Positions 1 through 64,000 of a DNA stretch of 64,000 nt are shown here, one piece after another. Source of the stretch: an uncultured Clostridia bacterium (lineage in GTDB: Bacteria; Bacillota; Clostridia; TANB77; CAG-465). The notes beneath the pieces are model-generated. The model saw only the letters and a program-made list of their open reading frames with translations, searched no databases and was not told where the DNA came from. Within the stretch, counting starts at the first letter, position 1; each line of letters begins with the position of its first letter. Both the position numbers and the translations under genes were made by a program. The DNA lies in assembly GCA_944387375.1 (NCBI GenBank), contig CALXEQ010000003.1, positions 69,942 through 133,941 of the forward strand, written 5' to 3'.

Positions 1-153
1 TCTCCTCCAACATAATATTCTTTTTCTTTAAAAGAACATGTTACTGTCTCTTCATCGTTAAATAAAAGTACATATGAAAAAATAGCAAATATAATAACTA
101 ACATAAAAATACTAAATATAAATATTTTCTTTTTATTATATACAAAAAATCCT
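1..153 (-). CDS. N-terminal part of a signal-anchored protein; the ORF runs off the window start
   Basis: ATG at 151-153 (minus strand), then MFKGFFVYNKKKIFIFSIFMLVIIFAIFSYVLLFNDEE... It lies next to a small membrane-protein gene. Truncated by the window edge. Confidence 0.3.
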
Positions 154-513
154 TTAAACATTTACTCCAAGTATTCCTCCAACTATTCCAGTAAGTGCAC
201 AAATTCCAATATATATTCCAAGTGTATTAGTAATACTAAACTGACCATTTAAAATACAAGATATTATAAATAATATTAAAATGCATAATATATTTACTAA
301 CACACCATGTACAATTCCTTGTTTTTTAATTTTTTTGCAAAGAAAAAAAGATGAAATAAAAGCAGATATAGCCATTGATAAAAAAATAGCAGAATCTATA
401 TACATATCATCTATATTAGTATAAGCAAAAACTAATGATACTATAATTAAAAATAAAATTATTGATATTGCAAAGCTTAAAATAGAAAATAAATAATTTT
501 TAATATATTCCAT
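154..513 (-). CDS. small polytopic membrane protein (119 aa)
   Basis: ORF from the six-frame track. The whole protein is hydrophobic helices. No recognisable motif. Confidence 0.45.
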   Translation of the reverse strand: MEYIKNYLFSILSFAISIILFLIIVSLVFAYTNIDDMYIDSAIFLSMAISAFISSFFLCKKIKKQGIVHGVLVNILCILILFIISCILNGQFSITNTLGIYIGICALTGIVGGILGVNV

Positions 514-608
514 ATAATCAACCTCAATTAATTATATGATTTTTTAGTACAAATATACTAAAAATAGGAAAAAATAAAACTGTTGATATTACATCAACAG
601 TTCATAGA

Positions 609-1331
609 TTATAATAATTTCTTAATTTCTTCTTTATCTTGCTCTTGTGGATTTTCTATAAAATAATATTTTATATTTCCGTCTTTATCACTTCCAAAAA
701 CAAGCATTCTATCTCCGATATATTGTGCTTCTTTTATATTGTGACTAACAAATAATACTGTTTGTCCTTTTTCTTTTATTATTCTTTTTGTAGATTCTTG
801 AAGTTTATCTCTAGTCGATGCGTCAAGTGCAGCAAAGGGTTCATCCATCAATATTAAATCTGGTTCTACAGCAAGTGCTCTTGCAAAAGCAACTCTTTGT
901 TTTTGACCACCAGACAAAGTATTTGGATATGCCTCCTTGTACTCATCAAGTTCAACTAAATGTGTATAATACTCTGCCCTTTTTTTTGTCTCTTCTTTGC
1001 CTAATTTCAATTGCTCAATAGAATATGATATATTCTTTACAACATTTCTCCAAGCAAATAATTGCTCATAATTTTGTTGTAAATACATAACATTTCTCGT
1101 AGGTTTTTTATGTTCCTTTCCATTTACTATTATTTTTCCTGAGTCAGGAGATAAAAAACCTGCAACAATCTTTAGCATAGTAGACTTTCCACAACCACTT
1201 TTTCCAATTATACTTAATATCTCGCCACGATCAACTTCAAAAGATAAATCTTTAATAACAATCTTTTTATTCTTTTTGTCTTTATAACTATGTGTTAAGT
1301 TTTCAACTTTTAAAACACTATTCTCGCTCAT
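609..1331 (-). CDS. ABC transporter ATP-binding protein, NitT/TauT (nitrate/sulfonate/bicarbonate) family
   Basis: Walker A GKSGCGKST, ABC signature LSGGQKQRVAFARAL, Walker B LILMDEPFAALD. Overlaps the upstream permease gene by 14 nt. Confidence 0.85.
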   Translation of the reverse strand: MSENSVLKVENLTHSYKDKKNKKIVIKDLSFEVDRGEILSIIGKSGCGKSTMLKIVAGFLSPDSGKIIVNGKEHKKPTRNVMYLQQNYEQLFAWRNVVKNISYSIEQLKLGKEETKKRAEYYTHLVELDEYKEAYPNTLSGGQKQRVAFARALAVEPDLILMDEPFAALDASTRDKLQESTKRIIKEKGQTVLFVSHNIKEAQYIGDRMLVFGSDKDGNIKYYFIENPQEQDKEEIKKLL

Positions 1332-2097
1332 ATGACATCCTCCATTTCTTGATAGTTAATTTTTCTAATGCAACAAATATCTTATCTATTATTACACTAA
1401 CTAAAATTATTAATATTATTCCCACCATTACTTTGGTTAGATTTCCATACGCCCTATTTACATATATATACATTCCAAGTCCACCAGATGTTCCAATGAT
1501 ACCAAATATAGCTTCTGAACTTATTATACTTCTCCATGCTCGTGCACAACCTATTCTCATAGCTGCTATAACTCCAGGTAATATTAGCATCATATATACA
1601 CATAATACCTTTTTAATAGAGCCAATTTGTAAATTAGCAAGTAACTCATGATAAACAGTTGGAATTGATTGTACTTTTTCCATTAAATTTATTATCATAG
1701 GCCACACTACACTGTGAACCACTAAGACAAGCATTGCGTTATCATTAATTCCCATCCAAATTATTACAATAGGTAATATAGCAACGCTTGGCAAAGGAGA
1801 TAATATATTGCAAATAGTTCTAGTAAAATATTCAAAATTTTTAAACTTATCACATAAAATCAAGACAATTATAGATATTATTAAAGATATTATTAGTCCT
1901 AGTAAAACTATTCTAAAAGAATTAATAACCTGTATTACAATACTTCCATCCTGAAGTTCTTGTACAAGCTGAATAACTACCTTAGAAAAAGGTGGGAGAA
2001 CATATGGTGATATAATTCCAAGTCTTGAAACGCTCTCCCAAATTATAATTATGACTACTATCCAAAAGATATTTGACCTTAATATTTTTTCTTTCAT
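1318..2097 (-). CDS. ABC transporter permease (SsuC/TauC-like, BPD_transp_1)
   Basis: 259-aa polytopic membrane protein between the substrate-binding protein and ATPase genes. Typical length and topology for NitT/TauT permeases. Confidence 0.8.
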   Translation of the reverse strand: MKEKILRSNIFWIVVIIIIWESVSRLGIISPYVLPPFSKVVIQLVQELQDGSIVIQVINSFRIVLLGLIISLIISIIVLILCDKFKNFEYFTRTICNILSPLPSVAILPIVIIWMGINDNAMLVLVVHSVVWPMIINLMEKVQSIPTVYHELLANLQIGSIKKVLCVYMMLILPGVIAAMRIGCARAWRSIISSEAIFGIIGTSGGLGMYIYVNRAYGNLTKVMVGIILIILVSVIIDKIFVALEKLTIKKWRMSYERE

Positions 2098-2121
2098 ATT
2101 AAGCCCTCCTTTTTATCTTTT

Positions 2122-3123
2122 TTATCTAGGAATAGAATCATAATTAGGTAAATCTTCTAATTTTAATGGTTTACTTAACATGTCCACATCATAAAGTAAT
2201 TGTGCTAAATCATTGTAACCCGTAACTTTATCTGTAGGTGGTTGATTTTTCATTAAGTCTATTACATCTTCTACATCACAATCATATTGTTTTGCTAAAA
2301 GTTGTGCATTTTTATCCATATCTTTTTCCCAATTTGCAATTACTTCATTTTGAACTTTTCTTACAGCCTCACATATATCTTGATTTTCATTATAAAAGTC
2401 TGTATTTGCAATTAATGCTGTTCCTATGCTATATTTTTCAATTACATCAGAAAAATCTCTTATCTTCTTTACACCTTTATCTGATAAAGCATCTGCTTTT
2501 AAATTAGCTGAGAAAGATAATATACTTCCTTTTATTTGATTTTTAGTTTCTAACATAGAAATTGCCTCTGTATTAGGAATTTTTACAAGCATTGTATTAT
2601 ATTCTTGAACATTAAGTCCCTCTTCCTTTAGTGCCGCTAAATATGCTGCTTGTGGATTTGATGCTAAACCACTAATACTTATTTGATCTCCTGCCTTAAA
2701 GTCTGCTAACGAATTTATATCATCTTGATTTGTATATGCCATAACTGTTGCATATCCATAAAAACTCATAAGTGTTAATGGCATTCCATTATCTATTGCC
2801 GTCATGTATGCCATTATACCTGGCGTACCAATATCTATTTCTCCTGAAACCATCGCATCTCTTATATCTGATGCAGAACTTAAAGTAGTCCATTCTACTT
2901 TTACTCCTTCAGGCATATATTTTTCCATAAGACCTTCCTCTTTAGCAATTTGAAAAACTGCTGAAGCGTAGTTGTCTGGATTGTAATTTATAACTACAGT
3001 CCTCTCTTGTGCCACTCCCTGGCTGTTCTCATCTCCTTTATTATTTTGTAAAACAACAGATGCAATAATAGCCACTATAATAACTGCCAAAATAACAATA
3101 ACTAAAATACTCTTTCTATTCAT
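2122..3123 (-). CDS. ABC transporter substrate-binding protein, NMT1/SsuA-like
   Basis: Signal-anchor N-terminus, periplasmic-binding-protein-like body, operon position. Preferred start is ATG at 3123 (MNRKSIL) with RBS GGAAAGGAG 7 nt upstream. The track's TTG start at 3165 is less likely. Confidence 0.75.
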   Translation of the reverse strand: MNRKSILVIVILAVIIVAIIASVVLQNNKGDENSQGVAQERTVVINYNPDNYASAVFQIAKEEGLMEKYMPEGVKVEWTTLSSASDIRDAMVSGEIDIGTPGIMAYMTAIDNGMPLTLMSFYGYATVMAYTNQDDINSLADFKAGDQISISGLASNPQAAYLAALKEEGLNVQEYNTMLVKIPNTEAISMLETKNQIKGSILSFSANLKADALSDKGVKKIRDFSDVIEKYSIGTALIANTDFYNENQDICEAVRKVQNEVIANWEKDMDKNAQLLAKQYDCDVEDVIDLMKNQPPTDKVTGYNDLAQLLYDVDMLSKPLKLEDLPNYDSIPR

Positions 3124-3260
3124 AGTTATTCTCCTTTCCAACAATTTTTTTACAAATAGTTTCAACTAATATAACCAATTCACCTCCTTACTAAAATTTT
3201 AGTAACAAAGTTACCCAATACTAAATTATTAGTTTTCTTCCCTATTCGTACTCTAGCGCA

Positions 3261-3289
3261 AGTATACCATAGTCTTTTTATTATGTCAA
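3261..3289 (-). promoter_or_regulatory. sigma-A type promoter (TTGACA-17-TATACT) for the ABC transporter operon
   Basis: Minus strand reads TTGACAtaataaaaagactatggTATACT, about 135 nt upstream of the substrate-binding-protein start. Confidence 0.5.
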
Positions 3290-3324
3290 GTATTTTTCAA
3301 ACGATTTGCATTTTTTTGTCGAAA

Positions 3325-3351
3325 AAAGGCACTACTACTAAAGTAATGCCT
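3325..3351 (-). terminator. intrinsic terminator of the DUF975-like gene
   Basis: Hairpin aaggcactac/gtaatgcctt with one mismatch, followed on the minus strand by TTTTTTCGACAAAAAAA. Confidence 0.45.
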
Positions 3352-3358
3352 TATTTTA

Positions 3359-4225
3359 TTATTTTATTGGATTATTATTTTCATTTACATCATTAATTGT
3401 CTGATTAGAAGTTACGTTATTTACAATTTGTTCTGGTTTTTGTATAATTTCAATCTTTCCAGATTCATTAGATATCGGATTTGATTTTACCTTTCCTGCT
3501 AAATTTTCATAGAAGAAAGCCATAGCAACACTCATATATGGGAATAAGAAAATAAATCCTATACCTAATGTAAGAATAGATAATATCATCCATCCTATAA
3601 ATGAAAGTGATAAGAAAATATATTTCAATCTATTTCCTTTCATTAACTTAACAGATAAATCAACTGTATCTTTTGCACTCATTTGTGGATTATCTATAGC
3701 TATATATGTAGAAAGTACACATAGTAATCCTCTTACAATTAACCATACATATCCAATAAATAATATAACTAATACTACTAAATATCCAAGCGATGAAGCA
3801 ACTAGTCCACCTTCATTTCCAGTGATTGCAGACATTGCTACAAACACTGCTAATATAACAATCGCAATTAAACTAATACCAACAATTATTAATGGAACTA
3901 TTAATTTTAATAATATTCTACCAGTAACACACCATGCTCTTGCAAAATCATTAAATGTATACTTAAAAAATTCAAAAGCATTATCTGTTTCTTTTCTTTT
4001 TAATCTTAATAAATTCTTCAAAAAGCCATATGCCAAAGGTATAGTTAATACCACTAAAGCTATATACCCTACAATAGGTATCAAAACATTAAGAAACGAT
4101 AAAACTGCTATTGATAGAACATACATTACATTTAATAATATAAATGTAGCCCAATTTCCAGATAAAGCCTCTCTTGCTTGTGCTCTTATCTCTTTTGCCT
4201 TCATAAAACATTTCCTCCTATACAA
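3359..4225 (-). CDS. polytopic membrane protein, DUF975-like
   Basis: The N-terminus MKAKEIRAQAREALSGNWATFILLNV resembles DUF975 membrane proteins. Multiple TM helices. Confidence 0.5.
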   Translation of the reverse strand: MYRRKCFMKAKEIRAQAREALSGNWATFILLNVMYVLSIAVLSFLNVLIPIVGYIALVVLTIPLAYGFLKNLLRLKRKETDNAFEFFKYTFNDFARAWCVTGRILLKLIVPLIIVGISLIAIVILAVFVAMSAITGNEGGLVASSLGYLVVLVILFIGYVWLIVRGLLCVLSTYIAIDNPQMSAKDTVDLSVKLMKGNRLKYIFLSLSFIGWMILSILTLGIGFIFLFPYMSVAMAFFYENLAGKVKSNPISNESGKIEIIQKPEQIVNNVTSNQTINDVNENNNPIK

Positions 4226-4243
4226 AAATATTAAATATAATTA

Positions 4244-4669
4244 TCATATTTTTTCTTCTACTTCTGCATCTGTTTTAATAGCATTATTTGAAACAACATT
4301 TTTCTTTAACTTATATTTTTTTCTTCTATCGTCAGCCTTTTGCATAAAATCCCTTCTTATAATAGAAAAATTATTTAATATTCTTCCTCCAAATACTATT
4401 ATTGCAGCAAGATATATTTCTACATTTAATATTTCTCCCAAATATACTAAAAACATAGAAAATAATGCATTAAAGAAAAATCCTGATAAAAATATTTTCA
4501 TTTTAAAATTCTTACCTGTACTTGCAGCAAGTGCACCAAAAATAGAATCTAAGCATGCTAAAATTGCAACTGCTACATATTGATAAGTAGAATATGGTAT
4601 GACTATAAATTGTCCTACTAATATCCCAACCACTATAAATAAAACTAATATTATTAATCCTAAAATCAT
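4244..4669 (-). CDS. sbp: small basic protein Sbp (DUF1290) of the division cluster
   Basis: Hydrophobic N-terminal half, basic C-terminal tail (RRKKYKLKK), conserved position after the DUF881 gene as in Bacillus divIB-ylxW-ylxX-sbp. Start ATG at 4669 with RBS AAGGAGAG. Confidence 0.6.
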   Translation of the reverse strand: MILGLIILVLFIVVGILVGQFIVIPYSTYQYVAVAILACLDSIFGALAASTGKNFKMKIFLSGFFFNALFSMFLVYLGEILNVEIYLAAIIVFGGRILNNFSIIRRDFMQKADDRRKKYKLKKNVVSNNAIKTDAEVEEKI

Positions 4670-4673
4670 TGTA

Positions 4674-5429
4674 CTACTCTCCTTGTTTTGCAAAGTTAAA
4701 TGATAAAGCTCCCTCATATTTTGGAATACTAATATTTGTTTCTCTTGTTAGAGTAACTTTTAACCCATATCCATTTAGTACGTCTACAACTCCATTTTTA
4801 ATAGTCATAGCACTTTCTAAATATTGCGAATTTCCAATAGCTTTAATTACAAATGGAGCTGCCACCTTTTGATAATTTACTTGTACTACAGAGCCAACAC
4901 ATCTTACTGCTGATGTATTTATTATTCTTTGCTCATTTACACTTATAGCTTCAGCTCCTGCTACTCTTAATTCATTTATTACAGTTATAATATCACTATC
5001 ATGAACTAATGAATCTGATGAATTTCCATCGTATAAAGTTATTATAATACCTTCACCTTGTACATCAGTAGTACCTGCAAGTAAGGATAACGTATTTATC
5101 TCATTTTTCATTGATGCAATTAAAGTATCATTTGTAGATGAATTTGTTTGATATTCTTCTACTATTTCTTGACTTTCTTCATAATCTTTCTTTAATTCAT
5201 CATATTCTGTTTGAAGTCTAACCAAAGAATCAGCAAGTTCACTTTCTCTTTTACCTTCTAAAATTGCTTCAGATTTACTAATAGTAGTAACTTGAGCTGT
5301 TATCATAATTGTTAATAAAAACAAAGCTATACCTATAGAAACATATGCAGCAATAGAATTTTTTTTCATATATTCTAAGATCTTATTTGTTTTTTTATCT
5401 TTAATACCCTTCTGAGCCAAAATAATCAC
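4674..5429 (-). CDS. DUF881 family division-associated protein (YlxW/YlxX-like)
   Basis: N-terminal TM, coiled coil, C-terminal DUF881-like region. Sits immediately downstream of divIB. Confidence 0.6.
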   Translation of the reverse strand: MIILAQKGIKDKKTNKILEYMKKNSIAAYVSIGIALFLLTIMITAQVTTISKSEAILEGKRESELADSLVRLQTEYDELKKDYEESQEIVEEYQTNSSTNDTLIASMKNEINTLSLLAGTTDVQGEGIIITLYDGNSSDSLVHDSDIITVINELRVAGAEAISVNEQRIINTSAVRCVGSVVQVNYQKVAAPFVIKAIGNSQYLESAMTIKNGVVDVLNGYGLKVTLTRETNISIPKYEGALSFNFAKQGE

Positions 5430-5432
5430 TCC

Positions 5433-6377
5433 TTAATTATATTCAGAATAGACAGGATCTTCTACACTCATGTCTATTGTTCCTTCCATATTATTTCCAT
5501 TTTTTTGCATAATTCCTTTTAAAAATGACACCTTATAATTTAAATTAGAATTATTAGCAAATACTATATTAAGTTTATCATCTAAGGTAACTATTGTCAA
5601 GGAATTAGAGAAATTAACCTTAGTTATACTTCCCTCTATTTGAATGTTTTCAAACTCATTTTTTATACTATTATATACTTCTAATTTTTCTATATAAATT
5701 TCATTAATTTTTTCTCCAAATTTTACATTTTCGCCAAAAGTAAACCCTTCTACTAAAAGTTCGTCTCCTTTAGAGGATAGTTCACACTCCTCAAGCAAAT
5801 ATCCCTCATTATCTATCTTATAATACTTTCCTGTACTACTATCTAAAGCTATATACATAGGATATCTTTCTTCTACATTAATTACTATAGTATCAGGTAT
5901 TAAATAATTAAGTTTAGTATTAGCTATGTAAGGTAAATTTACATTTTTGTTTTCAGAATTTAAAAGTTGCTTAAAAATGTTTTCTCCTAGTTTTAAATTT
6001 GAATTTTGCACTATTTGCTCATCTGAATATTTTGTATTTCCTTCAACTTGTATATTTTCTAAATTAAACGTTTCTAAATTAAACAACAAATATATAAAAG
6101 CAAAAATTATAGCCAAAAAAAATACAATTTTTAAAATAGTAGTAGCTTTTACCTTTTTAGTATTTACTCTATATTTTTCCTCTTTCTCATCTAATACATT
6201 TTGATTAACTCTATTTTTTATTGACTTATTTAATCTTATATCATTATTATTTCTATTAACTTTTTTCTTTTGATTAATATTTGAATTTTTCGGTAAAGGG
6301 CGCAAAGGACCAGTACTATTTTTTAATGCTTTTTTGTTATTTTTAGTACTTGTCCTACCTTTATTCAACCTCATCAC
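5433..6377 (-). CDS. divIB: cell division protein DivIB/FtsQ (POTRA domain)
   Basis: Basic N-terminal tail, single TM, POTRA-like region. Directly follows murG; the murG stop abuts the divIB start. Confidence 0.8.
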   Translation of the reverse strand: MMRLNKGRTSTKNNKKALKNSTGPLRPLPKNSNINQKKKVNRNNNDIRLNKSIKNRVNQNVLDEKEEKYRVNTKKVKATTILKIVFFLAIIFAFIYLLFNLETFNLENIQVEGNTKYSDEQIVQNSNLKLGENIFKQLLNSENKNVNLPYIANTKLNYLIPDTIVINVEERYPMYIALDSSTGKYYKIDNEGYLLEECELSSKGDELLVEGFTFGENVKFGEKINEIYIEKLEVYNSIKNEFENIQIEGSITKVNFSNSLTIVTLDDKLNIVFANNSNLNYKVSFLKGIMQKNGNNMEGTIDMSVEDPVYSEYN

Positions 6378-7496
6378 CTACTTTTGTTTTATACAATTAT
6401 AAATTTTATCCTCAACATCTTTAACAATTACTTTTGCTGCATTATCTCCCATTTTTATTAACTCATTATTATCTTTTATAATATTATCTACAGTACTATT
6501 TAATAATTCCTCTGTTAGATCTTTTTGTTCAATTATTTTTGCTGCTCCAACATTTTCTAATACTTTTGCATTAAAAAATTGATGATTTTCTGCAGCTGTA
6601 GGTAGTGGAATTAAAATAGATGGTTTATGTGCAAGAGCAAGTTCACTTATAGTCATTGCTCCTGCTCTTGTTATACAAAGATCAGATATTTTATACATTT
6701 CATCCATATTAAATATGAACTTTTCTATTTTTATATATTTATCTAGATTAATTTTCTGTTCTTCTTCTATTTTTTCTTTTATACTGCAAACTTCTTCATA
6801 ATTTTTATCTCCTGTAACTAATATATAATATACATCATCACCAGGATATTTTTTTATCATGTTAAGTACCACTTCATTTATTCTTTTTGCACCTTGACTT
6901 CCACATGTAACTAAAATTATTTTTCTATTTATATTTTCAAGTCCAACTTTTTTTAAGCATTCTTCTTTATTTAAATTTTCTATGTCTTCTTCATTAAATT
7001 TAGCGGGAGTTCCAGTATATACAGTGTTAGCCTTTGGAGTTAATCTTTTTTTAGCATCCTCAAATCCAAGCATTACACATCTTGCATCTTTTGCTAAAAG
7101 CTTTACTGAAACACCAGGAAATGCATTACTTTCATGTAAAATATATGGGATTTTTAAACTTTTTGCTGCTTTCATCACAGGACCACATATATATCCACCT
7201 GTACCAATAATTAAATCTGGTTTAAATTCTTTTAATATTTTCTTTGAGTCAAAAATTCCCATATATGCATTTATTAATGCTGTTATATTTTTTAAAGTAA
7301 TTTCTCTTAGAATTTTTCCAGTTCTAATATGTTTAATTTCATATCCAGCATTCTTAACCAATTTATTTTCAAGTCCATTTTCTGTTCCGATAAACAATAT
7401 ATTACTTTCTGGTTCATGCTTTAAAATAATGCCAGCCATTGCTATCGCTGGATTTATATGTCCTCCCGTACCTGCACATGCAAATATAACTTTCAT
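6378..7496 (-). CDS. murG: UDP-N-acetylglucosamine--N-acetylmuramyl-(pentapeptide) pyrophosphoryl-undecaprenol N-acetylglucosamine transferase MurG
   Basis: N-terminus MKVIFACAGTGGHINPAIA, glycosyltransferase family 28 architecture, dcw context. Confidence 0.9.
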   Translation of the reverse strand: MKVIFACAGTGGHINPAIAMAGIILKHEPESNILFIGTENGLENKLVKNAGYEIKHIRTGKILREITLKNITALINAYMGIFDSKKILKEFKPDLIIGTGGYICGPVMKAAKSLKIPYILHESNAFPGVSVKLLAKDARCVMLGFEDAKKRLTPKANTVYTGTPAKFNEEDIENLNKEECLKKVGLENINRKIILVTCGSQGAKRINEVVLNMIKKYPGDDVYYILVTGDKNYEEVCSIKEKIEEEQKINLDKYIKIEKFIFNMDEMYKISDLCITRAGAMTISELALAHKPSILIPLPTAAENHQFFNAKVLENVGAAKIIEQKDLTEELLNSTVDNIIKDNNELIKMGDNAAKVIVKDVEDKIYNCIKQK

Positions 7497-7510
7497 ATAC
7501 TACTTCCCTT

Positions 7511-8647
7511 CTATTGTTCCTTTGTTTTATTACAATTTTTAGATATATTTAAAATAATACCCATTGAACATAAATTAATAAATAATGATGTACCACCATA
7601 ACTAAAAAATGGTAATGTCATACCTGTAACAGGCATACTACATGTCACAACTGCTACATTTATTAATATTTGTATTGCAAATATACTTGTAATTCCTGCT
7701 GCAATTAGTGATCCATAAAAATCTTTACAAGTCATTGCGATCTTATATCCCTTATATATAAAAAATCCAAATAAACCTAATACAACTGTTGTACCAACAA
7801 AACCTAATTCTTCTCCTAAAATTGAAAAAATAAAGTCATTTTGTGCCTCAGGTAACCAAAGATATTTTTGTCTACTTTGACCAAGTCCTCTTCCAAATAA
7901 TCCTCCTGAACCTATAGCATATAAACTTTGCGCTGCTTGCCAGTTATCATCTTTTAAATTCTCTTCTGGATTCATAAAAGCAAGTATTCTTTGTAGTCTA
8001 AAATCTTCAGCCATTACAAATGCTACTCCTACCATTCCTATTACCAATACACCTGCAGCAATAGCCCTAAATTTAAGCTTTATTCCACTAGCAAATATTA
8101 CTGATACTGCAGCAACTATTAATACTAGCATACCACTCATATGCTTTTGCAGATACATTAGTAATACTACTATTAGTAACATAATTATTGGAACAATATA
8201 TCCCTTTATATTATTTAGTTTTTTTACATTTCTAGACAAATAAGTAGCTATTGCTAAAACTAATACAGGCTTCATTATCTCAGACGGCTGTATCTGAAAT
8301 GTTTCTCCTACTCCAAGCCATCTTTGTGCTCCATTTCTTGTAACACCAAGAGGTGTTATTACCAATAGTAATAATATAGCAGCTATAATAAAGGCTAAAT
8401 AGCTCCATTTTTTATATTTTTTATAATCTATTCTTGAAATAATAATCATAGCTATAACACCAAGTATTGCAAAAACTAACTGCTTATTAAATAGCTCATT
8501 ACTATTTCCATAATATATAAGCGAATGATATGAACTAGCAGACGCAACCATAACAAGACCTATGCAAAGTAATATTATAGTTATTACAAACATTCCAAAG
8601 TCCATATTTCCACTTATTTTTTTCATACTATCAACATCTTTTTTCAT
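7511..8647 (-). CDS. ftsW: SEDS family lipid II flippase/peptidoglycan polymerase FtsW/SpoVE
   Basis: 10-TM SEDS protein between mraY and murG. Confidence 0.85.
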   Translation of the reverse strand: MKKDVDSMKKISGNMDFGMFVITIILLCIGLVMVASASSYHSLIYYGNSNELFNKQLVFAILGVIAMIIISRIDYKKYKKWSYLAFIIAAILLLLVITPLGVTRNGAQRWLGVGETFQIQPSEIMKPVLVLAIATYLSRNVKKLNNIKGYIVPIIMLLIVVLLMYLQKHMSGMLVLIVAAVSVIFASGIKLKFRAIAAGVLVIGMVGVAFVMAEDFRLQRILAFMNPEENLKDDNWQAAQSLYAIGSGGLFGRGLGQSRQKYLWLPEAQNDFIFSILGEELGFVGTTVVLGLFGFFIYKGYKIAMTCKDFYGSLIAAGITSIFAIQILINVAVVTCSMPVTGMTLPFFSYGGTSLFINLCSMGIILNISKNCNKTKEQ

Positions 8648-8664
8648 TCAAAAACCCCTACTTT

Positions 8665-9618
8665 TTAAATGAAATATGCTATAACACAGCATATTACAGT
8701 TATAATCCAAAATATCATAACAACTGTTGTTTCTTTGTATCCACTAAGTTCCAAATGATGATGAAATGGTGCCATCTTAAATAATCTTTTTCCTTTTGTT
8801 GCTTTAAAATATAATACTTGCAATATTACAGATACTGTATCAATAATACAAACTAAAGCAACAATAGCTAAATATAATGGCATCTTTAATATTAAAGATA
8901 TGATTGCTACAGCTCCTCCAAGTGCAAGTGAACCAGTATCTCCCATAAATACTTTTGCAGGATGTATATTAAACAATAAAAATCCTATACAGCTTCCTAC
9001 CATACTTGACGCAAAAATCACCATTTCTGTATTTTGTTGTTTTAATGCAACCAGTGTAAAGAAAGTCATTATGATTGCTACAACACCTGTTGCAAGACCA
9101 TCAAGTCCATCTGTTAAATTAACTGCATTTGTTGTACCAAGTAATATAAATGCAGCAAAAATTATAAATAAAGGAATACCTAAAGATATAGGTTGATCTA
9201 CAAAAGGTATTATAATTGTTGTACCCAAGTCAAATACAAACAAATATAATCCTAATATTATTGCAGTAATTAATATTAATCCTAGCATTTTTATTTTAGG
9301 TGAAATTCCCTCTGGATCTTTTAATACTAATTTTTTAAAATCATCTATAAATCCTATAAACCCAAATCCTAAAATAGCCATCATAGGTAGTACTAAAACA
9401 GGATAATCTTTTAAATAAAAAGCTAATATACATGTTACCACTAATATCATGATTATCCCACCCATAATAGGTGTTCCACTTTTTTTAAGATGTGATTGTG
9501 GTCCATCTTTTCTAACATCAGACCCTAAATGTTTCTTTTTTAGTATCGGTACAACAATCATTCCAACTATTACTGTTGCAATAAAAGATACAAATAATAA
9601 AATCGTTTGTATATTCAT
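8665..9618 (-). CDS. mraY: phospho-N-acetylmuramoyl-pentapeptide transferase MraY
   Basis: Polytopic membrane protein with conserved MraY motifs (DDxxD-like FIDDF, NLTDGLDGLA). Confidence 0.9.
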   Translation of the reverse strand: MNIQTILLFVSFIATVIVGMIVVPILKKKHLGSDVRKDGPQSHLKKSGTPIMGGIIMILVVTCILAFYLKDYPVLVLPMMAILGFGFIGFIDDFKKLVLKDPEGISPKIKMLGLILITAIILGLYLFVFDLGTTIIIPFVDQPISLGIPLFIIFAAFILLGTTNAVNLTDGLDGLATGVVAIIMTFFTLVALKQQNTEMVIFASSMVGSCIGFLLFNIHPAKVFMGDTGSLALGGAVAIISLILKMPLYLAIVALVCIIDTVSVILQVLYFKATKGKRLFKMAPFHHHLELSGYKETTVVMIFWIITVICCVIAYFI

Positions 9619-9632
9619 ATTTTTCTCCTTGT

Positions 9633-11099
9633 TTATTGAATATTTTTATCTGGCATTTCTTGTGCTATTTTTCTTACAACTTCTCTATCATCAAAATGTA
9701 GTTTTTTATTTTTCTCTACTTCTTGATAAGTCTCATGACCTTTTCCAGCTATTATGATAACATCACTTTTCCATGCAATTCTCATTGCAAATTTTATAGC
9801 TTGACGTCTATTTTCTATTGACTTATATAATCCTCTTGTTTGTTTCATTCCACTTTCTATATCTTTTATAATATCTGCTGGCTTTTCATTTCTAGGATTA
9901 TCTGAAGTTATAACAGTAAAATCTGCAAGACGACCAGCTACCTCTCCCATCATTGCTCTTTTTGCTTTATCTCTATCTCCTCCACATCCAAACACGCAAA
10001 TAACTCTTCCTCTTGTATATTTTTTGGCAGAAGAAAGTATTGCTTCAAGACTTGATGGGGTATGTGCATAATCTATAATAACTGTAAATGTTTTATTTAA
10101 ATCTATTACTTCATTTCTTCCAGGAACTCTAACTGCTGCAAGTGCTGCAAGTATAGAATCCATTTGAGCTCCAAATAAACTACATACGCCTATTGCTGCA
10201 AGTGCATTATATACTGTAAATCTACCAGGTATGTTTATTCTTATTGTTTCCAACATTTTGTTAATATACATCTTAAATTCAACAAAAGATGGATTAACTC
10301 TTACATCTGTTGCAGTTAAATCTACATCATTATCTAATCCAAAAGTTGCCATCTTAATTTTTATCATTTTCATAAGCTTTGGTGCATATATATCATCGCC
10401 ATTAATAATTGCAAAGTCTGACATTTCAAAAAGTTTTGCCTTTGCCTTTAGATATTCATCCATTGTCTTATGAAAATCTAAATGATCTTCAGATAAATTC
10501 GTAAATACACCTACTATAAATTTAATTCCATATACTCTATTTAACTCTAAAGCATGAGATGAAACTTCCATTACCACATATTCCATTCCAGCATCTACCA
10601 TTCTTGCAAGTAATGCTTGTAAATCTAAAGATTCTGGCGATGTTCTAATAGACTCTTCTACCTTATTAGCATAAGTGTTACATATAGTACCTATCATTCC
10701 TATTTTTTTACCAGCAGCAAGCATTATATCTCTTATCATATATGCAGTTGTAGTTTTTCCTTTTGTTCCTGTAATTCCAATTATTTTTAACTTTCTAGCA
10801 GGACTTCCATAGTAAGTAGCAGATATAATTGCAAGTGCTATTCTTACATCTTCAACTTGTATATATGTAATCCCTTCATCTCTTTCTTCAATTTCATCTT
10901 GTGCAACTATAGCAATAGCACCTTTTTCTATTGCCTCTTTAATATATCTTTTACCATCTTCTTTATATCCATTTATTGCAACAAATATATCACCTTTGGT
11001 AATTTTTTTAGAGTTATACTCTATTTTATTTATATCTATATTAGTATCTCCATTAATTTTAACATTTGTTAAATTTTCAATTAAATATTGTAAAAGCAT
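9633..11099 (-). CDS. murE: UDP-N-acetylmuramoyl-L-alanyl-D-glutamate--2,6-diaminopimelate ligase MurE
   Basis: Mur ligase motifs: GITGTKGKTTT P-loop and a DNPR-type motif (SDNPRNEKP). Confidence 0.9.
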   Translation of the reverse strand: MLLQYLIENLTNVKINGDTNIDINKIEYNSKKITKGDIFVAINGYKEDGKRYIKEAIEKGAIAIVAQDEIEERDEGITYIQVEDVRIALAIISATYYGSPARKLKIIGITGTKGKTTTAYMIRDIMLAAGKKIGMIGTICNTYANKVEESIRTSPESLDLQALLARMVDAGMEYVVMEVSSHALELNRVYGIKFIVGVFTNLSEDHLDFHKTMDEYLKAKAKLFEMSDFAIINGDDIYAPKLMKMIKIKMATFGLDNDVDLTATDVRVNPSFVEFKMYINKMLETIRINIPGRFTVYNALAAIGVCSLFGAQMDSILAALAAVRVPGRNEVIDLNKTFTVIIDYAHTPSSLEAILSSAKKYTRGRVICVFGCGGDRDKAKRAMMGEVAGRLADFTVITSDNPRNEKPADIIKDIESGMKQTRGLYKSIENRRQAIKFAMRIAWKSDVIIIAGKGHETYQEVEKNKKLHFDDREVVRKIAQEMPDKNIQ

Positions 11100-11156
11100 A
11101 ATAAGCCTCCATTCTGATTAATTATTATATCATACTTAATTTATACTTGCAAATAA

Positions 11157-13337
11157 TTATGGTAACTCACTCAAATCATCAACACATTTTATAGTAACAA
11201 TAGAACCCATCTCTATTTCTTCTTGAGGAGTTACATCTTGTGTTAAAACATATCCTTTTCCCTCTATTCTTACATTAAGTCCTACATTTTTAAATGCTGC
11301 TGTTGCCTCAGCTGTACTCATATTTCTTACATCTGGAACATTTACCTTTTTAGACTCTTCTCCATCTTTATATACCATTATACTTGAACCAGATACTAAA
11401 GATGCACCACTTTTAGGAACTTGGTTTGTTATAACAGTATCTGATGCAAATTCTGAAGCTGTATTTAAAGTAAATCCACTCTCAGCTAATATTTGTTGTG
11501 CCTCACCATAAGTTTTTCCAACAACATTAGGTACAACTATCTCATTACTTTCAGTCTCTTCAATTGTATAATCTGTTTGAATATCCATATATTTTAATAC
11601 TTCATCTATTATAGAGCCAACAACAGGTCCGCAAATTGCTGCTCCTCCATGTCCAGATGGTCCTTTTGGATCATACAAATTCATAACAACAACTATTTCT
11701 GGATTGCTTGCAGGTCCAATTCCAACAAATCCAGCTAAATATTTTGTGTTGTCTCCTCTACCATTTTCACCAGTCGCTGTTTTTCCAGCCACCTGATAAT
11801 CTGATATTTTACCAGATTTAGCAGTTCCAAAATTAACAGTGTCAACAAGTGCACTCATTAACTCTGATGCTGTTTGTTCAGACATGATTTGTTTTAATAC
11901 TTTTGACTCTATTTGTTCATCATAGTTACCAGAATTACTCTTTATTTCCTTTACAACATATGGTTCCACTAAATATCCACCATTTGCTACAGCGCAATAA
12001 TTTACAGCAGTCTGAAGAGTAGTTATCTGTATAGTCTGCCCAAATGAAGATGTAGCTAAATCTACATCAGTCATAGCAGATTCATCATGCATTATACCAG
12101 TAGCTTCTCCTGGGAGATCTATTCCAGTTTTAGAATTCAAATTAAATGCTCTTATATATTCCATAAACGCTGGTATTCCCATTTTTTGAGATACTTGCAT
12201 AAACACAGGATTACATGAATTCATAATTCCTTCTCTTAAAGATTCACTACCATGAGGATTATAATATCTCCAACACTTTATTGTCCATGTTCCTACATTC
12301 ATTTGTCCTGCACAATAAAATACTTTATCATCAATGTTTACTATATTTTCTTCTAAAGTAGCAGTTGCAGTAATAAGCTTAAATGTAGAACCTGGCTCTT
12401 GTGTATCAGATATAGCTTTATTTCTCCACATTTGATTTAACGCTTCACTCTTTTGTTTAGTATCCATTGAATCCCACTGAGATTTTAATTCATCCGTATT
12501 TGGTGTAAAGGGATCATTAGGATCAAATGTAGGATAATTTGCCATTGCAAGAACTTCTCCTGTTGAAGGTCTCATTATAACAATACTACCATATTCTGCT
12601 ATATTTTCTTCAACTGCTTTACTTAAATATTTTTCTACAATAGATTGTATTGTTGCATCTATTGTAAGTACAATATCTTTTCCATCTTCTGCTGCTATAT
12701 ATTGCTCTTGGGTAAAAGGTGTTTCTCTTCCACTTCCGTCAAAACTTGCCACAATTTTTCCAGGTGTTCCTGCTAAGTTACTTTCATAATATGCCTCAAC
12801 TCCTGCAAGCCCTTGATTATCTGTACCAACAAATCCTAAGACATGAGAAAGTAATGTACCATATGGATATACCCTTGACATATCTTCATCAACACTTATC
12901 CCTGTTATATCATTTTCATCTAAATATTCTAACAATTTTTGAGATATTTCTTGGTCAACTTTTGTTGCTAAAGTTACACTTGAAACATTTTGTTGTAATT
13001 TTTTTAAAATTTCATCTTTATCTTTTTCTAAAATTTGGGCAATATTTGTTGCGATATTTTCTTTATTATCTTTAGAGACACTATTGGGTACTGCAGTTAC
13101 AATATTAGTAGATATACTTTGTGCGAGTACTCTTTCTCCTGTTGTATCATATATAGTACCTCTTTTTGGTTCAACACTTTTACTTCTTGTTTGCTGAGCA
13201 TAAGCTTTTTGAGAATAATAGTCAGTTTTTATAATTTGTATATACAAAAGTCTAACAAGTAATAATGCCGCAACACTAATACATGCTATCATCATTATAA
13301 GAACTCTTTTTTGACTATTTACACTAACATATGACAC
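11157..13337 (-). CDS. class B penicillin-binding protein (FtsI/SpoVD-like) with C-terminal PASTA domain
   Basis: Transpeptidase motifs STFK, SCN, KTGT. C-terminal PASTA-like segment (VPNVVGKTYGEAQQIL...). Start GTG at 13337 with RBS GAGGTGAG. Confidence 0.85.
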   Translation of the reverse strand: MSYVSVNSQKRVLIMMIACISVAALLLVRLLYIQIIKTDYYSQKAYAQQTRSKSVEPKRGTIYDTTGERVLAQSISTNIVTAVPNSVSKDNKENIATNIAQILEKDKDEILKKLQQNVSSVTLATKVDQEISQKLLEYLDENDITGISVDEDMSRVYPYGTLLSHVLGFVGTDNQGLAGVEAYYESNLAGTPGKIVASFDGSGRETPFTQEQYIAAEDGKDIVLTIDATIQSIVEKYLSKAVEENIAEYGSIVIMRPSTGEVLAMANYPTFDPNDPFTPNTDELKSQWDSMDTKQKSEALNQMWRNKAISDTQEPGSTFKLITATATLEENIVNIDDKVFYCAGQMNVGTWTIKCWRYYNPHGSESLREGIMNSCNPVFMQVSQKMGIPAFMEYIRAFNLNSKTGIDLPGEATGIMHDESAMTDVDLATSSFGQTIQITTLQTAVNYCAVANGGYLVEPYVVKEIKSNSGNYDEQIESKVLKQIMSEQTASELMSALVDTVNFGTAKSGKISDYQVAGKTATGENGRGDNTKYLAGFVGIGPASNPEIVVVMNLYDPKGPSGHGGAAICGPVVGSIIDEVLKYMDIQTDYTIEETESNEIVVPNVVGKTYGEAQQILAESGFTLNTASEFASDTVITNQVPKSGASLVSGSSIMVYKDGEESKKVNVPDVRNMSTAEATAAFKNVGLNVRIEGKGYVLTQDVTPQEEIEMGSIVTIKCVDDLSELP

Positions 13338-13427
13338 AATCTCACCTCTTCTCTTTAAGATAATAACCAAGACAAATAAAAAGCCCTACTACATAATACT
13401 TAAAATTTGCCTTGGTTATTCATAATT

Positions 13428-13928
13428 TTACAAAAATATTCCTTTTATATAGTTAATAATTTTTTCAATAATAGAAACTTCTTGATTTACCTGCACTTTA
13501 TTTAATTCTTGCGATGTATCTATATATACTGTTTGACTACTATCGGCTTTTTGCATTCCAAGTTGCTGTTTTGCATAAGCTTCAATAGAATTTAAATCTG
13601 TATTTTGATCTACCTCAATTTGAGCAGTTGCTGCTTGAGATGATACAATCTCTAATTCTTTTTCCAAATTTTGTACTTCAAGATTTTTTTCATTAATTAA
13701 TCCAAATCTATATGTAATAATAACAGACATAGTAAAACCACAAAGTATGAATGCCACCATAGAAGCATTTTTTCTTCTTTGTACCTGTTGTGCTCTTTTA
13801 TAATTTTTACTTGACACATTTTTTCTTTTGGTAGTATTAGTTTTTCTTCTAGGTATATCATCTGGTACTATTTGTCTTGCTGCAGAACCATCTTGATAAT
13901 ACTGACTATTAACTCTTCTAGCTGGCAT
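13428..13928 (-). CDS. ftsL: cell division protein FtsL / septum formation initiator-like
   Basis: Basic N-terminal tail, single TM, coiled-coil periplasmic part. Conserved position between rsmH and the PBP gene. Confidence 0.6.
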   Translation of the reverse strand: MPARRVNSQYYQDGSAARQIVPDDIPRRKTNTTKRKNVSSKNYKRAQQVQRRKNASMVAFILCGFTMSVIITYRFGLINEKNLEVQNLEKELEIVSSQAATAQIEVDQNTDLNSIEAYAKQQLGMQKADSSQTVYIDTSQELNKVQVNQEVSIIEKIINYIKGIFL

Positions 13929-14003
13929 CTATATTTTTCACCTCTTTTTCTATAAAATACCATTACTATTACTACATACAATACTACATCTATTCTACAT
14001 TTA

Positions 14004-14942
14004 TTATTTTTCTATTCTTTCAAACACTCTAAGTTTTGCACTTCTTGCTCTAGGATTTTGTTTCAATTCCTCCTCTGTTGAAATAATAGGTTTCTTATTA
14101 ACTATCTTTCCATATGATTTATAATTACAAACACATACTGGGAAATCTTTTGGACATGTACATCTGCCCTCCATTTCTTCATATGCATGTTTTACTATTT
14201 TATCTTCTAGTGAATGAAATGTTATTATAGCAAGTCTTCCACCATTATTTAAAGATAAAATGCTATCTATTACAGCTTGTTTTAGTTTTTCCAATTCTTG
14301 ATTTACTTCTATTCTTATAGCCTGAAATACTCTTTTGGCTGGATGCTGCTTTTCATTTAAAGCTCTTTGTGGCATTGCACTTTTAATAATGTCCACAAGC
14401 TCGAAAGTTGTTTCAATGCTTTTTTGTTTTCTTGCTTCACAAATTTTTTTTGCAATTTGTCTTGAATATCTTTCTTCACCAAAGTCTTTAAAAATTCTAT
14501 ATAATTTATCTTCATCATATTTATTAACTACATCATATGCACTAAATTTATCTTCTCTATTCATACGCATATCTAATTTTGCATCGTGCATATAGCTAAA
14601 ACCTCTATCAGCTTCATCTAATTGATATGATGATACTCCTAAATCCAATAATATTCCATCGACATGATATATTTTTAAATCTTCTAATATTTTAATAATA
14701 TTTGCATGATTATCATGAACTACTTTAAAATTTGAAAATTCTTTCAATTTCTCTGTAGCAGCATTTATAGCATCCATATCACGATCTATTCCAATTAGCA
14801 TTCCAGTATTATTTAATTTCTTTAATATATAATATGAATGACCTCCACCGCCAAGCGTTCCATCAACATATATTCCATTTTCTTTTATATTTAAATTTTC
14901 TATACACTCATTTAATAGCACTGATCTATGTTTAAATTCCAT
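14004..14942 (-). CDS. rsmH: 16S rRNA (cytosine1402-N4)-methyltransferase RsmH (MraW)
   Basis: SAM-binding motif DGTLGGGGHS. dcw position after mraZ. Confidence 0.9.
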   Translation of the reverse strand: MEFKHRSVLLNECIENLNIKENGIYVDGTLGGGGHSYYILKKLNNTGMLIGIDRDMDAINAATEKLKEFSNFKVVHDNHANIIKILEDLKIYHVDGILLDLGVSSYQLDEADRGFSYMHDAKLDMRMNREDKFSAYDVVNKYDEDKLYRIFKDFGEERYSRQIAKKICEARKQKSIETTFELVDIIKSAMPQRALNEKQHPAKRVFQAIRIEVNQELEKLKQAVIDSILSLNNGGRLAIITFHSLEDKIVKHAYEEMEGRCTCPKDFPVCVCNYKSYGKIVNKKPIISTEEELKQNPRARSAKLRVFERIEK

Positions 14943-15039
14943 TTTTACCTCGTTTATACTATAATTTAATTTAAATAATTTTATCTTTTGTACATTTACT
15001 TTTTTATCTTTTGTTTATTTATCTTCTTTTGTATATATC

Positions 15040-15471
15040 CTAAATGCCTAAATTAGACATTTGAGATGCTATTTTTGAAACATCAAGAGAATCAGAATTA
15101 GTATATTTATCCCAATTTTCACTATTCCATATCTCTGCTCGAGTTGAAACTCCAACTATTACTACATCTTTTTGTATTTTTGCATATTCTCTTAAATTTT
15201 GTGGTATATTAATTCTTCCTTGTTTATCTACTTCACACTCTGATGCACCTGCAAAAAAGAATCTAACAAAACTTCTTGCCTCTTGGCTTGTTATTGGTAA
15301 GTTTTTTAATTTATCTTCAAACTTTTTCCATTCATCTTTAGAATATAAATATAAACAATTATCTAGTCCCTTAGTAACTACAAATGATTGTCCTAAATCA
15401 CATCTAAATTTTGAAGGTACGCTTACTCTACCTTTAGCATCTACATTGTGTCTATACTCACCTAATAACAT
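15040..15471 (-). CDS. mraZ: division/cell wall cluster transcriptional repressor MraZ
   Basis: Two DXXXR-containing MraZ repeats (MLLGEYRHNVDAKGRVSVP...). Start ATG at 15471 with RBS GGAAAAGAGGTG. The longer track ORF is an upstream extension. Confidence 0.85.
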   Translation of the reverse strand: MLLGEYRHNVDAKGRVSVPSKFRCDLGQSFVVTKGLDNCLYLYSKDEWKKFEDKLKNLPITSQEARSFVRFFFAGASECEVDKQGRINIPQNLREYAKIQKDVVIVGVSTRAEIWNSENWDKYTNSDSLDVSKIASQMSNLGI

Positions 15472-15756
15472 TTTGTACACCTCTTTTCCACATGTTGCCA
15501 CTATATACCACTTCACATTTATTCTATTATAAATAAAAATAAAAATCAATAGTTTTAAGTAAAAAATATTAAAAAATAAGCTACTTTTATCTACATTAGT
15601 TTACTTAATTAGTCAAAAATCTAAATGTTATTTTGTTACAAAAAAGTTATTATAATTTAACATTTATATCATATCATATTTTATTTTTAGCAGAGCTTTA
15701 AGTACACTTTTACATAAAATTGTTGTAATGTAGTAATCATTTTGAAACAAATAATA

Positions 15757-15801
15757 AAATAATTAGAAAATAGGAATATATCCCATTTTCTAATTATTTT
15801 T
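15757..15801 (-). terminator. intrinsic terminator of the cysteine desulfurase gene, overlapping its stop codon
   Basis: 16-bp perfect inverted repeat aaaataattagaaaat/attttctaattatttt with a 13-nt loop, T-rich on the minus strand downstream. Confidence 0.4.
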
Positions 15802-16926
15802 CTTACTTCTAATAATATTTACACTTCTTTTTAAAACATATGCTATTTTATCCATGTCATAAATAGTATTTTCTGAAGAAAGTGTTATTCTAAGAGCTGT
15901 ATTTTCTTGACCTATTGCTTTTAAAACATGAGATAATTCTTTTTGAGAGGAATTACATGCACTTCCTCCAGAAGCACAAATTCCATTCATATCCAAAAAT
16001 ATCATAAGTTCTGATGAATCTACTCCATTTATACTAATATTTAAATTACTACTTATTCTATTTTGTTTATCTCCATTAATAATAACTCCTTCAATTTCAC
16101 TATTTAAAATATTATATAAATAATCTCTTAACATCTTTTCTTTTTTATTATATTTAGTTAAATTTTTTACAGTAATATCAAGTGCTTCTGCCATTCCAAC
16201 AATTCCTGCTACATTTTCTGTTCCAGGTCTTATACCTTTTTCTTGATGTCCACCACAAATAACATTTTCTATACTTATACCACTTCTTAAGTATAATGCA
16301 CCAACTCCCTTTGGTCCATTAAACTTATGTGCTGACATAGTAAGTGCATCTATATTTTTTACATCCACTTTTAAATGTGGCATTGCTTGTACTGCATCCG
16401 TATGAAATATTATTCCTTTTTCTTTTGCAAGACTTGAAATTTCATCTATATTTTGAATAGTACCAATTTCATTATTTACATACATAATAGATATTAAAAT
16501 TGTATCTTCTCGTATTGCCTCTTTAATTTTTCCAACATCTATTATTCCATTTTTTTGAGGCTGAACATACGTTACTTCAAACCCTTCTAACTCTAGCTTT
16601 TTACAAGCATTTAAGACTGCTAAATGCTCTATACTAGATGTTATAATATGTTTTCCTTTATACATATATCTATGTGCTACTCCCTGTATTGCCATATTAT
16701 CTGCCTCTGTACCAGATGCAGTAAAATATATCTCATCAGGATTTGCATTTATACATTTAGCAATTTTCTTTCTGCTATCATCAATTGCTTTACTAGATAT
16801 CTTTCCTAAACTATACGTAGTAGATGCATTACCATAATTTTCTTTTAAATATGGTAGCATCTTATATAATACATTCTCATTTAATCTTGTCGTCGAACTA
16901 TTATCAACATATATATATCTATTCAT
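15790..16926 (-). CDS. cysteine desulfurase, NifS/IscS class V aminotransferase family
   Basis: PLP-lysine region SAHKFNGPKGVGALY, catalytic Cys loop SGGSACNS. Start ATG at 16926 (MNRYIYVDNSSTT). Confidence 0.85.
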   Translation of the reverse strand: MNRYIYVDNSSTTRLNENVLYKMLPYLKENYGNASTTYSLGKISSKAIDDSRKKIAKCINANPDEIYFTASGTEADNMAIQGVAHRYMYKGKHIITSSIEHLAVLNACKKLELEGFEVTYVQPQKNGIIDVGKIKEAIREDTILISIMYVNNEIGTIQNIDEISSLAKEKGIIFHTDAVQAMPHLKVDVKNIDALTMSAHKFNGPKGVGALYLRSGISIENVICGGHQEKGIRPGTENVAGIVGMAEALDITVKNLTKYNKKEKMLRDYLYNILNSEIEGVIINGDKQNRISSNLNISINGVDSSELMIFLDMNGICASGGSACNSSQKELSHVLKAIGQENTALRITLSSENTIYDMDKIAYVLKRSVNIIRSKKNN

Positions 16927-16992
16927 AAAAATCACATCCTATTTTATTTTATGAATAGATATTTATTTAGTGATAACAAATTAAATTTATAT

Positions 16993-18846
16993 TTAATTTA
17001 TTTCTTTATCATACTGTTCTTCTTCAACTTGATTTATATTTTTATTTTTTTCTATAACTTTTCCTGTATCTAGTAAAGGAATATTAAGTCTTTTGCATTC
17101 CTCTATCTGCTCTTTAGTAATCTCACCCATTGAAAGTATACCTGTTGGTCTCATCTCTTTATATTTATAGTTTTCATCTATCCCATCATAATCTTTATTT
17201 TTCTCATTAGCTATATTTATTTCGCTAAATGAAGAATTTGATTCTACAATTTCTTTAGGAGACGCTATTCTATTTACTCTATTTGTTAAATTATCCCTAT
17301 CATCTACCGTATAAGAATCTCCCTCATATACATTTATTATTCGTTTAGGGTCGACTTTATCATAAACGTATATTATACTATTTGTTGCATTATTAAATAC
17401 ACTTAAATTTTTATCTGATATAAGTGAGTATGAAGACTGTGAATTATTTGTACCCTCATGATATTGTCTATTTAATACTCTTACTAGAAGATAATATGAT
17501 TTTTTACTTAAGTCATACACACCTATATCATTTTTATTACTTTCTTCAATAGAAAAAGCATCTATATTATCCTCTGCTTTAAACAAAGAATCATTTATTT
17601 CTTGATATGACATTTCTTTTAATTTTGAGATATCATTATAAAAAGAAGCCATTACATTTTTTTCTTTTAACTCTTCATACATCTCTATTTTCTTATCATT
17701 TGGAATATTATCTAAATTTTTAATTATACTATAAAAATCCGACTTACCACTGTCTAATACTTTTTTATCTTTACTTAAATGATTATTATATTTTAGCATT
17801 TCATTTATATTAAGGCTAACATTCTTTTTCGTATCATTAAATAGCGAATCTATTATTACTTCGCTAAGTTTTTCACTCGTTCTATTTTTCAAGTACTCAT
17901 TTAATTTATATTTATCTTTTAAATTTTTTATTATATCAAATTTAGTATTACCATCTAATATATAATTTTTATTACTCTCATATAATTTATCTATTTGTTC
18001 TTGAGTTTGAAAATCATATTGCTTAAAGATACCTTTTTCTTTATCATATGAATTTATTATACTTTCTCTATAGTTATCTACTTTTCTTTGAATTATATAT
18101 GAGTAATTGTTTCTATACAATCTATTTATATTTCTTCTAAAATCAACAAAGTTATCTGCTTTTAACTTTTCAAAAAAATAGTCTTGTTTCATTATATCTG
18201 TTGGAAAATGTATTCCATCTTCTGCCATCTTTAAAATATTAAAGTCTTTACACATTGTTAAAGCTCTAGGATCATTACTAATAAAGGATTGTTGTATTTT
18301 CTTATTAGACGAAGATACTATATCTTTTACTAAATCATAGCTTAAATCTTCTTTTAAAAGTTTTTCCTTTGATTCATTATTAATCCCTCTATAAAAATAA
18401 TTTAAATTTTTATATTTTTCACTATCTTTTTCCACTTTTCCAATAATTTTTCTTACATCATCATAACTTGCATTTTCTAAAATAGAGTAACAGTTATCTA
18501 TATTTTTTAAAAAATAATCATAATATTTATCATCTAAAGCTACCTTATTTATTAACTTTTTACCATCACCATAATTAGATAAAGTTACAATATACCTATA
18601 TGATGAATTTAGATCTTTTATCTTATCTATATCTAAGTTATCTATGCAAGTATTTACCCCAAATGTTTCTACAACACTTCTAATACAAGAATATGAAAAA
18701 TTACTTTCTCCAAGCTCTTTATATAATTTTTCTTGAAACTTTCTATTTTCTATAATACCTTTTTTGTCTATGTTATGCTCTTGTATATATTTACATATTT
18801 CTTCTATACTTGCCAAACTTCCGGCAATCTCTTCTATATTATCCAT
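16993..18846 (-). CDS. hypothetical cytoplasmic protein (617 aa), no recognisable domain
   Basis: Long uninterrupted ORF with strong RBS GGAGG and ATG at 18846. Lies 54 nt upstream of the nifS-like gene on the same strand. No motifs recognised. Confidence 0.6.
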   Translation of the reverse strand: MDNIEEIAGSLASIEEICKYIQEHNIDKKGIIENRKFQEKLYKELGESNFSYSCIRSVVETFGVNTCIDNLDIDKIKDLNSSYRYIVTLSNYGDGKKLINKVALDDKYYDYFLKNIDNCYSILENASYDDVRKIIGKVEKDSEKYKNLNYFYRGINNESKEKLLKEDLSYDLVKDIVSSSNKKIQQSFISNDPRALTMCKDFNILKMAEDGIHFPTDIMKQDYFFEKLKADNFVDFRRNINRLYRNNYSYIIQRKVDNYRESIINSYDKEKGIFKQYDFQTQEQIDKLYESNKNYILDGNTKFDIIKNLKDKYKLNEYLKNRTSEKLSEVIIDSLFNDTKKNVSLNINEMLKYNNHLSKDKKVLDSGKSDFYSIIKNLDNIPNDKKIEMYEELKEKNVMASFYNDISKLKEMSYQEINDSLFKAEDNIDAFSIEESNKNDIGVYDLSKKSYYLLVRVLNRQYHEGTNNSQSSYSLISDKNLSVFNNATNSIIYVYDKVDPKRIINVYEGDSYTVDDRDNLTNRVNRIASPKEIVESNSSFSEINIANEKNKDYDGIDENYKYKEMRPTGILSMGEITKEQIEECKRLNIPLLDTGKVIEKNKNINQVEEEQYDKEIN

Positions 18847-18866
18847 ATATTAACCTCCAAATTATC

Positions 18867-18974
18867 TTAAGCTAATCTATTTCCATTTATTAATGCATAA
18901 GCTGTAGCAATTCCAACTGCTACAAGTATTATGATTATACACACAAGCATTATAATTTTACTTTTTTTGTCCAT
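18867..18974 (-). CDS. 35-aa single-TM micro-protein (MDKKSKIIMLVCIIIILVAVGIATAYALINGNRLA)
   Basis: Strong RBS AAGGAGG about 5 nt before ATG. One TM helix. Lies 20 nt upstream of the 617-aa gene. Below the 60-aa cutoff of the ORF track. Confidence 0.45.
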   Translation of the reverse strand: MDKKSKIIMLVCIIIILVAVGIATAYALINGNRLA

Positions 18975-19054
18975 ATTATCCTCCTTAAGCTACTGTATAT
19001 TTTACCATAACAAAAAACAAAAGTATAGCCAAAATGCTATACTTAAAATGTTAA

Positions 19055-19708
19055 TTACTCTATTACCTTAGATGTTCCATCCGACATAACAGCCACTGCA
19101 AGAATTGTTGCTCCTCCATTATTTCTAGTAAATGTAGCTTTTTGAAGTCTTACTACATCTTTTAAATTATCTATATTTCTTAATGTAAAATCTCTTTTTA
19201 TAATGTCATTTCCCTCTATATATCTTACTGTTCCATCTTCCATTAAAAATAATACCTTACATGCACTTCCATATCCAGATACTAAAACTTGCACTATCTC
19301 TTTATCTATTACATCTGATTCGTACGTAATAGGGTCTCCATTATAATAAAAATAAGTTTCAGCTTCATCTGTTGTAGAAATTGTAAATTTATTATCATTT
19401 ACAAAAACATCTATTCCAGATAATCTATCAAACATTAACGATGTTCTTCTAAACTCATCACTATTAAATGTCATATCGTCTTTATTCACTTTTGCAGGTA
19501 ATATTTTTTCTTCTTTATTTGCTTGTGCTTTAAAGTTATTATACTCTGTTTCTAAATTAGTATAATTTGCTTTTTCTTGTTCAAGCTGTGAAGTAACTTG
19601 TGTTATTGTATCATTTCTTTTTATTATAGTATTAATACAAAATCCACATGCAACTATTGCTACAATTAAAAGTAAAAATAATGTAAGTGTTGGTATATAT
19701 TTTCTCAT
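19055..19708 (-). CDS. membrane-anchored coiled-coil protein, paralog of the 52332-53021 protein
   Basis: N-terminal TM, coiled coil, C-terminal domain with DGTVRY...NLKDVVRLQ...GGAT...SDGT. Start ATG at 19708 with RBS AGAGGTGAA. Confidence 0.55.
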   Translation of the reverse strand: MRKYIPTLTLFLLLIVAIVACGFCINTIIKRNDTITQVTSQLEQEKANYTNLETEYNNFKAQANKEEKILPAKVNKDDMTFNSDEFRRTSLMFDRLSGIDVFVNDNKFTISTTDEAETYFYYNGDPITYESDVIDKEIVQVLVSGYGSACKVLFLMEDGTVRYIEGNDIIKRDFTLRNIDNLKDVVRLQKATFTRNNGGATILAVAVMSDGTSKVIE

Positions 19709-19900
19709 TATATTCACCTCTACTTTAAGAATAGCACATTACTATAAATTTCTCAATATAATAATATAATTTAATCTAAATCTAAAATAACTGATGTTCC
19801 ATCTAATTTAAGTCCAGCAATATCTACATAACCAGAATAAAAAACTATAGCAGGCACAGCAATAATTAAAGCATATTCTAAAAAAATGCTTTTTTGTAAA

Positions 19901-19924
19901 GTTTTACGGTTGTAACCGTAAAAC
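19901..19924 (+). promoter_or_regulatory. perfect 9-bp inverted repeat (GTTTTACGG-TTGTAA-CCGTAAAAC) abutting the -35 of the AAA+ ATPase promoter
   Basis: Direct read. Ends 1 nt before the TTGATT -35 element. Confidence 0.35.
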
Positions 19925-19953
19925 TTGATTTTTATAAAATAATATTATATAAT
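19925..19953 (+). promoter_or_regulatory. near-consensus sigma-A promoter TTGATT-17-TATAAT
   Basis: ttgatt at 19925-19930, 17-nt spacer, tataat at 19948-19953. The RBS AGAGGTGG follows immediately. Confidence 0.5.
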
Positions 19954-19963
19954 ATTAGTAGAG

Positions 19964-21172
19964 GTGGTATTCGTGTTAATAAGAAAAAAATATTTAAATC
20001 AACTTATTGATGGAAAAGATCTAAATTTAATAAAAGTAATAACCGGCGTAAGAAGATGTGGGAAAAGTACATTATTATTACAATATAAAGATTATTTAAT
20101 ATCTCAAAATATCCCTGATGAAGACATTATATATATGAATTTTGAAAGTGCAAAATGGTACGATATTAAAGACTATAAAGACTTATATAATTACATAAAG
20201 AAAAATGTAAAGAATCAAAATAAAAAATATATACTGTTAGATGAAGTACAAAATGTAGAAAAATGGGAAAAAGCAGTAAATTCGCTACTTGTAGATATAA
20301 ATTCTGATATTTATATTACAGGCTCTAATGCTTATCTTCTATCAAGTGAACTTACAACTTTACTAGCAGGAAGAGTACTTACAATAAAAATATATCCTTT
20401 TTCTTATAAAGAGTTTCTTGAAGAATATTCATTTAAAAATGATGAAGATAAATTTGAAAAATTTGATAAATATTTAAAATATGGTGGAATGCCTATGATT
20501 GTAAATATGAAAGATAATGAAAATTTAATATTAAATTATCTTAGTGATTTAAAAGAAGTGGTTTTAAAAAAAGATGTTATTAATAGAAATAAAATAAAAG
20601 ATGTTGTTTTTCTAGATAATTTAATAAAATATATGTCTACAGTAATAGGTAATTTAACAACACCTAATGCTATTGCTGAATTTATGAAGAAAAATGGCAC
20701 TAATATTTCAAATGAGACTGTAGATTCATATCTAAATATGCTTGAAAATGCATATTTTATATATAGAGTTCCTAGATACGAATTAAAAGGAAAGCAACTT
20801 TTAAAAACTCAAGGTAAATATTATTTTATAGATAACGGATTAAAAAATATAATCGCTGGTATATCTTCATATGATACTGGTAGTAGCTATGAGAACTTAA
20901 TATATATTGAACTACTACGTAGAGGTTATGAAGTATATGTTGGACAATATAATGATATAGAAATAGATTTTATCGCTATAAAGCCGAATGAAATAGTATA
21001 CTATCAAGTAGCTAGAAGTATTATGGATGAAAAAGTTGAAGAAAGAGAAAAAAAATCATTACTAGCAATAAATGATAATTATAAAAAGGTAATACTAACA
21101 ATGGATAATGTAAAAAATAAGCAAATTGATGGAATTGAAGTAATAAATATAATTGATTTTCTAATGGAATAA
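19964..21172 (+). CDS. AAA+ superfamily ATPase, DUF4143 family (COG1373-like)
   Basis: P-loop GVRRCGKST, Walker B ILLDEVQ, C-terminal DUF4143-like region. Start is GTG at 19964 or 19973. Confidence 0.75.
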   Translation: MVFVLIRKKYLNQLIDGKDLNLIKVITGVRRCGKSTLLLQYKDYLISQNIPDEDIIYMNFESAKWYDIKDYKDLYNYIKKNVKNQNKKYILLDEVQNVEKWEKAVNSLLVDINSDIYITGSNAYLLSSELTTLLAGRVLTIKIYPFSYKEFLEEYSFKNDEDKFEKFDKYLKYGGMPMIVNMKDNENLILNYLSDLKEVVLKKDVINRNKIKDVVFLDNLIKYMSTVIGNLTTPNAIAEFMKKNGTNISNETVDSYLNMLENAYFIYRVPRYELKGKQLLKTQGKYYFIDNGLKNIIAGISSYDTGSSYENLIYIELLRRGYEVYVGQYNDIEIDFIAIKPNEIVYYQVARSIMDEKVEEREKKSLLAINDNYKKVILTMDNVKNKQIDGIEVINIIDFLME

Positions 21173-21354
21173 ATTAAACTTAACAATACACATTACATAA
21201 AGTTTATATTTTTGTTGCAATTTTAAATATTATATTGTATAATATTTATATATGTGTTTTTAAATTAAATGATTTTTTAGTTATTTTTCCATTGTACAAA
21301 TAACTAAAAGAAGAAGCTATCATATTTTACATATGGTAGCTTCTATTTTTTATA

Positions 21355-24300
21355 CTATTTTGCAACTTCTACATCTAAGTTCATATGTTCTCCATTAATA
21401 TTTGTATCAGTATAGGTATCTCTTTTTCCATTATACTCAATATTTAAAGCTAAAGTTTCTCTTTTTATTTCATCAGCATATTTTTTAACAACTTCTTCTA
21501 ACATATCATTACCTGATACATAAAGATTTATTTTATCTAGTACTTCAAATCCTTTATCTTTTCTCATGTTTTGTACTTTAGATAGTATTTCTCTTAAATA
21601 TCCTTCTTCTTTAAGTTCTGGTGTAATAGTTGTATCTAATACTACACCTACTTCTCCCTCACCTGCAAATGCATATCCTTCTTTACCTTGCATAGTAATT
21701 AACAAATTATTTGAATCTAAAGCTATTTCTGTATCATCTACAAATATTGTTTCTACTTTTCCAGCCTTTACTTTATTTGCTAGATCCATTTGATTCATTT
21801 TAGCAAGCTCTTCTTTTATCTTTGGAATTAATCTTCCATATTCTTTTCCAAGTACTGGTAAATTTGGTTTTATTTCAAAATTTACATACTCAGACATATC
21901 TGCACCTAATACAACTTCTTTTACATTTAATTCATCTTTTACTATATTACCATAATACTCTGGTAAAGTATCTACAGATATTAGCATTTTAGATAAAGGT
22001 TGTCTATTTTTAATATTTTCAGAATTTCTTGCACTTCTTCCAAGTTTTACTATTTTATATGCTAAATCCATCTCTTTTTCAAGTTGTAAATCTATTTCTT
22101 TATCATTTACTTCTGGCCAATAACATAAATGTACACTTTCTGGAGCACTACTATCCAATCCATAAACTAGATTTTGATATATTTCATCTGTAATAAATGG
22201 TACAAATGGTGCTGCAACTTTTATTAGTGCTGTCAAGACTCTATATAAAGTAACATATGCACCTATTTTTTCATCTGTTAAATCTTGAGCCCAAAATCTT
22301 TCTCTATTTCTTCTTACATACCAGTTAGATAACTCATCTGTAAAGTCCTCAATTAAATAACCTGCACCAGTTATATCATATTTTTCTAATTTCTCATCAA
22401 CTGTTTTTACAAGTGTATTTAATTTAGAAATTATCCATCTATCCATAACATTTTCAGATTTAAAATCTTTATACTCTAATGGATTAAAATTATCTATCTG
22501 TGCATATAAAACATAGAATGAATATACATTCCATAAAGTACTTAAAAATCCTCTTTGACTTTCTTGTACGTTTTCAATAGATAATCTTGATGAAATCCAA
22601 GGAGCACTTCCTGTATAAAAATACCATCTTGTAGCATCTGCTCCAACTGTATTTAATAATACTAATGGATCTACACCATTTTTCTTAGATTTAGACATCT
22701 TCTGTCCTTTTCCATCTAAAACATGTCCAAGTACAATACAATTTTCAAAAGGTATTTTATTAAATAAAGCTGTACCTACTGCTGTTAACGTATAAAACCA
22801 TCCTCTTGTTTGATCTATAGCTTCAGAAATAAATTGTGCTGGGAAATTATTTTTAAACATTTCTTGATTTTCAAATGGATAATGCCACTGTGCAAAAGGC
22901 ATTGAGCCAGAATCAAACCAACAATCAATAACTTCTTTTGCTCTTTTCATTTTCTTTCCACATTTTGGACATTTTAAATATACATTATCTATATATGGTT
23001 TATGCAATTCTATATTTTCTGGAACATCTATTCCTTTTTCTTTTAGTTCTGCAATAGAGCCTATACATTCTCTATGTCCACAAGACTCATCTTCACAAGT
23101 CCAAATTGGAAGTGGTGTTCCCCAATATCTGTCCCTTGATATTCCCCAATCAATTACATTTTCTAAGAAATTACCAAATCTACCTTTTTTAATATTTTCA
23201 GGATACCAATTAACTTTATCGTTATTTTCAACTAAGTTATCTCTTAATTTACTCATCGCAACAAACCAACTTTCTTTTGGATAATACAAAAGTGGTGTAT
23301 CACATCTCCAACAATGTGGATATGAGTGAACATGTCTTTCCTTTGCAAACAATTTGTTTTCATCTTCTAACCATTTGCAAATATCTACATCACAATCTCT
23401 TACAAATCTGCCCTTCCAAGGTTTTACATCATCTACAAATTTTCCTTCTTTATCTACTAAATTAACAAAGGCTATTCCATTTTGCTTAGATACTAAACTA
23501 TCATCCTCACCATAAGCCGGAGCAATATGTACTATTCCTGTTCCATCACTAAGTGATACATAATCTCCATGAATTATTACAAAGGCTTTACCATCAACTT
23601 TAGCAAAAGGCATTAATTGCTCATATTCTTTTCCTAAAAGTTCACTTCCTTTATATACATTTAATACTTCATATTCTTTATCTTTTAAAACTATATCAAC
23701 TAAATCTTTTGCAAGTACATATACTTCATATTTATCTTCATCCACTTTTACCTTTACATCACAATAGTCATATGCTTTGTTTACACATAAAGCAAGATTT
23801 GAAGGTAGAGTCCATGGAGTTGTTGTCCATGCAAGTACATATTTATCTTCATTTTTTAATTTAAATTTTGCTATGCAAGTTAAATCTTTTACATCTTTAT
23901 ATCCTTGTGCTACTTCATGAGAAGATAGAGCTGTACCACATCTTGGACAATATGGCATAACTTTATGTCCCTCGTATAGAAGTCCTTTATTCCACATTTC
24001 CTTTAAAGCCCACCAAACAGACTCAATATATTCATTATAATATGTTACATATGGATGCTCCATATCTACCCAGTATCCAACTTTATTTGTCATTTCTTCC
24101 CATTCATGAACATATTTAAATACACTTTCTTTACATTCTTTTACAAATTTTTCTACTCCATATTCTTCTATTTGCTCTTTTCCAGAAATTCCTAACTTTT
24201 TCTCTATTTCAAGTTCAACAGGTAAACCATGTGTATCCCAACCAGCTTTTCTTATTACTTGATACCCTTTCATTACCTTATACCTAGGAATTATATCTTT

Positions 24301-24492
24301 CATAACTCTTGTTATGATATGACCAGCATGTGGCATACCATTTGCTGTTGGAGGCCCATCATAAAAAGTAAAATATCTTTTACCTTTATTCATATCAAAA
24401 TTCTTTTTTATAATATTTTTCTCTTTCCAGACTTCAGCCATTTCATGTTCCATTCCAACAAAACCATTTTTTAGTTCAACTTTTTTATACAT
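21355..24492 (-). CDS. ileS: isoleucine--tRNA ligase IleS
   Basis: HIGH motif [17 protein letters not shown] motif. Length and overall similarity typical of type 2 IleS. Start ATG at 24492 with RBS GAAAGGAG. The track's TTG start at 24516 is rejected. Confidence 0.95.
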
Positions 24493-24750
24493 AAAAACTT
24501 CTCCTTTCTGATACAAGAATAAATAATTATAAAAAAACGCACATACCTGTATATAAGGAATGTACGATTATATCTAAAATATAATATATACAAAATAATA
24601 ACCACCTTAATATACAACATACCATCATATGTGCCCTTTATAACGTAAGGAATACGGCTCAGCTTACTATTAATTCAGCCTGCAACTCAGAGGTGATTTT
24701 CATATAAAACTAATCTAAATGAGCTCACACCATCCTCATCTCGCTTGATA
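24493..24750 (-). promoter_or_regulatory. candidate T-box riboswitch leader of ileS (Ile specifier AUC)
   Basis: A leader of about 250 nt containing a terminator and a partial T-box-like UUAAGGUGGU segment. It has GAAAAUCA (AUC + purine) in a possible specifier loop and AGUAAGCUGAGCC resembling stem I distal elements. Firmicute ileS genes are normally T-box controlled. The ACCGCG part of the T-box consensus was not found. Confidence 0.35.
24531..24566 (-). terminator. intrinsic terminator inside the ileS leader (attenuator)
   Basis: Minus-strand RNA CGUACAU-loop-AUGUGCG (7 bp, one G-U pair) followed by UUUUUUU, about 40 nt upstream of the ileS RBS. Confidence 0.45.
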
Positions 24751-25027
24751 TTTCATTTTATATTACTCTTCCTCGTCATAGTTTTTGTTAATTATTATTT
24801 ATTCTATCTTTTTAACTTCTATCATTATACCATATCCAAACTTTCTTGTAAAGTACTAATTTTAGCATTTGCAATTATTTATGTTTCAATTATATTTTTA
24901 AACAATTTCATAAATATTACGTTTTTATCTTTTTCGACTTTTTTAAACAAAAACTATTGCAAAGTGAAAAATCGTGTGGTATATTATAGTCATCATCTAT
25001 TTTAATACCTTTCATTTTAGATTGGTT

Positions 25028-25048
25028 CCCACTAGTTTTACTAGTGGG
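25028..25048 (+). terminator. hairpin CCCACTAGT-ttt-ACTAGTGGG
   Basis: 9-bp perfect inverted repeat. The downstream plus-strand sequence is moderately T-rich. Confidence 0.3.
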
Positions 25049-25077
25049 ACTTAATTTTAAAAATTCTCATTAAAAAA

Positions 25078-25100
25078 TTACTAGTCAATTTGACTAGTAA
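25078..25100. terminator. bidirectional intrinsic terminator TTACTAGTCA-att-TGACTAGTAA
   Basis: 10-bp perfect inverted repeat flanked by T-runs on both strands. Lies directly after the stop of the 25107-26132 gene. Confidence 0.5.
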
Positions 25101-25106
25101 TTTTTA

Positions 25107-26132
25107 TTATTCTATAATCATATTTGCATTATATTTTACATCTTCATTTAGTCTAGTTGCTGCAGCTTTATTTTCGCCAGGTTTTAATATATCTAATGGT
25201 TTAGTAACCACTTTATATTTCTTTCCATCTTTTTCAAGCTCGAATACACTTATGCTATTTTCTAAAGTTTCTTCTAAATGTCTTAATTCAGTTGTAAAAT
25301 ACATTTCTTCATCTTTTAAAAACATTCCAACTTTTTTAATAATTCTAAACATTTCTGCAATATGTTGTATATCTTCCCCAACAAATACAACTTGTGGCTT
25401 TTCTGCAAAACCAGCATCATTTTTTACAAAATTTTCGTAAAAATCTGAATATAATTGTACTTTCTCTGCAAACATATTTTGCCAATCATCATTTCTTCTT
25501 ACTACTTCAAATACAAAATCTACTTCTTTATTATCTTGTTTTAATGTAACCATTCCACCTGTTGGTTTAAATTTTACATTATATTTTTTTGAATATAGTA
25601 GTATATTAGGATTTGCTCTTACAAATGCTCCTACTTTTTGCATATATGCAATTATTACCTGATTTCCTGCAAGTTTTCTTTTTACAGCAAAAGCAGGCTT
25701 TGTATTTTCTGTAGGTTGCCATGTTGTTGGAATATTTCTTTGCTTTAATATATATGTAGCTATTTTGTCTATGCAATATGCTCTATATGAGCTTTTTCCA
25801 GTTTCACTTTGGAAAAAATATCTTGCAATAACTTTAGACTTTGTTAAATCTTCTAACCATTTTGCTACTTTAGTTTGTCTTTTTTCAACTTCGATATCAT
25901 TTAATTTGCCTCTAAGTTCAAGTACTTGTGTTACTTGTCTTGATGTAACATAACCAAACTCATTGACAACTTCTAGGGCATCAATATGAGATTCATTAAT
26001 ATATCCCATATCCATTTTAAAAACTACTTGATTTATTGATGCAAAGCCCTCTTTACCATCATATACTTTTTTCTCATCTTGCCTTACAGCAAAAGGAGAT
26101 ATAGCAGTTTTTACTTCTTTATCATTTACCAT
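25107..26132 (-). CDS. hypothetical protein (341 aa), last gene of the T4SS-like block. Possibly a replication/relaxation-type mobile-element protein.
   Basis: Strong RBS AAGGAGAGA. Has its own upstream 200-nt intergenic region. No HUH or Walker motifs found. The function call is speculative. Confidence 0.55.
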   Translation of the reverse strand: MVNDKEVKTAISPFAVRQDEKKVYDGKEGFASINQVVFKMDMGYINESHIDALEVVNEFGYVTSRQVTQVLELRGKLNDIEVEKRQTKVAKWLEDLTKSKVIARYFFQSETGKSSYRAYCIDKIATYILKQRNIPTTWQPTENTKPAFAVKRKLAGNQVIIAYMQKVGAFVRANPNILLYSKKYNVKFKPTGGMVTLKQDNKEVDFVFEVVRRNDDWQNMFAEKVQLYSDFYENFVKNDAGFAEKPQVVFVGEDIQHIAEMFRIIKKVGMFLKDEEMYFTTELRHLEETLENSISVFELEKDGKKYKVVTKPLDILKPGENKAAATRLNEDVKYNANMIIE

Positions 26133-26300
26133 TTTTCATCTCTCCTTAAATTTAATTTTGAAATTTTTTGGCCAATCTAGTATAGTTTACTAGAGATAAT
26201 TAAATATCCATTCATATATAATTATCACTAGTATTATATCTCATATGTAAACTTAATGCAACATAATAGTATAATTTATTTAAAAATCATCTTTTTATTT

Positions 26301-26333
26301 CAAAAAAAATACAATCTAGAAAACCTAGACTGT
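26301..26333 (-). terminator. intrinsic terminator after the S1-domain gene
   Basis: Hairpin acaatctag/ctagactgt (one mismatch), then UUUUUUUUG on the minus strand. Confidence 0.4.
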
Positions 26334-26336
26334 ATC

Positions 26337-27158
26337 TTAACCTATAATAATTAATTTTACCTTTTTTCTTTCAAGATTAATTCTTCTAATACTAACTAAT
26401 ACATTTTGTCCATATTCAATTCCATTTACATGATCAGCTATTCCAAGTACATTAGGTGCTATTTCAACAAACACACCTGTTTTTATTGAATTACGGACAA
26501 TTCCTTCTACAATATCTCCTTCTTTAAATTTTTTTATATTATCATCAAATGTTCCTAAAAGCTCTTTACAAGAAAGTTCTATTCTACCTGTATCTCTATC
26601 ATACTTCTTTACAAGTACTTCTATTCTTTGCCCTATTTTAAACATATCTGAAGCATTGTTTAGCATTGTATCTGACATATCATGTATTTTTAAAATACCT
26701 GTTACGCCACCACCTACATCAACAAAAGCAGCATAGTCTTTAAGTCCTACAACAACACCTCTTAATTTCATACCTGGTTTTAAATACTTATACATCCATC
26801 TTCTTACCTTAAGCTCTAATATTCTCTTAGACATAATAAGCTCAAACCCATCTTCAGTTTTTATTATTTCTTTTATACACACAGGTATTACTTTTCCCTT
26901 TTTATTTAATATAAATTTTTCTTCAACTAATCCGTCATCTCCAACAACACTAGACGCCTCATCTCTTGGAATAATAGCTTTTATATCTTTTCCAACTTTT
27001 CCAACCATATTTAAGCTTTCATCAATATCCTCAATGTACATATCTAATACTTGCTGTGATTCTTTTATTTCTTGTAAAGTCTTTTCATTTAAAACAATTT
27101 TCTTATTATCTTTTTTACTTTTTTTAATATTTTTTGAATTCTTTTTATTATTTTCCAT
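26337..27158 (-). CDS. tandem S1 RNA-binding domain protein with Lys-rich N-terminus
   Basis: Two S1-like OB segments: GMKLRGVVVGLKDYAAFVDVGGGVTGILKIHDMSD... and EGDIVEGIVRNSIKTGVFVEIAPNVLGIADHVNG... Confidence 0.7.
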   Translation of the reverse strand: MENNKKNSKNIKKSKKDNKKIVLNEKTLQEIKESQQVLDMYIEDIDESLNMVGKVGKDIKAIIPRDEASSVVGDDGLVEEKFILNKKGKVIPVCIKEIIKTEDGFELIMSKRILELKVRRWMYKYLKPGMKLRGVVVGLKDYAAFVDVGGGVTGILKIHDMSDTMLNNASDMFKIGQRIEVLVKKYDRDTGRIELSCKELLGTFDDNIKKFKEGDIVEGIVRNSIKTGVFVEIAPNVLGIADHVNGIEYGQNVLVSIRRINLERKKVKLIIIG

Positions 27159-27313
27159 AGTTTTAGTAAATTATTACCTTTTCCCTCCTATCTTATTTAA
27201 ATAATCATATATCATTATTATATAATATTTACATTTTTTATGCAATATATAATTATAATGTTTAAGAAGGAAAAAATACAAGGTAATAAATTACCTTGTA
27301 TTTTTTACACCAT

Positions 27314-28249
27314 TTACTCCTCTATAATTTTATAAGTATATTCAATTACATTTTTTACATTTACTTGAATTTTTAAGTCACTTTTATCAAAATAAAAAGT
27401 ATATATATTTGTATCTGATTGAGCATCAAAAATACAATTGTCTGAATTTAATAAAAATATCTCATTTTTATTAGATTTTATAAATTCTTTAAAGTCATGT
27501 ATGTTTCTATATTTAGTCATTTTACAATTTAAATCTAATAATTCATATGCTCTCTCTTGATTATAATTAAAATCTTCTTTAATTTGATTTAAAATATCCT
27601 CTAAATAATCTTGAAATCTTGCATTATATGCTCCAAATATGTTATTAACTTGATTTTCTATTTTATCTGGAAATTGTATTTCTACTTTCTCATCCTCTTT
27701 TAATTCAAAAACACTTTTATCATCTATATATTCTGTTGGTAATAAATTAAAAGTTTTATTAATATCATCTTGTTTTACTATCATAGAAAAGTAATTATGC
27801 TCATTAGATTTTAAATTTCTTAGATTTCCTTTTACAAAATATATATACATATTATTATCTTTATTTCTTGCAACTAAAATATTCTCTATATTTAAGTCAA
27901 AATCATCTTTATAAGTCATTAATGGCAAAATATCATTAATAAGTATATTTTTACTTTCTAGATATTCTTTATCAATTAAATTATATACATTTTGTAAATA
28001 ATAATCTTTATCATCTTGTAAAGTACTAGAATTATAACTTGTAATGCTATAATAATACTTTAAAATGCATGATTTTAATATATAGTACTCTTCTATATTA
28101 TTAATCTTTTGCAATGAAATTTTCGTTTCTTCTGTATCAGCATACTCATCAGATTTTACTATATCATCGTTCTTATCAAAAAATGCAACGGTACTTACCA
28201 CAACAATAATTATAATAATTAATATTATAAAAATATAAAATCTCTTCAT
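27314..28249 (-). CDS. membrane-anchored protein, paralog A (T4SS block)
   Basis: N-terminal TM. Shared motifs with the next gene: YFVKGNLRN/YFVKGVIRN, ERAYELLD/DRAYEYLN, EFIKSNKNE/SFIDSNKNN. RBS AAAGGAGGAG. Confidence 0.6.
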   Translation of the reverse strand: MKRFYIFIILIIIIIVVVSTVAFFDKNDDIVKSDEYADTEETKISLQKINNIEEYYILKSCILKYYYSITSYNSSTLQDDKDYYLQNVYNLIDKEYLESKNILINDILPLMTYKDDFDLNIENILVARNKDNNMYIYFVKGNLRNLKSNEHNYFSMIVKQDDINKTFNLLPTEYIDDKSVFELKEDEKVEIQFPDKIENQVNNIFGAYNARFQDYLEDILNQIKEDFNYNQERAYELLDLNCKMTKYRNIHDFKEFIKSNKNEIFLLNSDNCIFDAQSDTNIYTFYFDKSDLKIQVNVKNVIEYTYKIIEE

Positions 28250-28399
28250 ATAATCTCCTCCTTTATTAAAATTTAGATTTATTATATTAATGTATTATAT
28301 ATTTTATCACAAAAAATTTATCTAGTCAATTATGTAAACATCATGCAAATAAAAAATGGAAGAATTTATATTCTTCCATTAATTAAATTTTATTATAAA

Positions 28400-29380
28400 C
28401 TATATTAAAGATATACTATAATTTAGCTCTGAATAATTATTGCAATATAAAGATATACAATATGTATCAGTTTGATCATAGCAATCCAAAATCATAACTC
28501 CATCTTCATATCTTATTTCATATGTTGAAAATAACATAAAGTACATATTATTTTTATTAGAATCTATAAAACTCTTAAACTCATCAATTGTTTTAAATTC
28601 ATTGGATTTTGCTTGTTCATTAAGATATTCATAAGCTCTATCAATATCATAAAGTAATATTGTTTTTACATTATCAAATCTATACTCAGCAATATCTTCA
28701 ATAGTAGTCGAACTAGAACTAAATTTATTATAGTCTCTATTTTCTACAGACTGTGGTATATCAAAATTTATTTCTTCACCTTCTTTTAAACCATTAAAAT
28801 CAACATCAGCTAAATAATCTCCTAAATACACTTCAAAAGAGCTAGTTGTATTATCTAAAGTTAAAATCATATTAAAGTCTATACCATCATATGTCTCTGT
28901 ATTTCTTATAACACCTTTAACAAAATATGCAGTAACTAATCCAAAATCCTCAGGATTTTCTTCATACTTACTCAAAGAATATACTTCATATAATTCAATC
29001 TTGAAATTCTCTATATATTCTATATTAGAAGTAACATTTTCTTGAGTAATTCCAAGCTTATTAATATAATCAGGTGATAATAAATTATATGTGACATCTC
29101 TATAAAAACTGTCTGTACTATTAGGAGAAGATATTCCATTATAATACAAATAAAATTTTTGTACACAGTTTTTTACTAAATTTAAAGTAGCATATCCTTC
29201 TATTTTTTGTAATTTATTGTTTTCAGAATTTATTATCTCAACATCTGCCTCTCTTAATTCAGTATCACTATAACTGTTATCATTTTCATTAATATTACTT
29301 ACAACTTTAAATATAATTATAATAACAATTATAAAAAGCAACAATATTATTCCAAATATAATTTTTTTATTTTTATACAT
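28400..29380 (-). CDS. membrane-anchored protein, paralog B (T4SS block)
   Basis: See paralog A. Start probably ATG at 29380 (MYKNKKIIFG). Confidence 0.55.
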   Translation of the reverse strand: MYKNKKIIFGIILLLFIIVIIIIFKVVSNINENDNSYSDTELREADVEIINSENNKLQKIEGYATLNLVKNCVQKFYLYYNGISSPNSTDSFYRDVTYNLLSPDYINKLGITQENVTSNIEYIENFKIELYEVYSLSKYEENPEDFGLVTAYFVKGVIRNTETYDGIDFNMILTLDNTTSSFEVYLGDYLADVDFNGLKEGEEINFDIPQSVENRDYNKFSSSSTTIEDIAEYRFDNVKTILLYDIDRAYEYLNEQAKSNEFKTIDEFKSFIDSNKNNMYFMLFSTYEIRYEDGVMILDCYDQTDTYCISLYCNNYSELNYSISLI

Positions 29381-29396
29381 AATATTCACCAACTTT

Positions 29397-40384: not shown

Positions 40385-41059
40385 TTAAATAAATGTTTTA
40401 TTAATTGCTGTAGAAATAAATGACAACACATTAAGAGTTGTGAAAATTAAAATAATACCTATTATATACATAGCACTTTTTTCTTTCAGTTTTGCTTTTA
40501 CTTCGGGACCAGAAAAAATATACTTTACTCCCATATAAACTGTAACTATAACTGCAATAAATTTGGCAGCTAATACTATTATACTAAAAACGCTTGCAAA
40601 AGCACTTTCAAGACTAGAGCCATTAAAAATAAATAGTTGTGTATTTCCAGAAACTCCTGAAACAGCTATATTACCTGTGTTTTGATCATAACTAATATTC
40701 CTGATAAGTAAACCTCTTATATTGGACCATCCAAAGAAAAATATACATGCCACCAATAAAGTAACAAGATTTTCTTTAACAGAAACTTTATCAGATACAC
40801 TTCCTAAAACATATTTTATACCCAAAACAACCGTAGCTATAGCAATAGCTCCTGTTCCTATAGTTTCTACAATATTAGCTATTTGACTAATAACACTAGA
40901 ATCAAAATAAATATCAGTACTTCCCTGGGAATACCATTGAGACGCTTCACTCCAAAAGTCATACGTACTATTATTTTGACTATCGCTAGCATATAAATTA
41001 TTTAAAAATATTGTCATCATAAAAATCATTCCTAATAAAATAATATTTTTCTTTTTCAT
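40385..41059 (-). CDS. tandem-duplicated VirB2/TrbC-like pilin protein
   Basis: Signal peptide plus two copies of the pilin module: IAIATVVLGIKYVLGSVSDKVSVKENLVTLLVACIFFFG and IAVIVTVYMGVKYIFSGPEVKAKLKEKSAMYIIGIILIFTTL. Start uncertain: ATG at 41059 or TTG at 41071. Confidence 0.5.
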   Translation of the reverse strand: MKKKNIILLGMIFMMTIFLNNLYASDSQNNSTYDFWSEASQWYSQGSTDIYFDSSVISQIANIVETIGTGAIAIATVVLGIKYVLGSVSDKVSVKENLVTLLVACIFFFGWSNIRGLLIRNISYDQNTGNIAVSGVSGNTQLFIFNGSSLESAFASVFSIIVLAAKFIAVIVTVYMGVKYIFSGPEVKAKLKEKSAMYIIGIILIFTTLNVLSFISTAINKTFI

Positions 41060-41199
41060 ATTAAACCACAACCCTATTTTTTATAAATAGTTACTCCTTT
41101 CTAGTATAAAATCAAATATTAAATATAGTATAACATATATTAAAGCTATATTAGTAAATTATATATATTTTTTTTATTTTTGTAATAATAGTGAAATAT

Positions 41200-41565
41200 T
41201 TATATACTTGTCATAACATTATTTGATATGTTAGTAATAAATCCTATTATTGTTGGAGCCGCAAATACTAAAATAGTTCCTACTATAAGCCATATTAAAG
41301 TTTCTTTTATCTTCGCTTTATCATTTGAAGCAGCATACATATACTTTACTCCTGTAAAAACAACTCCACAAACTGCCGCAACTTGTAGTACTAAAAGAAT
41401 TGTAGAACCTACACGTGACATTACACCATCTAAAGCTGTATTTCCCTCATTAGCAACATTACCATATAAATCTTCATTAAACCCATTTCCTAAAACAGCA
41501 AAAATATAAGTATTACATATACTAAACAATACTAAAGTTATTAAAAGAATCTTTTTAAATTTCAT
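41200..41565 (-). CDS. VirB2/TrbC-like pilin (prepilin with signal peptide)
   Basis: Signal peptide MKFKKILLITLVLFSICNTYIFA, then two hydrophobic helices separated by KYMYAASNDKAKIKETL. RBS AAGAGGTAG. Confidence 0.55.
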   Translation of the reverse strand: MKFKKILLITLVLFSICNTYIFAVLGNGFNEDLYGNVANEGNTALDGVMSRVGSTILLVLQVAAVCGVVFTGVKYMYAASNDKAKIKETLIWLIVGTILVFAAPTIIGFITNISNNVMTSI

Positions 41566-41740
41566 TTTTCTACCTCTTTTCTATATTCTTATTTATATTA
41601 TACTATATATTATTTTTTTAATCAATTAAAATATTAGTAATATTATGAATTTATAAGCAAAAAATGAACCTCTGAAAAATATCAAAGGTTCATTTTTAAT
41701 TAAGTGCACTTAGTATTATTTAACATATTTATAATCTTAA

Positions 41741-42094
41741 TTATTGTATAACACTATTACCAGCATCAATAATAAATTGAACAACTGTACTTGCTGCGAA
41801 TACTAATATGGCACCTACAACAAGACCAATCATACCATTTTTAATTTCTGCTTTACCATCAGCACTAGCAAACATATACTTAACACCAGCAAATACTATA
41901 GCTGCAATTGCACATATTTGAAGAACTGTAAGAACTGTGCTCCATACGCTTGATACAGCAGTATTAACATTTCCAATTCCTTGACCACTACCCATATTTT
42001 GAATTTCCTCAGGAGTTCGTGCTAACACTGGACAAGTAACAATTACTAATGCTACAAGAACGATTGGCATAACTCTTAACATAAATTTTTTCAT
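41741..42094 (-). CDS. VirB2/TrbC-like pilin (prepilin with signal peptide)
   Basis: Paralog of the 41200 gene (VFAGVKYMFASADGKAEIKNGMIGLVVGAILVFAAS). Start ATG at 42094 with RBS AAAGGAGGGTG. Confidence 0.55.
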   Translation of the reverse strand: MKKFMLRVMPIVLVALVIVTCPVLARTPEEIQNMGSGQGIGNVNTAVSSVWSTVLTVLQICAIAAIVFAGVKYMFASADGKAEIKNGMIGLVVGAILVFAASTVVQFIIDAGNSVIQ

Positions 42095-42126
42095 TATAAA
42101 CACCCTCCTTTGTTTACTCTATTATA

Positions 42127-42155
42127 ATTATACCAAATTTTGGATTAATAATCAA
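42127..42155 (-). promoter_or_regulatory. consensus-like sigma-A promoter TTGATT-17-TATAAT driving the T4SS-like operon
   Basis: Minus strand reads TTGATTattaatccaaaatttggTATAAT(TATAAT). The -10 element is duplicated. About 25 nt upstream of the first pilin gene. Confidence 0.5.
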
Positions 42156-42272
42156 TAGTTTTAATATTTTTTGCCTCTTTAAATGCGAATTTTTATAGAG
42201 TTTTGCTATATTTCTACCCAAATTTTTAGTATATTTTTCTTTACTTTTTTTAATTTACATATATACTATGTA

Positions 42273-42788
42273 ATGGTGATTCTTTTGAAAAAATTTTATT
42301 TTATTTATATTATTGTAATTATACTATATTTTTATTCATTTTCAAACAAAAATTCTGAAAAAAATTTACAAAATAATAATGTTTCTTTTATATATCCTAC
42401 CGAATATACTTCTCTTTCTTCTGAATATGGTAATAGATATTTATATGGATATCAAAACTTTCATGACGGAATAGATTTCTTAGCACCTCAAAATAGTTTA
42501 GTATATGCAAGCTGCGATGGATATGTAATATATTCTTCTTTTTTAGAAACCGGTTATGGAAATACTGTTATTATTTCTCATTCAAATAACTTAAGAACTT
42601 TATACTGTCATTTATCTGAAAATTTTATTGTTAAACCTGGTCAATATGTTAAGCAAGGGGAAATAATAGGATATGTTGGACCAAGATTTTTATCAAATGG
42701 AATACAAAATGGAAATACTACTGGTCCTCACCTTCATTTTTCTATATATAAGGATAATTTCAGCATAAATCCATTAAATTTATTATAA
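42273..42788 (+). CDS. M23 (LytM) family metallo-endopeptidase, membrane-anchored
   Basis: HxxxD motif (HDGIDF), GYGNTVIISH, HLHF motif. N-terminal hydrophobic anchor. Start ATG at 42273. Confidence 0.75.
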   Translation: MVILLKKFYFIYIIVIILYFYSFSNKNSEKNLQNNNVSFIYPTEYTSLSSEYGNRYLYGYQNFHDGIDFLAPQNSLVYASCDGYVIYSSFLETGYGNTVIISHSNNLRTLYCHLSENFIVKPGQYVKQGEIIGYVGPRFLSNGIQNGNTTGPHLHFSIYKDNFSINPLNLL

Positions 42789-42823
42789 ATTTAACATTTT
42801 TTTAATAATTTTGTAAAAAAGTA

Positions 42824-42852
42824 TTGACTTTTATTAAATTCAGTATTATAAT
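42824..42852 (+). promoter_or_regulatory. perfect-consensus sigma-A promoter TTGACT-17-TATAAT with no downstream ORF
   Basis: ttgact at 42824-42829, 17-nt spacer, tataat at 42847-42852. Confidence 0.5.
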
Positions 42853-42858
42853 TCAAAT

Positions 42859-43002
42859 CGTGTCAATTTTAGATTAAAAATTGACGTTATCATACATATC
42901 TTAATCATTTATAAATGATTAATTCTTTTTTACTCTGGGAATTTATTCCTGGAGTTTTTTATAAAATAAAAATATCAGGATATTTCTTCCTGATATTTTT
43001 AT
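42859..43002 (+). ncRNA. candidate small RNA (~145 nt) between the M23 peptidase and SSB genes
   Basis: Bounded by the consensus promoter upstream and a hairpin plus T-run terminator (42974-42994). Contains three further inverted repeats (42862-42885, ~42901-42922, ~42945-42960). No RBS-preceded ORF. Confidence 0.3.
42974..42994. terminator. bidirectional intrinsic terminator between the convergent M23/sRNA and SSB genes
   Basis: ATCAGGA-tatttct-TCCTGAT hairpin with T-runs on both strands. The ssb stop is at 42999-43001. Confidence 0.5.
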
Positions 43003-43622
43003 TTTTCTACTTTAGCAAATTTTGATACAGAAACTTCATATGCTACTTTCTTTTCAACTTCCCCATTTTCTAATTTTTTTTCATAAGCTCTTGATTGTAT
43101 TCTACCACTTAATTTTACCAAACTACCTACTTTTAAAGTATCACAAAATTTTGCATTTCTTCCCCATAATATACATGGTATATAATCTGATTTTTTATAC
43201 GTTCTATTAACTGCTATTAAAACATCTGCTATTTCTCTTCCTAAAGGAGTTTTTCTATATACAGGTTCTTTACAAATATATCCTATCAAATTTGCATTAT
43301 TTAATGTAACTATTGTATTGTCCTCTAAAAATTCTATTTCTTTTACAAAAACAGATAACACAAGTTTATTTTTCTTTTCTCCTTGCATATTGTATGATCT
43401 AAATTGACCATTAATCTTTACTATTTTATCTACCTGAATTTTATTTATATCAACTAATCTTTCTGATATTATAACAGGTAATATATCCTCATAATTACTT
43501 AGTCTTTTACTTTTTATTGAAAACTTATAAAATTTTTCTTCGAATATTTCATGACTAAATTCAGGTTCACTAATAATTACCCCACCTATAGCTACATTGT
43601 TATTTTCCATATAATTTTCCAC
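42999..43622 (-). CDS. single-stranded DNA-binding protein with two tandem OB folds and no acidic C-terminal tail
   Basis: Domain 2 matches SSB (LIAVNRTY, ILWGRNAKF, GSLVKLSGRIQSRAYE). Domain 1 is a degenerate copy. It ends ...KFAKVEK without the D-D-D-I-P-F type tail. Confidence 0.7.
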   Translation of the reverse strand: MENYMENNNVAIGGVIISEPEFSHEIFEEKFYKFSIKSKRLSNYEDILPVIISERLVDINKIQVDKIVKINGQFRSYNMQGEKKNKLVLSVFVKEIEFLEDNTIVTLNNANLIGYICKEPVYRKTPLGREIADVLIAVNRTYKKSDYIPCILWGRNAKFCDTLKVGSLVKLSGRIQSRAYEKKLENGEVEKKVAYEVSVSKFAKVEK

Positions 43623-43682
43623 TTTTTATCCTCCTTATGTTTATTTATATATTTAATCTTATGTTTTAATAGCAAAAAAAAT

Positions 43683-43715
43683 TACTGTGATATACGCATT
43701 ATATCACAATAATTT
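43683..43715 (-). terminator. intrinsic terminator after the TraX-like gene
   Basis: Inverted repeat attactgtgatata/tatatcacaataat (one mismatch) with a T-run on the minus strand. Confidence 0.4.
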
Positions 43716-43756
43716 TTATTTGTAAATATGTTATGTAAATTATGTTTGCTATACAT

Positions 43757-44482
43757 TTAGATTTTATAGAACATAAAACCTATAATCATAAATAAAATAT
43801 ACTGTACAGGATAAAAATAATAAAATAACTTTTTATTTGAAAATCCTTTTTTACCATTATATAAATATATAGGTATAATTGCAAATAAACTATACTTCAT
43901 TATACTTTCTCCAAACAATATTAAAAATAATACACAACTACTAAATACCAATGCTTTCTTATATTTAATTTTATCATATAAAAACAAAATAGTTATAAAG
44001 AATGGAATTATAAATCCATATTCTATATCTAAAATTATATATAAAGAAAACAAAATTAAAATTAGCAATATATTTATAAATATCTTTTTCACATTATTAG
44101 TTTTTATTATATTATCTAATATAACTAAATAAAGTAAAGAAATTGAAAAAGAAAATAATATATTAGGCTCTCTATAAAAGTTTATACCATAGGTATTATC
44201 TATTAAATTAATTATTGTACCTACAATTATTACTAAAACTTGAGTGATAATTGCAAATTTTAATACTCTAATGATATATTGCTTTAAATCTTTTGTATGT
44301 TTATACCCCTGATAAATTAAAAATGCAAATAAAGGCATCGATATTCTTCCTATACTTCTTAATATATCATATTCATTATTTTCCAAAGCATAGTAGAAAA
44401 AATATCCAATATGATCAATTATCATAGTTATTATAGCTATTATTCTTATATCAAAGGACGAAAAAATTTTTAACGATTTCAT
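43757..44482 (-). CDS. TraX family polytopic membrane protein (putative acyl/acetyltransferase)
   Basis: N-terminal IIAIITMIIDHIGYFFY, the DHIG motif typical of TraX-family proteins. About 8 TM helices. Start codon lies 3 nt after the pgi stop. Confidence 0.6.
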   Translation of the reverse strand: MKSLKIFSSFDIRIIAIITMIIDHIGYFFYYALENNEYDILRSIGRISMPLFAFLIYQGYKHTKDLKQYIIRVLKFAIITQVLVIIVGTIINLIDNTYGINFYREPNILFSFSISLLYLVILDNIIKTNNVKKIFINILLILILFSLYIILDIEYGFIIPFFITILFLYDKIKYKKALVFSSCVLFLILFGESIMKYSLFAIIPIYLYNGKKGFSNKKLFYYFYPVQYILFMIIGFMFYKI

Positions 44483-44484
44483 AT

Positions 44485-45795
44485 TTATTCCTTACTTTTT
44501 AATAATCCAAGCATATTTTTCTTATATGCTTCAACACCTGGTTGATCAAATGGATTTACACCAAGTAAATATCCACTTATTGCACAAGCTTTTTCAAAAA
44601 AGTATATTAATTGACCTATATTATACTCTGTAAGATCCTCTAAATTAATTACCATTGTAGGAACCTTTCCATCAACATGAGCTTTTAGAGTTCCTTTAAA
44701 AGCTTGCTTATTTATATAGTCTATTTCTTTTCCTGCTAAATAATTTAAATTATCAAAATTATCTTCTAATTCTGGCAAATAAGTTAAGCTTCTATCTACC
44801 TGAACATTTATAACAGTTTCAAAAATATTTCTTTTTCCGTCTTGTATCCATTGTCCCATAGAATGCAGATCTGTAGTAAAGTTTACACCTGCAGGGAAAA
44901 TTCCTTTTCCATCTTTTCCTTCACTTTCGCCAAATAATTGTTTATACCATTCAATAAAATATTGAAAACTTGGCTCATAGCTTGCAAGTAATTCTATATC
45001 TTTTCCAGATTCTCTTAAAATATTTCTATATGCTGCATATTTATAACAGTCATTATTTGACACATCTTTATTGTTAAATACAAATGATGCAAATTGTGCT
45101 CCATCAAGTACATCTTCAAAGTTAATATTTGCAACTGCCATTGGAAGAAGTCCTACTGCTGTAAGCACAGAATATCTTCCTCCAACATCTTTTGGTATCT
45201 TAAACATTTCATATTCATTTTTTATTGCCAAATCATGTAAAATACCTTTTTCAGGATCTGTTGTAACATATATTCTAGATGCTGCCATAACCTCACCATA
45301 CTTTTGCTCTAATACTACTTTTAAAGTCCTAAAAGTTACTGCAGGCTCTAATGTTGAACCAGACTTAGATATAACATTAATGGCAAAATCCTTATCTTCA
45401 AGATACTCAACTAAATTTCTTAAATATTTACCACTTAAATTATTTCCTGCAAAAATAATTTGTGGATGTTTTCTTTCAGAATAAGTTTGTAAATTAGAAA
45501 ATGTTGAATCAAACAAATCTATAATAGCCTTTGCTCCAAGATAAGAACCACCAATTCCAATAACCACAAAAACATCAGCTTGTTTATTTATTCTTTTTGC
45601 ACATTTTTTTATTTTTTCTATTTCTTCTTCATCTCTATTTGCTGGCAAATCAATCCAGCCTAACATATCGCTACCTTTACCAGATTTATTTTCTAACATA
45701 TCATGTGCCTGTTCTACTCTTTTGCACATTCCTTCATATTCTTCATCTGTTATAAAAGGTTTTATACCGTCATCTTCTAAAAATATACCTTGCAT
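44485..45795 (-). CDS. pgi: glucose-6-phosphate isomerase
   Basis: Firmicute-type PGI: VVIGIGGSYLGAKA, GGRYSVLTAVGLLP, and the GESEGK motif region. Confidence 0.9.
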   Translation of the reverse strand: MQGIFLEDDGIKPFITDEEYEGMCKRVEQAHDMLENKSGKGSDMLGWIDLPANRDEEEIEKIKKCAKRINKQADVFVVIGIGGSYLGAKAIIDLFDSTFSNLQTYSERKHPQIIFAGNNLSGKYLRNLVEYLEDKDFAINVISKSGSTLEPAVTFRTLKVVLEQKYGEVMAASRIYVTTDPEKGILHDLAIKNEYEMFKIPKDVGGRYSVLTAVGLLPMAVANINFEDVLDGAQFASFVFNNKDVSNNDCYKYAAYRNILRESGKDIELLASYEPSFQYFIEWYKQLFGESEGKDGKGIFPAGVNFTTDLHSMGQWIQDGKRNIFETVINVQVDRSLTYLPELEDNFDNLNYLAGKEIDYINKQAFKGTLKAHVDGKVPTMVINLEDLTEYNIGQLIYFFEKACAISGYLLGVNPFDQPGVEAYKKNMLGLLKSKE

Positions 45796-45851
45796 ATATC
45801 ATTACCTCCTTAAATTAATATATATCAATTATATGCTCATAATATCATATC

Positions 45852-46418
45852 TTATTTTTTTTTACAATAATATTGTTCCAATTTTTCCTTTAATTCATAA
45901 TACTTGTCATAAATTTTTTCATCACTAAACTTTTTCCACTCTTCAATATTATCTTCTAATAAATAGTTTCTCATTTTAGTTGCTGATATCATAAGAGAAT
46001 CCCTATCAACATATACTTCAGTTAATTTTTTTACTGCCTCTTTTGAAAAACATCTAAAAATATCTTTATCTTTACCATATATTATACAATTTGGATATCC
46101 ACCAAGTATATCTTTTGCACTTTTCAAAACATAATCTCCCCAAAGTGGTGTAAGAGCTCTACTATCCTTAAAGTCATTTAAAGGAGCAATTATAATTTTA
46201 CCTGTTTTTACTTCATCTTGATATATAGTTTCAATTAATAATTTTCTATATTCATATGTATACGGATTTCTACTACTAATTTTTTGATTAGCAGATCCTA
46301 TAAATATTAATAATTTATCACAAAGTCTAAGACCTATTTCTATTAATTTTTGATGTCCTTTATGAATATGTTGAAATCTTCCAACTATTATTCCATATTT
46401 AAATATTCCTTCTTGCAT
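45852..46418 (-). CDS. cytidylyltransferase-like protein, archaeal-type NMN adenylyltransferase (NadM)-like
   Basis: HxGH-type nucleotidyltransferase motif GRFQHIHKGH at the N-terminus. 188 aa. Confidence 0.55.
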   Translation of the reverse strand: MQEGIFKYGIIVGRFQHIHKGHQKLIEIGLRLCDKLLIFIGSANQKISSRNPYTYEYRKLLIETIYQDEVKTGKIIIAPLNDFKDSRALTPLWGDYVLKSAKDILGGYPNCIIYGKDKDIFRCFSKEAVKKLTEVYVDRDSLMISATKMRNYLLEDNIEEWKKFSDEKIYDKYYELKEKLEQYYCKKK

Positions 46419-46499
46419 TTTAACACCCCAATCTAAATATATAATATATCATAAATACAAAAATTACTATATATTTTTTAATTTTTTCCTTCAAATTAT

Positions 46500-46527
46500 T
46501 TACAATTATTTATTTTTTTGCTATAAT
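46500..46527 (+). promoter_or_regulatory. promoter for tRNA-Lys (TTACAA-16-TATAAT)
   Basis: -10 tataat at 46522-46527, about 20 nt before the tRNA 5' end. Confidence 0.4.
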
Positions 46528-46546
46528 ATCTATTGTACAATGTTAT

Positions 46547-46622
46547 GTACCTTTAGCTCAGTCGGTAGAGCAGCTGCCTCTTAAGCAGTTTGTCCGGGGT
46601 TCGAGCCCCCGAAGGTGCACCA
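46547..46622 (+). tRNA. tRNA-Lys (anticodon CUU)
   Basis: Cloverleaf folded by hand. Acceptor GTACCTT/AAGGTGC, D-arm GCTC/GAGC, anticodon stem GCTGC/GCAGT with loop CUCUUAA, T-arm CGGGG-TTCGAGC-CCCCG. Discriminator A, encoded CCA. Confidence 0.85.
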
Positions 46623-46628
46623 AGCACA

Positions 46629-46669
46629 ATGCACTTACAGATTATTATATTTGTAAGTGCATTTTTGTT
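46629..46669 (+). terminator. intrinsic terminator of tRNA-Lys
   Basis: ATGCACTTACA/TGTAAGTGCAT 11-bp stem followed by TTTTGTT. Confidence 0.55.
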
Positions 46670-46684
46670 CCCAGTAATACATAA

Positions 46685-46722
46685 AGAACAAGTAAAGTAC
46701 ATTTACATACTTTACTTGTTCT
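46685..46722. repeat. 15-bp perfect inverted repeat AGAACAAGTAAAGTA/TACTTTACTTGTTCT (8-nt loop)
   Basis: Direct read. Not followed by a U-run on either strand. Confidence 0.4.
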
Positions 46723-46845
46723 TAGAAAAAAAATTATCTGAATTCTTAAGTCTCATAAAAAGAAATTTTTAATTCTTTTTACACTTATATTCTATTATTA
46801 AATTTTAATATTGTCAAGCATTTTTTAAAATTTTATTATAAGTGT

Positions 46846-58879: not shown

Positions 58880-59402
58880 GGAATTCTTTTAATTTTGAGT
58901 CTACTTGTATAAAAACATCATCTTGTAATTTTTTTAATTCGTCATTTTTAAATTTTTCAAGTACAAAATCTACCATATCTTGTTTTGGATATTTAAGTCC
59001 ACCAAGTCCTATTCTAATTCTTGATATTTCTTCACTTGAAAGCATTTGTATAATATTTTTCATTCCATTATGAGTTCCTCCACTTCCTTTTTTTCTAAAT
59101 CTTATTGTACCAAATGGAATATCTACATCATCAAAAATTATAAGTATATCACTATTTTCAACTTTATACCAATTTTTAAGTGCTACTACTGCTTTTCCAC
59201 TTAAATTCATATATGTTAACGGTTTTGCAAAAATAACTTTTTCACCATTTATAACAGTTTGACCCACTAAACAATTGCAACTACTTTTAGTTATTTCAAC
59301 ATTATATACTGATGCTAAATAATCAACTGCCATCCATCCGATATTATGTCTAGTTTTATCATATTCTTTACCAGGATTTCCAAGTCCTACAATAATTTTC
59401 AT
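58869..59402 (-). CDS. pth: peptidyl-tRNA hydrolase
   Basis: MKIIVGLGNPGKEYDKTRHNIGW... Confidence 0.9.
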   Translation of the reverse strand: MKIIVGLGNPGKEYDKTRHNIGWMAVDYLASVYNVEITKSSCNCLVGQTVINGEKVIFAKPLTYMNLSGKAVVALKNWYKVENSDILIIFDDVDIPFGTIRFRKKGSGGTHNGMKNIIQMLSSEEISRIRIGLGGLKYPKQDMVDFVLEKFKNDELKKLQDDVFIQVDSKLKEFLDN

Positions 59403-59576
59403 TCATTATTCACTCTCTTTTCTAACTATTAATTTATATATGTATTATTTTACCTAATACTTTACTCAAAACTCTTGAAAAAATAAGTATTTTATAGTAT
59501 CATTATATATGAATTAAGTTAATATGTCAATTAAAGTCTTATTAACTATTTATATTACTGAAAGTGGTGATTTCGT

Positions 59577-62078
59577 TTGATAGAAAATCTTTTTAAAAAA
59601 TTACATATTTCGGTTAAACCAGAAAAGATTTTAACATATATACTTTATGCTATTAGTATAGTGGTAGCCTTTATATGTTTAGGTCAAATCTTAAGTTTGA
59701 TTGCTGGAAATATACATATGAGTGATAATATATCTATTGATTCTCCAATACCTTATATTATTTCTTTACTATTTATTATTCCAGCACTAGCATTTTCATA
59801 TTTTGTAAACTCAGGAATAGCAAAAAATGATGATGATAAAGTTAAAATGTTTATTGTTACATTCATTCTTTTAGCAATTCCAGTTTTATATGCTATCAGT
59901 GGAACAATAAATTGGATTTGTTGGAATGTATTAGAAGCACTTCCAAAATATGAGGAAGTATTATCTACATACCCACAATTTATTCCACCTGCTGTTAAAG
60001 CACTAACATTATTTATTCCATTCATATCTATAACATATATTTTAGACTATATCTTATCTATATATAATAGTGAAGATTTATTAAAATCTATTGCAGGATT
60101 TGTGGGACTTACTGTTAGTTCTGGTGGAAAGAAAAATGGAGCATTTGACTGTGATACTGTAATAGGTGCTGCAAAAGGTACTTCTGTTCCTATTGTTGTA
60201 CCTGAGAAGAAGCGTTATGAAGCAACTTTAGTTCAAGGTGCTACTGGTACTGGTAAAACAGCTACTGTTTTACTACCTATGAGTGCACTTGATCTTGAAA
60301 AGAAATTCTTCTTTAGAGAATATGCTAAAAAAATTGGATATTCTATGCTAAAAAAAGGTATTGCTTATATGAATGGACCATATGATAACAGATATATAAA
60401 CAGAAACTTTTCATTAAATATGTTAAAACCAAAGACAGGAATGGAAGAACAATTTGAAGATGAGGTAAGACCTTTAGTACAATATGTAGATAATGCAACT
60501 GGAAATATTACATATAGAAATTTAGGTATAACTATAGTAGAAAATGATGGAAACTTTATATCTCAGTTTATTGGTGTAGCCAAAAATTTTGATATAGATG
60601 TATTATCTATAGATCCTGCTAGCCCTGAAACAACTCTTAGTATTAATCCATTTGCTATTCCAGATCCTGCAAAAGCAGCTTCTATTGTAGCGGATGTTCT
60701 TATGGCGATGTATGATCAAAAAGGAAGCAGTGATCCATTCTTTACACAAGTAACTATAGATGCTTTCCAAAACTTATCTATATTACTTAAGGAAATGTAT
60801 CCTGTTCTTCATAATGGTGAAATGGCATCTTTAGAAGACATGCTTGAACTTTTATACAACTTCGATGCTGTTGAAGAAATGACTGAAGAAATGAAAAAAA
60901 TTCCTGAACTAGAACAAAAATATAAATTATTAATAAAATACTTTGAAAAGAATTTCTATAAACCAAGTTTAAATATAAATGGATATGAAATTCCAGGAAC
61001 TCGTGGTAGCGGTAGAAAAGATACTGAAAAATATCTATATGGTGCTATTACTCAACTTAACAATTTAATACGTAACCCTGGACTTAAAGCTGCTCTTTGT
61101 GGTAAAGAAAACGTAATTGACTTTGATAAAGCCTTAGCAAATGGTAGTGTAATAACAGCTTGTTCAAGAAAAGGTGATCTTGGTATTATACAAGCAAAAG
61201 CATTTGGTATGTTCTTTATATTACAATTCCAAGATGCAGTACTTAGAAGAAAAGGAAATGAAGAATCTAGAACACCTCATTTCTTATATATAGATGAATT
61301 TCCTGAATATATTACAAAAGACATGGAAGTTATGTTTACACTATTTAGAAAATATAGATGTGGTGTTACAGTTGCAATTCAAAACTTATCTCAACTTGAA
61401 AAATCTGGTCATTCTTATTACAGGCAAACTGTACTTGCAAATACTAAGACACAAATAGTATTTGGTGATACTGTAAAAGAAGACAGTGAATATTGGAGTG
61501 AAGCTTTTGGTATGGAGAAAAAAGTAGATTCTTCTACTTCATATAAAATTGATCCTACAGAAGGATTTAAAGCTGAGCCTACAAAAATAAATGTTAAAGA
61601 TAAAGAAAGAATTAAAAAGCATAAACTTGCAGAACTTGGATTTGGATCAATGTTTTACAAGACAAAAACTGCTAATGGAAAAACTGTATTTGGAGAAGGT
61701 AAAACATCATTCTTGGCAGATAAATACAAACAACATCAAAATACACTTATGTTTAATTTTGAAAAATATATGATGTCTAAACCTGATGCTCCAACTATAA
61801 CTATGAATGATAGTGACAATTCAACTAGTGATGATAACCTATTTGGAATAAACACTACTAATAGATTAAAAGAAGAAATTAAGAAAAATGTAACTGCTTC
61901 AAATGTTAATAACAATCCTGATTTTATTTCTACAGGTACAGATTATTCTCAAGATGATAGTACAAATGATATTGAAATCGTATTTGAAAATAATGATGTA
62001 ACACTAGATCAACAAGGAAATGGTGGAGCTATTACAGAAAACTATGAATCACCAATTATAAAAAGAAATAAAAATTAA
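59577..62078 (+). CDS. type IV coupling protein (VirD4/TraG/TraD-like T4CP), orphan
   Basis: N-terminal TM helices. Walker A LVQGATGTGKT, Walker B-like LYIDEFPEY, VAIQNLSQLE motif. Long Asn/Asp-rich C-terminal tail. TTG start at 59577, with an alternative ATG further downstream. Confidence 0.75.
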   Translation: MIENLFKKLHISVKPEKILTYILYAISIVVAFICLGQILSLIAGNIHMSDNISIDSPIPYIISLLFIIPALAFSYFVNSGIAKNDDDKVKMFIVTFILLAIPVLYAISGTINWICWNVLEALPKYEEVLSTYPQFIPPAVKALTLFIPFISITYILDYILSIYNSEDLLKSIAGFVGLTVSSGGKKNGAFDCDTVIGAAKGTSVPIVVPEKKRYEATLVQGATGTGKTATVLLPMSALDLEKKFFFREYAKKIGYSMLKKGIAYMNGPYDNRYINRNFSLNMLKPKTGMEEQFEDEVRPLVQYVDNATGNITYRNLGITIVENDGNFISQFIGVAKNFDIDVLSIDPASPETTLSINPFAIPDPAKAASIVADVLMAMYDQKGSSDPFFTQVTIDAFQNLSILLKEMYPVLHNGEMASLEDMLELLYNFDAVEEMTEEMKKIPELEQKYKLLIKYFEKNFYKPSLNINGYEIPGTRGSGRKDTEKYLYGAITQLNNLIRNPGLKAALCGKENVIDFDKALANGSVITACSRKGDLGIIQAKAFGMFFILQFQDAVLRRKGNEESRTPHFLYIDEFPEYITKDMEVMFTLFRKYRCGVTVAIQNLSQLEKSGHSYYRQTVLANTKTQIVFGDTVKEDSEYWSEAFGMEKKVDSSTSYKIDPTEGFKAEPTKINVKDKERIKKHKLAELGFGSMFYKTKTANGKTVFGEGKTSFLADKYKQHQNTLMFNFEKYMMSKPDAPTITMNDSDNSTSDDNLFGINTTNRLKEEIKKNVTASNVNNNPDFISTGTDYSQDDSTNDIEIVFENNDVTLDQQGNGGAITENYESPIIKRNKN

Positions 62079-62131
62079 TTAAAAATATCTCTTACTTTTA
62101 TGTAAGAGATATTTTTATTGTAGATATTTAT

Positions 62132-62428
62132 TTAATTCATATCCTTAGTATATAAAAAAATTTCATTAGTTATATTTTTACATTTATTAAATTCCATTTT
62201 TTTCAAAACCTCTTCTTCAAAAGAAGTTACAGCATAAGAATATGCTTTTTTAATTTTAAACCCCTTTTTATTTCTAATATTTATGTATTTATTTATTTCT
62301 TTTATTATTTTTTCAACTGTATCTTTATTTTGATATTCACTCTTTAATACTATTGAATTTATATTAATAAAATATTCACCTTTATTTTCATAAGGAACTA
62401 AATCTTTAACATCATAATTATCATACAA
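62132..62428 (-). CDS. hypothetical protein (98 aa)
   Basis: ORF from the track, downstream of the T4CP gene on the opposite strand. Confidence 0.35.
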   Translation of the reverse strand: MYDNYDVKDLVPYENKGEYFININSIVLKSEYQNKDTVEKIIKEINKYINIRNKKGFKIKKAYSYAVTSFEEEVLKKMEFNKCKNITNEIFLYTKDMN

Positions 62429-62496
62429 ATCATTATATTGTAATATGTAATTATATAACGCTTCATTAATACTTAAAATGTTTATATATCCTATTA

Positions 62497-63165
62497 TTAT
62501 ATTTTTTTATACTTAATTAATATATAACTATTTTTTTCAACATTATATAACTGTCTCATTTTATCTTCTTCCCATAAAAGATACTCATCATAATATGATT
62601 TATCTAATTTATATAACTCTTTCATAGTATTTTTAGATATATACTTTCCCATAACTGTATATACACTATTTCTATGTAAATATTTAGTATATCCATAAGT
62701 AATTATAAATATATTTGATATTACTAATGTCAAGTCAGATAATACTCCTGCAAAGTCTAAATATGATAAGTCATATATCATCCATAAAAAATTAGATATA
62801 ACTCCTCCCTTTACAGCTGTCTTTTCACTTCTAAGTACGGCATATCCATCTATTAAACTTGCAGCTATTGGAATTATAGTAAAAATAGTTCTCTCAGAAA
62901 CAAGTCCTATAATTATATATATCGGAATAGTAAAAATAAATATATACTTATCTTTATCTGTTTTATAATATCCAAATCCTTTTATAAGCTCAAATACACT
63001 AATTAATAATCCAGTCCACGCCCCAAGTAATGCATAACACAAACAATCAAGTATAGAAGCTACTATCTGCATAAATAAAACCTTATTTATTCTTTTACTA
63101 TAATAACTTAATAAAAATATTATCCATGATATAACTCCTAAAACTTGTGCTGTTACATATAACAT
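62497..63165 (-). CDS. polytopic membrane protein, hypothetical
   Basis: 222 aa with about 6 TM helices. Confidence 0.45.
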   Translation of the reverse strand: MLYVTAQVLGVISWIIFLLSYYSKRINKVLFMQIVASILDCLCYALLGAWTGLLISVFELIKGFGYYKTDKDKYIFIFTIPIYIIIGLVSERTIFTIIPIAASLIDGYAVLRSEKTAVKGGVISNFLWMIYDLSYLDFAGVLSDLTLVISNIFIITYGYTKYLHRNSVYTVMGKYISKNTMKELYKLDKSYYDEYLLWEEDKMRQLYNVEKNSYILIKYKKI

Positions 63166-63254
63166 ATATCTCCTCCAATTAAAAAATATTGAAGTATATT
63201 ATACTTCAATTATTATCTATTATATTATATTCCCCAAAAAATTACAAACCTATT

Positions 63255-64000
63255 TTATACTTCTTTATAATTTATAAGTTTTATCTGATTAGATATAAAT
63301 TTATCGTCATTATTTATTTCTTTTACAAGTTCTGTAGATAAATATTTCTTATTATCATCTGCAAAAATAGTTACAACTTCCTTATCTATTTTTTGTCCAA
63401 GTAAAACGCTTCCTAAAAAATTAGCTCCAGATGATATTCCAACTCCAAGTCCTAATTCTTTAGCTAACTTTCTAGACATATTTATAGCATCTTCATCATT
63501 TATTAATATTACATCATCTATTTTGGATTTATCTAATATATCTGGTACAAAATCATCTCCTATACCTTCTATCTTATGATTGCTTATTTTTATGCCTTTT
63601 GATATTATAGGCATTTTATCTGGTTCAATAGCTACAATTTTTAAATTTTTATTTTTTTCTTGTAATCTAGTACCTATTCCCATAAGTGTACCACCAGTTC
63701 CAACACCAGATACAAATCCACCTATATCTTTGTTTAACTGCTCTAAAATTTCATATCCTGTTGTTTTATAATGTGCTAAAAAATTATCTTTATTTGAAAA
63801 TTGATTTACTAAAAAGCCATTTTTTTCATCTGCAAGTTTTTTAGCTCTTTTAACACATTCTATAAATCCTCCTTCAGATTCTGAAATTAAAATTACATTT
63901 GCTCCAAAACTTTTCATAAGTAAAACTCGTTCTTGACTTGCCCAATCTGGCATAAAGATATATACAGGATGCCTGTAATATGCTCCAAGTGCACTTATTG
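63255..64000 (-). CDS. cysK: cysteine synthase / O-acetylserine sulfhydrylase. The N-terminus lies beyond the window end.
   Basis: PLP-enzyme motifs GVGTGGTLMGIG and SSGANFLG. The frame stays open to position 64000. Confidence 0.75.
   Translation of the reverse strand, partial: ISALGAYYRHPVYIFMPDWASQERVLLMKSFGANVILISESEGGFIECVKRAKKLADEKNGFLVNQFSNKDNFLAHYKTTGYEILEQLNKDIGGFVSGVGTGGTLMGIGTRLQEKNKNLKIVAIEPDKMPIISKGIKISNHKIEGIGDDFVPDILDKSKIDDVILINDEDAINMSRKLAKELGLGVGISSGANFLGSVLLGQKIDKEVVTIFADDNKKYLSTELVKEINNDDKFISNQIKLINYKEV

Follow-up and report, generated by a model that had tools for sequence, protein, structure and literature searches.

According to our analysis, the 64,000-nt stretch of DNA studied here (the window) carries, at 25107-42103 on its minus strand, a block of type IV secretion system (T4SS) genes. 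We read this block, with better than even confidence, as the mating-pair-formation part of a system that a large clade of low-GC uncultured Clostridia from gut metagenomes has in its core genome and that serves most likely for contact-dependent DNA donation. Judged by comparison of homologous loci, the block is best read as vertically inherited and functional, neither a remnant nor a recently integrated conjugative element (ICE). What this explanation says of the substrate, probably DNA, is its weakest point. At least 80 uncultured clostridial species retain the locus; the 80 species loci to which the counts below refer (VirB4 65-95% identical) were drawn from at least 377 tblastn-confirmed stretches.

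Gene content and organisation of the block

The block consists of 15 ORFs (Table 1), which leave no space for further genes, and the 17 genes counted in the first-pass annotation have to be corrected accordingly. Its minus-strand orientation and the abutment of TAA and ATG at 39975-39980 (gap 0) were described correctly there; the VirB4 and VirB6-like genes do overlap, by 14 nt counted from the first ATG and not by 12. The promoter-like sequence TTGATT-17-TG-TATAAT ahead of pilin 1 is also present, sites of such kind being found in the AT-rich DNA of the window at chance level (157 against 153.5 expected). A single promoter for all genes but the last, as was assumed, did not hold: because a hairpin with a T-run stands behind the first pilin gene and a second promoter-like site (TTGATT-17-TATAAT) ahead of the second, the block is, as far as such signals tell, more than one simple transcription unit, and a terminator-like hairpin also lies between the genes for the 342-aa and 311-aa proteins.

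Table 1. Features of the T4SS locus and its surroundings in the window
Feature	Position	Strand	Evidence or remark
VirB2/TrbC-type pilin 1, 120 aa	41741..42103	-	signal peptide, two hydrophobic helices; Pfam TrbC 7e-08 (33.0 bits > 27.9), T4SS_pilin 9e-06
Pilin 2, 121 aa	41200..41565	-	Pfam T4SS_pilin 3e-09 (37.2 > 26.6), TrbC 4e-06
Pilin 3, 228 aa, tandem double-pilin protein	40385..41071	-	Pfam TrbC (residues 59-118), T4SS_pilin (residues 156-218)
PrgI/VirB3-like small membrane protein, 129 aa	39978..40367	-	Pfam PrgI 4e-08 (34.1 > 27)
TrsD-like protein, 478 aa	38541..39977	-	BLASTP to N-terminus of long VirB4 proteins
VirB4-family ATPase, 664 aa, short form without N-domain	36516..38510	-	Pfam P-loop_TraG 7e-17, also DUF87, AAA_10; NCBIfam; motifs
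VirB6-like polytopic membrane protein, 501 aa	35024..36529	-	directly after VirB4; five predicted TM helices
Gly/Ala-rich membrane protein, 352 aa	33954..35012	-	tblastn to plasmid relatives
Two bitopic membrane-anchored proteins, 187 aa and 278 aa	32498..33910	-	
VirB1-type cell-wall hydrolase, 1031 aa	29397..32492	-	Pfam Phage_lysozyme 8.5e-06, CHAP 1.5e-07, both over cut-offs
Two tandem paralogous bitopic surface proteins, 342 aa and 311 aa	27314..29428	-	tblastn cross-hits; common 55-nt segment D4
S1-domain (OB-fold) nucleic-acid-binding protein, 273 aa	26337..27158	-	Pfam S1 2.8e-16
Winged-helix + restriction-endonuclease-like protein, 341 aa, cytoplasmic	25107..26132	-	remote Replic_Relax (MOBC-type) relative
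M23 peptidase	42183..42788	+	Pfam Peptidase_M23 2e-28
VirD4-type type IV coupling protein (T4CP), 833 aa	59577..62078	+	Pfam TraG-D_C 3e-11, T4SS-DNA_transf 4e-10, TrwB_AAD_bind
Promoter-like site of pilin 1	42155..42127		
Second promoter-like site	41625..41597		
Hairpin + T-run	about 41700-41660		
Terminator-like hairpin	28380..28355		
Strong hairpin terminator after 341-aa gene	25105..25073		
T-box leader of ileS	24788..24627		80 bits, under gathering score 93; E 3e-17
pgi	44485-45795		
tRNA-Lys	46547		

Most of the membership proposed earlier (VirB4, VirB3, the lysozyme and CHAP hydrolase, the pilins) is supported by Pfam, while the VirB6/TrbL-like assignment follows from position and topology, its sequence matches being weak and below cut-offs (T4SS_pilin, E 0.0011; the MMCAP2_0566 conjugal-transfer family, E 7e-4). 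All three pilins pass a Pfam cut-off and their genes have a 61-nt paralogous segment in common (repeat family D1); pilin 2 also matches an Mbov_0395 pilin-like NCBIfam model (2.6e-06, under its cut-off). In VirB4 the Walker A GKSGSGKS and Walker B VLVDEAW motifs are found as first reported, and the protein scores 217.8 bits with NCBIfam conju_CD1110 (below 325), 189.8 bits with VirB4_plasma and, weakly and far under the cut-off, 5.9e-08 with a CedD-like model; its clade makes one 50%-identity cluster, the next full-length relatives being at most 40% identical.

The TrsD-like protein, which has an N-terminal TM anchor, a domain like the VirB4 N-extension and a long charged tail, gave no match in Pfam, NCBIfam, PHROGs or PDB sequences. 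By BLASTP against the N-termini of long VirB4 relatives (E 8e-11 for an 822-aa one, P0382, and 1e-05 for P0508), its domain is homologous to their N-terminal extension and can be called a 'split VirB4 N-domain'. The 352-aa protein corresponds to part of a single 864-896-aa protein encoded behind VirB4 on plasmid relatives (tblastn matches within 17268-19958 of L087 and 13074-15668 of L088), and the 187-aa and 278-aa proteins may be VirB8/PrgL-like (NTF2-like) scaffold proteins.

The hydrolase, described from the start as membrane-anchored, possesses one TM anchor (residues 75-93), a long spacer and then the lysozyme and CHAP domains, with AQCPWW and GHVAYVE present; among relatives its enzymatic module is swapped for M23, NlpC/P60 with glucosaminidase and M23, GDSL with Phage_lysozyme2, or C39. 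The M23 peptidase gene, divergent from the pilin promoter region and found at the same place and in the same direction in about 35 species loci, may encode an accessory cell-wall enzyme of the T4SS.

Coupling protein and candidate DNA-processing cassette

The lack of a coupling protein, claimed in the first-pass annotation, is true of the block alone. Elsewhere in the window, at a distance of 17.5 kb and among the core genes pth, rplU and rpmA, lies the gene of a VirD4-type T4CP; this protein has TM helices at its N-terminus, the Walker A motif GATGTGKT and an acidic tail at its C-terminus. Its homologues are 64-83% identical across many Clostridia MAGs, the order obg-tRNA synthetase-RNase J-like-rpmA-rplU-pth, followed by the T4CP gene, is unchanged in relatives at 64% and 72% identity, and in the 80 loci the T4CP is never less than 10 kb from VirB4. 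Comparison of these sequences has shown the T4CP to be fixed at its own chromosomal site and conserved in the lineage.

The absence of a relaxase holds likewise for canonical families only: a scan of the block genes and 20 flanking ORFs found none of these and no integrase, and the last gene of the block is a remote relative of Replic_Relax. All 17 orthologues match this family, the window copy below threshold (14.8 against 25.3 bits in Pfam), and fold matches are to REase and winged-helix proteins. PF13814 is known as the MOBC relaxase superfamily and is linked to VirD4 coupling proteins (PMC5357655). Aligned by hhalign with a bona fide MOBC protein, the TraX-like protein of pTEF1, the 341-aa protein reaches 1.5% probability over the winged helix only; an alignment read by eye shows no conservation, within the family, of the acidic residues canonical for PD-(D/E)XK enzymes (plasmid copies have Ser for E209, and Thr stands at the 'PD' position); the AF2 model is of low confidence (pLDDT 53), and no oriT was identified. 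The S1 gene is the first and the 341-aa gene the second of a conserved two-gene cassette, found in the same arrangement in two chromosomal relatives (L084, L085) and three plasmid lineages, and joined to the block although the outer flank varies. We suggest this cassette as the best candidate for a DNA-processing module and the 341-aa protein as a candidate DNA-processing protein or, by a weak assignment, relaxase; it could alternatively be a transcriptional regulator.

The same cassette is carried by plasmids of C. beijerinckii and C. botulinum, together with a T4CP (34-35% identical to that of the window), a TrsD-like homologue (E 1e-24 to 4e-26) and, at 40-42% identity, the plasmid VirB4 closest to that of the window; for Thermoanaerobacterium plasmids only the cassette and a 31.7%-identical VirB4 have been shown. 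On large plasmids the set is adjoined by DNA-metabolism genes (DUF3854, Rad52-like, recombinases), and MOB-suite-type tools call these plasmid relatives non-mobilizable.

Inheritance of the locus

Core genes flank the block on both sides within the window (to the left the dcw cluster with ileS, to the right pgi, obg, a tRNA synthetase, rplU/rpmA and pth), and the ileS leader, pgi and, further on, tRNA-Lys stand where they had been placed. The window also contains Spore_YtfJ, and SpoIIIA genes are present in relatives; genomes of the clade are small, one complete relative (L054) having 1.8 Mb. Relatives differ in the left flank and do not keep the block beside ileS, while pgi-ssb-M23 on one side and S1-341 as the inner end are held across species with PGI down to 62% identity, and about 38 species retain the order in full, pgi-(traX)-ssb-M23-pilins-B3-TrsD-B4-B6-...-hydrolase-S1-341. 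The PrgI/VirB3-like and TrsD-like genes were found in 80 of 80 loci, the VirB6-like gene in 76-77, pilin 1 in 71-74 and the 352-aa gene in 34-45. Identities of VirB4 and PGI to the window covary over 18 species (Pearson 0.80; Spearman 0.61, p 0.007), and that of the TrsD-like protein tracks VirB4 (Spearman 0.91).

In the closest species compared (L001) those ORFs of the block that it covers are all intact, with lengths conserved. The dN/dS values, approximate as dS is near saturation (0.5-1.1), show purifying selection, with the cytoplasmic and membrane core as slow as pgi and surface-exposed proteins fast: VirB4 has 0.03 (same as PGI), the PrgI/VirB3-like protein 0.07, the TrsD-like and VirB6-like proteins 0.13 each, the pilins 0.2-0.3, the 352-aa protein 0.26, and the 342-aa and 311-aa surface proteins, the fastest in the block, 0.68 and 0.58.

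The first-pass annotation had offered a decayed ICE remnant and a chromosomally fixed T4SS side by side, and the comparison across species decides for the latter. A decaying remnant that lost integrase, relaxase and T4CP would agree with the scan for integrases and canonical relaxases, and MOB-suite-type tools would label the block non-mobilizable, as they do its plasmid relatives; it is contradicted by 15 of 15 intact ORFs, by the VirB4 dN/dS, by the order conserved in at least 80 species and by a T4CP present and conserved, and we hold it for highly improbable. Nothing positive speaks for a recently integrated ICE with integrase and relaxase beyond the window, to which we give hardly any chance: the insertion context is one and the same across diverged species, VirB4 and PGI identities are correlated, base composition is uniform with no GC break at the block, a search for direct repeats at its borders found none, and the outer flanks are core genes.

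Possible function of the system

We propose that the cell wall would be opened by the hydrolase, that VirB3, TrsD, VirB4 and VirB6 would form the membrane translocon, and that the pilins would assemble into a filament or conduit outside the cell; the S1 and 341-aa pair would bind and process DNA at a chromosomal site and the T4CP would hand it to the channel. With these predicted roles contact-dependent DNA donation is therefore the most likely function. The suggestion that the T4SS was put to another use stands as to its chromosomal fixation; since a T4CP is in the window and the S1-341 pair accompanies this type of VirB4 on plasmids, the gene content does not call for a non-DNA use.

The closest analogue of the block is the chromosomal T4SS of Patescibacteria, with which it has in common pilin arrays, TrsD, PrgI, VirB4, VirB6, downstream hydrolases, a distant T4CP and no canonical relaxase (PMC12102498); those systems are thought to be non-conjugative, and their T4CP proved non-essential (PMC12102498). 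It would be logical to suggest, as a possible but clearly less probable explanation, that the same fixed T4SS was exapted for protein or effector secretion or for pilus-mediated attachment and cell interaction, with the 341-aa winged-helix protein as a regulator and the S1 protein acting post-transcriptionally. The shared architecture and the non-DNA role already proposed for Patescibacteria, the small genomes, the very fast evolution of surface proteins, expected for recognition of a partner or host, and the unconserved nuclease residues of the 341-aa family agree with it; against it are the conserved T4CP with its acidic tail at a fixed site, the plasmid sets beside DNA-metabolism genes, which point to DNA handling, the block itself, where no candidate effector genes were recognised, and the sporulation genes, which do not indicate an obligate epibiotic lifestyle. 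Improbable, in our view, is a competence-type system importing DNA, like Helicobacter ComB or archaeal Ced: the locus is chromosomal, lineage-conserved and without canonical relaxase, a ComEA-like gene (SLBB + HHH_3) adjoins it in the distant relative L054, and the CedD-like VirB4 match might be cited, but that adjacency is seen in one locus only, and the nearest mobile relatives, which are carried on plasmids, come with T4CPs. ComB-type uptake systems, to our knowledge, require neither a T4CP nor pilin arrays.

The outcome of the DNA donation we favour would be a chromosomally encoded, conjugation-like transfer from cell to cell within the lineage. As far as we know, recent reviews hold pilin genes to be absent from Gram-positive systems, with the exception of one other bacterial phylum, and a group of gut Clostridia that bears a complete-looking T4SS with pilin genes on its inherited chromosome, and not on a mobile element, contrasts with this rule.

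Gene content of the T4SS block

The minus-strand block at 25107-42103 holds 15 ORFs of at least 100 aa and has room for none beyond them, whereas 17 genes behind a single promoter had been counted in the first-pass annotation. It shows no compositional break against its surroundings (GC of the window is about 27%). The genes are tightly packed between 29397 and 41071, where intergenic gaps run from -32 to +43 nt, the TAA/ATG abutment at 39975-39980 is borne out and the VirB4/VirB6 overlap is present, measuring 14 nt and not 12; wider gaps, of 128-204 nt, surround pilin genes 1 and 2 as well as the three genes that close the block. The promoter proposed for the whole block does exist as a site, but promoter-like sites occur at chance frequency (157 found against 153.5 expected) and terminator and promoter pairs are found internally: pilin gene 1 is followed by a hairpin with a T-run and then by a second similar promoter, and another terminator-like hairpin is present in the last part of the block. 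The 15 genes are therefore arranged as several nested transcription units, and the first of these appears to resemble a typical highly expressed major-pilin gene.

Features in and around the block, with dN/dS of the window against L001, the locus of the nearest species (values are approximate because dS is near saturation)
Feature	Position	Strand	Evidence or description	dN/dS
Region left of ileS	16993-21172
ileS	21355-24788	-	MupA/MupB-like type-2 class (NCBIfam)
T-box leader of ileS	24788..24627		80 bits, E 3e-17, below the Rfam gathering score of 93
Two strong hairpins	25027-25105		ACTAGT cores
341-aa cytoplasmic protein	25107-26132	-	Replic_Relax, sub-threshold
A/T palindrome-like motif	26133-26175		immediately 5' of the 341-aa start
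S1-domain protein	26337-27158	-	Pfam
Terminator-like hairpin	28380..28355
311-aa and 342-aa proteins	27314-29428	-	tandem paralogues	about 0.6-0.7
Bitopic surface proteins				0.37-0.68
VirB1-type hydrolase, 1031 aa, TM-anchored	29397-32492	-	Pfam Phage_lysozyme and CHAP, above cut-offs	0.31
VirB6-like protein				0.13
VirB4-family ATPase	36516-38510	-	Pfam P-loop_TraG 7e-17, DUF87 and AAA_10, above cut-offs	0.03
TrsD-like protein, 478 aa				0.13
PrgI/VirB3 small membrane protein	39978-40367	-	Pfam PrgI, 34.1 bits against a cut-off of 27	0.07
Three TrbC/VirB2 and T4SS_pilin paralogues	40385-42103	-	each above a Pfam cut-off, TrbC or T4SS_pilin	0.2-0.3
Pilin 3	40385-41071	-	tandem double pilin
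M23 peptidase	42183-42788	+	divergent from the pilin promoter region
Two-OB-fold SSB	42999-43622	-	NCBIfam PRK05813 equivalog, 294 bits
TraX-family protein	43757-44482	-	family of the F-pilin acetylase
PGI, for comparison				0.03
VirD4-type T4CP, 833 aa	59577-62078	+	TraG-D_C, T4SS-DNA_transf and TrwB_AAD_bind, above cut-offs

The VirB4-like ATPase, the VirB3-like protein, the VirB2/TrbC-like pilins and the membrane-anchored lysozyme and CHAP hydrolase, all named at first from the sequence alone, are supported by Pfam; the Walker motifs GKSGSGKS and VLVDEAW are present in VirB4, and the hydrolase has its TM anchor, both domains and the motifs first quoted for it. PrgI/VirB3 is present in 80 of the 80 related loci that were compared, and pilins of L054, a distant relative on a complete chromosome, likewise exceed the Pfam cut-off for TrbC or T4SS_pilin. 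A 630-aa protein with several pilin-like repeats is encoded in the chromosomal relative L084 (13487-15379), away from its T4SS block. The VirB6/TrbL-like protein is a candidate by its position after VirB4 and its five predicted TM helices; its sequence matches are all sub-threshold.

Between PrgI and VirB4 lies a 478-aa protein that matches, over its residues of about 70-290, the N-terminal extension found in VirB4 relatives of 820-870 aa (E 8e-11 and 1e-05). We regard it as a TrsD-like 'split VirB4 N-domain' encoded beside virB4, as in the pGO1-type subclass; a separate protein of this kind fits the short VirB4 of the block (664 aa), whose alignment to the CD1110 model does not begin before position 164. 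Single-sequence searches of Pfam, NCBIfam, PHROGs and PDB sequences at default thresholds returned nothing for this protein or for the 341-aa protein at the end of the block, and a PDB profile search gave only noise.

The enzymatic module of the hydrolase is swapped among relatives (L084 6400-8679; L085, another chromosomal relative, 2126-7780; L054 17398-21393; the plasmid relative L087 15214-17259), the other versions being M23, NlpC/P60 with glucosaminidase and M23, GDSL with Phage_lysozyme2, and a C39 peptidase on plasmids. For the bitopic proteins of 187, 278, 311 and 342 aa, NTF2/VirB8-like folds are only hinted at. The 311-aa and 342-aa paralogues are the fastest-evolving in the block, with 33-39% identity to the species whose VirB4 is 95% identical.

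The divergent M23 peptidase gene keeps its position and orientation in about 35 species and therefore may encode an accessory wall-remodelling enzyme of the T4SS. A TraX-family gene, between pgi and ssb and 1.6 kb from the pilins, has counterparts of 31-46% identity in many relatives and is absent from the three closest ones (L001, L002, L005); with presence so variable, we left it out of the system. The SSB gene flanks the locus in about 25 species and was also left out, its product being an NCBIfam equivalog of a common clostridial SSB and perhaps a plain housekeeping paralogue.

The coupling protein noted at first as missing is absent from the block, but the window does encode a VirD4-type T4CP, which has N-terminal TM helices, an acidic tail and the Walker A motif GATGTGKT. 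It stands alone among core genes (pth, rplU, rpmA, RNase J-like, class-I tRNA synthetase, obg). Its homologues are 64-83% identical in many Clostridia MAGs, the context of obg, tRNA synthetase, RNase J-like, rpmA, rplU and pth next to the T4CP gene recurs at 64% and 72% identity, and in none of the 80 species loci does a T4CP gene lie within 10 kb of virB4.

Conservation of the locus on the chromosome

A scan of one genome per species gave at least 377 stretches with a relative, the best 80 of which were compared. All of these 80 come from uncultured Clostridia MAGs of human, rabbit, ruminant, chicken and mouse guts, with VirB4 identity of 65-95%; among them are Clostridium sp. CAG:465 and a single complete chromosome, of 1.8 Mb. 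Every one of the 80 has retained the core pilins-PrgI-TrsD-VirB4-(VirB6). According to tblastn of the window proteins, the full order, pgi-(traX)-ssb-M23(divergent)-pilins-PrgI-TrsD-VirB4-VirB6 followed by 352-187-278-hydrolase-342/311-S1-341, where 352 stands for a Gly/Ala-rich membrane protein, persists in about 38 species (VirB4 identity 72-95%). Identity to the window of VirB4 is correlated with that of PGI over 18 species (Pearson 0.80, Spearman 0.61, p 0.007). All block ORFs covered by L001, which ends short of the S1 and 341-aa genes, are intact and of similar length.

The block had been viewed as either a decayed or domesticated ICE remnant or a chromosomally fixed T4SS, with a recently integrated, repeat-bounded ICE as a possibility that comparative genomics could reveal. 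A remnant in decay is what a T4SS block with no canonical relaxase might suggest, and we reject it, since the ORFs are intact and conserved in length, their order is conserved and VirB4 has the same approximate dN/dS as PGI. A recent ICE is rejected as well: the direct-repeat search across the block borders (24.0-44.0 kb) gave only low-complexity imperfect or paralogous matches and no att-like repeats, the order is kept together with the pgi/ssb flank, and the tRNA-Lys gene is 4.4 kb from the block, beyond pgi. The absence of an integrase also held, as no integrase or recombinase domain is found in the 15 block genes and 20 flanking ORFs, the flanking ORFs scanned being those at 9.6-24.5, 42.2-57.3 and 59.6-62.1 kb. 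Order, selection and the VirB4/PGI correlation favour the remaining alternative, and, judging from sequence, we consider the locus to be a real and functional T4SS, vertically inherited, chromosomally fixed, pilin-bearing and served by an unlinked T4CP.

The interval from ileS to pgi proved to be conserved on one side only, the pgi/ssb side in about 38 species, while ileS is not a constant neighbour. Relatives at 72% and 80% identity also have hydrolase-S1-341 at the end of the block, but different genes come next, either an SBP_bac_5/rubrerythrin region or a gap-pgk-tpi-pgm-eno operon. As the S1-341 pair stays constant while the flank changes, it is part of the T4SS block and not of the flank. 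In L054 the whole locus occupies a different housekeeping context (LytR, D-Ala-D-Ala carboxypeptidase, ComEA-like gene) and has a different hydrolase.

The T-box leader noted at first in front of ileS is real, its score standing below the Rfam gathering score, and it precedes a synthetase gene that nevertheless belongs to the MupA/MupB-like type-2 class. To the left of ileS there are two ORFs without family match, of 617 aa and 220 aa, the latter with a weak Rz-like spanin match, as well as a plus-strand AAA_14/DUF4143 ATPase gene, at the same place as a local reversal of GC skew.

The S1-341 cassette, its plasmid relatives and the relaxase question

The S1-domain gene and the gene of the 341-aa wHTH/REase-like protein close the block. 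Orthologues of the 341-aa protein are 72-93% identical, PF13814 (Replic_Relax) being precomputed for some of them, and the domain is matched in 17 of 17 aligned orthologues (best E 5.7e-06); the protein of the window itself scores E 0.03 and 14.8 bits, below the cut-off of 25.3. PF13814, a family that combines an HTH with PD-(D/E)XK (PMC3424549), is the domain used by CONJscan for the superfamily of MOBC relaxases, which occur together with VirD4 coupling proteins (PMC5357655). Thus, the reported absence of a relaxase stands for canonical relaxase domains in the block, and the 341-aa protein is a sub-threshold PF13814/MOBC candidate; no further relaxase domain is found in the 15 block genes and the 20 flanking ORFs scanned.

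The MOBC relaxases, TraX of pAD1/pTEF1 and MobC of CloDF13, share with the 341-aa protein an N-terminal winged helix and a REase-like domain, and they typically go with VirD4-type coupling proteins (PMC5357655, PMC3424549), a VirD4-type T4CP being encoded here too. There are also differences: besides the score below the Pfam threshold, the 341-aa protein is always paired with an S1-domain protein, a pairing not described for MOBC systems, the profile comparison is insignificant beyond the winged helix and the catalytic acidic residues are not conserved. As MOBC reference we took the 'replication-relaxation family protein' (TraX-like) encoded beside the T4CP on pTEF1, which is typed MOBC, and not CloDF13, whose record NC_002119.1 is without an intact annotated mobC; hhalign of the 341-aa family against this protein gave a probability of 1.5%, covering the winged helix only and not significant. 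By our reading of the alignment with plasmid homologues, the acidic residues of PD-(D/E)XK are not kept: the plasmid homologues have Ser in place of E209, and the 'PD' position is Thr. What is conserved family-wide is a TSRQ recognition helix, W138, N157, K187, R212 and, at 252-257, a G-E-x3-H motif. Accordingly, it could be a nuclease of a non-canonical kind, a factor that gives specificity to DNA binding, or a regulator.

Two strong hairpins with ACTAGT cores (AAAAATTACTAGTCAAATTGACTAGTAATTTTT and TCCCACTAGT..ACTAGTGGGA) directly follow the 341-aa gene and could be terminators or a protein-binding or oriT-like site; relatives have one unrelated hairpin at this position. Structured leaders are seen upstream of the gene, and neither these nor the hairpins point to a nic site. 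The motif AAATTTcAAAATTAAATTTAAGGAG, immediately in front of its start, is kept in several species (equivalents in L023, L033, L034, L038, L084 and L085, with species-specific hairpins before each copy) and may serve as an operator or in the control of translation.

Among 72,556 plasmids searched by tblastn, only nine carry a homologue of the 341-aa protein: C. beijerinckii p1 (NZ_CP107023.1), six C. botulinum plasmids of about 140 kb, represented by p12/29 (NZ_KT897275.1), and two Thermoanaerobacterium plasmids of 110 kb, represented by pMU3262 (NC_017998.1). Seven of the nine are also the top seven of 847 plasmid VirB4 matches (41.6% and 39.9% identity), and VirB4 of the two Thermoanaerobacterium plasmids (31.7%) ranks about 13-14 of the 847. 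On all three plasmid lineages an S1-domain gene directly precedes the 341-aa homologue, the cassette having 24-25% identity. The two Clostridium plasmid types also encode a homologous T4CP (34-35%) and a TrsD-like protein (26%), and their gene order is like that of the block: small proteins, a PrgI-sized protein (about 105 aa), TrsD-like, VirB4, a large VirB6-like protein and a C39 hydrolase. Unlike the block, the plasmid sets have VirB6 and the 352-aa protein fused as one gene, a hydrolase of the C39 type, and integrases and recombinases nearby; none of the small ORFs that precede the PrgI-like gene on the plasmids matches a pilin HMM, and no VirB2-type pilins are recognisable there. From this shared gene content it follows that the chromosomal system is a fixed relative of a transfer-type set carried on plasmids.

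MOB-suite types all nine plasmids as non-mobilizable, that is, with no known relaxase. The S1 and 341-aa pair is the only conserved candidate for the DNA-processing function of the plasmid-borne set, and we propose it as a novel putative cassette of this kind. L086 (C. beijerinckii p1) and L091 (C. botulinum p12/29) share a conserved run of DUF3854, two small genes, S1, the 341-like gene, an HTH regulator and a Rad52/Rad22-like gene, then an ATPase gene (AAA family on L091, hypothetical on L086) and a PAPS-reductase-family gene, which looks like a DNA-processing or 'leading region' module.

Relation to described systems and possible output

The nearest named VirB4 relatives, all of them from Firmicutes (Heliorestis, a Peptostreptococcaceae MAG and Clostridium plasmids), are 37-42% identical. 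The best NCBIfam matches of VirB4 are the MPF_FATA families conju_CD1110 (NF045971 equivalog, 217.8 bits against a cut-off of 325) and VirB4_plasma (Mycoplasma ICE, 189.8 against 590), both far below cut-offs, so that CD1110 is the best-scoring family and VirB4 falls outside its equivalog. In common with MPF_FATA systems (CTn2/CD1110, pGO1 trs, pCF10 prg, Mycoplasma ICE Mbov_0395/0397), the block has a PrgI family protein, a bifunctional lysozyme/CHAP hydrolase of VirB1 type and a TrsD-like split N-domain as in the pGO1 subclass, and its pilin-like proteins weakly match the Mycoplasma ICE Mbov_0395 family. It differs from them in being off mobile elements, in having no MOBP, MOBQ or MOBT relaxase and no PrgB-type surface adhesin, and in its clear VirB2/TrbC pilins.

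The closest described analogue is the chromosomal, relaxase-less T4SS of Patescibacteria/CPR, known from Saccharibacteria (Quinonero-Coronel et al. 2025, PMC12102498; reviewed in PMC12857230) and treated as unique (PMC12857230, PMC12102498). Both systems have a monoderm host and are chromosomal and lineage-wide, with an MPF_FATA-related VirB4, arrays of divergent VirB2-like pilin genes beside virB4, TrsD-like and PrgI genes upstream of it, VirB6 (here a VirB6-like candidate) and peptidoglycan hydrolases downstream, a T4CP encoded far off and no canonical relaxase; matched against the description in PMC12102498, the Patescibacteria-type gene repertoire is present here. The host is different, being a spore-former-type Clostridia lineage (Bacillota) and not CPR, and so are the presence of the S1 and wHTH/REase-like cassette and the strong conservation of the T4CP. 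According to the review of December 2025, Gram-positive T4SSs have neither VirB2 nor VirB5 except in Patescibacteria, whose T4SSs are called unique among monoderms in their pilus-making potential (PMC12857230); the Clostridia locus would therefore be a second case. Our search of the accessible literature found no published description of this Clostridia T4SS.

It would be logical to suggest the following way of action. The TM-anchored hydrolase, perhaps together with the divergent M23 peptidase, would open the cell wall; PrgI, the TrsD-like protein, VirB4 and the VirB6-like and 352-aa proteins would form the membrane translocon, with the bitopic proteins as scaffold and as surface or recognition components; the pilins would build an extracellular filament. 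The S1 and 341-aa pair would select and process a DNA substrate, which the unlinked T4CP would hand to the channel.

Contact-dependent DNA donation is thus the output we hold to be most likely. Its main rival is an exapted role not involving DNA, as has been proposed for Patescibacteria; by analogy, the likeness in architecture could speak for such a role also here, while the cassette and the strongly conserved T4CP speak against it. Uptake of DNA is a minor possibility. The surface components evolve very fast while the core stays frozen, a contrast suggestive of an arms race or of the recognition of partners.

We may even suggest, although as it stands the proposal is rather unlikely, that in this clade of small-genome gut Clostridia a conjugation machine of plasmid type has become an organelle of the core genome, where the pilus-bearing T4SS, the fixed T4CP and a hitherto unrecognised relaxosome, made up of the S1-domain protein and a degenerate wHTH/REase-like protein, routinely donate chromosomal DNA from cell to cell. 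If true, Bacillota would have a 'sex' system that is species-wide, and its T4SS would be the first in a Gram-positive, non-CPR lineage to bear VirB2 pili; the S1 and 341-aa cassette would then be the relaxase that is missing from a family of large Clostridium plasmids, which at present are typed as non-mobilizable.

With a Patescibacteria-like architecture fixed in a Bacillota lineage, in at least 80 and possibly several hundred species known from gut MAGs of animals and humans, there is now another and independent case in which one can ask what 'domesticated' T4SSs do. The S1 and wHTH/REase-like cassette is a testable candidate for a new DNA-processing module, and it could explain the mobility of those large Clostridium plasmids, C. 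botulinum ones included.

Follow-up and report, generated by a model that had tools for sequence, protein, structure and literature searches.

A three-barrel S1 protein as a possible accessory of DNA processing in a clostridial conjugative type IV secretion system

What is an S1-domain protein doing among the genes of a type IV secretion system (T4SS)? The locus that raises this question lies in a 64,000-nucleotide stretch of DNA from an uncultured Clostridia bacterium, which we call the window. S1 domains are better known for RNA binding, and the S1/OB barrel is a classic single-strand-binding module. A preliminary description of the locus offered two ideas: the protein could bind the transferred single-stranded nucleic acid, or it could regulate the T4SS operon post-transcriptionally.

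The gene is a genuine open reading frame with an ATG start, and it is under purifying selection (dN/dS 0.05-0.13). The gene and the parts of its product are located as follows.

26337..27158, minus strand: S1-family gene, 273 aa; Lys-rich disordered tail, then three S1/OB barrels
27093..27158, minus strand: Lys-rich N-terminal tail, codons for residues 1-22, disordered by pLDDT
26829..27047, minus strand: OB barrel 1, residues 38-110, degenerate S1-like domain in the AlphaFold2 model
26571..26768, minus strand: OB barrel 2, residues 131-196, canonical S1 domain (PF00575)
26346..26513, minus strand: OB barrel 3, residues 216-271, divergent S1 domain (AlphaFold2; weak Pfam match)

The protein had been read as two S1 OB folds behind a Lys-rich tail. 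The tail and the S1 fold stand, but the count does not: the AlphaFold2 model (mean pLDDT 86.4) contains three beta-barrels instead of two. Barrel 2 matches the Pfam S1 family (PF00575) over residues 127-198 with an E-value of 2.8e-16 and 60.1 bits (cut-off 22), which passes the family threshold and bears out the original assignment. Barrel 3 gives a weak Pfam S1 match when scanned alone (E 0.019) and is clearly seen in the model. Barrel 1, with predicted strands at residues 38-45, 51-55, 59-63, 90-101 and 104-110, has no Pfam match when its stretch is scanned alone, and it is missing from a 161-aa variant in a human-gut clade (L158). For barrel 3, the residues G214, G228 and F230 are invariant across the family to which this protein belongs. 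The five-stranded OB beta-barrel of an S1 domain appears in the predicted structure, and as modelled the protein is a chain of three OB folds of the S1 type, of which one is canonical and the other two are degenerate.

The N-terminus reads MENNKKNSKNIKKSKKDNKK. In the model, residues 1-19 are disordered (pLDDT below 50), residues 1-36 have a pI of 9.9, and the whole protein is basic (pI 9.25). Plasmid-borne and distant members of the family do not keep the tail and have a 'PEG(W)' motif there instead. We reject the tail as a conserved functional signal because it is clade-specific and the genome has a GC content of ~26%. It may be a by-product of this composition.

Which S1 proteins does this one resemble? 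Foldseek matches the model to bS1, PNPase S1, GSP13 and Tex S1, with ribosomal protein bS1 as the best match (9gut_B, 260 columns aligned, E 1.9e-18). The Firmicute four-domain bS1 (rpsA) is also the best match in sequence: residues 12-269 are collinear with positions 75-345 of the 391-position NCBIfam model, over three S1 repeats. The best rpsA model, PRK06676, nevertheless scores only 89.9 bits against an equivalog cut-off of 368, and the remaining rpsA models are also far under their cut-offs. The protein has three repeats instead of the full bS1 domain set, its first domain is missing, and the family occurs on plasmids. Hence we reject the identity as ribosomal protein S1. The genes around it also form a conjugation module and not a translation context. 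A CvfD/GSP13-type regulator is likewise rejected as the family. CvfD, GSP13 (YugI) and YabR share the canonical S1 domain and are found in Firmicutes, but they are single-domain proteins of about 120-140 aa that are not tied to mobile-element genes. The protein studied here has three domains in 273 aa and scores below the NCBIfam cut-offs (47.7 bits against 117 for NF040579; 40.1 against 148 for PRK08059).

The genes around it include those of a T4SS, a type IV coupling protein (T4CP) and a relaxase-like protein, which we call RR.

25107..26132, minus strand: RR, a Replic_Relax / MOB_C-type relaxase-like protein of 341 aa (wHTH and putative restriction-endonuclease-like core), the conserved S1 partner
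27314..36529, minus strand: variable envelope part of the T4SS block, with 501-, 352-, 187- and 278-aa proteins, a hydrolase and two membrane paralogs
29397-32492, minus strand: lysozyme and CHAP hydrolase, 1031 aa (Pfam CHAP, Phage_lysozyme)
36516..38510, minus strand: VirB4-type ATPase of the T4SS (Pfam P-loop_TraG, DUF87, AAA_10)
38541..39977, minus strand: 478-aa T4SS-block protein upstream of VirB4, no family match
39978-40367, minus strand: PrgI/VirB3-like gene (Pfam PrgI)
40385-41071, 41200-41565 and 41741-42103, minus strand: three TrbC/VirB2-like pilin genes (Pfam T4SS_pilin, TrbC)
42999..43622, minus strand: SSB-family protein, encoded at the block's far end (Pfam SSB, E 1.5e-20)
59577..62078, plus strand: T4CP, 833 aa (TraG-D_C, E 3.2e-11; T4SS-DNA_transf, E 4.4e-10)

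VirB4, T4CP and a relaxase-like gene, the set that marks a conjugative T4SS of the monoderm type, are thus all encoded in the window. They are scattered across some 37 kb that also contain housekeeping genes, and the T4CP gene stands apart from the T4SS block in this genome. The three are contiguous in four relatives (L053, L054, L056, L069). VirB4 is mostly 74-93% identical among relatives (tblastn) and 43% in the most distant one (L073). The SSB-family protein is 75-80% identical in L028, and the proteins of the envelope part show about 22-50% identity in most relatives. The two membrane paralogs are 28% identical to each other (E 7e-23). Pfam and NCBIfam return nothing for them or for the 278-, 187-, 352- and 478-aa proteins; the 478-aa protein has a homolog at the equivalent position of a C. 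botulinum plasmid (26% identity, E 2e-24).

The S1 gene was placed inside a T4SS operon, between a putative terminal gene and the membrane paralogs. Its neighbours are indeed the 341-aa gene (25107-26132) on one side and the paralogs (27314-28249 and 28400-29428) on the other, well within the T4SS gene cluster. The intergenic structures complicate the word operon.

27271..27306, minus strand: terminator-like hairpin upstream of the S1 gene, after the membrane paralog (folding energy)
26298..26338, minus strand: terminator-like hairpin and T8 run directly after the S1 stop codon (folding energy)
26188..26233, no strand assigned: 20-nt inverted repeat, 56-101 nt upstream of the RR gene (inverted-repeat search, folding)

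The hairpin ahead of the S1 gene has perfect 17-nt arms followed by a six-U run (-17.2 kcal/mol, z -5.8). The hairpin behind it (-15.2 kcal/mol, z -3.8) recurs after the S1 stop codon in L007 and L008. With terminator-like hairpins on both sides, the S1 gene looks like a separate transcription unit in this genome. Its distance from the preceding gene is 0-40 bp in many relatives. The inverted repeat is 90% complementary (-16.5 kcal/mol, z -3.65) and is found again in five relatives (L001, L008, L013, L014, L019); other clades have inverted repeats of differing sequence at the equivalent position. It is a candidate operator or oriT element. Near the S1 gene, Rfam finds an ileS T-box only.

For the supposed terminal gene the place is confirmed, but its nature has to be corrected: RR is a candidate relaxase. 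PF13814 is the Pfam family of the MOB_C relaxase class (PMC5357655; PMC12857230). Like the MOB_C relaxases pAD1 TraX and CloDF13 MobC, RR has an N-terminal winged-helix region and a putative restriction-endonuclease-like core, and its gene adjoins T4CP and T4SS genes. The copy in the window scores 14.8 bits on PF13814, which is below the gathering threshold of 25.3, whereas orthologs at 50-74% identity pass it (P0383, 26.5 bits; P0388, 26.2; L073, 30.2; L075, 26.1). Plasmid homologs are sub-threshold or do not match. Mapping the canonical PD-(D/E)XK catalytic triad onto the RR alignment gave no clear assignment. The classical residues of this triad vary within the family, so RR is perhaps no active nickase. 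A sequence comparison of RR with the PDB found nothing, and a search of the phage collection gave no homolog. Judged from its sequence, RR is a putative relaxase with a putative catalytic activity. An S1 partner of MOB_C systems was not found in the literature searched, including a 2025 T4SS review (PMC12857230).

How tightly do S1 and RR belong together? We examined S1-centred loci in 74 species-level genomes, using a profile search with an alignment of closer relatives. In this sample, where loci were chosen via S1 or RR seeds and T4SS blocks were reached through those seeds, RR comes after S1, at most 2.5 kb away, in 51 of the 63 species loci that could be evaluated, and recognisable T4SS genes lie upstream of S1 in 53 of 62. 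In L073-L077, the most distant members, only 12-32 bp separate S1 from RR, and the identities of the two proteins co-vary (r = 0.90). Several relatives have a contiguous arrangement of Mpf genes, S1 and RR, followed by T4CP on the opposite strand. A T4CP homolog stands directly beside S1-RR in nine loci (L051, L053, L054, L056, L069, L073, L074, L076, L077), and of the 55 RR-centred metagenome loci that could be evaluated, 30 have T4CP next to RR.

Some genomes have split the cluster. S1 is then found either with RR and T4CP (L073-77, L149-172) or with the Mpf genes (L020, L027, L037, L042, L044), which is the behaviour expected of a component at the junction of a transfer system. The flanks outside the block vary by species (ileS, gap operon, Wadjet, adhesin gene), and the place of S1 is constant. 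The chromosomal clade carries the system at fixed sites next to pth-trpS-obg or ileS, and neither integrase nor replicon genes are seen there.

The arrangement, whose recurrence in T4SS blocks of other Firmicutes the preliminary description proposed to check, is widely conserved and extends to plasmids, but it is not universal. S1 is present in L112 and L127 and absent from L113, a strain of the same species that has a membrane-paralog gene at the S1 position; RR is 100% identical in all three. S1 is also absent from 6 of 26 main-clade RR-centred loci. In two further clades RR and T4CP have rpoA-rplQ or pseudouridine synthase genes at their flanks, and S1 is not adjacent. Hence S1 is not obligatory beside RR. 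Conversely, in about nine species S1 ends the Mpf operon and no RR gene lies within 10 kb. The nearest relatives outside the clade by sequence are Oscillospiraceae S1 proteins of ~308 aa with 29-35% identity, which occur in housekeeping contexts without RR or T4SS.

The pair also remains intact where Mpf genes are distant, both in L073-L077 and on plasmids. S1 followed by RR, with gaps of 18-22 bp, is found in three families of clostridial plasmids, on C. beijerinckii p1, Thermoanaerobacterium pMU3262 (typed MPF_T) and C. botulinum p12/29, where the proteins are 21-26% identical to those in the window. The pair is also present on a 202-kb metagenome contig, and a partial ORF after the S1 gene of P0159 is an RR homolog; across all these distant cases protein identity is 21-35%. 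The plasmid collection contains no close S1 homolog, and the plasmid S1 partners were reached through the RR gene only. The C. botulinum and C. beijerinckii plasmids encode T4CP homologs (34-35% identity), and p12/29, a BoNT/E1 plasmid, a VirB4 homolog as well (40%). On the plasmids and the 202-kb contig the pair has DUF3854, Rad52/ERF annealase, dnaN, SSB and PAPS-reductase-like genes as neighbours. MOB-suite types all nine PLSDB plasmids with this RR subfamily as 'non-mobilizable', including C. botulinum BoNT/E1 plasmids.

We propose, with about an even chance of being right, that the S1 protein is a single-strand nucleic-acid-binding accessory of the Dtr (relaxosome) module in a family of clostridial conjugative T4SSs. 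We infer this role from gene linkage and the predicted fold. On the same grounds the protein would bind ssDNA, contact RR and affect nicking or transfer. Of the two early ideas the evidence favours the transferred single strand, because the tightest partner of S1 is relaxase-like, T4CP comes next, and the pair persists far from Mpf genes; operon regulation is less favoured.

In such a mechanism, RR would recognise the double-stranded oriT via its winged helix and nick or melt it with the restriction-endonuclease-like core. The displaced single strand would be held by two or three OB barrels of the S1 protein, which may also stimulate or stabilise the relaxase. The nucleoprotein would then be passed to the coupling protein and on to the VirB4-type channel. 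A bolder version, which we consider quite improbable, has the S1 protein and not the relaxase pilot the DNA: it would grip the strand non-covalently, dock on the coupling protein and travel through the channel. For MOB_C relaxases a covalent DNA adduct has not been seen so far (PMC12857230). We found no description in the literature of an S1 protein linked to T4SS or conjugation, a relaxase or a relaxosome, and nothing relevant on T4SS in TANB77 or CAG-508. An S1 helper of conjugative DNA processing is probably previously undescribed.

Could the protein act on RNA after all? As a post-transcriptional regulator it would bind transfer-gene mRNA, either T4SS transcripts or the relaxase leader, and control stability or translation. 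The small S1 proteins CvfD, GSP13 and YabR regulate in this way, and ribosomal S1 acts at weak Shine-Dalgarno sites. S1 domains are mainly RNA binders, the best matches are bS1, PNPase, GSP13 and YabR, and the roughly nine species with S1 last in the Mpf operon and RR out of reach fit a regulator, as does the conserved inverted repeat that forms a hairpin where the 5' leader of RR probably lies. Yet conservation is strongest for a DNA-processing neighbour and not for the Mpf operon, the pair persists where Mpf genes are 15-40 kb off or absent from the locus, and the single-domain CvfD/GSP13 models score far below their cut-offs. We therefore regard a regulator as somewhat unlikely.

Two further readings take S1 away from transfer. 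S1-RR may be a module for the replication and relaxation of a plasmid or element, by rolling-circle or strand-displacement replication, in which RR nicks or melts the origin, S1 coats the strand and conjugation is secondary. The Pfam family Replic_Relax is named after replication as well as relaxation (PMC3424549), and the replication and recombination genes next to the pair on plasmids and the 202-kb contig fit such a role equally well. However, the fixed sites of the system in the chromosomal clade show neither integrase nor replicon genes, and the pair is constantly accompanied there by T4CP and Mpf genes. In ICEs, moreover, replication driven by the relaxase and transfer do not exclude each other. 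We judge the replication module unlikely. Finally, S1 could be a housekeeping paralog, a truncated ribosomal-S1-like translation factor of ~26% GC genomes with no role in transfer. This would suit the Oscillospiraceae relatives, the lack of the gene at the locus in some strains, and the label 'ribosomal protein S1' that some databases give to family members. It is very hard to reconcile with a score so far below the rpsA cut-off, the missing first domain, the constant place of S1 while its outer flanks change, and the presence of the pair beyond the uncultured clade, in named species of Clostridium and Thermoanaerobacterium that carry it on plasmids.

If the relaxosome-accessory reading is true, relaxosomes would have recruited an OB fold a second time, independently, in the form of a conserved S1 accessory paired with a MOB_C-like protein. 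The system would also give a handle on how DNA reaches the coupling protein when the relaxase forms no covalent DNA adduct. Recognising S1-RR as a Dtr module could change mobility predictions for toxin plasmids such as the BoNT/E1 plasmids of C. botulinum: p12/29, typed 'non-mobilizable', carries homologs of VirB4, T4CP, S1 and RR. The same system is fixed in the chromosomes of an uncultured clade of gut Clostridia, where its surface parts evolve fast. Should the S1 protein in fact pilot DNA, the gut clade and the clostridial toxin plasmids would share a new, adduct-free way of substrate recruitment.

To our knowledge, relaxosome accessory proteins are almost all of the ribbon-helix-helix type; OB-fold accessories have been shown recently, and for MOB_T elements only. 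In ICEBs1 and ICESt3, OB-fold proteins are essential relaxosome auxiliaries: HelP and OrfL/OrfM bind DNA weakly and non-specifically, stimulate nicking by the relaxase and are required for transfer (PMC12614216; PMC12857230). The locus described here resembles these systems in its OB folds, its Gram-positive (monoderm) T4SS and the position of the OB-fold gene beside a non-HUH, putative relaxase gene in a DNA-processing module. In place of two separate proteins in a complex, it has three tandem S1-type barrels predicted in one 273-aa chain, and the relaxase is of the MOB_T class there and Replic_Relax/MOB_C-like here. A Pfam scan of the S1 protein at E up to 10 returns S1-type families only and shows no sequence link to HelP or OrfL/OrfM. 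By analogy it may still work as they do, probably without homology, a likeness in which we place half of our belief.

The chromosomal monoderm T4SS of Patescibacteria is comparable in another way. It too is chromosomally fixed, with arrays of VirB2-like pilins, PrgI/VirB3, VirB4, VirB6-like proteins and very variable surface components (PMC12102498). Its relaxases belong most commonly to the MOB_C class, and t4cp is often found close to their genes (PMC12102498). Unlike the patescibacterial system, which belongs to another phylum and for which PMC12102498 mentions no S1 partner, the clostridial system retains a relaxase-like gene and T4CP in most genomes.

The open reading frame at 26337-27158 (-) is confirmed. 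It begins with ATG and encodes 273 aa. Pfam S1 (PF00575) matches residues 127-198 (E 2.8e-16, 60.1 bits, cut-off 22), in agreement with the S1 assignment of the preliminary description. Scanned by itself, the C-terminal unit reaches Pfam S1 at E 0.019 at best, and the N-terminal unit has no Pfam match. An AlphaFold2 model built from 39 family sequences (mean pLDDT 86.4) shows a disordered tail (residues 1-19), then a short helix, then three beta-barrels (residues 38-110, 131-196 and 216-271). Foldseek aligns this model with bS1 (9gut_B) over 260 columns (E 1.9e-18). Hence, the protein is predicted to consist of three S1-type OB folds, one canonical and two degenerate, instead of the two proposed earlier. 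Residues 12-269 align collinearly to the Firmicute rpsA model of NCBIfam (positions 75-345). We dismissed an identity as ribosomal protein S1, as the protein reaches 89.9 bits on this model, which has a cut-off of 368.

The Lys-rich tail described earlier is confirmed as well (pI 9.9 for residues 1-36). It is clade-specific; distant and plasmid relatives have a different N-terminus. The tail may be a by-product of the base composition of the genome (GC ~26%). No Shine-Dalgarno sequence at normal spacing precedes the predicted start codon (27159-27200). An AGGAGGG motif lies in the same interval, with a spacer of ~20 nt to the ATG, and in some relatives the annotated protein is 13 aa longer.

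The S1 gene lies between two membrane paralogs and a terminal 341-aa gene (RR), as had been reported. The T4SS block, with pgi and ileS as its flanking genes, reads as follows from the pgi side:

about 25.1-44.5 kb, minus strand: the T4SS block
block start: TraX-family protein; SSB; M23 peptidase (plus strand)
then: three TrbC/VirB2-like pilins; PrgI/VirB3; 478-aa protein; VirB4
then: proteins of 501, 352, 187 and 278 aa; 1031-aa lysozyme+CHAP hydrolase
block end: two membrane paralogs (28% identity, E 7e-23); S1 gene; RR (25107-26132, minus strand)

In the window genome the S1 gene looks monocistronic, because hairpins with T-runs bracket it on the 5' side (-17.2 kcal/mol, z -5.8) and on the 3' side (-15.2 kcal/mol, z -3.8). 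The gene is thus inside the T4SS block, as claimed, but probably does not share one operon with it in this genome. In many relatives the gap to the preceding gene is 0-40 bp. A T-box leader precedes ileS at 24627-24788 (-) (RF00230, 80.1 bits, E 7e-17, just below the gathering score of 93). On the strand opposite to the block, an AAA_14/DUF4143 ATPase gene (19964-21172, +) lies in the one region near the block without negative GC skew (20-22 kb). A homolog (43%) also follows RR in locus L102. This gene may be an inserted element.

Every locus in our surveys was seeded on S1 or on RR. The S1-centred loci come from 74 species-level genomes of uncultured Clostridia, including Clostridium sp. CAG:465, CAG:921 and CAG:1219, with S1 identities to the window protein from 94% down to 40%. 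RR follows within 2.5 kb in 51 of 63 evaluable loci, and 53 of 62 have two or more recognisable T4SS proteins encoded upstream of S1 on its strand. Most evaluable relatives thus share the position of S1 in the block. Past RR, the neighbours vary by species (ileS, the gap operon, a Wadjet system, a giant adhesin gene). RR is hence the last gene of the block, which includes S1. In one relative a complete Wadjet (JetABCD) anti-plasmid system directly follows RR (L003, 12602-19199), in another an 1822-aa adhesin with AgI/II, MucBP and SpaA domains (L005, 12605-18073). The edge of the block appears to be an insertion hotspot.

The identities of S1 and RR correlate with r = 0.90 across 55 species, compared to r = 0.48 for S1 and VirB4 and weak or no correlation for S1 and envelope proteins (r 0.07-0.38). 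In comparisons with unsaturated dS, dN/dS is 0.05-0.13 for S1 and 0.02-0.09 for RR. Cytoplasmic parts are conserved (L007-L080): VirB4 mostly at 74-93% (43% in L073), RR at 50-98% and S1 at 40-94%. Envelope parts (hydrolase, 278/352/501-aa proteins and membrane paralogs; 27314-36529) are ~22-50% identical in most relatives. A relative whose IleS is 98% identical has two giant ORFs of 1318 and 1871 aa instead of the membrane paralogs (L007, 72-9770). This points to T4SS surface components that diversify under selection or are exchanged as cassettes.

Judged by sequence, RR is a putative relaxase-family protein. The window RR scores 14.8 bits on Pfam Replic_Relax (PF13814; threshold 25.3), and orthologs 50-74% identical to it score above the threshold (26.1-30.2 bits). 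Replic_Relax has been placed in the PD-(D/E)XK superfamily (PMC3424549) and is the MOB_C relaxase class of CONJscan (PMC5357655). The MOB_C prototype, TraX of pAD1, combines a winged helix with a restriction-endonuclease-like core, and no covalent DNA intermediate is detectable for it (PMC12857230). The AF2 model of RR has a mean pLDDT of 65, with 80-90 in the core (residues 150-320). A classical catalytic triad could not be mapped on RR; R212, E253, H257 and N157 are invariant across the family. A 20-nt inverted repeat (26188-26233) lies 56-101 nt 5' of RR and two hairpins lie 3' of it (25015-25061 and 25073-25105), all with ACTAGT cores. Near relatives keep the 5' repeat, and in other clades different inverted repeats take its place. 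The 5' repeat may be an operator or an element of the transfer origin (oriT).

The type IV coupling protein (T4CP) is encoded far from this pair. Its ORF (59577-62078, +; 833 aa) matches TraG-D_C and T4SS-DNA_transf and adjoins pth (58869-59402), ~15 kb beyond the pgi-side end of the block and ~32 kb from S1. Housekeeping genes lie in between. T4CP, pth, trpS and obg stay together at 53-62 kb, near an RNase J-like gene, while the channel (Mpf) genes, S1 and RR are elsewhere. Five relatives have the contiguous order Mpf, S1, RR, T4CP (opposite strand), pth, trpS, obg (L051, L053, L054, L056, L069). The most distant members (L073-L077) leave 12-32 bp between S1 and RR, and the pair adjoins T4CP wherever contigs reach far enough (L073, L074, L076, L077); in L076 and L077 it also adjoins pth, away from any Mpf genes. 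L076 and L077 were assigned to MAGs labelled "Ignavibacteriales" and "Deltaproteobacteria", yet their S1-RR-T4CP-pth arrangement is the clostridial one, with proteins 44-50% identical to those of the window; they are probably mis-binned. The window ORFs scanned include no recognisable integrase. The conjugation system looks chromosomally fixed, vertically inherited and rearranged, not like a compact ICE.

The pair also occurs on plasmids. A plasmid search with RR returns nine records in three groups, of which we inspected one record each: C. beijerinckii p1, Thermoanaerobacterium pMU3262 and C. botulinum p12/29 (bont/E1), with the accessions NZ_KT897275.1 (p12/29; L092, L096-L098), NZ_CP107023.1 (L090) and NC_017998.1 (L091). 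In all three, an annotated "S1 RNA-binding domain-containing protein" of 288-291 aa stops 18-22 bp before the RR homolog. The plasmid S1 proteins align collinearly with the one in the window (21-26% identity), and the RR homologs are 22-26% identical. On p12/29, further window proteins have homologs: VirB4 (40%), the 478-aa protein (26%) and the 352-aa protein, SSB, and T4CP (34%), whose gene spans the record origin and does not appear in the PLSDB gene table. C. beijerinckii p1 has a T4CP homolog (35%). Further pairs lie on a 202-kb metagenome contig (P0200; RR 31% identity) and on the contig of another family member (P0159). MOB-suite types all nine plasmids as non-mobilizable; evidently its relaxase models miss the RR-type protein.

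The association has limits. In a reciprocal, RR-centred metagenome scan, S1 immediately precedes RR in 40 of the 62 loci that could be evaluated (20 of 26 in the main clade). Three metagenome contigs of one species (L112, L113, L127) have the same RR (100% identity) and nearly the same gap and pgk (99-100%), and differ before RR: hydrolase, S1, 359-aa gene, RR in L112; hydrolase, S1, three genes, RR in L127; hydrolase, membrane paralog, 363-aa gene, RR in L113, which lacks S1. Between the hydrolase and RR lies a hypervariable zone of cassettes in which S1 can be absent. Two clades have RR and T4CP without S1, flanked upstream by rpoA-rplQ or pseudouridine synthase genes. In ~9 species S1 ends the Mpf block, followed by ftsY, pepF, hflX and others, with no RR nearby. 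When the cluster splits, S1 travels with either half. A human-gut clade (L149-L172; e.g. L158, 5502-5987) has a 161-aa S1 protein with barrels 2 and 3 only, 13 bp before RR, and a convergent T4CP downstream of RR. Barrel 1 is therefore dispensable in this lineage.

The reading with the best support, to which we give about even chances, is that S1 is an accessory component of a DNA-processing module and binds single strands. Under this reading, oriT would be recognised and opened by RR. S1 would keep hold of the displaced strand, perhaps modulating RR as well, and the complex would pass on to T4CP and then the channel. We infer every functional step. S1 domains are classically RNA binders and S1 remains with Mpf genes in some genomes, as would suit an RNA-level regulator of transfer genes; we regard this as unlikely. 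Slightly less likely still is a replication-origin helper, to which the plasmid neighbours point (DUF3854, Rad52/ERF, dnaN and SSB). A housekeeping paralog located beside the T4SS by chance is highly improbable.

Outside the clade, the closest sequences (29-35% identity) belong to ~308-aa S1 proteins of Oscillospiraceae, which have the same three-barrel layout and a conserved C-terminal extension (columns 301-356 of the 15-sequence alignment; consensus YF..G.hD.WxYTP......eTxF). Three of their loci (L087-L089; P0433, P0491, P0412) have no RR or T4SS nearby and are housekeeping contexts; in two cases the gene is divergent from a DUF951 gene. Thus, the transfer-linked S1 proteins form a single branch within a wider "short S1" family of clostridia.

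Our literature search found no publication linking an S1-domain protein to a relaxase, relaxosome or T4SS. A 2025 review of T4SS nomenclature has only ribbon-helix-helix and HelP/OrfL/OrfM OB-fold types as auxiliaries (PMC12857230). An S1-type OB-fold relaxosome accessory paired with a MOB_C-like protein would hence be new, as a variant on known OB-fold accessories, and would be relevant to work on Gram-positive conjugation and clostridial toxin plasmids. HelP (ICEBs1) and OrfL/OrfM (ICESt3) are essential OB-fold auxiliaries of the relaxosome that stimulate MOB_T relaxases (PMC12614216; PMC12857230). They show no homology to the S1 protein in the Pfam scan, and the class of the partner relaxase differs (MOB_T vs MOB_C-like). 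They are the closest functional precedent for S1, with a likeness in fold and proposed role only.

Follow-up and report, generated by a model that had tools for sequence, protein, structure and literature searches.

Gram-positive T4SSs are said to lack VirB2 pilins (PMC4027160, PMC8557374, PMC12857230), those studied so far have been without a pilus (PMC4027160, PMC12857230), and reviews published up to December 2025 regard the Patescibacteria as the only monoderms with the potential for conjugative-type pili. Arrays of several VirB2 copies are already known from the Bartonella Trw system, from Anaplasma and from the Patescibacteria (PMC12102498), and no description of fused VirB2 pilins was found in the literature to 2025. 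Here, a pilin set from an uncultured gut Clostridia bacterium is described, comprising three adjacent genes with four VirB2-type modules, two of which are fused in one protein. The set is of note given that such pilins are, in the general view, missing from Gram-positive bacteria. It lies in a window of 64,000 nucleotides, the whole stretch of DNA that was analysed.

VirB2, the T-pilin of A. tumefaciens, and TrbC of RP4 (PF04956) resemble the proteins described here in being small, exported by Sec (a prediction in the present case) and built of two hydrophobic helices with a short basic loop, and in having their gene directly upstream of virB3-virB4. Unlike them, the present pilins occur in a Gram-positive-type Clostridia host, at a T4SS locus in which no outer-membrane core-complex homologues were detected; their predicted signal peptides are short (~24 aa), no cyclisation protease was seen, and one member is a covalent two-module tandem. 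In cyclic pilins (T-pilin, RP4 TrbC and TrhA of the H-pilus) the C-terminus of a pilin is likewise bonded covalently to a pilin N-terminus, and this places the pilin ends close together on the outer face (PMC12037004). However, that bond is formed within one subunit and post-translationally, whereas here it is genetically encoded and lies between two different modules.

Among monoderm-type systems, the T4SS of the Patescibacteria (Ca. Southlakia epibionticum; PMC12102498, PMC12857230; PF18895) shares with this locus PrgI, VirB4, a wall hydrolase, tandem diverged VirB2-like genes, a chromosomal position, the absence of an adjacent relaxase and a highly conserved VirB4, which suggests a core function in both. 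The description of such an array as 2-11 diverged VirB2-like genes near virB4 fits the present one, with 3 genes and 4 modules. The host, in contrast, is a spore-former-type Clostridia MAG, and the array always ends in a fused di-pilin, a feature of which PMC12102498 and PMC12857230 make no mention. Several diverged VirB2 genes serving one T4SS are also found in the tandem trwL (VirB2) of Bartonella Trw and in the virB2 paralogues of Anaplasma, but those systems are diderm and host-cell-targeting, with unfused copies, each a gene of its own. TraB of pIP501 and PrgF-type proteins (PMC9083827) share a signal peptide, two transmembrane helices, a tight cytoplasmic loop and a place in a Gram-positive T4SS operon; TraB, however, is reported to be unrelated to VirB2, single-copy and plasmid-borne, whereas the pilins here pass VirB2/T4SS_pilin thresholds. 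Finally, MPF-FATA T4SSs (pCF10/pIP501 type) have PrgI/VirB3, VirB4 and a multi-domain wall hydrolase in common with this locus. They differ in that no relaxase was found beside the T4SS here, the T4CP-like gene is unlinked, the locus is not on an obvious mobile element, and VirB2-family genes occur, which MPF-FATA systems are described as lacking.

The pilin genes and their modules

The pilin set is made up of the following features.

41741..42094, minus strand: pilA, a 117-aa VirB2/TrbC-type pilin precursor, with a signal-like N-terminus at residues 1-25 and a helical hairpin at about residues 42-116
41200..41565, minus strand: pilB, a 121-aa pilin precursor, paralogue of pilA
40385..41059, minus strand: fused di-pilin gene, 224 aa plus stop, with signal-like peptide, DFW..A..WY motif, module 1, linker and module 2
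40694..40906, minus strand: di-pilin module 1, residues 52-122, the divergent copy, with an LLxAC-FFFGW signature invariant in the homologue alignment
40613..40693, minus strand: di-pilin inter-module linker, residues 123-149, predicted to be extracellular, low-confidence or disordered
40388..40612, minus strand: di-pilin module 2, residues 150-224, the copy nearer to the single pilins

The ATG start of pilA at 42094 is backed by AGGAGG 8 nt upstream, and that of the di-pilin at 41059 by an MKK n-region conserved among homologues. The original prediction, made from the sequence alone, had named these three ORFs and quoted four peptide strings; the ORFs held at these coordinates on the minus strand, and the four strings were recovered verbatim.

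It had also called the pilins VirB2/TrbC-like and proposed PF04956 as a check, and this held, as all three proteins exceed the cut-off of PF04956 or PF18895. The curated Pfam cut-offs (gathering scores) are 27.9 bits for PF04956 (TrbC/VirB2) and 26.6 bits for PF18895 (T4SS_pilin). By profile-HMM, pilA reached 34.0 bits on PF04956; pilB reached 37.2 bits on PF18895 and 27.3 bits on PF04956, slightly under the cut-off; and the di-pilin exceeded both, with 33.2 bits on PF18895 (residues 152-214) and 30.1 bits on PF04956 (best stretch residues 55-114). Because the scores of all three proteins lie above curated cut-offs, all four modules can be placed with little doubt in the VirB2/TrbC-T4SS_pilin family. 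The pilins also gave weak NCBIfam matches to a Mycoplasma ICE pilin-like family, and homologues of the single pilins are already labelled 'TrbC/VirB2 family protein' by the NCBI and JGI pipelines. When a pilA profile was searched against PDB sequences, A. tumefaciens VirB2 was the only match, with the whole mature pilin aligned; it is weak (E 0.7) and not significant alone.

For the relationship among the modules, pairwise local alignment scores were compared with those of 1000 composition-preserving shuffles. The proposed paralogy of pilA and pilB was confirmed (z 28, 39/73 identical); the single pilins align with module 2 of the di-pilin at z 16-17 and with module 1 at z 9-11, and the two modules align with each other at z 6.4 (18/61 identical). 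Comparison of homologue profiles of modules 1 and 2 by hhalign gave a probability of 96.7% and an E of 3.8e-10 over 60 columns. The claim that the gene at 40385-41059 carries the module twice in tandem was upheld by this match and by the modelling of both hairpins. Eight columns are invariant in the alignment of the four modules, and the pilin core motif is G-x-K-Y-M-F-x5-K-A-x2-K; the shared motif as predicted, with K-x2-[IL]K, held in part, since it fits three of the four modules but not copy 1 of the fused gene, where V takes the place of [IL] (KVSVK). Alignment by composition only, or a match to an unrelated family, would have refuted the prediction: the former is contradicted by the shuffles (z 6-28) and the profile-profile match, and neither holins nor bacteriocin-immunity proteins nor any other family gave a better score.

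Each module comprises two hydrophobic helices with a short Lys-rich loop between them, according to AlphaFold2 and hydropathy. The pilA model shows an N-terminal signal-like helix and one hairpin (H42-76/H82-116), in agreement with hydropathy, and that of the fused protein, a structure check already proposed with the prediction, shows two hairpins at residues 54-85/88-119 and 150-182/185-222. The models are of moderate quality (pLDDT 69-72, pTM 0.40-0.44), and the di-pilin linker has pLDDT <50 at residues 130-147, being variable and gapped in the homologue alignment. In the loop between the hydrophobic helices, K72, K81 and K85 are invariant over the four modules. Searches by fold gave no information, since thousands of chains match a helical hairpin.

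At their N-termini the precursors carry signal-like peptides of the Sec type, in which a K-rich n-region, an h-region and VLA, IFA or LYA before the predicted cleavage site were recognised by eye, no predictor being run; the A at -1 of the predicted site is >=90% conserved in the di-pilin homologue alignment. Of the predicted signal peptide plus two-helix core, the core held, and the signal peptide remains signal-like, with cleavage only inferred. After export and cleavage, the hairpin would be placed in the membrane so that its two ends face outwards and its basic loop inwards, by analogy with the arrangement known for VirB2 and TraA. With both hairpin ends on one side, an external linker of ~30 residues could therefore join two hairpins and leave the topology unchanged.

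Internal cleavage of the di-pilin at A-F-A, at the start of module 2, was considered and rejected: the site is not conserved (FQS, LGN or ILN in homologues) and also lies ~35 residues away from the preceding helix. A lipobox reading of the invariant LLVAC of module 1 is likewise unsupported, as charged residues occur within 10 upstream and the motif is internal; LLVAC stays an oddity without explanation.

Relatives, neighbouring genes and expression signals

The internal duplication is real and conserved and not an assembly artefact, since there are 124 full-length di-pilin homologues of 200-240 aa and the same architecture recurs in 42 genomes. In these 42 species-level gut Clostridia MAGs, 2-4 single pilins are followed by the fused di-pilin and then by PrgI; most related loci have exactly one di-pilin with 1 to 4 single pilins, giving 2-5 pilin genes per locus. 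A neighbour-joining tree of 179 modules separates the two di-pilin modules (D1, D2) and the singles into pure clades, that of D1 coming from 45 proteins, and the mean distance from the singles is 0.71 for D2 versus 0.82 for D1. Because each of the three forms a pure clade, the di-pilin, which joins two diverged hairpins, arose in one ancient fusion event. Behind the signal peptide, an N-terminal extension of >100 aa is present in 48 of 129 two-module relatives; many extensions measure 100-450 aa, are read here as extracellular, and contain no Pfam domain that could be found. Related metagenomic proteins with 3-5 fused modules also exist. Median identity across loci is 50% for pilA and 39% for the di-pilin; this better conservation of pilA speaks neither for nor against the primer, tip or base role discussed below.

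No relative was found on a mobile element: a tblastn search of 72,556 plasmids (Enterococcus plasmids included) with the di-pilin and pilA gave no match, and a pattern scan of IMG/VR for the pilins gave nothing. The plasmid T4SSs of C. botulinum p12/29 and C. beijerinckii p1 each encode a single small protein of similar topology. These were not accepted as family members, reaching 18 bits at most on PF18895 and being missed by the module HMMs.

The pilins are accompanied by the following genes.

39978..40367, minus strand: PrgI/VirB3-like protein (PF12666, 34.1 bits, cut-off 27), starting 17 nt past the di-pilin stop
38541..39977, minus strand: 478-aa membrane/coiled-coil protein with a weak PF11130 match, conserved in position in all loci
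36516..38510, minus strand: VirB4-type ATPase (PF19044, DUF87, AAA_10; NCBIfam CD1110-family VirB4 E 2.6e-64, below the equivalog cut-off)
28400..36529, minus strand: further conserved T4SS genes of 501, 352, 187, 278, 1031 and 342 aa, their order conserved in related loci
42183..42788, plus strand: M23 (LytM-type) peptidase (PF01551, 98.9 bits), divergent from pilA
42999..43622, minus strand: SSB-family protein (PF00436, 73.6 bits), in a conserved position upstream of the pilin array
43757..44482, minus strand: TraX-family acyltransferase (PF05857, 87.5 bits)
59577..62078, plus strand: T4CP-like ATPase, 833 aa (TraG-D_C 43.7 bits and T4SS-DNA_transf 39.4 bits, both above cut-off)

The PrgI/VirB3 start is preceded by AGGAGGGAG, an RBS in the 17-nt gap after the di-pilin. 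VirB4 lies two genes beyond PrgI, the neighbour of the di-pilin, and this order (di-pilin, PrgI, 478-aa protein, VirB4) is kept in 42 genomes. The counterpart of the 478-aa protein in one related locus (L049) carries PF26593 TraC-like, and the protein itself is likely, by inference, to be the detached N-terminal part of VirB4 (TraC-like). Among the further T4SS genes, the 1031-aa product is a cell-wall hydrolase combining lysozyme and CHAP (CHAP and Phage_lysozyme matches), and a weak similarity to MMCAP2_0566, a family of Mycoplasma ICE proteins, was seen. The M23 peptidase adjoins the pilins in most related loci and is recognisable in 31 at >=50% coverage. In at least 15 related loci, TraX is flanked by PGI and SSB; it is a possible pilin-modifying enzyme, the modification being no more than an inference.

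All 42 MAGs share the order PGI-(TraX)-SSB-M23-pilins-di-pilin-PrgI-478aa-VirB4-... at the same chromosomal site, with a median identity of 82% for VirB4 (37 loci) versus 72% for PGI. The nearest plasmid VirB4s, from C. beijerinckii and C. botulinum, are 40-42% identical. Housekeeping genes flank the cluster in the window (IleRS, PGI, dcw cluster, Obg, L21/L27), and the T4CP-like gene is unlinked, 17 kb from the cluster, with the housekeeping genes Pth, L21 and L27 as neighbours. No relaxase or integrase was found among the 48 window ORFs scanned, 11 ORFs at 154-9618 being outside the scan. Every one of the 42 genome records belongs to a Clostridia or Bacillota MAG, and a Spore_YtfJ gene is present in the window. 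On balance, we lean towards the view that the T4SS is a fixed chromosomal feature in a lineage of uncultured low-GC gut Clostridia.

Three putative expression signals were located around the single pilins.

42127..42155, minus strand: promoter-like site before pilA, TTGATT-17-TATAAT with TG extension, 10/12 consensus matches
41597..41625, minus strand: promoter-like site before pilB, TTGATT-17-TATAAT, 10/12 consensus matches
41655..41696, minus strand: intrinsic-terminator-like element after pilA, a 15-bp hairpin plus U6

All are predicted from consensus matches or folding energy, in DNA that is very AT-rich, and the promoter-like sites are weak evidence for that reason (36 sites found vs 26.7 expected). 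The terminator-like element after pilA has an RNA fold z-score of -4.63, and none of 200 shuffles folds as well; no such element was found between pilB and the di-pilin. Across related loci, terminator-like elements follow 48 of 89 single pilins and never the di-pilin that precedes PrgI, a count without shuffled control. These signals predict, in the absence of expression data, that pilA forms its own unit, pilB a separate one, and that the di-pilin is expressed together with the machine operon.

Proposed model and rival explanations

As a whole, the explanation that we modestly favour is that of the pilin set of a domesticated chromosomal T4SS, with the di-pilin as a specialised subunit. In this model, VirB4 and PrgI/VirB3 would pull pilins from the membrane and polymerise them into a pilus-like filament or conduit, which would cross the wall through a breach cut by the M23 and lysozyme+CHAP hydrolases. 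pilA and pilB would be the abundant, polymerising bulk subunits, and the di-pilin a low-copy covalent pseudo-dimer that primes assembly, ends at the tip or base and functionally replaces the missing VirB5. This specialised role is proposed because the di-pilin occurs once per locus, is coupled to PrgI-VirB4 and bears N-terminal extensions in many relatives. The cargo may be single-stranded DNA, as suggested by the adjacent SSB and by the presence of a coupling protein, albeit unlinked. The parts of the model do not stand equally firm. Whether an extracellular filament is actually built is a matter on which the evidence, all of it inferred from sequence alone, is evenly balanced, and no filaments have ever been seen on these uncultured organisms. 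A minor role for the di-pilin, as primer, tip or base subunit and not as bulk subunit, is a tentative idea, slightly more doubtful than probable; there is no direct evidence on its minor or major role, and its constant presence could equally mean an essential shaft subunit, which remains possible.

A rival that remains possible holds that the pilin-like proteins stay in the membrane as translocon or stalk parts of a pilus-less Gram-positive T4SS, the fusion being a four-helix membrane subunit. In its favour, Gram-positive T4SSs studied so far have no pilus, TraB of pIP501, without which transfer fails, shares this topology (PMC9083827), outer-membrane core-complex homologues were not detected here, and only one similar small protein is encoded by each of the closest plasmid T4SSs (C. 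botulinum, C. beijerinckii). Against it, TraB was judged unrelated to VirB2 by its authors, whereas these pilins exceed the Pfam VirB2/T4SS_pilin thresholds; the diverged paralogue arrays, the separate high-expression-type units and the large N-terminal extensions are also better suited to a surface polymer. Another reading would make the di-pilin the main, obligatory shaft subunit, with a covalent dimer as repeat, and the singles variable accessory or antigenic-variation subunits, on the lines suggested for VirB2 arrays in Bartonella, Anaplasma and the Patescibacteria. It draws on the di-pilin being the sole invariant member of the array while the singles range from 1 to 4, and on the relatives with 3-5 fused modules, which show that concatenation is tolerated. 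We consider it unlikely, however: the di-pilin lies in a low-stoichiometry machine operon without its own terminator, whereas pilA has a promoter-like site and a terminator; the bulky N-terminal domains of many di-pilins would leave little room for packing if each shaft subunit bore one; and pilA is better conserved than the di-pilin.

The possibility that these are unrelated small membrane proteins (holin, bacteriocin-immunity or phage coat-like), with a likeness that is compositional only, is all but excluded. The pilins are indeed short, hydrophobic and low-complexity-like, and the di-pilin profile weakly matches the Pf3 phage major coat protein (E 0.015, PDB sequences), a match treated as compositional or convergent, the remaining PDB matches being noise. 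Yet the similarity survives shuffling and profile-profile comparison, the scores exceed curated Pfam thresholds, the genes keep strict synteny with VirB3/VirB4 in 42 genomes, there are no viral or plasmid matches, and no holin or bacteriocin-immunity family scored in the Pfam profile search.

Meaning for the lineage and the pilin family

What is new is the covalent di-pilin and the VirB2 arrays in Bacillota; multi-copy arrays and the TrbC/VirB2 labels on single pilins were known. The original prediction that multi-copy and fused pilins are unusual thus held in part, the covalent fusion and the Bacillota host being the unusual points. The bona fide arrays of VirB2-family pilins present in this window, as in 42 related genomes, run counter to the literature view of Gram-positive T4SSs, and they belong to a T4SS that is apparently fixed in the chromosome and has an ATPase better conserved than PGI, an enzyme of glycolysis. 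The lineage offers a second, independent case for asking whether and how a VirB2 pilus passes a thick cell wall, what cargo domesticated T4SSs carry, and where the Patescibacteria system came from. The di-pilin and the polypilins of 3-5 modules, as natural covalent oligomers of a pilus subunit, are handy for structural work and could show the neighbour relationships in a pilus lattice and the priming of assembly without VirB5.

A bolder reading, which is possible and no more, is that in a whole lineage of uncultured gut Clostridia a T4SS of the conjugation type has been domesticated to become a pilus organelle, inherited vertically, strongly constrained and possibly essential, in which concatenated pilins replace VirB5. 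A solution so far thought unique to the Patescibacteria among monoderms would then be found here also, with di- to penta-pilins as built-in tip or adaptor pieces in place of VirB5. If true, this might identify the type of Firmicutes system that gave the Patescibacteria their T4SS and pilin arrays, a relatedness that is not established, and it would imply a contact-dependent lifestyle, such as the uptake of DNA or nutrients from neighbouring cells.

Three pilin genes and the fused protein

The pilin array consists of three adjacent genes, the last of which encodes two tandem units in one product:

41741-42094, minus strand: pilA, a single pilin of 117 aa
41200-41565, minus strand: pilB, a single pilin of 121 aa
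40385-41059, minus strand: fused di-pilin of 224 aa, with module 1 at residues 52-122 and module 2 at residues 150-224

The original prediction of four VirB2/TrbC-like pilin modules in these genes was confirmed as an observation, and its pilin interpretation was supported. The three ORFs lie exactly where it had placed them, the four peptide strings that it quoted are all present (4/4), and eight columns are invariant in the alignment of the four modules. The sole flaw in its description concerned the motif, which held only in part, as the "[IL]K" position is V in copy 1. By comparing pairwise local alignment scores with 1000 composition-preserving shuffles, it was found that every pair exceeded the shuffles, with z values of 28 for pilA and pilB, 16-17 for a single pilin and module 2, 9-11 for a single pilin and module 1, and 6.4 for module 1 and module 2. 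The two halves of the di-pilin, as profiles built from 31 homologues, also matched each other (hhalign probability 96.7%, E 3.8e-10), and with these two results the tandem duplication proposed for 40385-41059 held.

In Pfam, pilA (34.0 bits) and the di-pilin (30.1 bits, best stretch residues 55-114) exceeded the cut-off of 27.9 for TrbC/VirB2 (PF04956), while pilB (37.2 bits) and di-pilin residues 152-214 (33.2 bits) exceeded that of 26.6 for T4SS_pilin (PF18895). A Mycoplasma ICE "pilin-like conjugal transfer protein" family was matched weakly in NCBIfam. When the pilA family profile was compared with all PDB sequences, the sole match was A. tumefaciens VirB2, spanning the full mature pilin at non-significant E-values of 0.7 and 3. 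No specific match was found in fold searches, as expected for a helical hairpin. AlphaFold2 with homologue alignments predicted a signal-like helix and one hairpin for pilA (H42-76/H82-116, pLDDT 72), and two hairpins for the di-pilin (H54-85/H88-119 and H150-182/H185-222, pLDDT 69) with a linker of low confidence between them.

Two short stretches of module 1 were also observed. Residues 96-107/111 (40739-40774, minus strand) carry an invariant LLxAC-FFFGW with the only invariant Cys; its LLVAC resembles a lipobox, a reading that is not supported, since charged residues lie too near on the upstream side. The family profile at residues 57-84 (40808-40891, minus strand) weakly matches the Pf3 filamentous phage major coat protein (PDB 1ifp, E 0.015), which probably reflects convergent helix composition.

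The T4SS locus and its chromosomal surroundings

The window has a GC content of ~26% and carries almost all its genes on the minus strand. The components relevant to the array are:

59577-62078, plus strand: VirD4/TraG-type coupling-protein-like ATPase, 833 aa, 17 kb from the T4SS cluster
upstream of the array, beyond the TraX-family gene: PGI, a glycolytic enzyme
43757-44482, minus strand: TraX-family acyltransferase (87.5 bits), between PGI and SSB
42999-43622, minus strand: SSB, 207 aa, upstream of the array
42183-42788, plus strand: M23/LytM peptidase, divergent from pilA
17 nt past the di-pilin stop, minus strand: PrgI/VirB3
between PrgI/VirB3 and VirB4, minus strand: 478-aa membrane/coiled-coil protein
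36516-38510, minus strand: VirB4 ATPase, 664 aa (NCBIfam CD1110 family, E 2.6e-64)
downstream T4SS region, minus strand: four conserved proteins without Pfam families
29397-32492, minus strand: lysozyme+CHAP hydrolase, 1031 aa

VirB4 appears to be split across 36516-39977 (minus strand) into the 478-aa TM/coiled-coil protein and the 664-aa ATPase. The latter aligns to the CD1110 VirB4 profile only from position 164 onward, and the equivalent of the former in a metagenomic locus (L049) carries PF26593 TraC-like. The pCF10 protein PrgK unites three hydrolase domains, which are here held jointly by the M23 peptidase and the 1031-aa protein. The SSB, whose two matched SSB stretches indicate an extra N-terminal OB-like part, keeps its position beside the array in most loci, and the TraX-family gene recurs between PGI and SSB in at least 15 related loci. 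TraX of the F plasmid N-acetylates pilin, and by analogy this acyltransferase might modify the pilins of the window.

The coupling-protein-like gene stands isolated among Pth, L21, L27, Obg and other housekeeping genes, and such dispersal of T4SS parts over the chromosome is shared with Rickettsiales or Patescibacteria. No relaxase or integrase was found among the 48 window ORFs scanned, and the remaining genes comprise IleRS, the dcw cluster, a class-I (Trp/Tyr-type) aminoacyl-tRNA synthetase, the sporulation protein YtfJ and similar. Two paralogous ORFs without a Pfam family, 19055-19717 and 52332-53030 (both minus strand; 220 and 232 aa), flank the T4SS region 33 kb apart.

pilA is preceded by a promoter-like site that carries a TG extension and followed directly by a 15-bp hairpin with U6 (z -4.6 vs shuffles); between pilB and the di-pilin there is no structure of this kind. 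Across related loci, without a shuffled control, terminator-like elements lie 3' of single-pilin genes in 48/89 cases and never after the di-pilin preceding PrgI. Together with the spacing, these elements suggest bulk production of the single pilins from separate units, and production of the di-pilin at machine stoichiometry.

Relatives in gut Clostridia and beyond

The di-pilin has 124 homologues (identity 38-100%, nearly always 200-240 aa). When a single genome of each GTDB species was scanned, 42 loci were recovered, every one in uncultured Clostridia or Bacillota MAGs of animal and human guts, Clostridium sp. CAG:465, CAG:921 and CAG:1219 among them. Untruncated loci have two to four single pilins followed by one di-pilin directly upstream of PrgI, or two di-pilins in L007 and L014; single plus di-pilin counts are 2+1 in 27, 3+1 in 8, 2+2 in 2 and 4+1 in 1, and the others are contig-truncated. 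The shared order is PGI-(TraX)-SSB-M23-pilins-di-pilin-PrgI-478aa-VirB4-..., which means that inheritance of the locus is tied to one constant place in the chromosome and not to an obvious mobile element.

Table. Median identity of orthologues in the related loci to the window proteins
VirB4: 82%
PGI: 72%
SSB: 68%
PrgI: 53%
pilA: 50%
di-pilin: 39%
pilB: 38%
four downstream proteins, presumed surface components: about 30%

Across the same genomes VirB4 thus exceeds PGI in conservation, which shows the ATPase to be under unusually strong constraint. In a neighbour-joining tree of 179 modules, first modules, second modules and single pilins form three pure clades, with module 2 nearer to the single pilins than module 1; on this basis, the fusion was a single event predating the divergence of these species.

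An exhaustive HMMER search over 1.84 billion cluster representatives yielded 4602 proteins at E <=1e-3, 397 at <=1e-10 and 66 at <=1e-30. Among the 148 new matches in the top 150, 129 have two modules, 9 three, 2 four and 1 five. Signal-peptide-led N-terminal extensions of 100-450 aa, in which no Pfam domain was found, occur on 48 of the 129 two-module proteins. The locus of the five-module protein is analogous (pilin, polypilin, pilin, PrgI-sized gene, TraC-like gene, VirB4), and VirB2-module concatenation is thus recurrent in this T4SS type. Metagenomic polypilins, in which three to five VirB2 modules stand in tandem within one ORF, include P0176 (L049 801-2153, plus strand), P0202 and P0211.

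Neither 72,556 plasmids nor IMG/VR yielded relatives of the pilins. The closest plasmid VirB4s (40-42% identical) belong to C. beijerinckii and C. botulinum, and each plasmid encodes, upstream of a PrgI-sized gene, one small unannotated protein with the topology of the pilins, a signal peptide and two helices, and a loop A-[LV]-K-F-x-N-V-G-D-N-S-S-x-K:

L047 (C. beijerinckii p1) 10152-10562, plus strand: no Pfam match
L048 (C. botulinum p12/29) 9247-9630, plus strand: 18 bits on PF18895, sub-threshold

These could be very divergent pilins.

Possible roles and place among T4SS classes

All functions assigned to the pilin locus rest on inference only. The VirB2/TraA hairpin has both termini outside the membrane and a basic loop in the cytoplasm, the side that turns into the lumen of the pilus; pilins are pulled out of the membrane by VirB4, and cyclic pilins show their N- and C-termini as neighbours. 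It can be inferred that an external linker could append a second hairpin without topological conflict. In the proposed mechanism pilA and pilB would form the shaft, and the di-pilin would be a covalent pseudo-dimer priming or capping assembly, a proposed role that is held at slightly less than even odds. The di-pilin of relatives would display an extracellular domain, and it may substitute functionally for VirB5, absent here. Alternatively, the pilins might be non-polymerising membrane proteins, like pIP501 TraB (PMC9083827), which remains possible, whereas the di-pilin as main shaft subunit is unlikely. Single-stranded DNA is a possible cargo, suggested by the SSB and the coupling protein.

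Monoderms have been described to "lack homologs of VirB2" (Guglielmini et al. 2014; PMC4027160), the pLS20 family paper likewise reported none for its plasmids, and a December 2025 FEMS review stated that neither VirB2 nor VirB5 is found in T4SSs of Gram-positive bacteria, Patescibacteria excepted. In Patescibacteria, VirB2 arrays of 2-11 genes, mostly without a relaxase, were described, with no mention of fused pilins (PMC12102498). The window locus shares the core type of MPF-FATA but fails its "mobile element with relaxase" and "no VirB2" features, and its missing relaxase and strong conservation recall the Patescibacteria system, yet it sits in Clostridia; therefore, no described class fits completely. 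While VirB2 arrays themselves are known and the single pilins were already recognised by automated annotation (NCBI and JGI pipelines label pilA homologues "TrbC/VirB2 family protein [Clostridia bacterium]" and "VirB2 component (pilin)"), what is new is that such arrays occur in Bacillota and include a conserved di-pilin fused at the gene level. A T4SS specialist would expect neither this host nor the fusion, and the system opens testable questions.

Follow-up and report, generated by a model that had tools for sequence, protein, structure and literature searches.

Between a gene for an M23 peptidase and the convergent gene ssb, which encodes a two-OB-fold single-stranded DNA-binding protein (SSB), the window (the whole stretch of 64,000 nucleotides that was analysed, referred to as 64 kb) contains an intergenic element with a promoter motif, hairpins separated by an unpaired linker, and two terminators, the coordinates of which are collected in Table 1. 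The longest open reading frame of the peptidase begins at 42183, with 42273 as the likely start codon, and the stop codon of ssb occupies positions 42999–43001. The local DNA has a composition of 23–27% GC.

Table 1. Features of the M23/SSB intergenic region and the flanking genes (window coordinates)
Feature	Position	Strand	Details
M23 peptidase gene	42273–42788	+	Pfam PF01551, E = 2e-28; 171-aa gene calls in strain contigs
A-tract, UP-element-like	42815–42820	+	just 5' of the -35; found in all five types (alignments)
Sigma-70-type promoter TTGACT-17-TATAAT	42824–42852	+	-35 TTGACT 42824–42829; 17-nt spacer; -10 TATAAT 42847–42852
Predicted primary transcript, ~103 nt	42858–42961	+	placed from promoter and terminator geometry
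5' hairpin HP1	42860–42887	+	core GTCAATTTT 42862–42870 pairs with AAAATTGAC 42877–42885
Single-stranded linker CAUACAUAUC (DNA decamer CATACATATC)	42891–42900	+	invariant in five of five types
Hairpin HP2, perfect 22-nt palindrome TTAATCATTTATAAATGATTAA	42901–42922	+	core AAUCAUU-N4-AAUGAUU invariant
U-rich single-stranded spacer before terminator	42923–42931	+	in all types, length variable
Intrinsic terminator T1	42932–42961	+	10-bp stem ACTCTGGGAAT/ATTCCTGGAGT 42932–42955, then TTTTTT
Bidirectional terminator T2	42963–43005	.	core ATATCAGGA 42972–42980 / TCCTGATAT 42988–42996, then T-run
SSB gene (ssb), PRK05813 family	42999–43622	-	294 bits against a cutoff of 171; convergent with the element

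To the left of the peptidase gene, on the minus strand, lies a T4SS-like block of the Gram-positive type that encodes TrbC/VirB2-like pilins, PrgI, a VirB4-like ATPase and a CHAP/lysozyme protein; a 478-aa open reading frame adjoining the ATPase gene is possibly the N-terminal part of that ATPase. Counted together with M23, this block (~27300–42788, with three to four VirB2-like pilins) adjoins pgi-(TraX)-SSB in more than 40 species-level Clostridia MAGs, and searches with Pfam and NCBIfam detected neither a relaxase nor a coupling protein (T4CP) in it, several of its open reading frames having no match of any kind. On these two grounds, the block resembles a chromosomal system of long residence more than a typical ICE. 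A literature search combining TANB77 with type IV secretion returned nothing relevant. Elsewhere in the window, a tRNA gene at 46547–46619 (plus strand) is the only Rfam match at gathering level, and a T-box leader at 24627–24788 (minus strand) precedes the isoleucyl-tRNA synthetase gene (21355–24516); with a score of 80 bits (E = 1e-17) against a gathering score of 93, this leader is missed by a default scan.

Occurrence and variation of the element

A scan with the SSB protein, limited to one genome per species, yielded 80 loci, all of them from gut Clostridia MAGs, and further contigs obtained through SSB homologs and a pattern scan of metagenomes brought the number of element-bearing contigs to about 25, which fall into five sequence types: type A (the window, L100 and L156–L165), type B (L001, L002, L138, L141, L149–L152 and L154), type C (L003 and L148), type D (L142) and type E (L143 and L144). 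More than 40 of the 80 loci, with SSB identities down to 57%, share the gene order pgi-(TraX)-SSB-M23-pilins-PrgI-VirB4. The three closest relatives have, like the window, an M23/SSB gap of ~200–220 nt, compared with 12–66 nt, typically with one hairpin, in nearly all other relatives. Where the SSB is at least ~83% identical, forming a single clade, the element is present, and it is absent from the syntenic spot in all sampled contigs with an SSB at most 80% identical; this boundary indicates that the element is a clade-specific addition of ~170 nt to an ancestral terminator-only gap. Six loci (L010, L014, L017, L036, L046 and L053) carry 0.8–1.9 kb of extra DNA in the same gap, which in L036 includes a second, diverged SSB-like copy, and the gap is thus a recurrent insertion site.

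The phyletic distribution bears directly on one of the functions proposed in the initial annotation, an oriT-like structured site. An oriT or another DNA-processing site of the neighbouring T4SS block would suit the position of the element at the edge of a block of strain-variable presence as well as its AT-rich inverted repeats, and types D and E contain TATCCTG in T2, a motif that resembles the nick-region cores of the MOBP group. However, types A, B and C lack ATCCTG, which where present is simply part of the ssb terminator, the block has no relaxase or coupling protein detectable with the models named above, and the element is missing from more than 40 relatives in which the T4SS genes and their synteny are preserved. 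The proposal appears largely refuted by this distribution, and we consider such a site very improbable. The element with its palindromes, for which conservation next to T4SS blocks had been suggested as a check, is present in the five types of one clade and missing from these relatives.

The element is a single-copy feature of its locus. When the window and 96 loci (723 kb in all) were searched with a covariance model, the syntenic copy was the only match and no paralog appeared. A metagenome scan with the 20-nt palindrome gave 60 matches, among which the only true homologs, L100 and L138, both lie between M23 and ssb; the other 58 share the palindrome alone and come from unrelated contigs without M23 and ssb as neighbours. 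No phage, plasmid or viral copy was found by plasmid BLAST, in a phage collection or in a pattern scan of IMG/VR. The only similarity that BLAST returned, to Bacillus mycoides plasmids, was set aside: it is a 100-nt AT-rich likeness to a promoter-like intergenic stretch, and its alignment stops short of the element. A repeated or mobile small element of the MITE or REP-like kind was rejected as well, only the syntenic copy being found in the window and the 96 loci and all true metagenome homologs lying between M23 and ssb.

Several contigs are mosaics around the locus. Metagenome contig L100 is 98–100% identical to the window over ~42123–43722 (M23, element and SSB) and 59–82% identical to the left of ~42120 (36723–42120), with the pilins lowest at 59–68%; the sharp recombination breakpoint lies in the divergent promoter region of the pilin and M23 genes, and this mosaic suggests allelic replacement or diversifying exchange of T4SS genes between strains. 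Contig L141 matches the window at ~100% identity along the 5' two-thirds of ssb and at ~80% through the 3' end of ssb, the element and M23, the drop marking a mosaic recombination breakpoint inside ssb at window position ~43150. L145 on the one hand and L146 and L147 on the other, which encode the same SSB protein (P0013), are 98.7% identical until just past the SSB terminator hairpin, beyond which one side continues with a spermine synthase gene and the other with M23 and pilins; the presence of the T4SS block thus varies within the species, with the M23/SSB gap as the junction. The TraX-family gene between pgi and SSB (43757–44482) is cleanly absent from nine of ten strain contigs (L156–L159 and L161–L165) that are otherwise 97–99% identical, is present in L160 and is patchy across species. 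The element itself was also considered as a recombination junction and rejected, the strain breakpoints at ~43150 (inside ssb) and ~42120 (in the pilin/M23 promoter region) both being outside it.

Within type A, ten further strain contigs show no difference in 42711–43057, compared with 11–40 differences in M23 and ~9 in ssb; because recombination around the locus is frequent, this zone without SNPs may partly reflect recombination block structure rather than selection. Within type B, the roughly ten mutational events among nine contigs are confined to the 3' end of M23, the DNA 5' of the -35, the promoter spacer, the A-run separating the terminators and the loop of T2, and they leave the hexamers, the ~115-nt transcript body and the stems untouched. 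Between types, the unit has a mean identity of ~75%, only slightly above the third-codon-position identity of the flanking genes (0.62–0.78), which we take to mean that constraint acts in patches and not over the whole unit; sequence and length both vary in the loops, the U-rich spacer and the stretch between the terminators.

This modest excess over synonymous sites would also suit a non-functional relic, in which the promoter, leader and terminator would be what remained here after the common ancestor of the clade had lost a gene or a small mobile insertion. Such an origin would agree with the abrupt appearance of the element in one clade at a recombination-prone junction, where other relatives have 0.8–1.9-kb insertions. 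We nevertheless regard it as quite improbable, since variation is non-random at every level sampled (between types, within type B and within type A), the stem of T1 has undergone compensatory changes, neither the longer insertions of relatives nor any other part of the window and the 96 loci contains a further copy recognized by the covariance model, and the phage, plasmid and viral searches found none.

Promoter, fold and predicted transcript

The TTGACT-17-TATAAT promoter and all four inverted repeats described in the initial annotation are present on the plus strand where it had placed them. None of the five types departs from TTGAC, from TATAAT or from a spacer length of exactly 17 nt, although the spacer sequence itself drifts, and the persistence of hexamers and spacing across types so diverged argues that the promoter is real, as the annotation had supposed. 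The possibility raised with it, that the hexamers are chance matches in AT-rich DNA, describes loose matches well, of which there are 35 against 29 expected, and does not describe the strict form: with six occurrences in 64 kb where shuffled sequences predict 0.23, TTGAC-N18-TATAAT is enriched 26-fold. Four of the five other strict copies are directly upstream of genes in the correct orientation, and this siting, together with the enrichment, indicates that the strict motif is a good marker of real promoters in this genome. A second exact but orphan copy lies at 25090–25118 (plus strand), antisense to the 3' end of the open reading frame 25107–26132 (minus strand); no plus-strand gene is apparent there, and an antisense or small RNA might be its product.

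Transcription would start 6–8 nt past the -10, at ~42858, and would end in the U-tract of T1, and the match of the covariance model (87.8 bits) spans 42854–42963. The repeat read at first as a GGAAT/ATTCC element is indeed present but belongs to T1, a full intrinsic terminator that had been overlooked. The main product is therefore probably ~103 nt long rather than the ~145 nt originally proposed, a length that would still be reached by read-through to T2.

For the 148-nt plus strand of 42858–43005, the predicted fold comprises four hairpins and has a free energy of -44.7 kcal/mol, compared with -18.8 +/- 3.1 kcal/mol for dinucleotide shuffles (z = -8.3). Folded alone, each type gives the same succession of hairpin, linker, hairpin, U-rich stretch and terminator, with z scores from -4.0 to -7.4. 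RNAalifold predicts 28 pairs, and with the model-guided alignment 93.5% of the cells are paired, against 34–44% when the partners are slid. Double changes occur at four pairs and the covariation score is matched by one in 500 shuffles; most pairs outside T1 never vary among the five independent sequence types, and with five sequences this covariation is supportive, not conclusive, for a conserved RNA fold. HP1 forms in all types, usually with one internal mismatch; its 5' arm GUGYSAAUUUU is conserved, 95.9% of the cells of this helix are paired and one pair is compensatory. The stem of T1 is kept through compensatory changes, its apical pair being A-U, C-G or U-A and one G-C becoming A-U, and the window has G-C in place of A-U and two G.U pairs; a U-tract follows in every type. 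The structured non-coding transcript proposed at the outset is thus supported as a prediction by the conserved fold, by the compensatory changes in the terminator stem and by strain polymorphism that avoids the unit.

T2 is common to the element and the convergent ssb and lies 2 nt from the ssb stop codon; in type C, a G-C pair of T2 has become A-U through a compensatory change. Terminator-like sites number two in 3 kb, against 0.3 expected. The view of the transcript as a convergent partner to the 3' end of ssb is not needed, two terminators separating the element from that gene. The terminator scan found no site in 42789–42823, between the stop codon of M23 and the promoter, so that the M23 mRNA should run into the element and end at T1 or T2; the sequence of the element would then double as the M23 3'UTR.

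This last point raises the question of whether the element is a cis-acting 3' end module only, in which the hairpins stabilize the 3'UTR, the double terminators insulate the converging M23 and ssb genes, and the promoter hexamers are fortuitous or irrelevant. The M23 mRNA has to end at T1 or T2, T2 is clearly the terminator of ssb, and loose promoter-like matches do occur at chance frequency in such AT-rich DNA, all of which fits. Against this, exact TTGAC and TATAAT at the fixed 17-nt spacing survive in five types in which spacer and flanks have diverged, the mutations of type B strike the spacer and the upstream DNA and never the hexamers, and the strict motif is rare (six per 64 kb) and otherwise found at real gene starts. 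Moreover, both genes end at a single hairpin in the 12–66-nt gaps of relatives, so that the extra 170 nt are not needed for termination. We therefore hold a purely cis-acting role to be unlikely.

HP2 requires separate consideration. Seven of the eight pairs in this helix never vary, and the invariance of its core carries no information on whether it functions as RNA or as DNA. The 22-bp palindrome, perhaps together with the HP1 repeat at +3 to +28, might therefore represent operators for a dimeric DNA-binding protein, the RNA being a by-product or itself a regulated sRNA. A perfect DNA palindrome with an invariant core and no covariation fits a protein-binding site equally well. A T.T mismatch occupies the centre in types B, C and E, and types A and D are perfectly symmetric through different single T to A substitutions, in opposite arms and at RNA-loop positions; these gains hint weakly at selection for dyad symmetry. 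Nevertheless, we rate an operator as distinctly unlikely. The palindrome is unique in the 64-kb window, its only near match having three mismatches, lying inside a gene and remaining within chance expectation; the 58 other metagenome contigs with the 20-mer share nothing but the palindrome; no regulator gene was gained together with the element; and operators would leave the conserved T1 and the invariant unpaired linker unexplained. We know of no operator consensus that matches the palindrome, and among the boxes compared (Fur/Zur/PerR, CodY, CtsR, Spo0A and the cop box) none is known to fit. A dif site was rejected because there is no GC-skew switch, and the element bears no known resemblance to the dif consensus.

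The region shows no coding potential. The initial annotation had found no open reading frame preceded by a ribosome-binding site, and this is borne out, the only frames of at least 20 aa being unconserved. They deserve mention because an RNA antitoxin of a type I toxin–antitoxin pair, also among the functions first proposed, or a small-protein gene would require one of them: a hydrophobic 36-aa frame on the plus strand (42915–43025) and a 20-aa frame on the minus strand (42846–42908). Type B reduces the former to 14 aa, its frame being broken by indels, and the latter to 8 aa, with 3 aa left in type C; neither has a ribosome-binding site, and the plus-strand frame runs through two terminators into ssb. 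The accompanying likeness to the Rfam families ohsC and RalA is sub-threshold, at 13–22 bits against gathering scores of 50–170. With no toxin frame conserved across the types, the antitoxin proposal was rejected, and either form of it seems barely conceivable.

The search of Rfam that had been recommended for the region, made with release 15, assigned no family to the element at the gathering threshold or at permissive thresholds, the best local match in a 401-nt search being RF02846 (Ref84) with 25 bits against a gathering score of 52 (E = 0.46). No convincing target rises above background in the 64-kb window or the loci. The complement of the linker occurs at 14 sites against eight expected in the target scan, none of them at a gene start, and recurrent near-matches inside codons of the pilins (KYMYA) and of M23 (GYVG) are best accounted for by coding constraint. 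Against 57 start regions, the best RNAduplex energy was -28.6 (mean -17.4, sd 4.2), with implausibly long AU duplexes.

Interpretation as a probable small RNA gene

Taken together, these observations make it somewhat more probable than not that the element is a real, expressed, single-copy sRNA gene of a narrow low-GC gut Clostridia clade; of the three functions put forward in the initial annotation, an sRNA is the only one that still appears tenable. On the best reading, the gene would be young, of recent origin. Weighing against this interpretation are the thin covariation, the patchy constraint, the equal suitability of HP2 as a DNA site, the lack of a convincing target in the window and the loci, and the evident ability of the neighbouring genes to do without the element, syntenic relatives having gaps of only 12–66 nt. 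The sequence has the generic attributes of an sRNA gene: a promoter of its own, a Rho-independent terminator, no coding potential and a conserved secondary structure. A position between convergent genes combined with an own promoter and an own terminator is the classic layout of bacterial sRNA genes.

As an sRNA gene, the element would work as follows. The strong sigma-70-type promoter would direct transcription from ~42858, and the RNA would fold into a protective 5' hairpin, a linker of 13–15 nt containing the invariant CAUACAUAUC, a second AU-rich hairpin, a U-rich stretch and the Rho-independent terminator. Most transcripts would end at ~42961 in T1 (~103 nt), and a minority would read through to the bidirectional ssb terminator T2 (~145 nt). 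The 5' hairpin is predicted to start within a few nucleotides of the transcript start, a layout that in Firmicutes typically protects RNA from 5' exonuclease attack. The RNA may then pair with other RNAs in trans via the invariant unpaired linker, a candidate seed region, and possibly via its hairpin loops. Transcription, the exact ends and the action in trans are the steps that we infer here.

A more specific form of the sRNA interpretation can be drawn, although we give it a low probability: a newborn regulatory RNA at the edge of a relaxase-less, strain-swappable T4SS/M23 block that tunes the block (the pilins or the M23 hydrolase) or ssb, with the palindromic second hairpin serving RNA–RNA dimerization or as a dual DNA/RNA site for protein binding. 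If this were true, the element would be a rare datable example of the de novo birth of an sRNA gene by expansion of an intergenic terminator. The clean phyletic boundary dates the origin of the element and would make it a tidy case for sRNA gene birth next to terminators. If expressed, it would represent an unannotated sRNA family without an Rfam match in an uncultured, reduced-genome lineage of gut Clostridia, for which we know of essentially no RNA biology. In other respects it would be an ordinary object of a familiar kind, a promoter-plus-terminator sRNA gene between convergent genes, and it opens no long-standing question.

Comparison with known systems

The closest parallels in layout are DapZ and MicL of enterobacteria, trans-acting sRNA genes that overlap an mRNA 3'UTR and have their own promoter. 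Like these, the element directly follows a stop codon without a terminator in between, has its own sigma-70 promoter and shares a terminator with the upstream mRNA, and it likewise has a conserved unpaired stretch between hairpins and a U-rich tract before the terminator. There is, however, no sequence relationship, the host of the element is a low-GC member of the Clostridia, and its promoter lies after the coding sequence and not inside it. The Rfam family closest in score, Ref84 (Enterococcus sRNA 84), also combines two hairpins, the second a terminator with a U-tail, in AT-rich Firmicute DNA, but the score of 25 bits against 52 reflects a generic hairpin-plus-terminator shape, and the element is not a member of this family.

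Small RNAs of the Anti-Q and Qa type regulate conjugation operons of Gram-positive bacteria (pCF10), Anti-Q being antisense to the leader of the transfer operon. The element resembles Anti-Q in that a structured RNA of ~100 nt, predicted in our case, is encoded next to a T4SS gene set of the PrgI type; it differs in being located past M23 at the distal end of the block, in having no overlap with any T4SS transcript and in its absence from most relatives that carry this T4SS. Finally, T2 corresponds to the bidirectional intrinsic terminators found between convergent genes, being a symmetric hairpin between an A-run and a T-run at 2 nt from the ssb stop codon, whereas the clade of the window departs from such terminators by the addition of ~170 nt upstream, which comprise a conserved promoter, two hairpins and another terminator.

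Follow-up and report, generated by a model that had tools for sequence, protein, structure and literature searches.

A tail-less tandem-OB protein of the EndoTT/TtePriB family encoded next to T4SS genes in an uncultured Clostridia bacterium

The closest characterised relative of the protein described here is Tte0829 of Thermoanaerobacter tengcongensis, which was studied under the name EndoTT (Zhang et al., Nucleic Acids Res 2010; PMC2887958). EndoTT is a 216-aa member of PRK05813 with OB folds at residues 8–102 and 111–208, and both of its halves bind ssDNA. The isolated N-half binds ssDNA and forms a large complex, and the C-half was reported to cut ssDNA near ss/ds junctions. Cleavage needed G170, R172 and G177, while D171 and R178 helped binding. 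By the authors' own account cleavage required very high protein:DNA ratios, and they found no typical nuclease motif in the protein. T. tengcongensis also encodes two canonical single-OB SSBs, Tte2053 and Tte2780, compared with which EndoTT binds ssDNA much more weakly. Homologues were named in C. difficile (CD3235), C. acetobutylicum (CAC2382), C. novyi and Alkaliphilus (PMC2887958). The crystallised N-terminal domain of a T. tengcongensis tandem-OB protein called TtePriB is available as PDB 4GS3. Of the three OB-fold genes in that genome only Tte0829 encodes two OBs, from which we infer that the names EndoTT and TtePriB refer to one protein. Beyond the EndoTT work, our search for literature on family members found nothing but a passing citation.

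Two OBs per chain are also found in the SSBs of Deinococcus-Thermus (DrSSB, PDB 1SE8 and 3UDG; the Taq and Tth proteins, 2FXQ and 2CWA). These are ~260–300 aa long, pack their OBs in the manner of an SSB dimer and serve as the sole replicative SSB; they end in a flexible tail that keeps the acidic tip required for replicative SSB function. PriB of the proteobacterial restart primosome is a single-OB homodimer without a C-terminal tail, so that in domain count one PriB dimer corresponds to one chain of the protein described here. SsbB of Bacillus and Streptococcus and the SSBs of plasmids and ICEs are single-OB homotetramers, competence-regulated or element-borne, and B. subtilis SsbB has no acidic tail. 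Replication restart in Firmicutes uses PriA-DnaD-DnaB-DnaI, and to our knowledge the DnaT partner is absent from this phylum.

We analysed a 64-kb stretch of DNA from an uncultured Clostridia bacterium (64,000 nucleotides in all; hereafter the window), in which a first-pass annotation had singled out a gene for a tandem-OB SSB lacking an acidic tail and had linked it to a mobile element. Our analysis argues strongly that the gene is a housekeeping gene of the chromosome, inherited vertically, and that it codes for a tail-less tandem-OB ssDNA-binding protein of the EndoTT/'TtePriB' family.

The gene and its two OB folds

The features of the gene, in the order in which they are read on its strand, are as follows.

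43698..43726, minus strand: promoter-like site, TTTACA and TATAAT separated by 17 nt, with a TG extension; 11 of 12 consensus positions match
43630..43635, minus strand: Shine-Dalgarno sequence AGGAGG, 7 nt 5' of the GTG, found by inspection of the sequence
42999..43622, minus strand: tandem-OB ssDNA-binding protein gene, an ORF of 207 aa with a GTG start
43323..43601, minus strand: N-terminal OB fold, residues ~8–100 (4GS3 match, Foldseek and AlphaFold2 strands)
43011..43301, minus strand: C-terminal OB fold, residues ~108–204 (SsbA/SsbB matches, Foldseek and conservation)
43065..43127, minus strand: counterpart of the EndoTT nuclease segment, residues 166–186, GSLVKLSGRIQSRAYEKKLEN, aligned without gaps to EndoTT 170–190
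42963..43005, minus strand: terminator-like palindromic hairpin flanked by A/T runs, with an 18-pair stem that spans the stop codon

The ORF proposed in the first-pass annotation is real and lies on the minus strand, which had not been stated, and the peptides quoted from it (LIAVNRTY, ILWGRNAKF, GSLVKLSGRIQSRAYE and the C-terminal KFAKVEK) are all present in the translation. The residues ahead of the second Met (MENY/MDSY) are conserved among homologues, so we take the upstream GTG to be the real start. The promoter-like site is a consensus match alone, as the count of such sites in the region does not exceed the shuffled expectation. Terminator-like sites were found twice against 0.2 expected; the hairpin at the end of the gene is bidirectional, and the scan lists it on the plus strand. 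The tandem-OB gene is probably transcribed alone or together with pgi-traX. Judging from the gene order, it is not cotranscribed with the T4SS genes, which lie past an oppositely oriented M23 peptidase gene.

Next, we considered the fold, and several approaches agreed that each chain carries two SSB-like OB folds. Pfam SSB (PF00436) matched two stretches of the protein with 73.6 bits (cutoff 26). In a PDB sequence search residues 3–98 matched 4GS3_A (E=6e-21), and residues 107–183 matched SsbA and SsbB of B. subtilis as well as S. aureus SsbA (~1e-11). The N-half and C-half share 25% identity with one another (E=2e-5), a level that would be expected of an old internal duplication. With 26 homologues as input, AlphaFold2 predicted two five-stranded beta-barrels (mean pLDDT 88.9, pTM 0.83), and in Foldseek comparisons the whole chain came closest to the Thermus/Deinococcus tandem-OB SSBs (TM 0.73–0.77). 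The first-pass annotation would have been refuted had the first half not folded as an OB domain; in the model this half does so, matching 4GS3 with a TMt of 0.92, an rmsd of 1.5 A and 41% identity. The C-half matched B. subtilis SsbA with a TMt of 0.85–0.89 and 35–37% identity, which, with the SsbA/SsbB sequence matches, bears out the earlier assignment of the second OB fold to SSB. The absence of an acidic C-terminal tail was likewise correctly noted. The chain ends ...VSVSKFAKVEK, only 3 residues past the last strand, and lacks both a disordered linker and an acidic tip.

The two domains differ in their residue patterns, which we counted by column over 124 family representatives. In the C-terminal OB the key residues are 75–100% conserved across the family: the aromatic positions are kept (Y142 75%, Y147 98%, W153 100% and Y180 97%), and so are the basic residues R123, R140, R174 and R178, with invariant arginines across the family. 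From our own alignment and textbook knowledge we take Y142, Y147, W153 and Y180 to be the counterparts of W40, W54, F60 and W88 of E. coli SSB. Of the four SSB aromatic positions the N-terminal OB retains only Y77; the others have become S42, I47 and S53. These substitutions extend to the family, where the position of S42 is Ser in 94% of the representatives, that of I47 is variable, that of S53 is Ser in 85%, and that of Y77 is Y or F in 83%. This domain has a conserved set of its own, namely H24, F31, Y32, R40 and R75. Column conservation averages 0.64 over the C-half and 0.48 over the N-half. By these patterns we regard the N-terminal OB as the diverged half and the C-terminal OB as the SSB-like half.

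The EndoTT/TtePriB family and other SSB-type proteins

The first-pass annotation had proposed an alignment to SSB families. Besides the PF00436 match above its cutoff, this identified NCBIfam NF004476, an equivalog model whose CDD counterpart is PRK05813, as the full-length family: the score was 294.3 bits (cutoff 171), with residues 1–207 aligned to profile positions 2–209 of 219. The canonical SSB model TIGR00621 scored 39.6 bits, under its cutoff of 53.95. A word-indexed search returned at least 8000 homologues, the best 120 of which are 203–218 aa long and 73–99% identical, and proteins 99% identical to this one are already present in public assemblies. In an exhaustive HMMER scan over 1.84 billion cluster representatives (50% identity clusters), at least 1132 clusters matched at E<=1e-30, nearly all of them 200–240 aa long and matched end to end. 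The acidic tip pattern [DE][DE]x[ILMVF]PF was found in 0 of the 150 best family representatives, whose tails are short and varied.

Two OBs per chain had been described in the first-pass annotation as a feature known mainly from Deinococcus-Thermus. That does not hold, given the at least 1132 clusters of NF004476/PRK05813, of which one member (EndoTT/TtePriB) has been characterised. Two OBs per chain thus define a clostridial family that is already described and catalogued.

The likeness to EndoTT/TtePriB is extensive. Both proteins match the same family model end to end, with two consecutive OBs and without an acidic tail; they fall into the same length class (207 vs 216–220 aa), and their N-domains superpose closely, as described above. 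They differ in setting, since the host here is a gut mesophile of very low GC and the pgi/TraX/M23/T4SS neighbourhood is not that of EndoTT.

We therefore asked how the residues implicated in EndoTT cleavage compare. Segment 166–186, GSLVKLSGRIQSRAYEKKLEN, is identical to EndoTT 170–190, GDRIRLWGRVQSREYQKKLGD, at 11 of 21 positions without a gap. EndoTT G170, G177 and R178 are retained as G166, G173 and R174, while R172, essential for the nuclease, is replaced by Leu168. Across the family this position is Arg in just 12% (15 of 125 sequences) and Lys in 26%, suggesting that R172 defines the reported activity of EndoTT and not membership in the family. It is unlikely that the protein is a structure-specific ssDNA endonuclease of the EndoTT kind, cutting beside ss/ds junctions via its C-terminal OB. 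Membership in the same equivalog family, the 11 identities and the conserved glycines speak for it, but the two glycines could equally well be structural residues of OB turns, and the loss of the essential arginine makes EndoTT-type nuclease activity doubtful here. Moreover, Pfam and NCBIfam scans gave no nuclease family, just as EndoTT itself has no typical motif, and EndoTT was active only at large protein excess. As a question of activity, the endonuclease reading does not conflict with the housekeeping reading favoured above.

The Deinococcus-Thermus SSBs resemble the 207-aa protein most closely in whole-chain structure and in SSB-dimer-like packing, but they are only 16–18% identical to it and the sequence similarity is confined to the C-terminal OB here. 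Because only this OB shows similarity, and at so low an identity, the OB duplication was probably independent of the one in Deinococcus-Thermus. With no tail and a degenerated N-terminal OB, and with similarity through one OB only, the protein was not assigned to the Deinococcus-Thermus type, nor to the canonical SSBs, from which it is set apart by the missing tail and the two OBs per chain.

PriB membership was also rejected. The two OBs and the missing tail are PriB-like, but the C-half here is that of a typical SSB, TIGR04418 (PriB_gamma) scored 19.3 bits, far under its cutoff of 72, and the neighbours are traX/pgi and M23 genes instead of rpsF and rpsR. On this comparison the 'PriB' name of the family is one of structural analogy alone. 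As in PriB, the N-half probably binds DNA electrostatically. The SsbB-like and plasmid or ICE proteins share with it a C-terminal OB that is 33–37% identical to SsbA/SsbB; they differ from this tandem-OB chromosomal core gene in their single-OB, homotetrameric form and in being competence-regulated or element-borne.

There is only a slim chance that we are dealing with the main replicative SSB of a reduced low-GC lineage, in which the canonical ssb was lost and a dimer of tandem chains supplies the four OBs. The nearest folds are indeed the tandem SSBs of Thermus and Deinococcus, conservation is strong among the best 120 homologues, and the MAG chromosomes of relatives are small (1.7 Mb). In addition, tblastn with both halves and with the OB domain of B. 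subtilis SsbA found no other SSB gene in the 64-kb window, and the same queries found no canonical ssb in 80 related loci, one of which (L036) holds an extra tandem copy. Against this, the acidic tip is missing here and in 150 of 150 family representatives, the N-terminal OB is without three of the four aromatic DNA-stacking positions, and T. tengcongensis has two canonical SSBs besides the more weakly binding EndoTT.

The T4SS genes and the chromosomal context

Adjacency to T4SS genes, pointed out in the first-pass annotation, was borne out. The tandem-OB gene lies 0.9 kb from a T4SS-like block at 29397–42103 that comprises three TrbC/T4SS-pilin ORFs, a PrgI-family ORF, a VirB4-like ATPase and a CHAP/lysozyme hydrolase; the opposite-strand M23 peptidase gene sits between them, and a TraX-family gene lies on the other side. 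One further T4SS-related gene is located elsewhere in the window.

59577–62078: T4 coupling protein gene, separate from the pilin/VirB4 block

The window also contains many core genes, namely the dcw cluster mraZ-mraW-ftsL-pbp-murE-mraY-ftsW-murG-ftsQ as well as ileS, pgi, tRNA-Lys, obg, a class-I Trp/Tyr tRNA synthetase gene, pth and rplU. No integrase or relaxase was found in the 64-kb window, and no composition step was seen across it: GC3 is 0.10 for the tandem-OB gene, 0.14 for VirB4, 0.12 for the coupling protein and 0.08–0.13 for the core genes.

To place this arrangement among relatives, we scanned one genome per species, which gave 494 loci encoding a relative, and mapped the window genes onto the best 80. 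These 80 loci belong to uncultured gut Clostridia MAGs and to Clostridium sp. CAG:465 and CAG:921, Lachnospiraceae and Sellimonas. The conserved order is pgi-(traX)-ssb-M23-pilins-PrgI-478aa-VirB4-501aa-352aa, and the T4SS block is syntenic across ~38 species-level genomes, with VirB4 73–95% identical between species. It is adjacent to the tandem-OB gene in 30 of 35 close relatives (>=60% SSB identity with >=8 kb of downstream sequence) vs 2 of 17 distant ones (<60%). We conclude from this distribution that the T4SS adjacency is a conserved synteny of one lineage of uncultured low-GC gut Clostridia. Because it is syntenic, with VirB4 well conserved across species, a host-like composition and core genes on its flanks, the T4SS block itself also appears to have been inherited vertically as part of the chromosome and not to be a recently acquired element.

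The remaining genomes (15 of the 17 distant ones and 5 closer ones) carry the tandem-OB gene in a T4SS-free context. We clustered the neighbours in 30 T4SS-free loci. In those of Lachnospiraceae the gene lies between typA and a cobalamin adenosyltransferase/dapA/dapB group, and in others between metK and scpB/proS. No conserved functional partner emerged from these 30 loci, in which the neighbours are lineage-specific housekeeping genes only.

We also looked for the family on plasmids and phages. Full-length relatives occur in 2 of 72,556 plasmid records, both of them 0.4–0.5 Mb replicons of Clostridia, and the remaining 1128 plasmid matches are single-OB SSBs that align with the C-half only. 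Enterocloster and Butyrivibrio phages do encode genuine full-length relatives. Like the protein described here, these phage tandem-OB SSBs (e.g. WDQ45489.1 of PMBT24) show the similarity over both OBs and lack a canonical acidic tip, but they are only 26–33% identical, longer (~260 aa) and interrupted by insertions. The PMBT24 gene lies in a phage replication module with a helicase, a primase, a RecJ-like exonuclease and Pol III alpha. Relatives labelled 'Bacteriophage sp.' (48–57% identity) were not accepted as phage, being unverified faecal contigs; on the one that we inspected, MT835487.1, the typA/dapA/dapB neighbours indicate a bacterial chromosome.

These data bear on the link to mobile elements made in the first-pass annotation, which does not survive them. 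Since the architecture is shared by relatives, it is characteristic of the lineage and not of an element; judged by its near-universal chromosomal presence among relatives, the gene is a lineage trait of Clostridia and not mobile-element cargo. A divergent SSB of a conjugative element, coating the transferred strand in donor or recipient beside the element's own T4SS, seems very improbable and, on the comparative data, largely refuted: the pilin, PrgI-family and VirB4-like genes 0.9 kb away, the TraX-family neighbour, the coupling protein gene, the adjacency in close relatives and the abundance of single-OB SSBs on Gram-positive plasmids (the 1128 partial matches) all favour it, but the same architecture recurs in T4SS-free housekeeping contexts, full-length relatives are nearly confined to chromosomes (2 of the 72,556 plasmids), integrase, relaxase and any shift in composition are missing from the window, the T4SS block is itself syntenic, and the gene appears to have its own terminator-like hairpin and is separated from that block by an opposite-strand gene.

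Proposed role of the tandem-OB protein

Returning to the housekeeping reading, we suggest how a protein of this kind might work. A single chain would pack its two OB barrels much as two subunits pair in the dimers of SSB or PriB. From its residues, the C-terminal OB would account for most of the ssDNA binding, by aromatic stacking (Y142, Y147, W153 and Y180) and through its arginines. The N-terminal OB may offer a second, weaker and mainly electrostatic DNA-binding surface or a surface for assembly, by comparison with the isolated N-half of EndoTT. Because the acidic tip is missing, and with no linker to carry one, the protein would presumably not recruit the partner proteins of the SSB interactome. 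It would then be neither a replicative SSB nor a conjugation protein, and might instead act beside a canonical SSB as an accessory factor in repair or in the restart of replication, working at gaps or ss/ds junctions. The case for such a repair or restart role draws on the in vitro work with one thermophile protein and on the missing tail.

Given the adjacency in ~38 species, there may also be a lineage-specific functional link between the tandem-OB gene and the T4SS block. In its strongest form, to which we give very little credence, the protein would have been co-opted by a domesticated chromosomal T4SS, passed on vertically in this lineage of low-GC gut Clostridia, to serve as its ssDNA chaperone. 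Such a system would be built from the pilins, the PrgI-family protein, the VirB4-like ATPase and the wall hydrolase together with the separately encoded coupling protein, and would move DNA out of or into the cell with no recognisable relaxase. Co-option, if true, would explain why the gene lies within ~1 kb of the T4SS block in 30 of 35 related species.

The architecture that first drew attention to this gene is already covered by a one-domain crystal structure and one biochemical paper, and the names given to the family in the literature (SSB, PriB, endonuclease) are inconsistent. Altogether, this family of core proteins is strongly conserved and very widespread in Clostridia, with more than 1000 clusters at 50% identity. 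The T4SS-like block next to it appears to be a conserved chromosomal system and not an ICE, and it is the more interesting feature of the region.

The traX–ssb interval

Between pgi and the gene for the 207-aa tandem-OB ssDNA-binding protein (ssb) lies traX, and the ssb gene in turn separates traX from the pilin genes. The family is that of the F-pilin acetylase. The features are:

43757-44482, minus strand, TraX-family membrane protein
43686-43708, perfect 9-bp inverted repeat, TGTGATATA - 5 nt - TATATCACA

Most, not all, syntenic relatives carry traX; three loci from other genomes (L001, L004 and L009) lack it and have pgi immediately next to ssb. Read on the minus strand, 8 consecutive T come after the inverted repeat, which might serve as a weak, AT-rich terminator of traX. 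Its overlap with the -10 hexamer of the best promoter-like site in front of ssb means that it might be an operator instead.

Tandem-OB homologues in a relative and in phage records

Further tandem-OB genes include:

L036 10829-11398, second, diverged tandem-OB copy in MAG SKW48
L082 4965-5744, tandem-OB relative in Enterocloster phage PMBT24

The MAG SKW48 copy, the second copy seen in one related genome, lies immediately downstream of the first, and its C-terminal half is 46% identical to our 207-aa query; here the tandem-OB gene has been duplicated locally, in tandem.

Distant full-length tandem-OB relatives, 26-33% identical, occur in Enterocloster phage PMBT24 and Butyrivibrio phages Arawn and Closwp03, which are genuine phages of Clostridia. 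In PMBT24, the sole phage locus that we inspected for gene context and C-terminal tip, the gene sits in a replication module with a DnaB-like helicase, a primase, a RecJ-like exonuclease and Pol III alpha, and its product lacks the canonical acidic tip. Another homologue came from a 66-kb record in the phage collection (L081; MT835487.1, ‘UNVERIFIED: Bacteriophage sp.’), where it is surrounded by typA, a sigma factor gene, dapA, dapB, asnA and an asparagine synthase gene. The record appears to be a chromosomal contig from Lachnospiraceae with a wrong phage label.

The T4SS block and its coupling protein

The T4SS genes fall in two places:

29397-42103, minus strand, T4SS block, containing (all minus strand):
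CHAP/lysozyme hydrolase
VirB4-like ATPase
PrgI-family protein
three TrbC/T4SS-pilin ORFs
478-aa ORF without a family match
several unknown ORFs
35024-36529, 501-aa ORF of the block, weak T4SS_pilin match (E=0.0011)
59577-62078, plus strand, TraG/VirD4-type coupling protein, 833 aa
62132-62428, 98-aa ORF right after the coupling-protein gene, faint match (E=0.03) to a TcpC-like C-terminal domain

The 478-aa ORF is possibly a VirB6 counterpart, and from their sequence matches the 501-aa and 98-aa ORFs may be further T4SS parts. The coupling-protein gene stands apart, 17 kb from the block, with pth/rplU on one side and other core genes on the opposite side.

Core genes likewise flank the block on both sides, its GC3 is host-like, and neither an integrase nor a relaxase was found with it in the 64-kb window. 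In uncultured gut Clostridia the block is syntenic across about 38 species-level genomes, where the VirB4 proteins share 73-95% identity. Together, the block and the coupling protein look like a domesticated chromosomal T4SS, vertically inherited, rather than an ICE.

Follow-up and report, generated by a model that had tools for sequence, protein, structure and literature searches.

The coupling-protein gene and its surroundings

The gene analysed lies at positions 59577..62078 on the forward strand of the window (the whole stretch of 64,000 nucleotides under study) and encodes an intact protein of 833 amino acids, assigned as a VirD4/TraG-type coupling ATPase (T4CP). The reading frame starts at a TTG codon. 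Two features back this choice: 8-10 nt ahead of it lies a ribosome-binding site of the GGTG type, and the first ~45 residues are kept in homologues. Four hydrophobic segments, all N-terminal, were located at residues about 15-48, 52-82, 87-115 and 135-163, and this TM anchor is followed by the P-loop NBD. The motifs GATGTGKT (Walker A), LYIDEFPEY (Walker B) and VAIQNLSQLE are placed at residues 221, 570 and 599 respectively, and GATGTGKT and LYIDEF are invariant among homologues. The tail (residues 740-833) is composed of 18% Asn and 18% Asp+Glu and ends in the conserved motif GGAITExYE(S/T)PxIK. The size, N-terminal TM helices, three motifs and acidic Asn-rich tail are all in accordance with the initial annotation.

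The proposal that this protein is a type IV coupling protein was examined with HMMs and stands. The scores were above the gathering thresholds for three T4CP families of Pfam (PF02534, PF12696 and PF10412), being 43.7 bits for TraG-D_C (cut-off 22), 39.4 bits for T4SS-DNA_transf (cut-off 20.1) and 24.6 bits for TrwB_AAD_bind (cut-off 20.5), with all three matches limited to the ~130 residues of the Walker B region (~543-674). The matches to the NCBIfam equivalogs VirD4, TraD, CD1115 and Bacteroides MobC were all far below their cut-offs, the best, conju_CD1115, reaching 41.8 bits where the cut-off is 250. The protein is a distinct, unnamed T4CP subfamily. The profile search of PDB sequences returned only DotL (E 0.003). 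The AF2 model built from a 15-sequence alignment gave a mean pLDDT of 44, with the NBD below 50 and the TM-region helices at 70-90.

The T4CP gene is flanked on one side by pth (58869-59402, reverse strand) and on the other by a 98-aa ORF and YgjV, which are followed by a PALP/cysK-type gene; the described location between pth and cysK therefore holds, with two small genes intervening. Overlapping divergent promoter-like sites were found at 59475..59530 on both strands, TTGAAA-17-TATCAT facing the T4CP gene on the forward strand and TTGACA-17-TATAAT facing pth on the reverse strand; these come from a consensus scan only and their count is not above shuffled expectation. A perfect 16-bp terminator-like hairpin (62080..62117) is present between the T4CP gene and the convergent 98-aa ORF, and so the T4CP gene looks monocistronic. 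A counterpart of this hairpin occurs at the related locus L001.

The T4SS block and the h341-S1 gene pair

The T4SS block extends over 25107-42103, and all its genes are on the reverse strand. It begins with three TrbC/VirB2-like T4SS pilin paralogues of 228, 121 and 120 aa (40385..42103). The pilin gene ending at 42103 is the block gene closest to the T4CP, leaving a gap of 17.5 kb; housekeeping genes fill the 17 kb between the two loci. Next in the block is the PrgI-family (VirB3-like) membrane protein (39978..40367). The next gene encodes a 478-aa protein, h478 (38541..39977), which lies upstream of VirB4 and has a homologue in a plasmid system (26% identity, E 4e-26). The VirB4-type ATPase (36516..38510) matches CD1110 best in NCBIfam, with 217.8 bits under the 325-bit cut-off, and is 84-100% identical in >120 clusters. 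Unlike the 833-aa protein, it matches DUF87 and P-loop_TraG. A 501-aa polytopic membrane protein (35024..36529) is VirB6-like by position, with weak matches to T4SS_pilin and MMCAP2_0566. Three proteins of 278, 187 and 352 aa (32498..35012) have no family match; those of 187 and 352 aa have conserved counterparts in the related genome L088. The 1031-aa cell-wall hydrolase (29397..32492) carries lysozyme and CHAP domain matches suggesting a VirB1-like role, and two paralogous single-TM proteins of 311 and 342 aa (27314..29428) share 28% identity with each other. An M23 peptidase gene (42183..42788, forward strand) lies beside the block and is possibly associated with it. None of the ORFs in the 25-42 kb block matched a T4CP family, which agrees with the initial annotation that the block is without a T4CP.

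The distal end of the block is formed by the gene of an S1-domain protein, S1_273 (26337..27158), followed by h341 (25107..26132). The 341-aa h341 protein has an N-terminal winged helix (wHTH) and a restriction-endonuclease-like PD-(D/E)xK fold. Its similarity to Replic_Relax/MOBC proteins is weak; the match to Pfam Replic_Relax (PF13814) reached 14.8 bits with E 0.03, below the cut-off of 25.3. The same weak match was obtained for all 29 of 29 h341 homologues (best E 5.7e-6), and a precomputed PF13814 match exists for four homologues. The residues D205, E209, R212, R213, E223, K224, E253, D254 and H257 are invariant in the chromosomal homologues; after the plasmid homologues were added, only R212, E253, TSxQ, R104, W138, N157 and T280 were invariant, and no canonical D...(D/E)xK triad was invariant in this alignment. 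For TraX of pTEF1, a MOBC prototype, hhalign with the h341 family gave no significant homology (probability 0.6%, E 0.09) and aligned the wHTH only. From its fold and gene neighbourhood, h341 is a candidate DNA-processing partner of the T4CP. The T4CP had been described as an orphan with no relaxase nearby. No recognised relaxase was found in the 64 kb window, which is the part of that description that stands; the remainder is unsupported because the window also contains the h341 candidate, as the terminal gene of the block.

The gene order in relatives was analysed. The T4CP gene was followed by an h341 homologue in 13 of 80 related species loci and, in a more distant family, on 8 metagenome contigs, and an S1 homologue follows the T4CP gene as well in those 13 loci and on one of the 8 contigs. 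Among the genetic partners of the T4CP, h341 is the most constant, usually together with the S1-domain protein. The S1-h341 pair is 34 kb away from the T4CP gene in the lineage of this window, while in many relatives it is directly downstream of it; the Mpf block ends with this pair both in the window and in L088. For the related locus L048, genes of 227, 161, 150, 1280 (lysozyme2 + M23), 290 and 174 aa lie beyond S1 and are suggestive of a T4SS periphery. These genes showed no detectable similarity to the block proteins of the window and L088, and contiguity of the T4CP, the h341-S1 pair and the Mpf block in L048 is at most suggested.

Inverted repeats occur in AT-rich DNA between S1 and h341 (26188-26233). 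Such intergenic repeats were present in several lineages with unrelated sequences; the repeat is not claimed as a conserved oriT, and no oriT was identified. The S1_273 protein gave sub-threshold matches to NCBIfam rpsA. It is nevertheless not read primarily as ribosomal protein S1, since three plasmid families carry the same S1-h341 pair.

These plasmids are the closest mobile relatives of the window system and comprise C. beijerinckii p1 (CP107023), the C. botulinum pFWSKR40E1 family and pMU3262. The Clostridium and Thermoanaerobacterium plasmids have T4CP, S1 and h341 homologues together, with the S1-h341 pair in the order of the window in all three families. The homologues of VirB4, h478, T4CP, S1 and h341 lie within 25 kb on p1, with identities to the window proteins of 42%, 26%, 35%, 25% and 24% respectively; the presence of VirB4 alongside the other three was shown for this C. 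beijerinckii plasmid only. The p1 T4CP is larger (1001 aa), and its parts are within ~25 kb, whereas those of the window are dispersed. The plasmid systems are uncharacterised and have integrases nearby, while the window system is chromosomal. MOB-suite types these plasmids as non-mobilizable.

Inheritance of the locus and readings of its origin

The conservation of the T4CP locus was assessed in related genomes. Among uncultured gut Clostridia, at least 593 species genomes proved to have a relative of the protein. The gene is placed divergently beside pth in 68 of the 80 loci examined, down to about 41% identity, and this synteny spans T4CP identities of 41-95%. The divergence of the T4CP tracks that of its housekeeping neighbours (rho 0.90-0.94), and its dN/dS of 0.04-0.05 is below the values for pth and obg. 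The place of the T4CP gene beside pth is ancient, and the gene is under purifying selection stronger than that on its essential neighbours.

Considering these results, the gene probably encodes a functional T4CP-family ATPase that is a vertically inherited chromosomal part of a conjugation-derived T4SS in a large clade of low-GC, uncultured gut Clostridia; the probability of this reading, made from sequence data, is put at about 0.7. Genetic links of the T4CP to both a candidate DNA-processing protein and a VirB4-type T4SS were seen in the window and on the p1 plasmid, and its adjacency to h341 in many genomes. When the T4CP and VirB4 were sought on one contig in other species, the places shown were on different contigs or collapsed, and the two were linked there only by equal lengths of the longest contigs. 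The plasmids carry the T4CP, S1 and h341 together and one of them VirB4 as well, thereby supporting the descent of the two window loci from one conjugative-type system that became chromosomally fixed and was rearranged differently in each lineage. The earlier suggestion that rearrangement split one system into the two loci is supported by the p1 plasmid and by the T4CP-h341(-S1) adjacency in relatives. The T4CP, anchored by its four TM helices, would dock on the VirB4/VirB6-like channel whose genes lie at 27-42 kb, and recruit a substrate that h341, alone or together with the S1 protein, has prepared or marked. The substrate would most likely be a nucleoprotein complex, or possibly a protein, and its transfer would be driven by ATP hydrolysis by the T4CP. 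The components may act in trans from dispersed loci, as is the case for the rvh T4SS of Rickettsiales. Patescibacteria T4SSs would be a further example of this arrangement (PMC12102498).

An unlikely alternative is that the T4CP forms with h341, and possibly also S1, an exapted self-contained module independent of the VirB4 channel, such as a membrane DNA pump with a nuclease for chromosome or DNA handling, or a regulator pair, so that the co-presence of the block is only historical. The linkage of the T4CP with h341 is far tighter and deeper than that with Mpf genes, and in several lineages the pair is surrounded by housekeeping genes and the nearest 8-10 kb contain no Mpf gene, as is seen in the deeper lineages. 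It is also in keeping with such a module that t4cp is usually far from virB4 in Patescibacteria and that in one Patescibacteria strain t4cp is not essential while other T4SS genes are (PMC12102498), and that Replic_Relax proteins have also been predicted as transcriptional regulators (PMC3424549). However, the C. beijerinckii plasmid holds the module together with VirB4 and h478, and the S1-h341 pair closes the Mpf block in both the window and L088. VirB4 is moreover conserved at least as well as the T4CP in the same lineage, seemingly on the same contigs.

That the gene belongs to a currently mobile ICE, or to a recent ICE insertion targeting the pth region, is highly improbable. Every component has plasmid homologues, and the T4SS block is bordered by genes for a TraX-family protein and an SSB, which would suit such an element. 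The search of the 64 kb window, however, found no integrase, recombinase or flanking repeats, confirming that no integrase is nearby, and the single tRNA (46547) adjoins neither locus. The distribution is not patchy; synteny is conserved across the at least 593 species genomes. The GC content at the loci resembles that of the rest of the window, and the housekeeping genes between the loci, the depth of the pth synteny and the co-divergence (rho 0.9) also stand against mobility.

The chance that the protein is another membrane-anchored P-loop translocase (FtsK/SpoIIIE, HerA or TcpA-like) is very slight. The T4CP family matches cover the Walker B region only and the likeness to solved T4CPs is marginal, but neither FtsK_SpoIIIE nor DUF87/HerA gave a match at E<=1, and a separate FtsK exists in L088. 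The best NCBIfam matches are all T4CPs, the plasmid search returned hundreds of matches annotated as T4CPs, and hhalign against the pTEF1 T4CP gave E 8e-5, with the alignment confined to the surroundings of Walker B. Identity with FtsK/SpoIIIE or another non-T4CP ATPase had been named in the initial annotation as the finding to look for against it; the FtsK/HerA identity was rejected for want of profile support. The gene does stand alone among housekeeping genes, but its reading as a decaying, functionless relic of a second, lost conjugative element can practically be dismissed, given its low dN/dS, its deep pth synteny, the at least 593 species genomes with a relative, and an ORF that is full length and intact in hundreds of species with invariant motifs.

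Comparison with known systems

The preferred reading of a dispersed, chromosomally fixed system has its closest precedent in the chromosomal T4SS of Patescibacteria (CPR). These systems are likewise monoderm, with MPF-FATA-like VirB4 and VirB2-like pilins, are chromosomal and clade-wide in small-genome uncultured bacteria, and usually encode t4cp far from virB4; MOBC is their commonest relaxase class and is often close to t4cp (PMC12102498). The present host is in contrast a Clostridia lineage with the T4CP deeply conserved beside pth, and the Replic_Relax-like partner is near-universal here and rare there.

The Rickettsiales rvh T4SS shares with the window system vertically inherited, scattered T4SS genes including VirD4; in rvh, whose components are partly duplicated, they occupy several islands on the chromosome of a reduced genome. 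The rvh system differs in being diderm and of the MPF-T type and in delivering protein effectors to eukaryotic cells, and it is not known to have a relaxase-like partner.

A broader proposal, which is tentative and somewhat less probable than an even chance, is that an entire order-level clade of gut Clostridia, uncultured and with small genomes (TANB77 of GTDB and its neighbours, possibly), keeps this dispersed conjugation-derived T4SS vertically and under strong purifying selection. Its so far unrecognised module of T4CP, wHTH/PD-(D/E)xK protein and S1 protein would be the missing 'relaxase' of the Clostridium plasmids typed as non-mobilizable, and its chromosomal host function may be either the regular export or exchange of chromosomal DNA or, as in Patescibacteria, cell-to-cell interaction. 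What the TANB77 paper describes is a Tad pilus rather than this T4SS, and the names CAG-921, CAG-1219 and UMGS1761 are absent from it. If the proposal is true, the permanent domestication of conjugation machinery extends beyond CPR and Rickettsiales to a widespread clade of gut Firmicutes that are uncultured, giving a second, independent case in which to ask the role of such systems in small-genome bacteria. The S1-domain protein and h341 form a candidate new DNA-processing module that standard relaxase typing misses, and a family of large Clostridium plasmids, including those of C. botulinum, may therefore have been scored as non-mobilizable in error. As a marker of the system in metagenomes, the pair of T4CP and h341 genes is simple and testable.

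The pAD1/pTEF1 module (T4CP TraW and MOBC relaxase TraX) is similar in that the T4CP gene adjoins a Replic_Relax/PD-(D/E)xK-type gene and the T4SS, which is Gram-positive, includes PrgI/TcpE-like components and a CHAP hydrolase. It differs in having no S1-domain partner (no tblastn match in the 50 kb of pTEF1 examined), in the limits of the TraX and T4CP alignments given above, and in being carried by a mobile plasmid, whereas the window system is fixed in the chromosome.

The coupling protein gene

The reading frame at 59577-62078 (+) was the only long ORF found there. It begins with TTG, with a GGTG-type ribosome-binding site 8-10 nt 5' of this start, and encodes 833 aa. The database entry P0001 starts the type IV coupling protein (T4CP) at an internal ATG, giving 786 aa; since conservation among homologues extends over the first ~45 residues, the TTG start is favoured over the internal ATG of some entries. 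Hydropathy indicated four membrane segments in residues 15-163, the motifs GATGTGKT, LYIDEFPEY and VAIQNLSQLE were located at 221, 570 and 599, and the last 94 residues contain 18% Asn and 18% Asp+Glu. The length, membrane segments, motifs and Asn-rich acidic tail are in accordance with the initial annotation. The promoter-like site of the gene overlaps that of the divergent pth, and the gene has a perfect 16-bp terminator-like hairpin.

The HMM check bore out the proposed coupling-protein identity, as the protein exceeded the Pfam gathering scores for TraG-D_C, T4SS-DNA_transf and TrwB_AAD_bind, with coverage of residues ~543-674 only. The FtsK/SpoIIIE alternative was also checked, and the Pfam search gave no FtsK/SpoIIIE or HerA match. 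The top NCBIfam matches were all T4CPs (CD1115, Bacteroides MobC, VirD4, TraD), far under the equivalog cut-offs, and a profile search against PDB sequences gave DotL as the sole match (E 0.003). The AF2 model was poor (pLDDT 44). As the Pfam families are passed, the equivalog cut-offs are far off and DotL is the only PDB match, the protein is assigned to a distinct T4CP subfamily that is so far uncharacterised. The gene belongs to a larger system and is an uncharacterised variant within the known T4CP protein kind; its system appears to be undescribed in the literature searched. The paper on TANB77, a possible GTDB identity of the clade, reported a Tad pilus, and its main text mentions neither conjugation nor VirB-type genes.

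Relation between the two loci

The T4SS block takes up 25-42 kb of the minus strand. Read in the direction of transcription, it starts with three TrbC/VirB2-like pilins, PrgI (VirB3-like), a 478-aa protein and VirB4, continues with a 501-aa VirB6-like protein, three unassigned proteins and a 1031-aa lysozyme+CHAP hydrolase, and ends with two paralogous single-TM proteins, an S1-domain protein (26337-27158, -) and the 341-aa protein h341 (25107-26132, -). At loci of related species (L043, L048, L050, L051, L067, L068, L073, L078, L080-L083, L085, L086), the T4CP gene is followed convergently by homologues of h341 and S1, the final genes of the block in the window. The T4CP-h341 arrangement is repeated among housekeeping genes in a second family, from a ~30% GC human-gut lineage, with T4CP identity of only 32-34%. 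L088 has the order of the window, VirB4...hydrolase-S1-h341, and L166 has an isolated h341, with roughly 24 kb between it and the T4CP when positions are taken from two near-identical contig assemblies. These differing arrangements elucidate that the components were shuffled differently between lineages and are all still conserved. Homologues of T4CP and VirB4 share contigs in other species, as judged by identical longest-contig sizes (161052, 59371, 51700, 285757, 51185).

A tblastn search of 72,556 plasmids revealed h341 homologues in only nine records, namely the C. botulinum pFWSKR40E1 family, C. beijerinckii p1 and two from Thermoanaerobacterium (pMU3262 and a plasmid of equal length), and all nine were among the best plasmid matches of the T4CP. 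Genes like T4CP, S1 and h341 are carried by NZ_CP107023.1 (p1), NZ_KT897275-80, NC_017998.1 and NC_019956.1. An S1 RNA-binding-domain gene is directly upstream of the h341 homologue in all three plasmids examined (pFWSKR40E1, p1, pMU3262). Within 25 kb, p1 encodes homologues of VirB4 (42% identity, full length; its presence was confirmed), the 478-aa protein (26%), T4CP (35%), S1 (25%) and h341 (24%). This plasmid linkage indicates that the S1 protein belongs to the T4CP/T4SS system and is not ribosomal S1. The joint occurrence of the five homologues, with h341 and S1 next to the T4CP in relatives, supports the earlier suggestion of one system split by rearrangement, the two loci being probable parts of a conjugative-type system turned chromosomal.

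The nearest known parallel is the T4SS of Patescibacteria, which is chromosomal and derived from MPF-FATA; its t4cp mostly lies a long way from virB4, and any MOBC-type genes often adjoin t4cp (PMC12102498).

The h341 protein and the possible substrate

The h341 protein had no Pfam match at E<=0.01, and its homologues are 72-93% identical across 120 clusters, a conservation higher than that of the T4CP. Replic_Relax (PF13814) matched weakly in 29 of 29 tested members (best E 5.7e-6), the window protein scoring 14.8 bits against a cut-off of 25.3. This family is placed in the PD-(D/E)xK superfamily (PMC3424549) and represents the MOBC relaxase class, with pAD1 TraX as prototype (PMC5357655; PMC12857230). 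In the pAD1-type plasmid pTEF1, the T4CP gene immediately precedes that of the Replic_Relax relaxase. Since the similarity of h341 to pTEF1 TraX was not significant, and since only R212, E253 and a few other residues are invariant once plasmid homologues are aligned, h341 is called a candidate relaxase or DNA-processing protein and not a MOBC member. The earlier statement that relaxase and integrase are missing nearby holds for integrases and recognised relaxases anywhere in the 64-kb window, and is qualified by this candidate at the block end. MOB-suite typed these Clostridium/Thermoanaerobacterium plasmids as non-mobilizable; if h341 is a relaxase, the mobility of such large plasmids may be underestimated.

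The T4CP would be held in the membrane by its four TM helices and presumably docks on the VirB4/VirB6-like channel, where it would recruit a substrate bound or nicked by h341, alone or together with the S1 protein. In place of DNA transfer, the system may secrete proteins or serve an exapted function; the retained nuclease-fold partner and the SSB gene beside the block make the substrate lean towards DNA.

An inverted repeat with 20-nt arms (90% complementary) lies between S1 and h341 at 26188-26233, and L048, L050 and L088 have repeats of different sequence at the corresponding position. No oriT was identified.

Conservation and chromosomal surroundings

The T4CP has 375 close homologues, and those in the best 120 clusters are full length, 64-100% identical, labelled uncultured Clostridia and found on contigs as long as 570 kb. 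The block's VirB4 is conserved equally (84-100%, >120 clusters). The scan of one-genome-per-species contigs gave at least 593 genomes with a T4CP relative, and pth divergently adjoins the gene in 68 of 80 fetched loci, with T4CP identity from 95% down to ~41%. This identity correlates with that of the neighbours pth (rho 0.90), rplU (0.90) and obg (0.94). Against the two closest species, dN/dS was 0.041-0.046 for the T4CP, lower than for obg (0.07) and pth (0.14-0.15). The NBD (nucleotide-binding domain), the inter-Walker region and a C-terminal motif, GGAITExYE(S/T)PxIK, are near-invariant. The reading as an orphan relic is rejected by the low dN/dS, the full-length relatives and the pth synteny; the gene is neither a relic nor recently mobile.

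Two T4CP paralogues in tandem, with 39-45% identity to the window protein, occur in L061, L063, L064, L069, L070, L072, L075, L076 and L079; those of L063 have housekeeping genes around them (topoisomerase, truB, DAGK, yunB) and no pth. In deeper lineages (L073, 13416-17012; L081, 16302-19124), S1-h341 immediately follows rplQ, in the same orientation, where the rpoA ribosomal-protein operon ends.

The window has 22-32% GC throughout. An ABC transporter and the dcw cell-division cluster occupy 1-19 kb. An AAA_14/DUF4143 ATPase gene (19964-21172, +), on the strand opposite to all its neighbours, may be an inserted gene; the GC skew changes from ~-0.3 to ~0 at 20-22 kb, the only such stretch up to that point. 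The gene ileS (21-24.5 kb) has a T-box-like leader at 24627-24788 (-), 5' of it, scoring 80.1 bits (E 1e-17), under the Rfam gathering score of 93, and missed at the default threshold; two terminator-like hairpins at ~25040-25100, after h341, precede this leader.

The pilin paralogues (40385-42103, -) are three in tandem, TrbC/VirB2-like and in a monoderm, and L088 encodes a 630-aa protein with similar pilin-like segments. The 311-aa and 342-aa block proteins (27314-29428, -) are mutual paralogues (28% identity) with one N-terminal TM segment each, and neither is assigned to a family.

The 43-59 kb stretch holds SSB, a TraX-family protein, pgi, tRNA-Lys, obg, a class-I Trp/Tyr-type tRNA synthetase (labelled trpS), an RNase J-like protein, rpmA, rplU and pth. 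The two-domain SSB (region 42999-44482, -; NCBIfam PRK05813 type, 294 bits) and the TraX-family membrane protein adjoin the block; similar SSB and TraX genes are upstream of pth-T4CP in L074 and L078, and SSB only in L080, L082 and L083. The N-terminal propeptide of L27 is usual in Firmicutes. The window's L27 starts without it, and rplU-rpmA (58119-58769, -) are adjacent without Prp (ysxB) between them, as in L001-L004, which is unusual for a Clostridia-labelled lineage.
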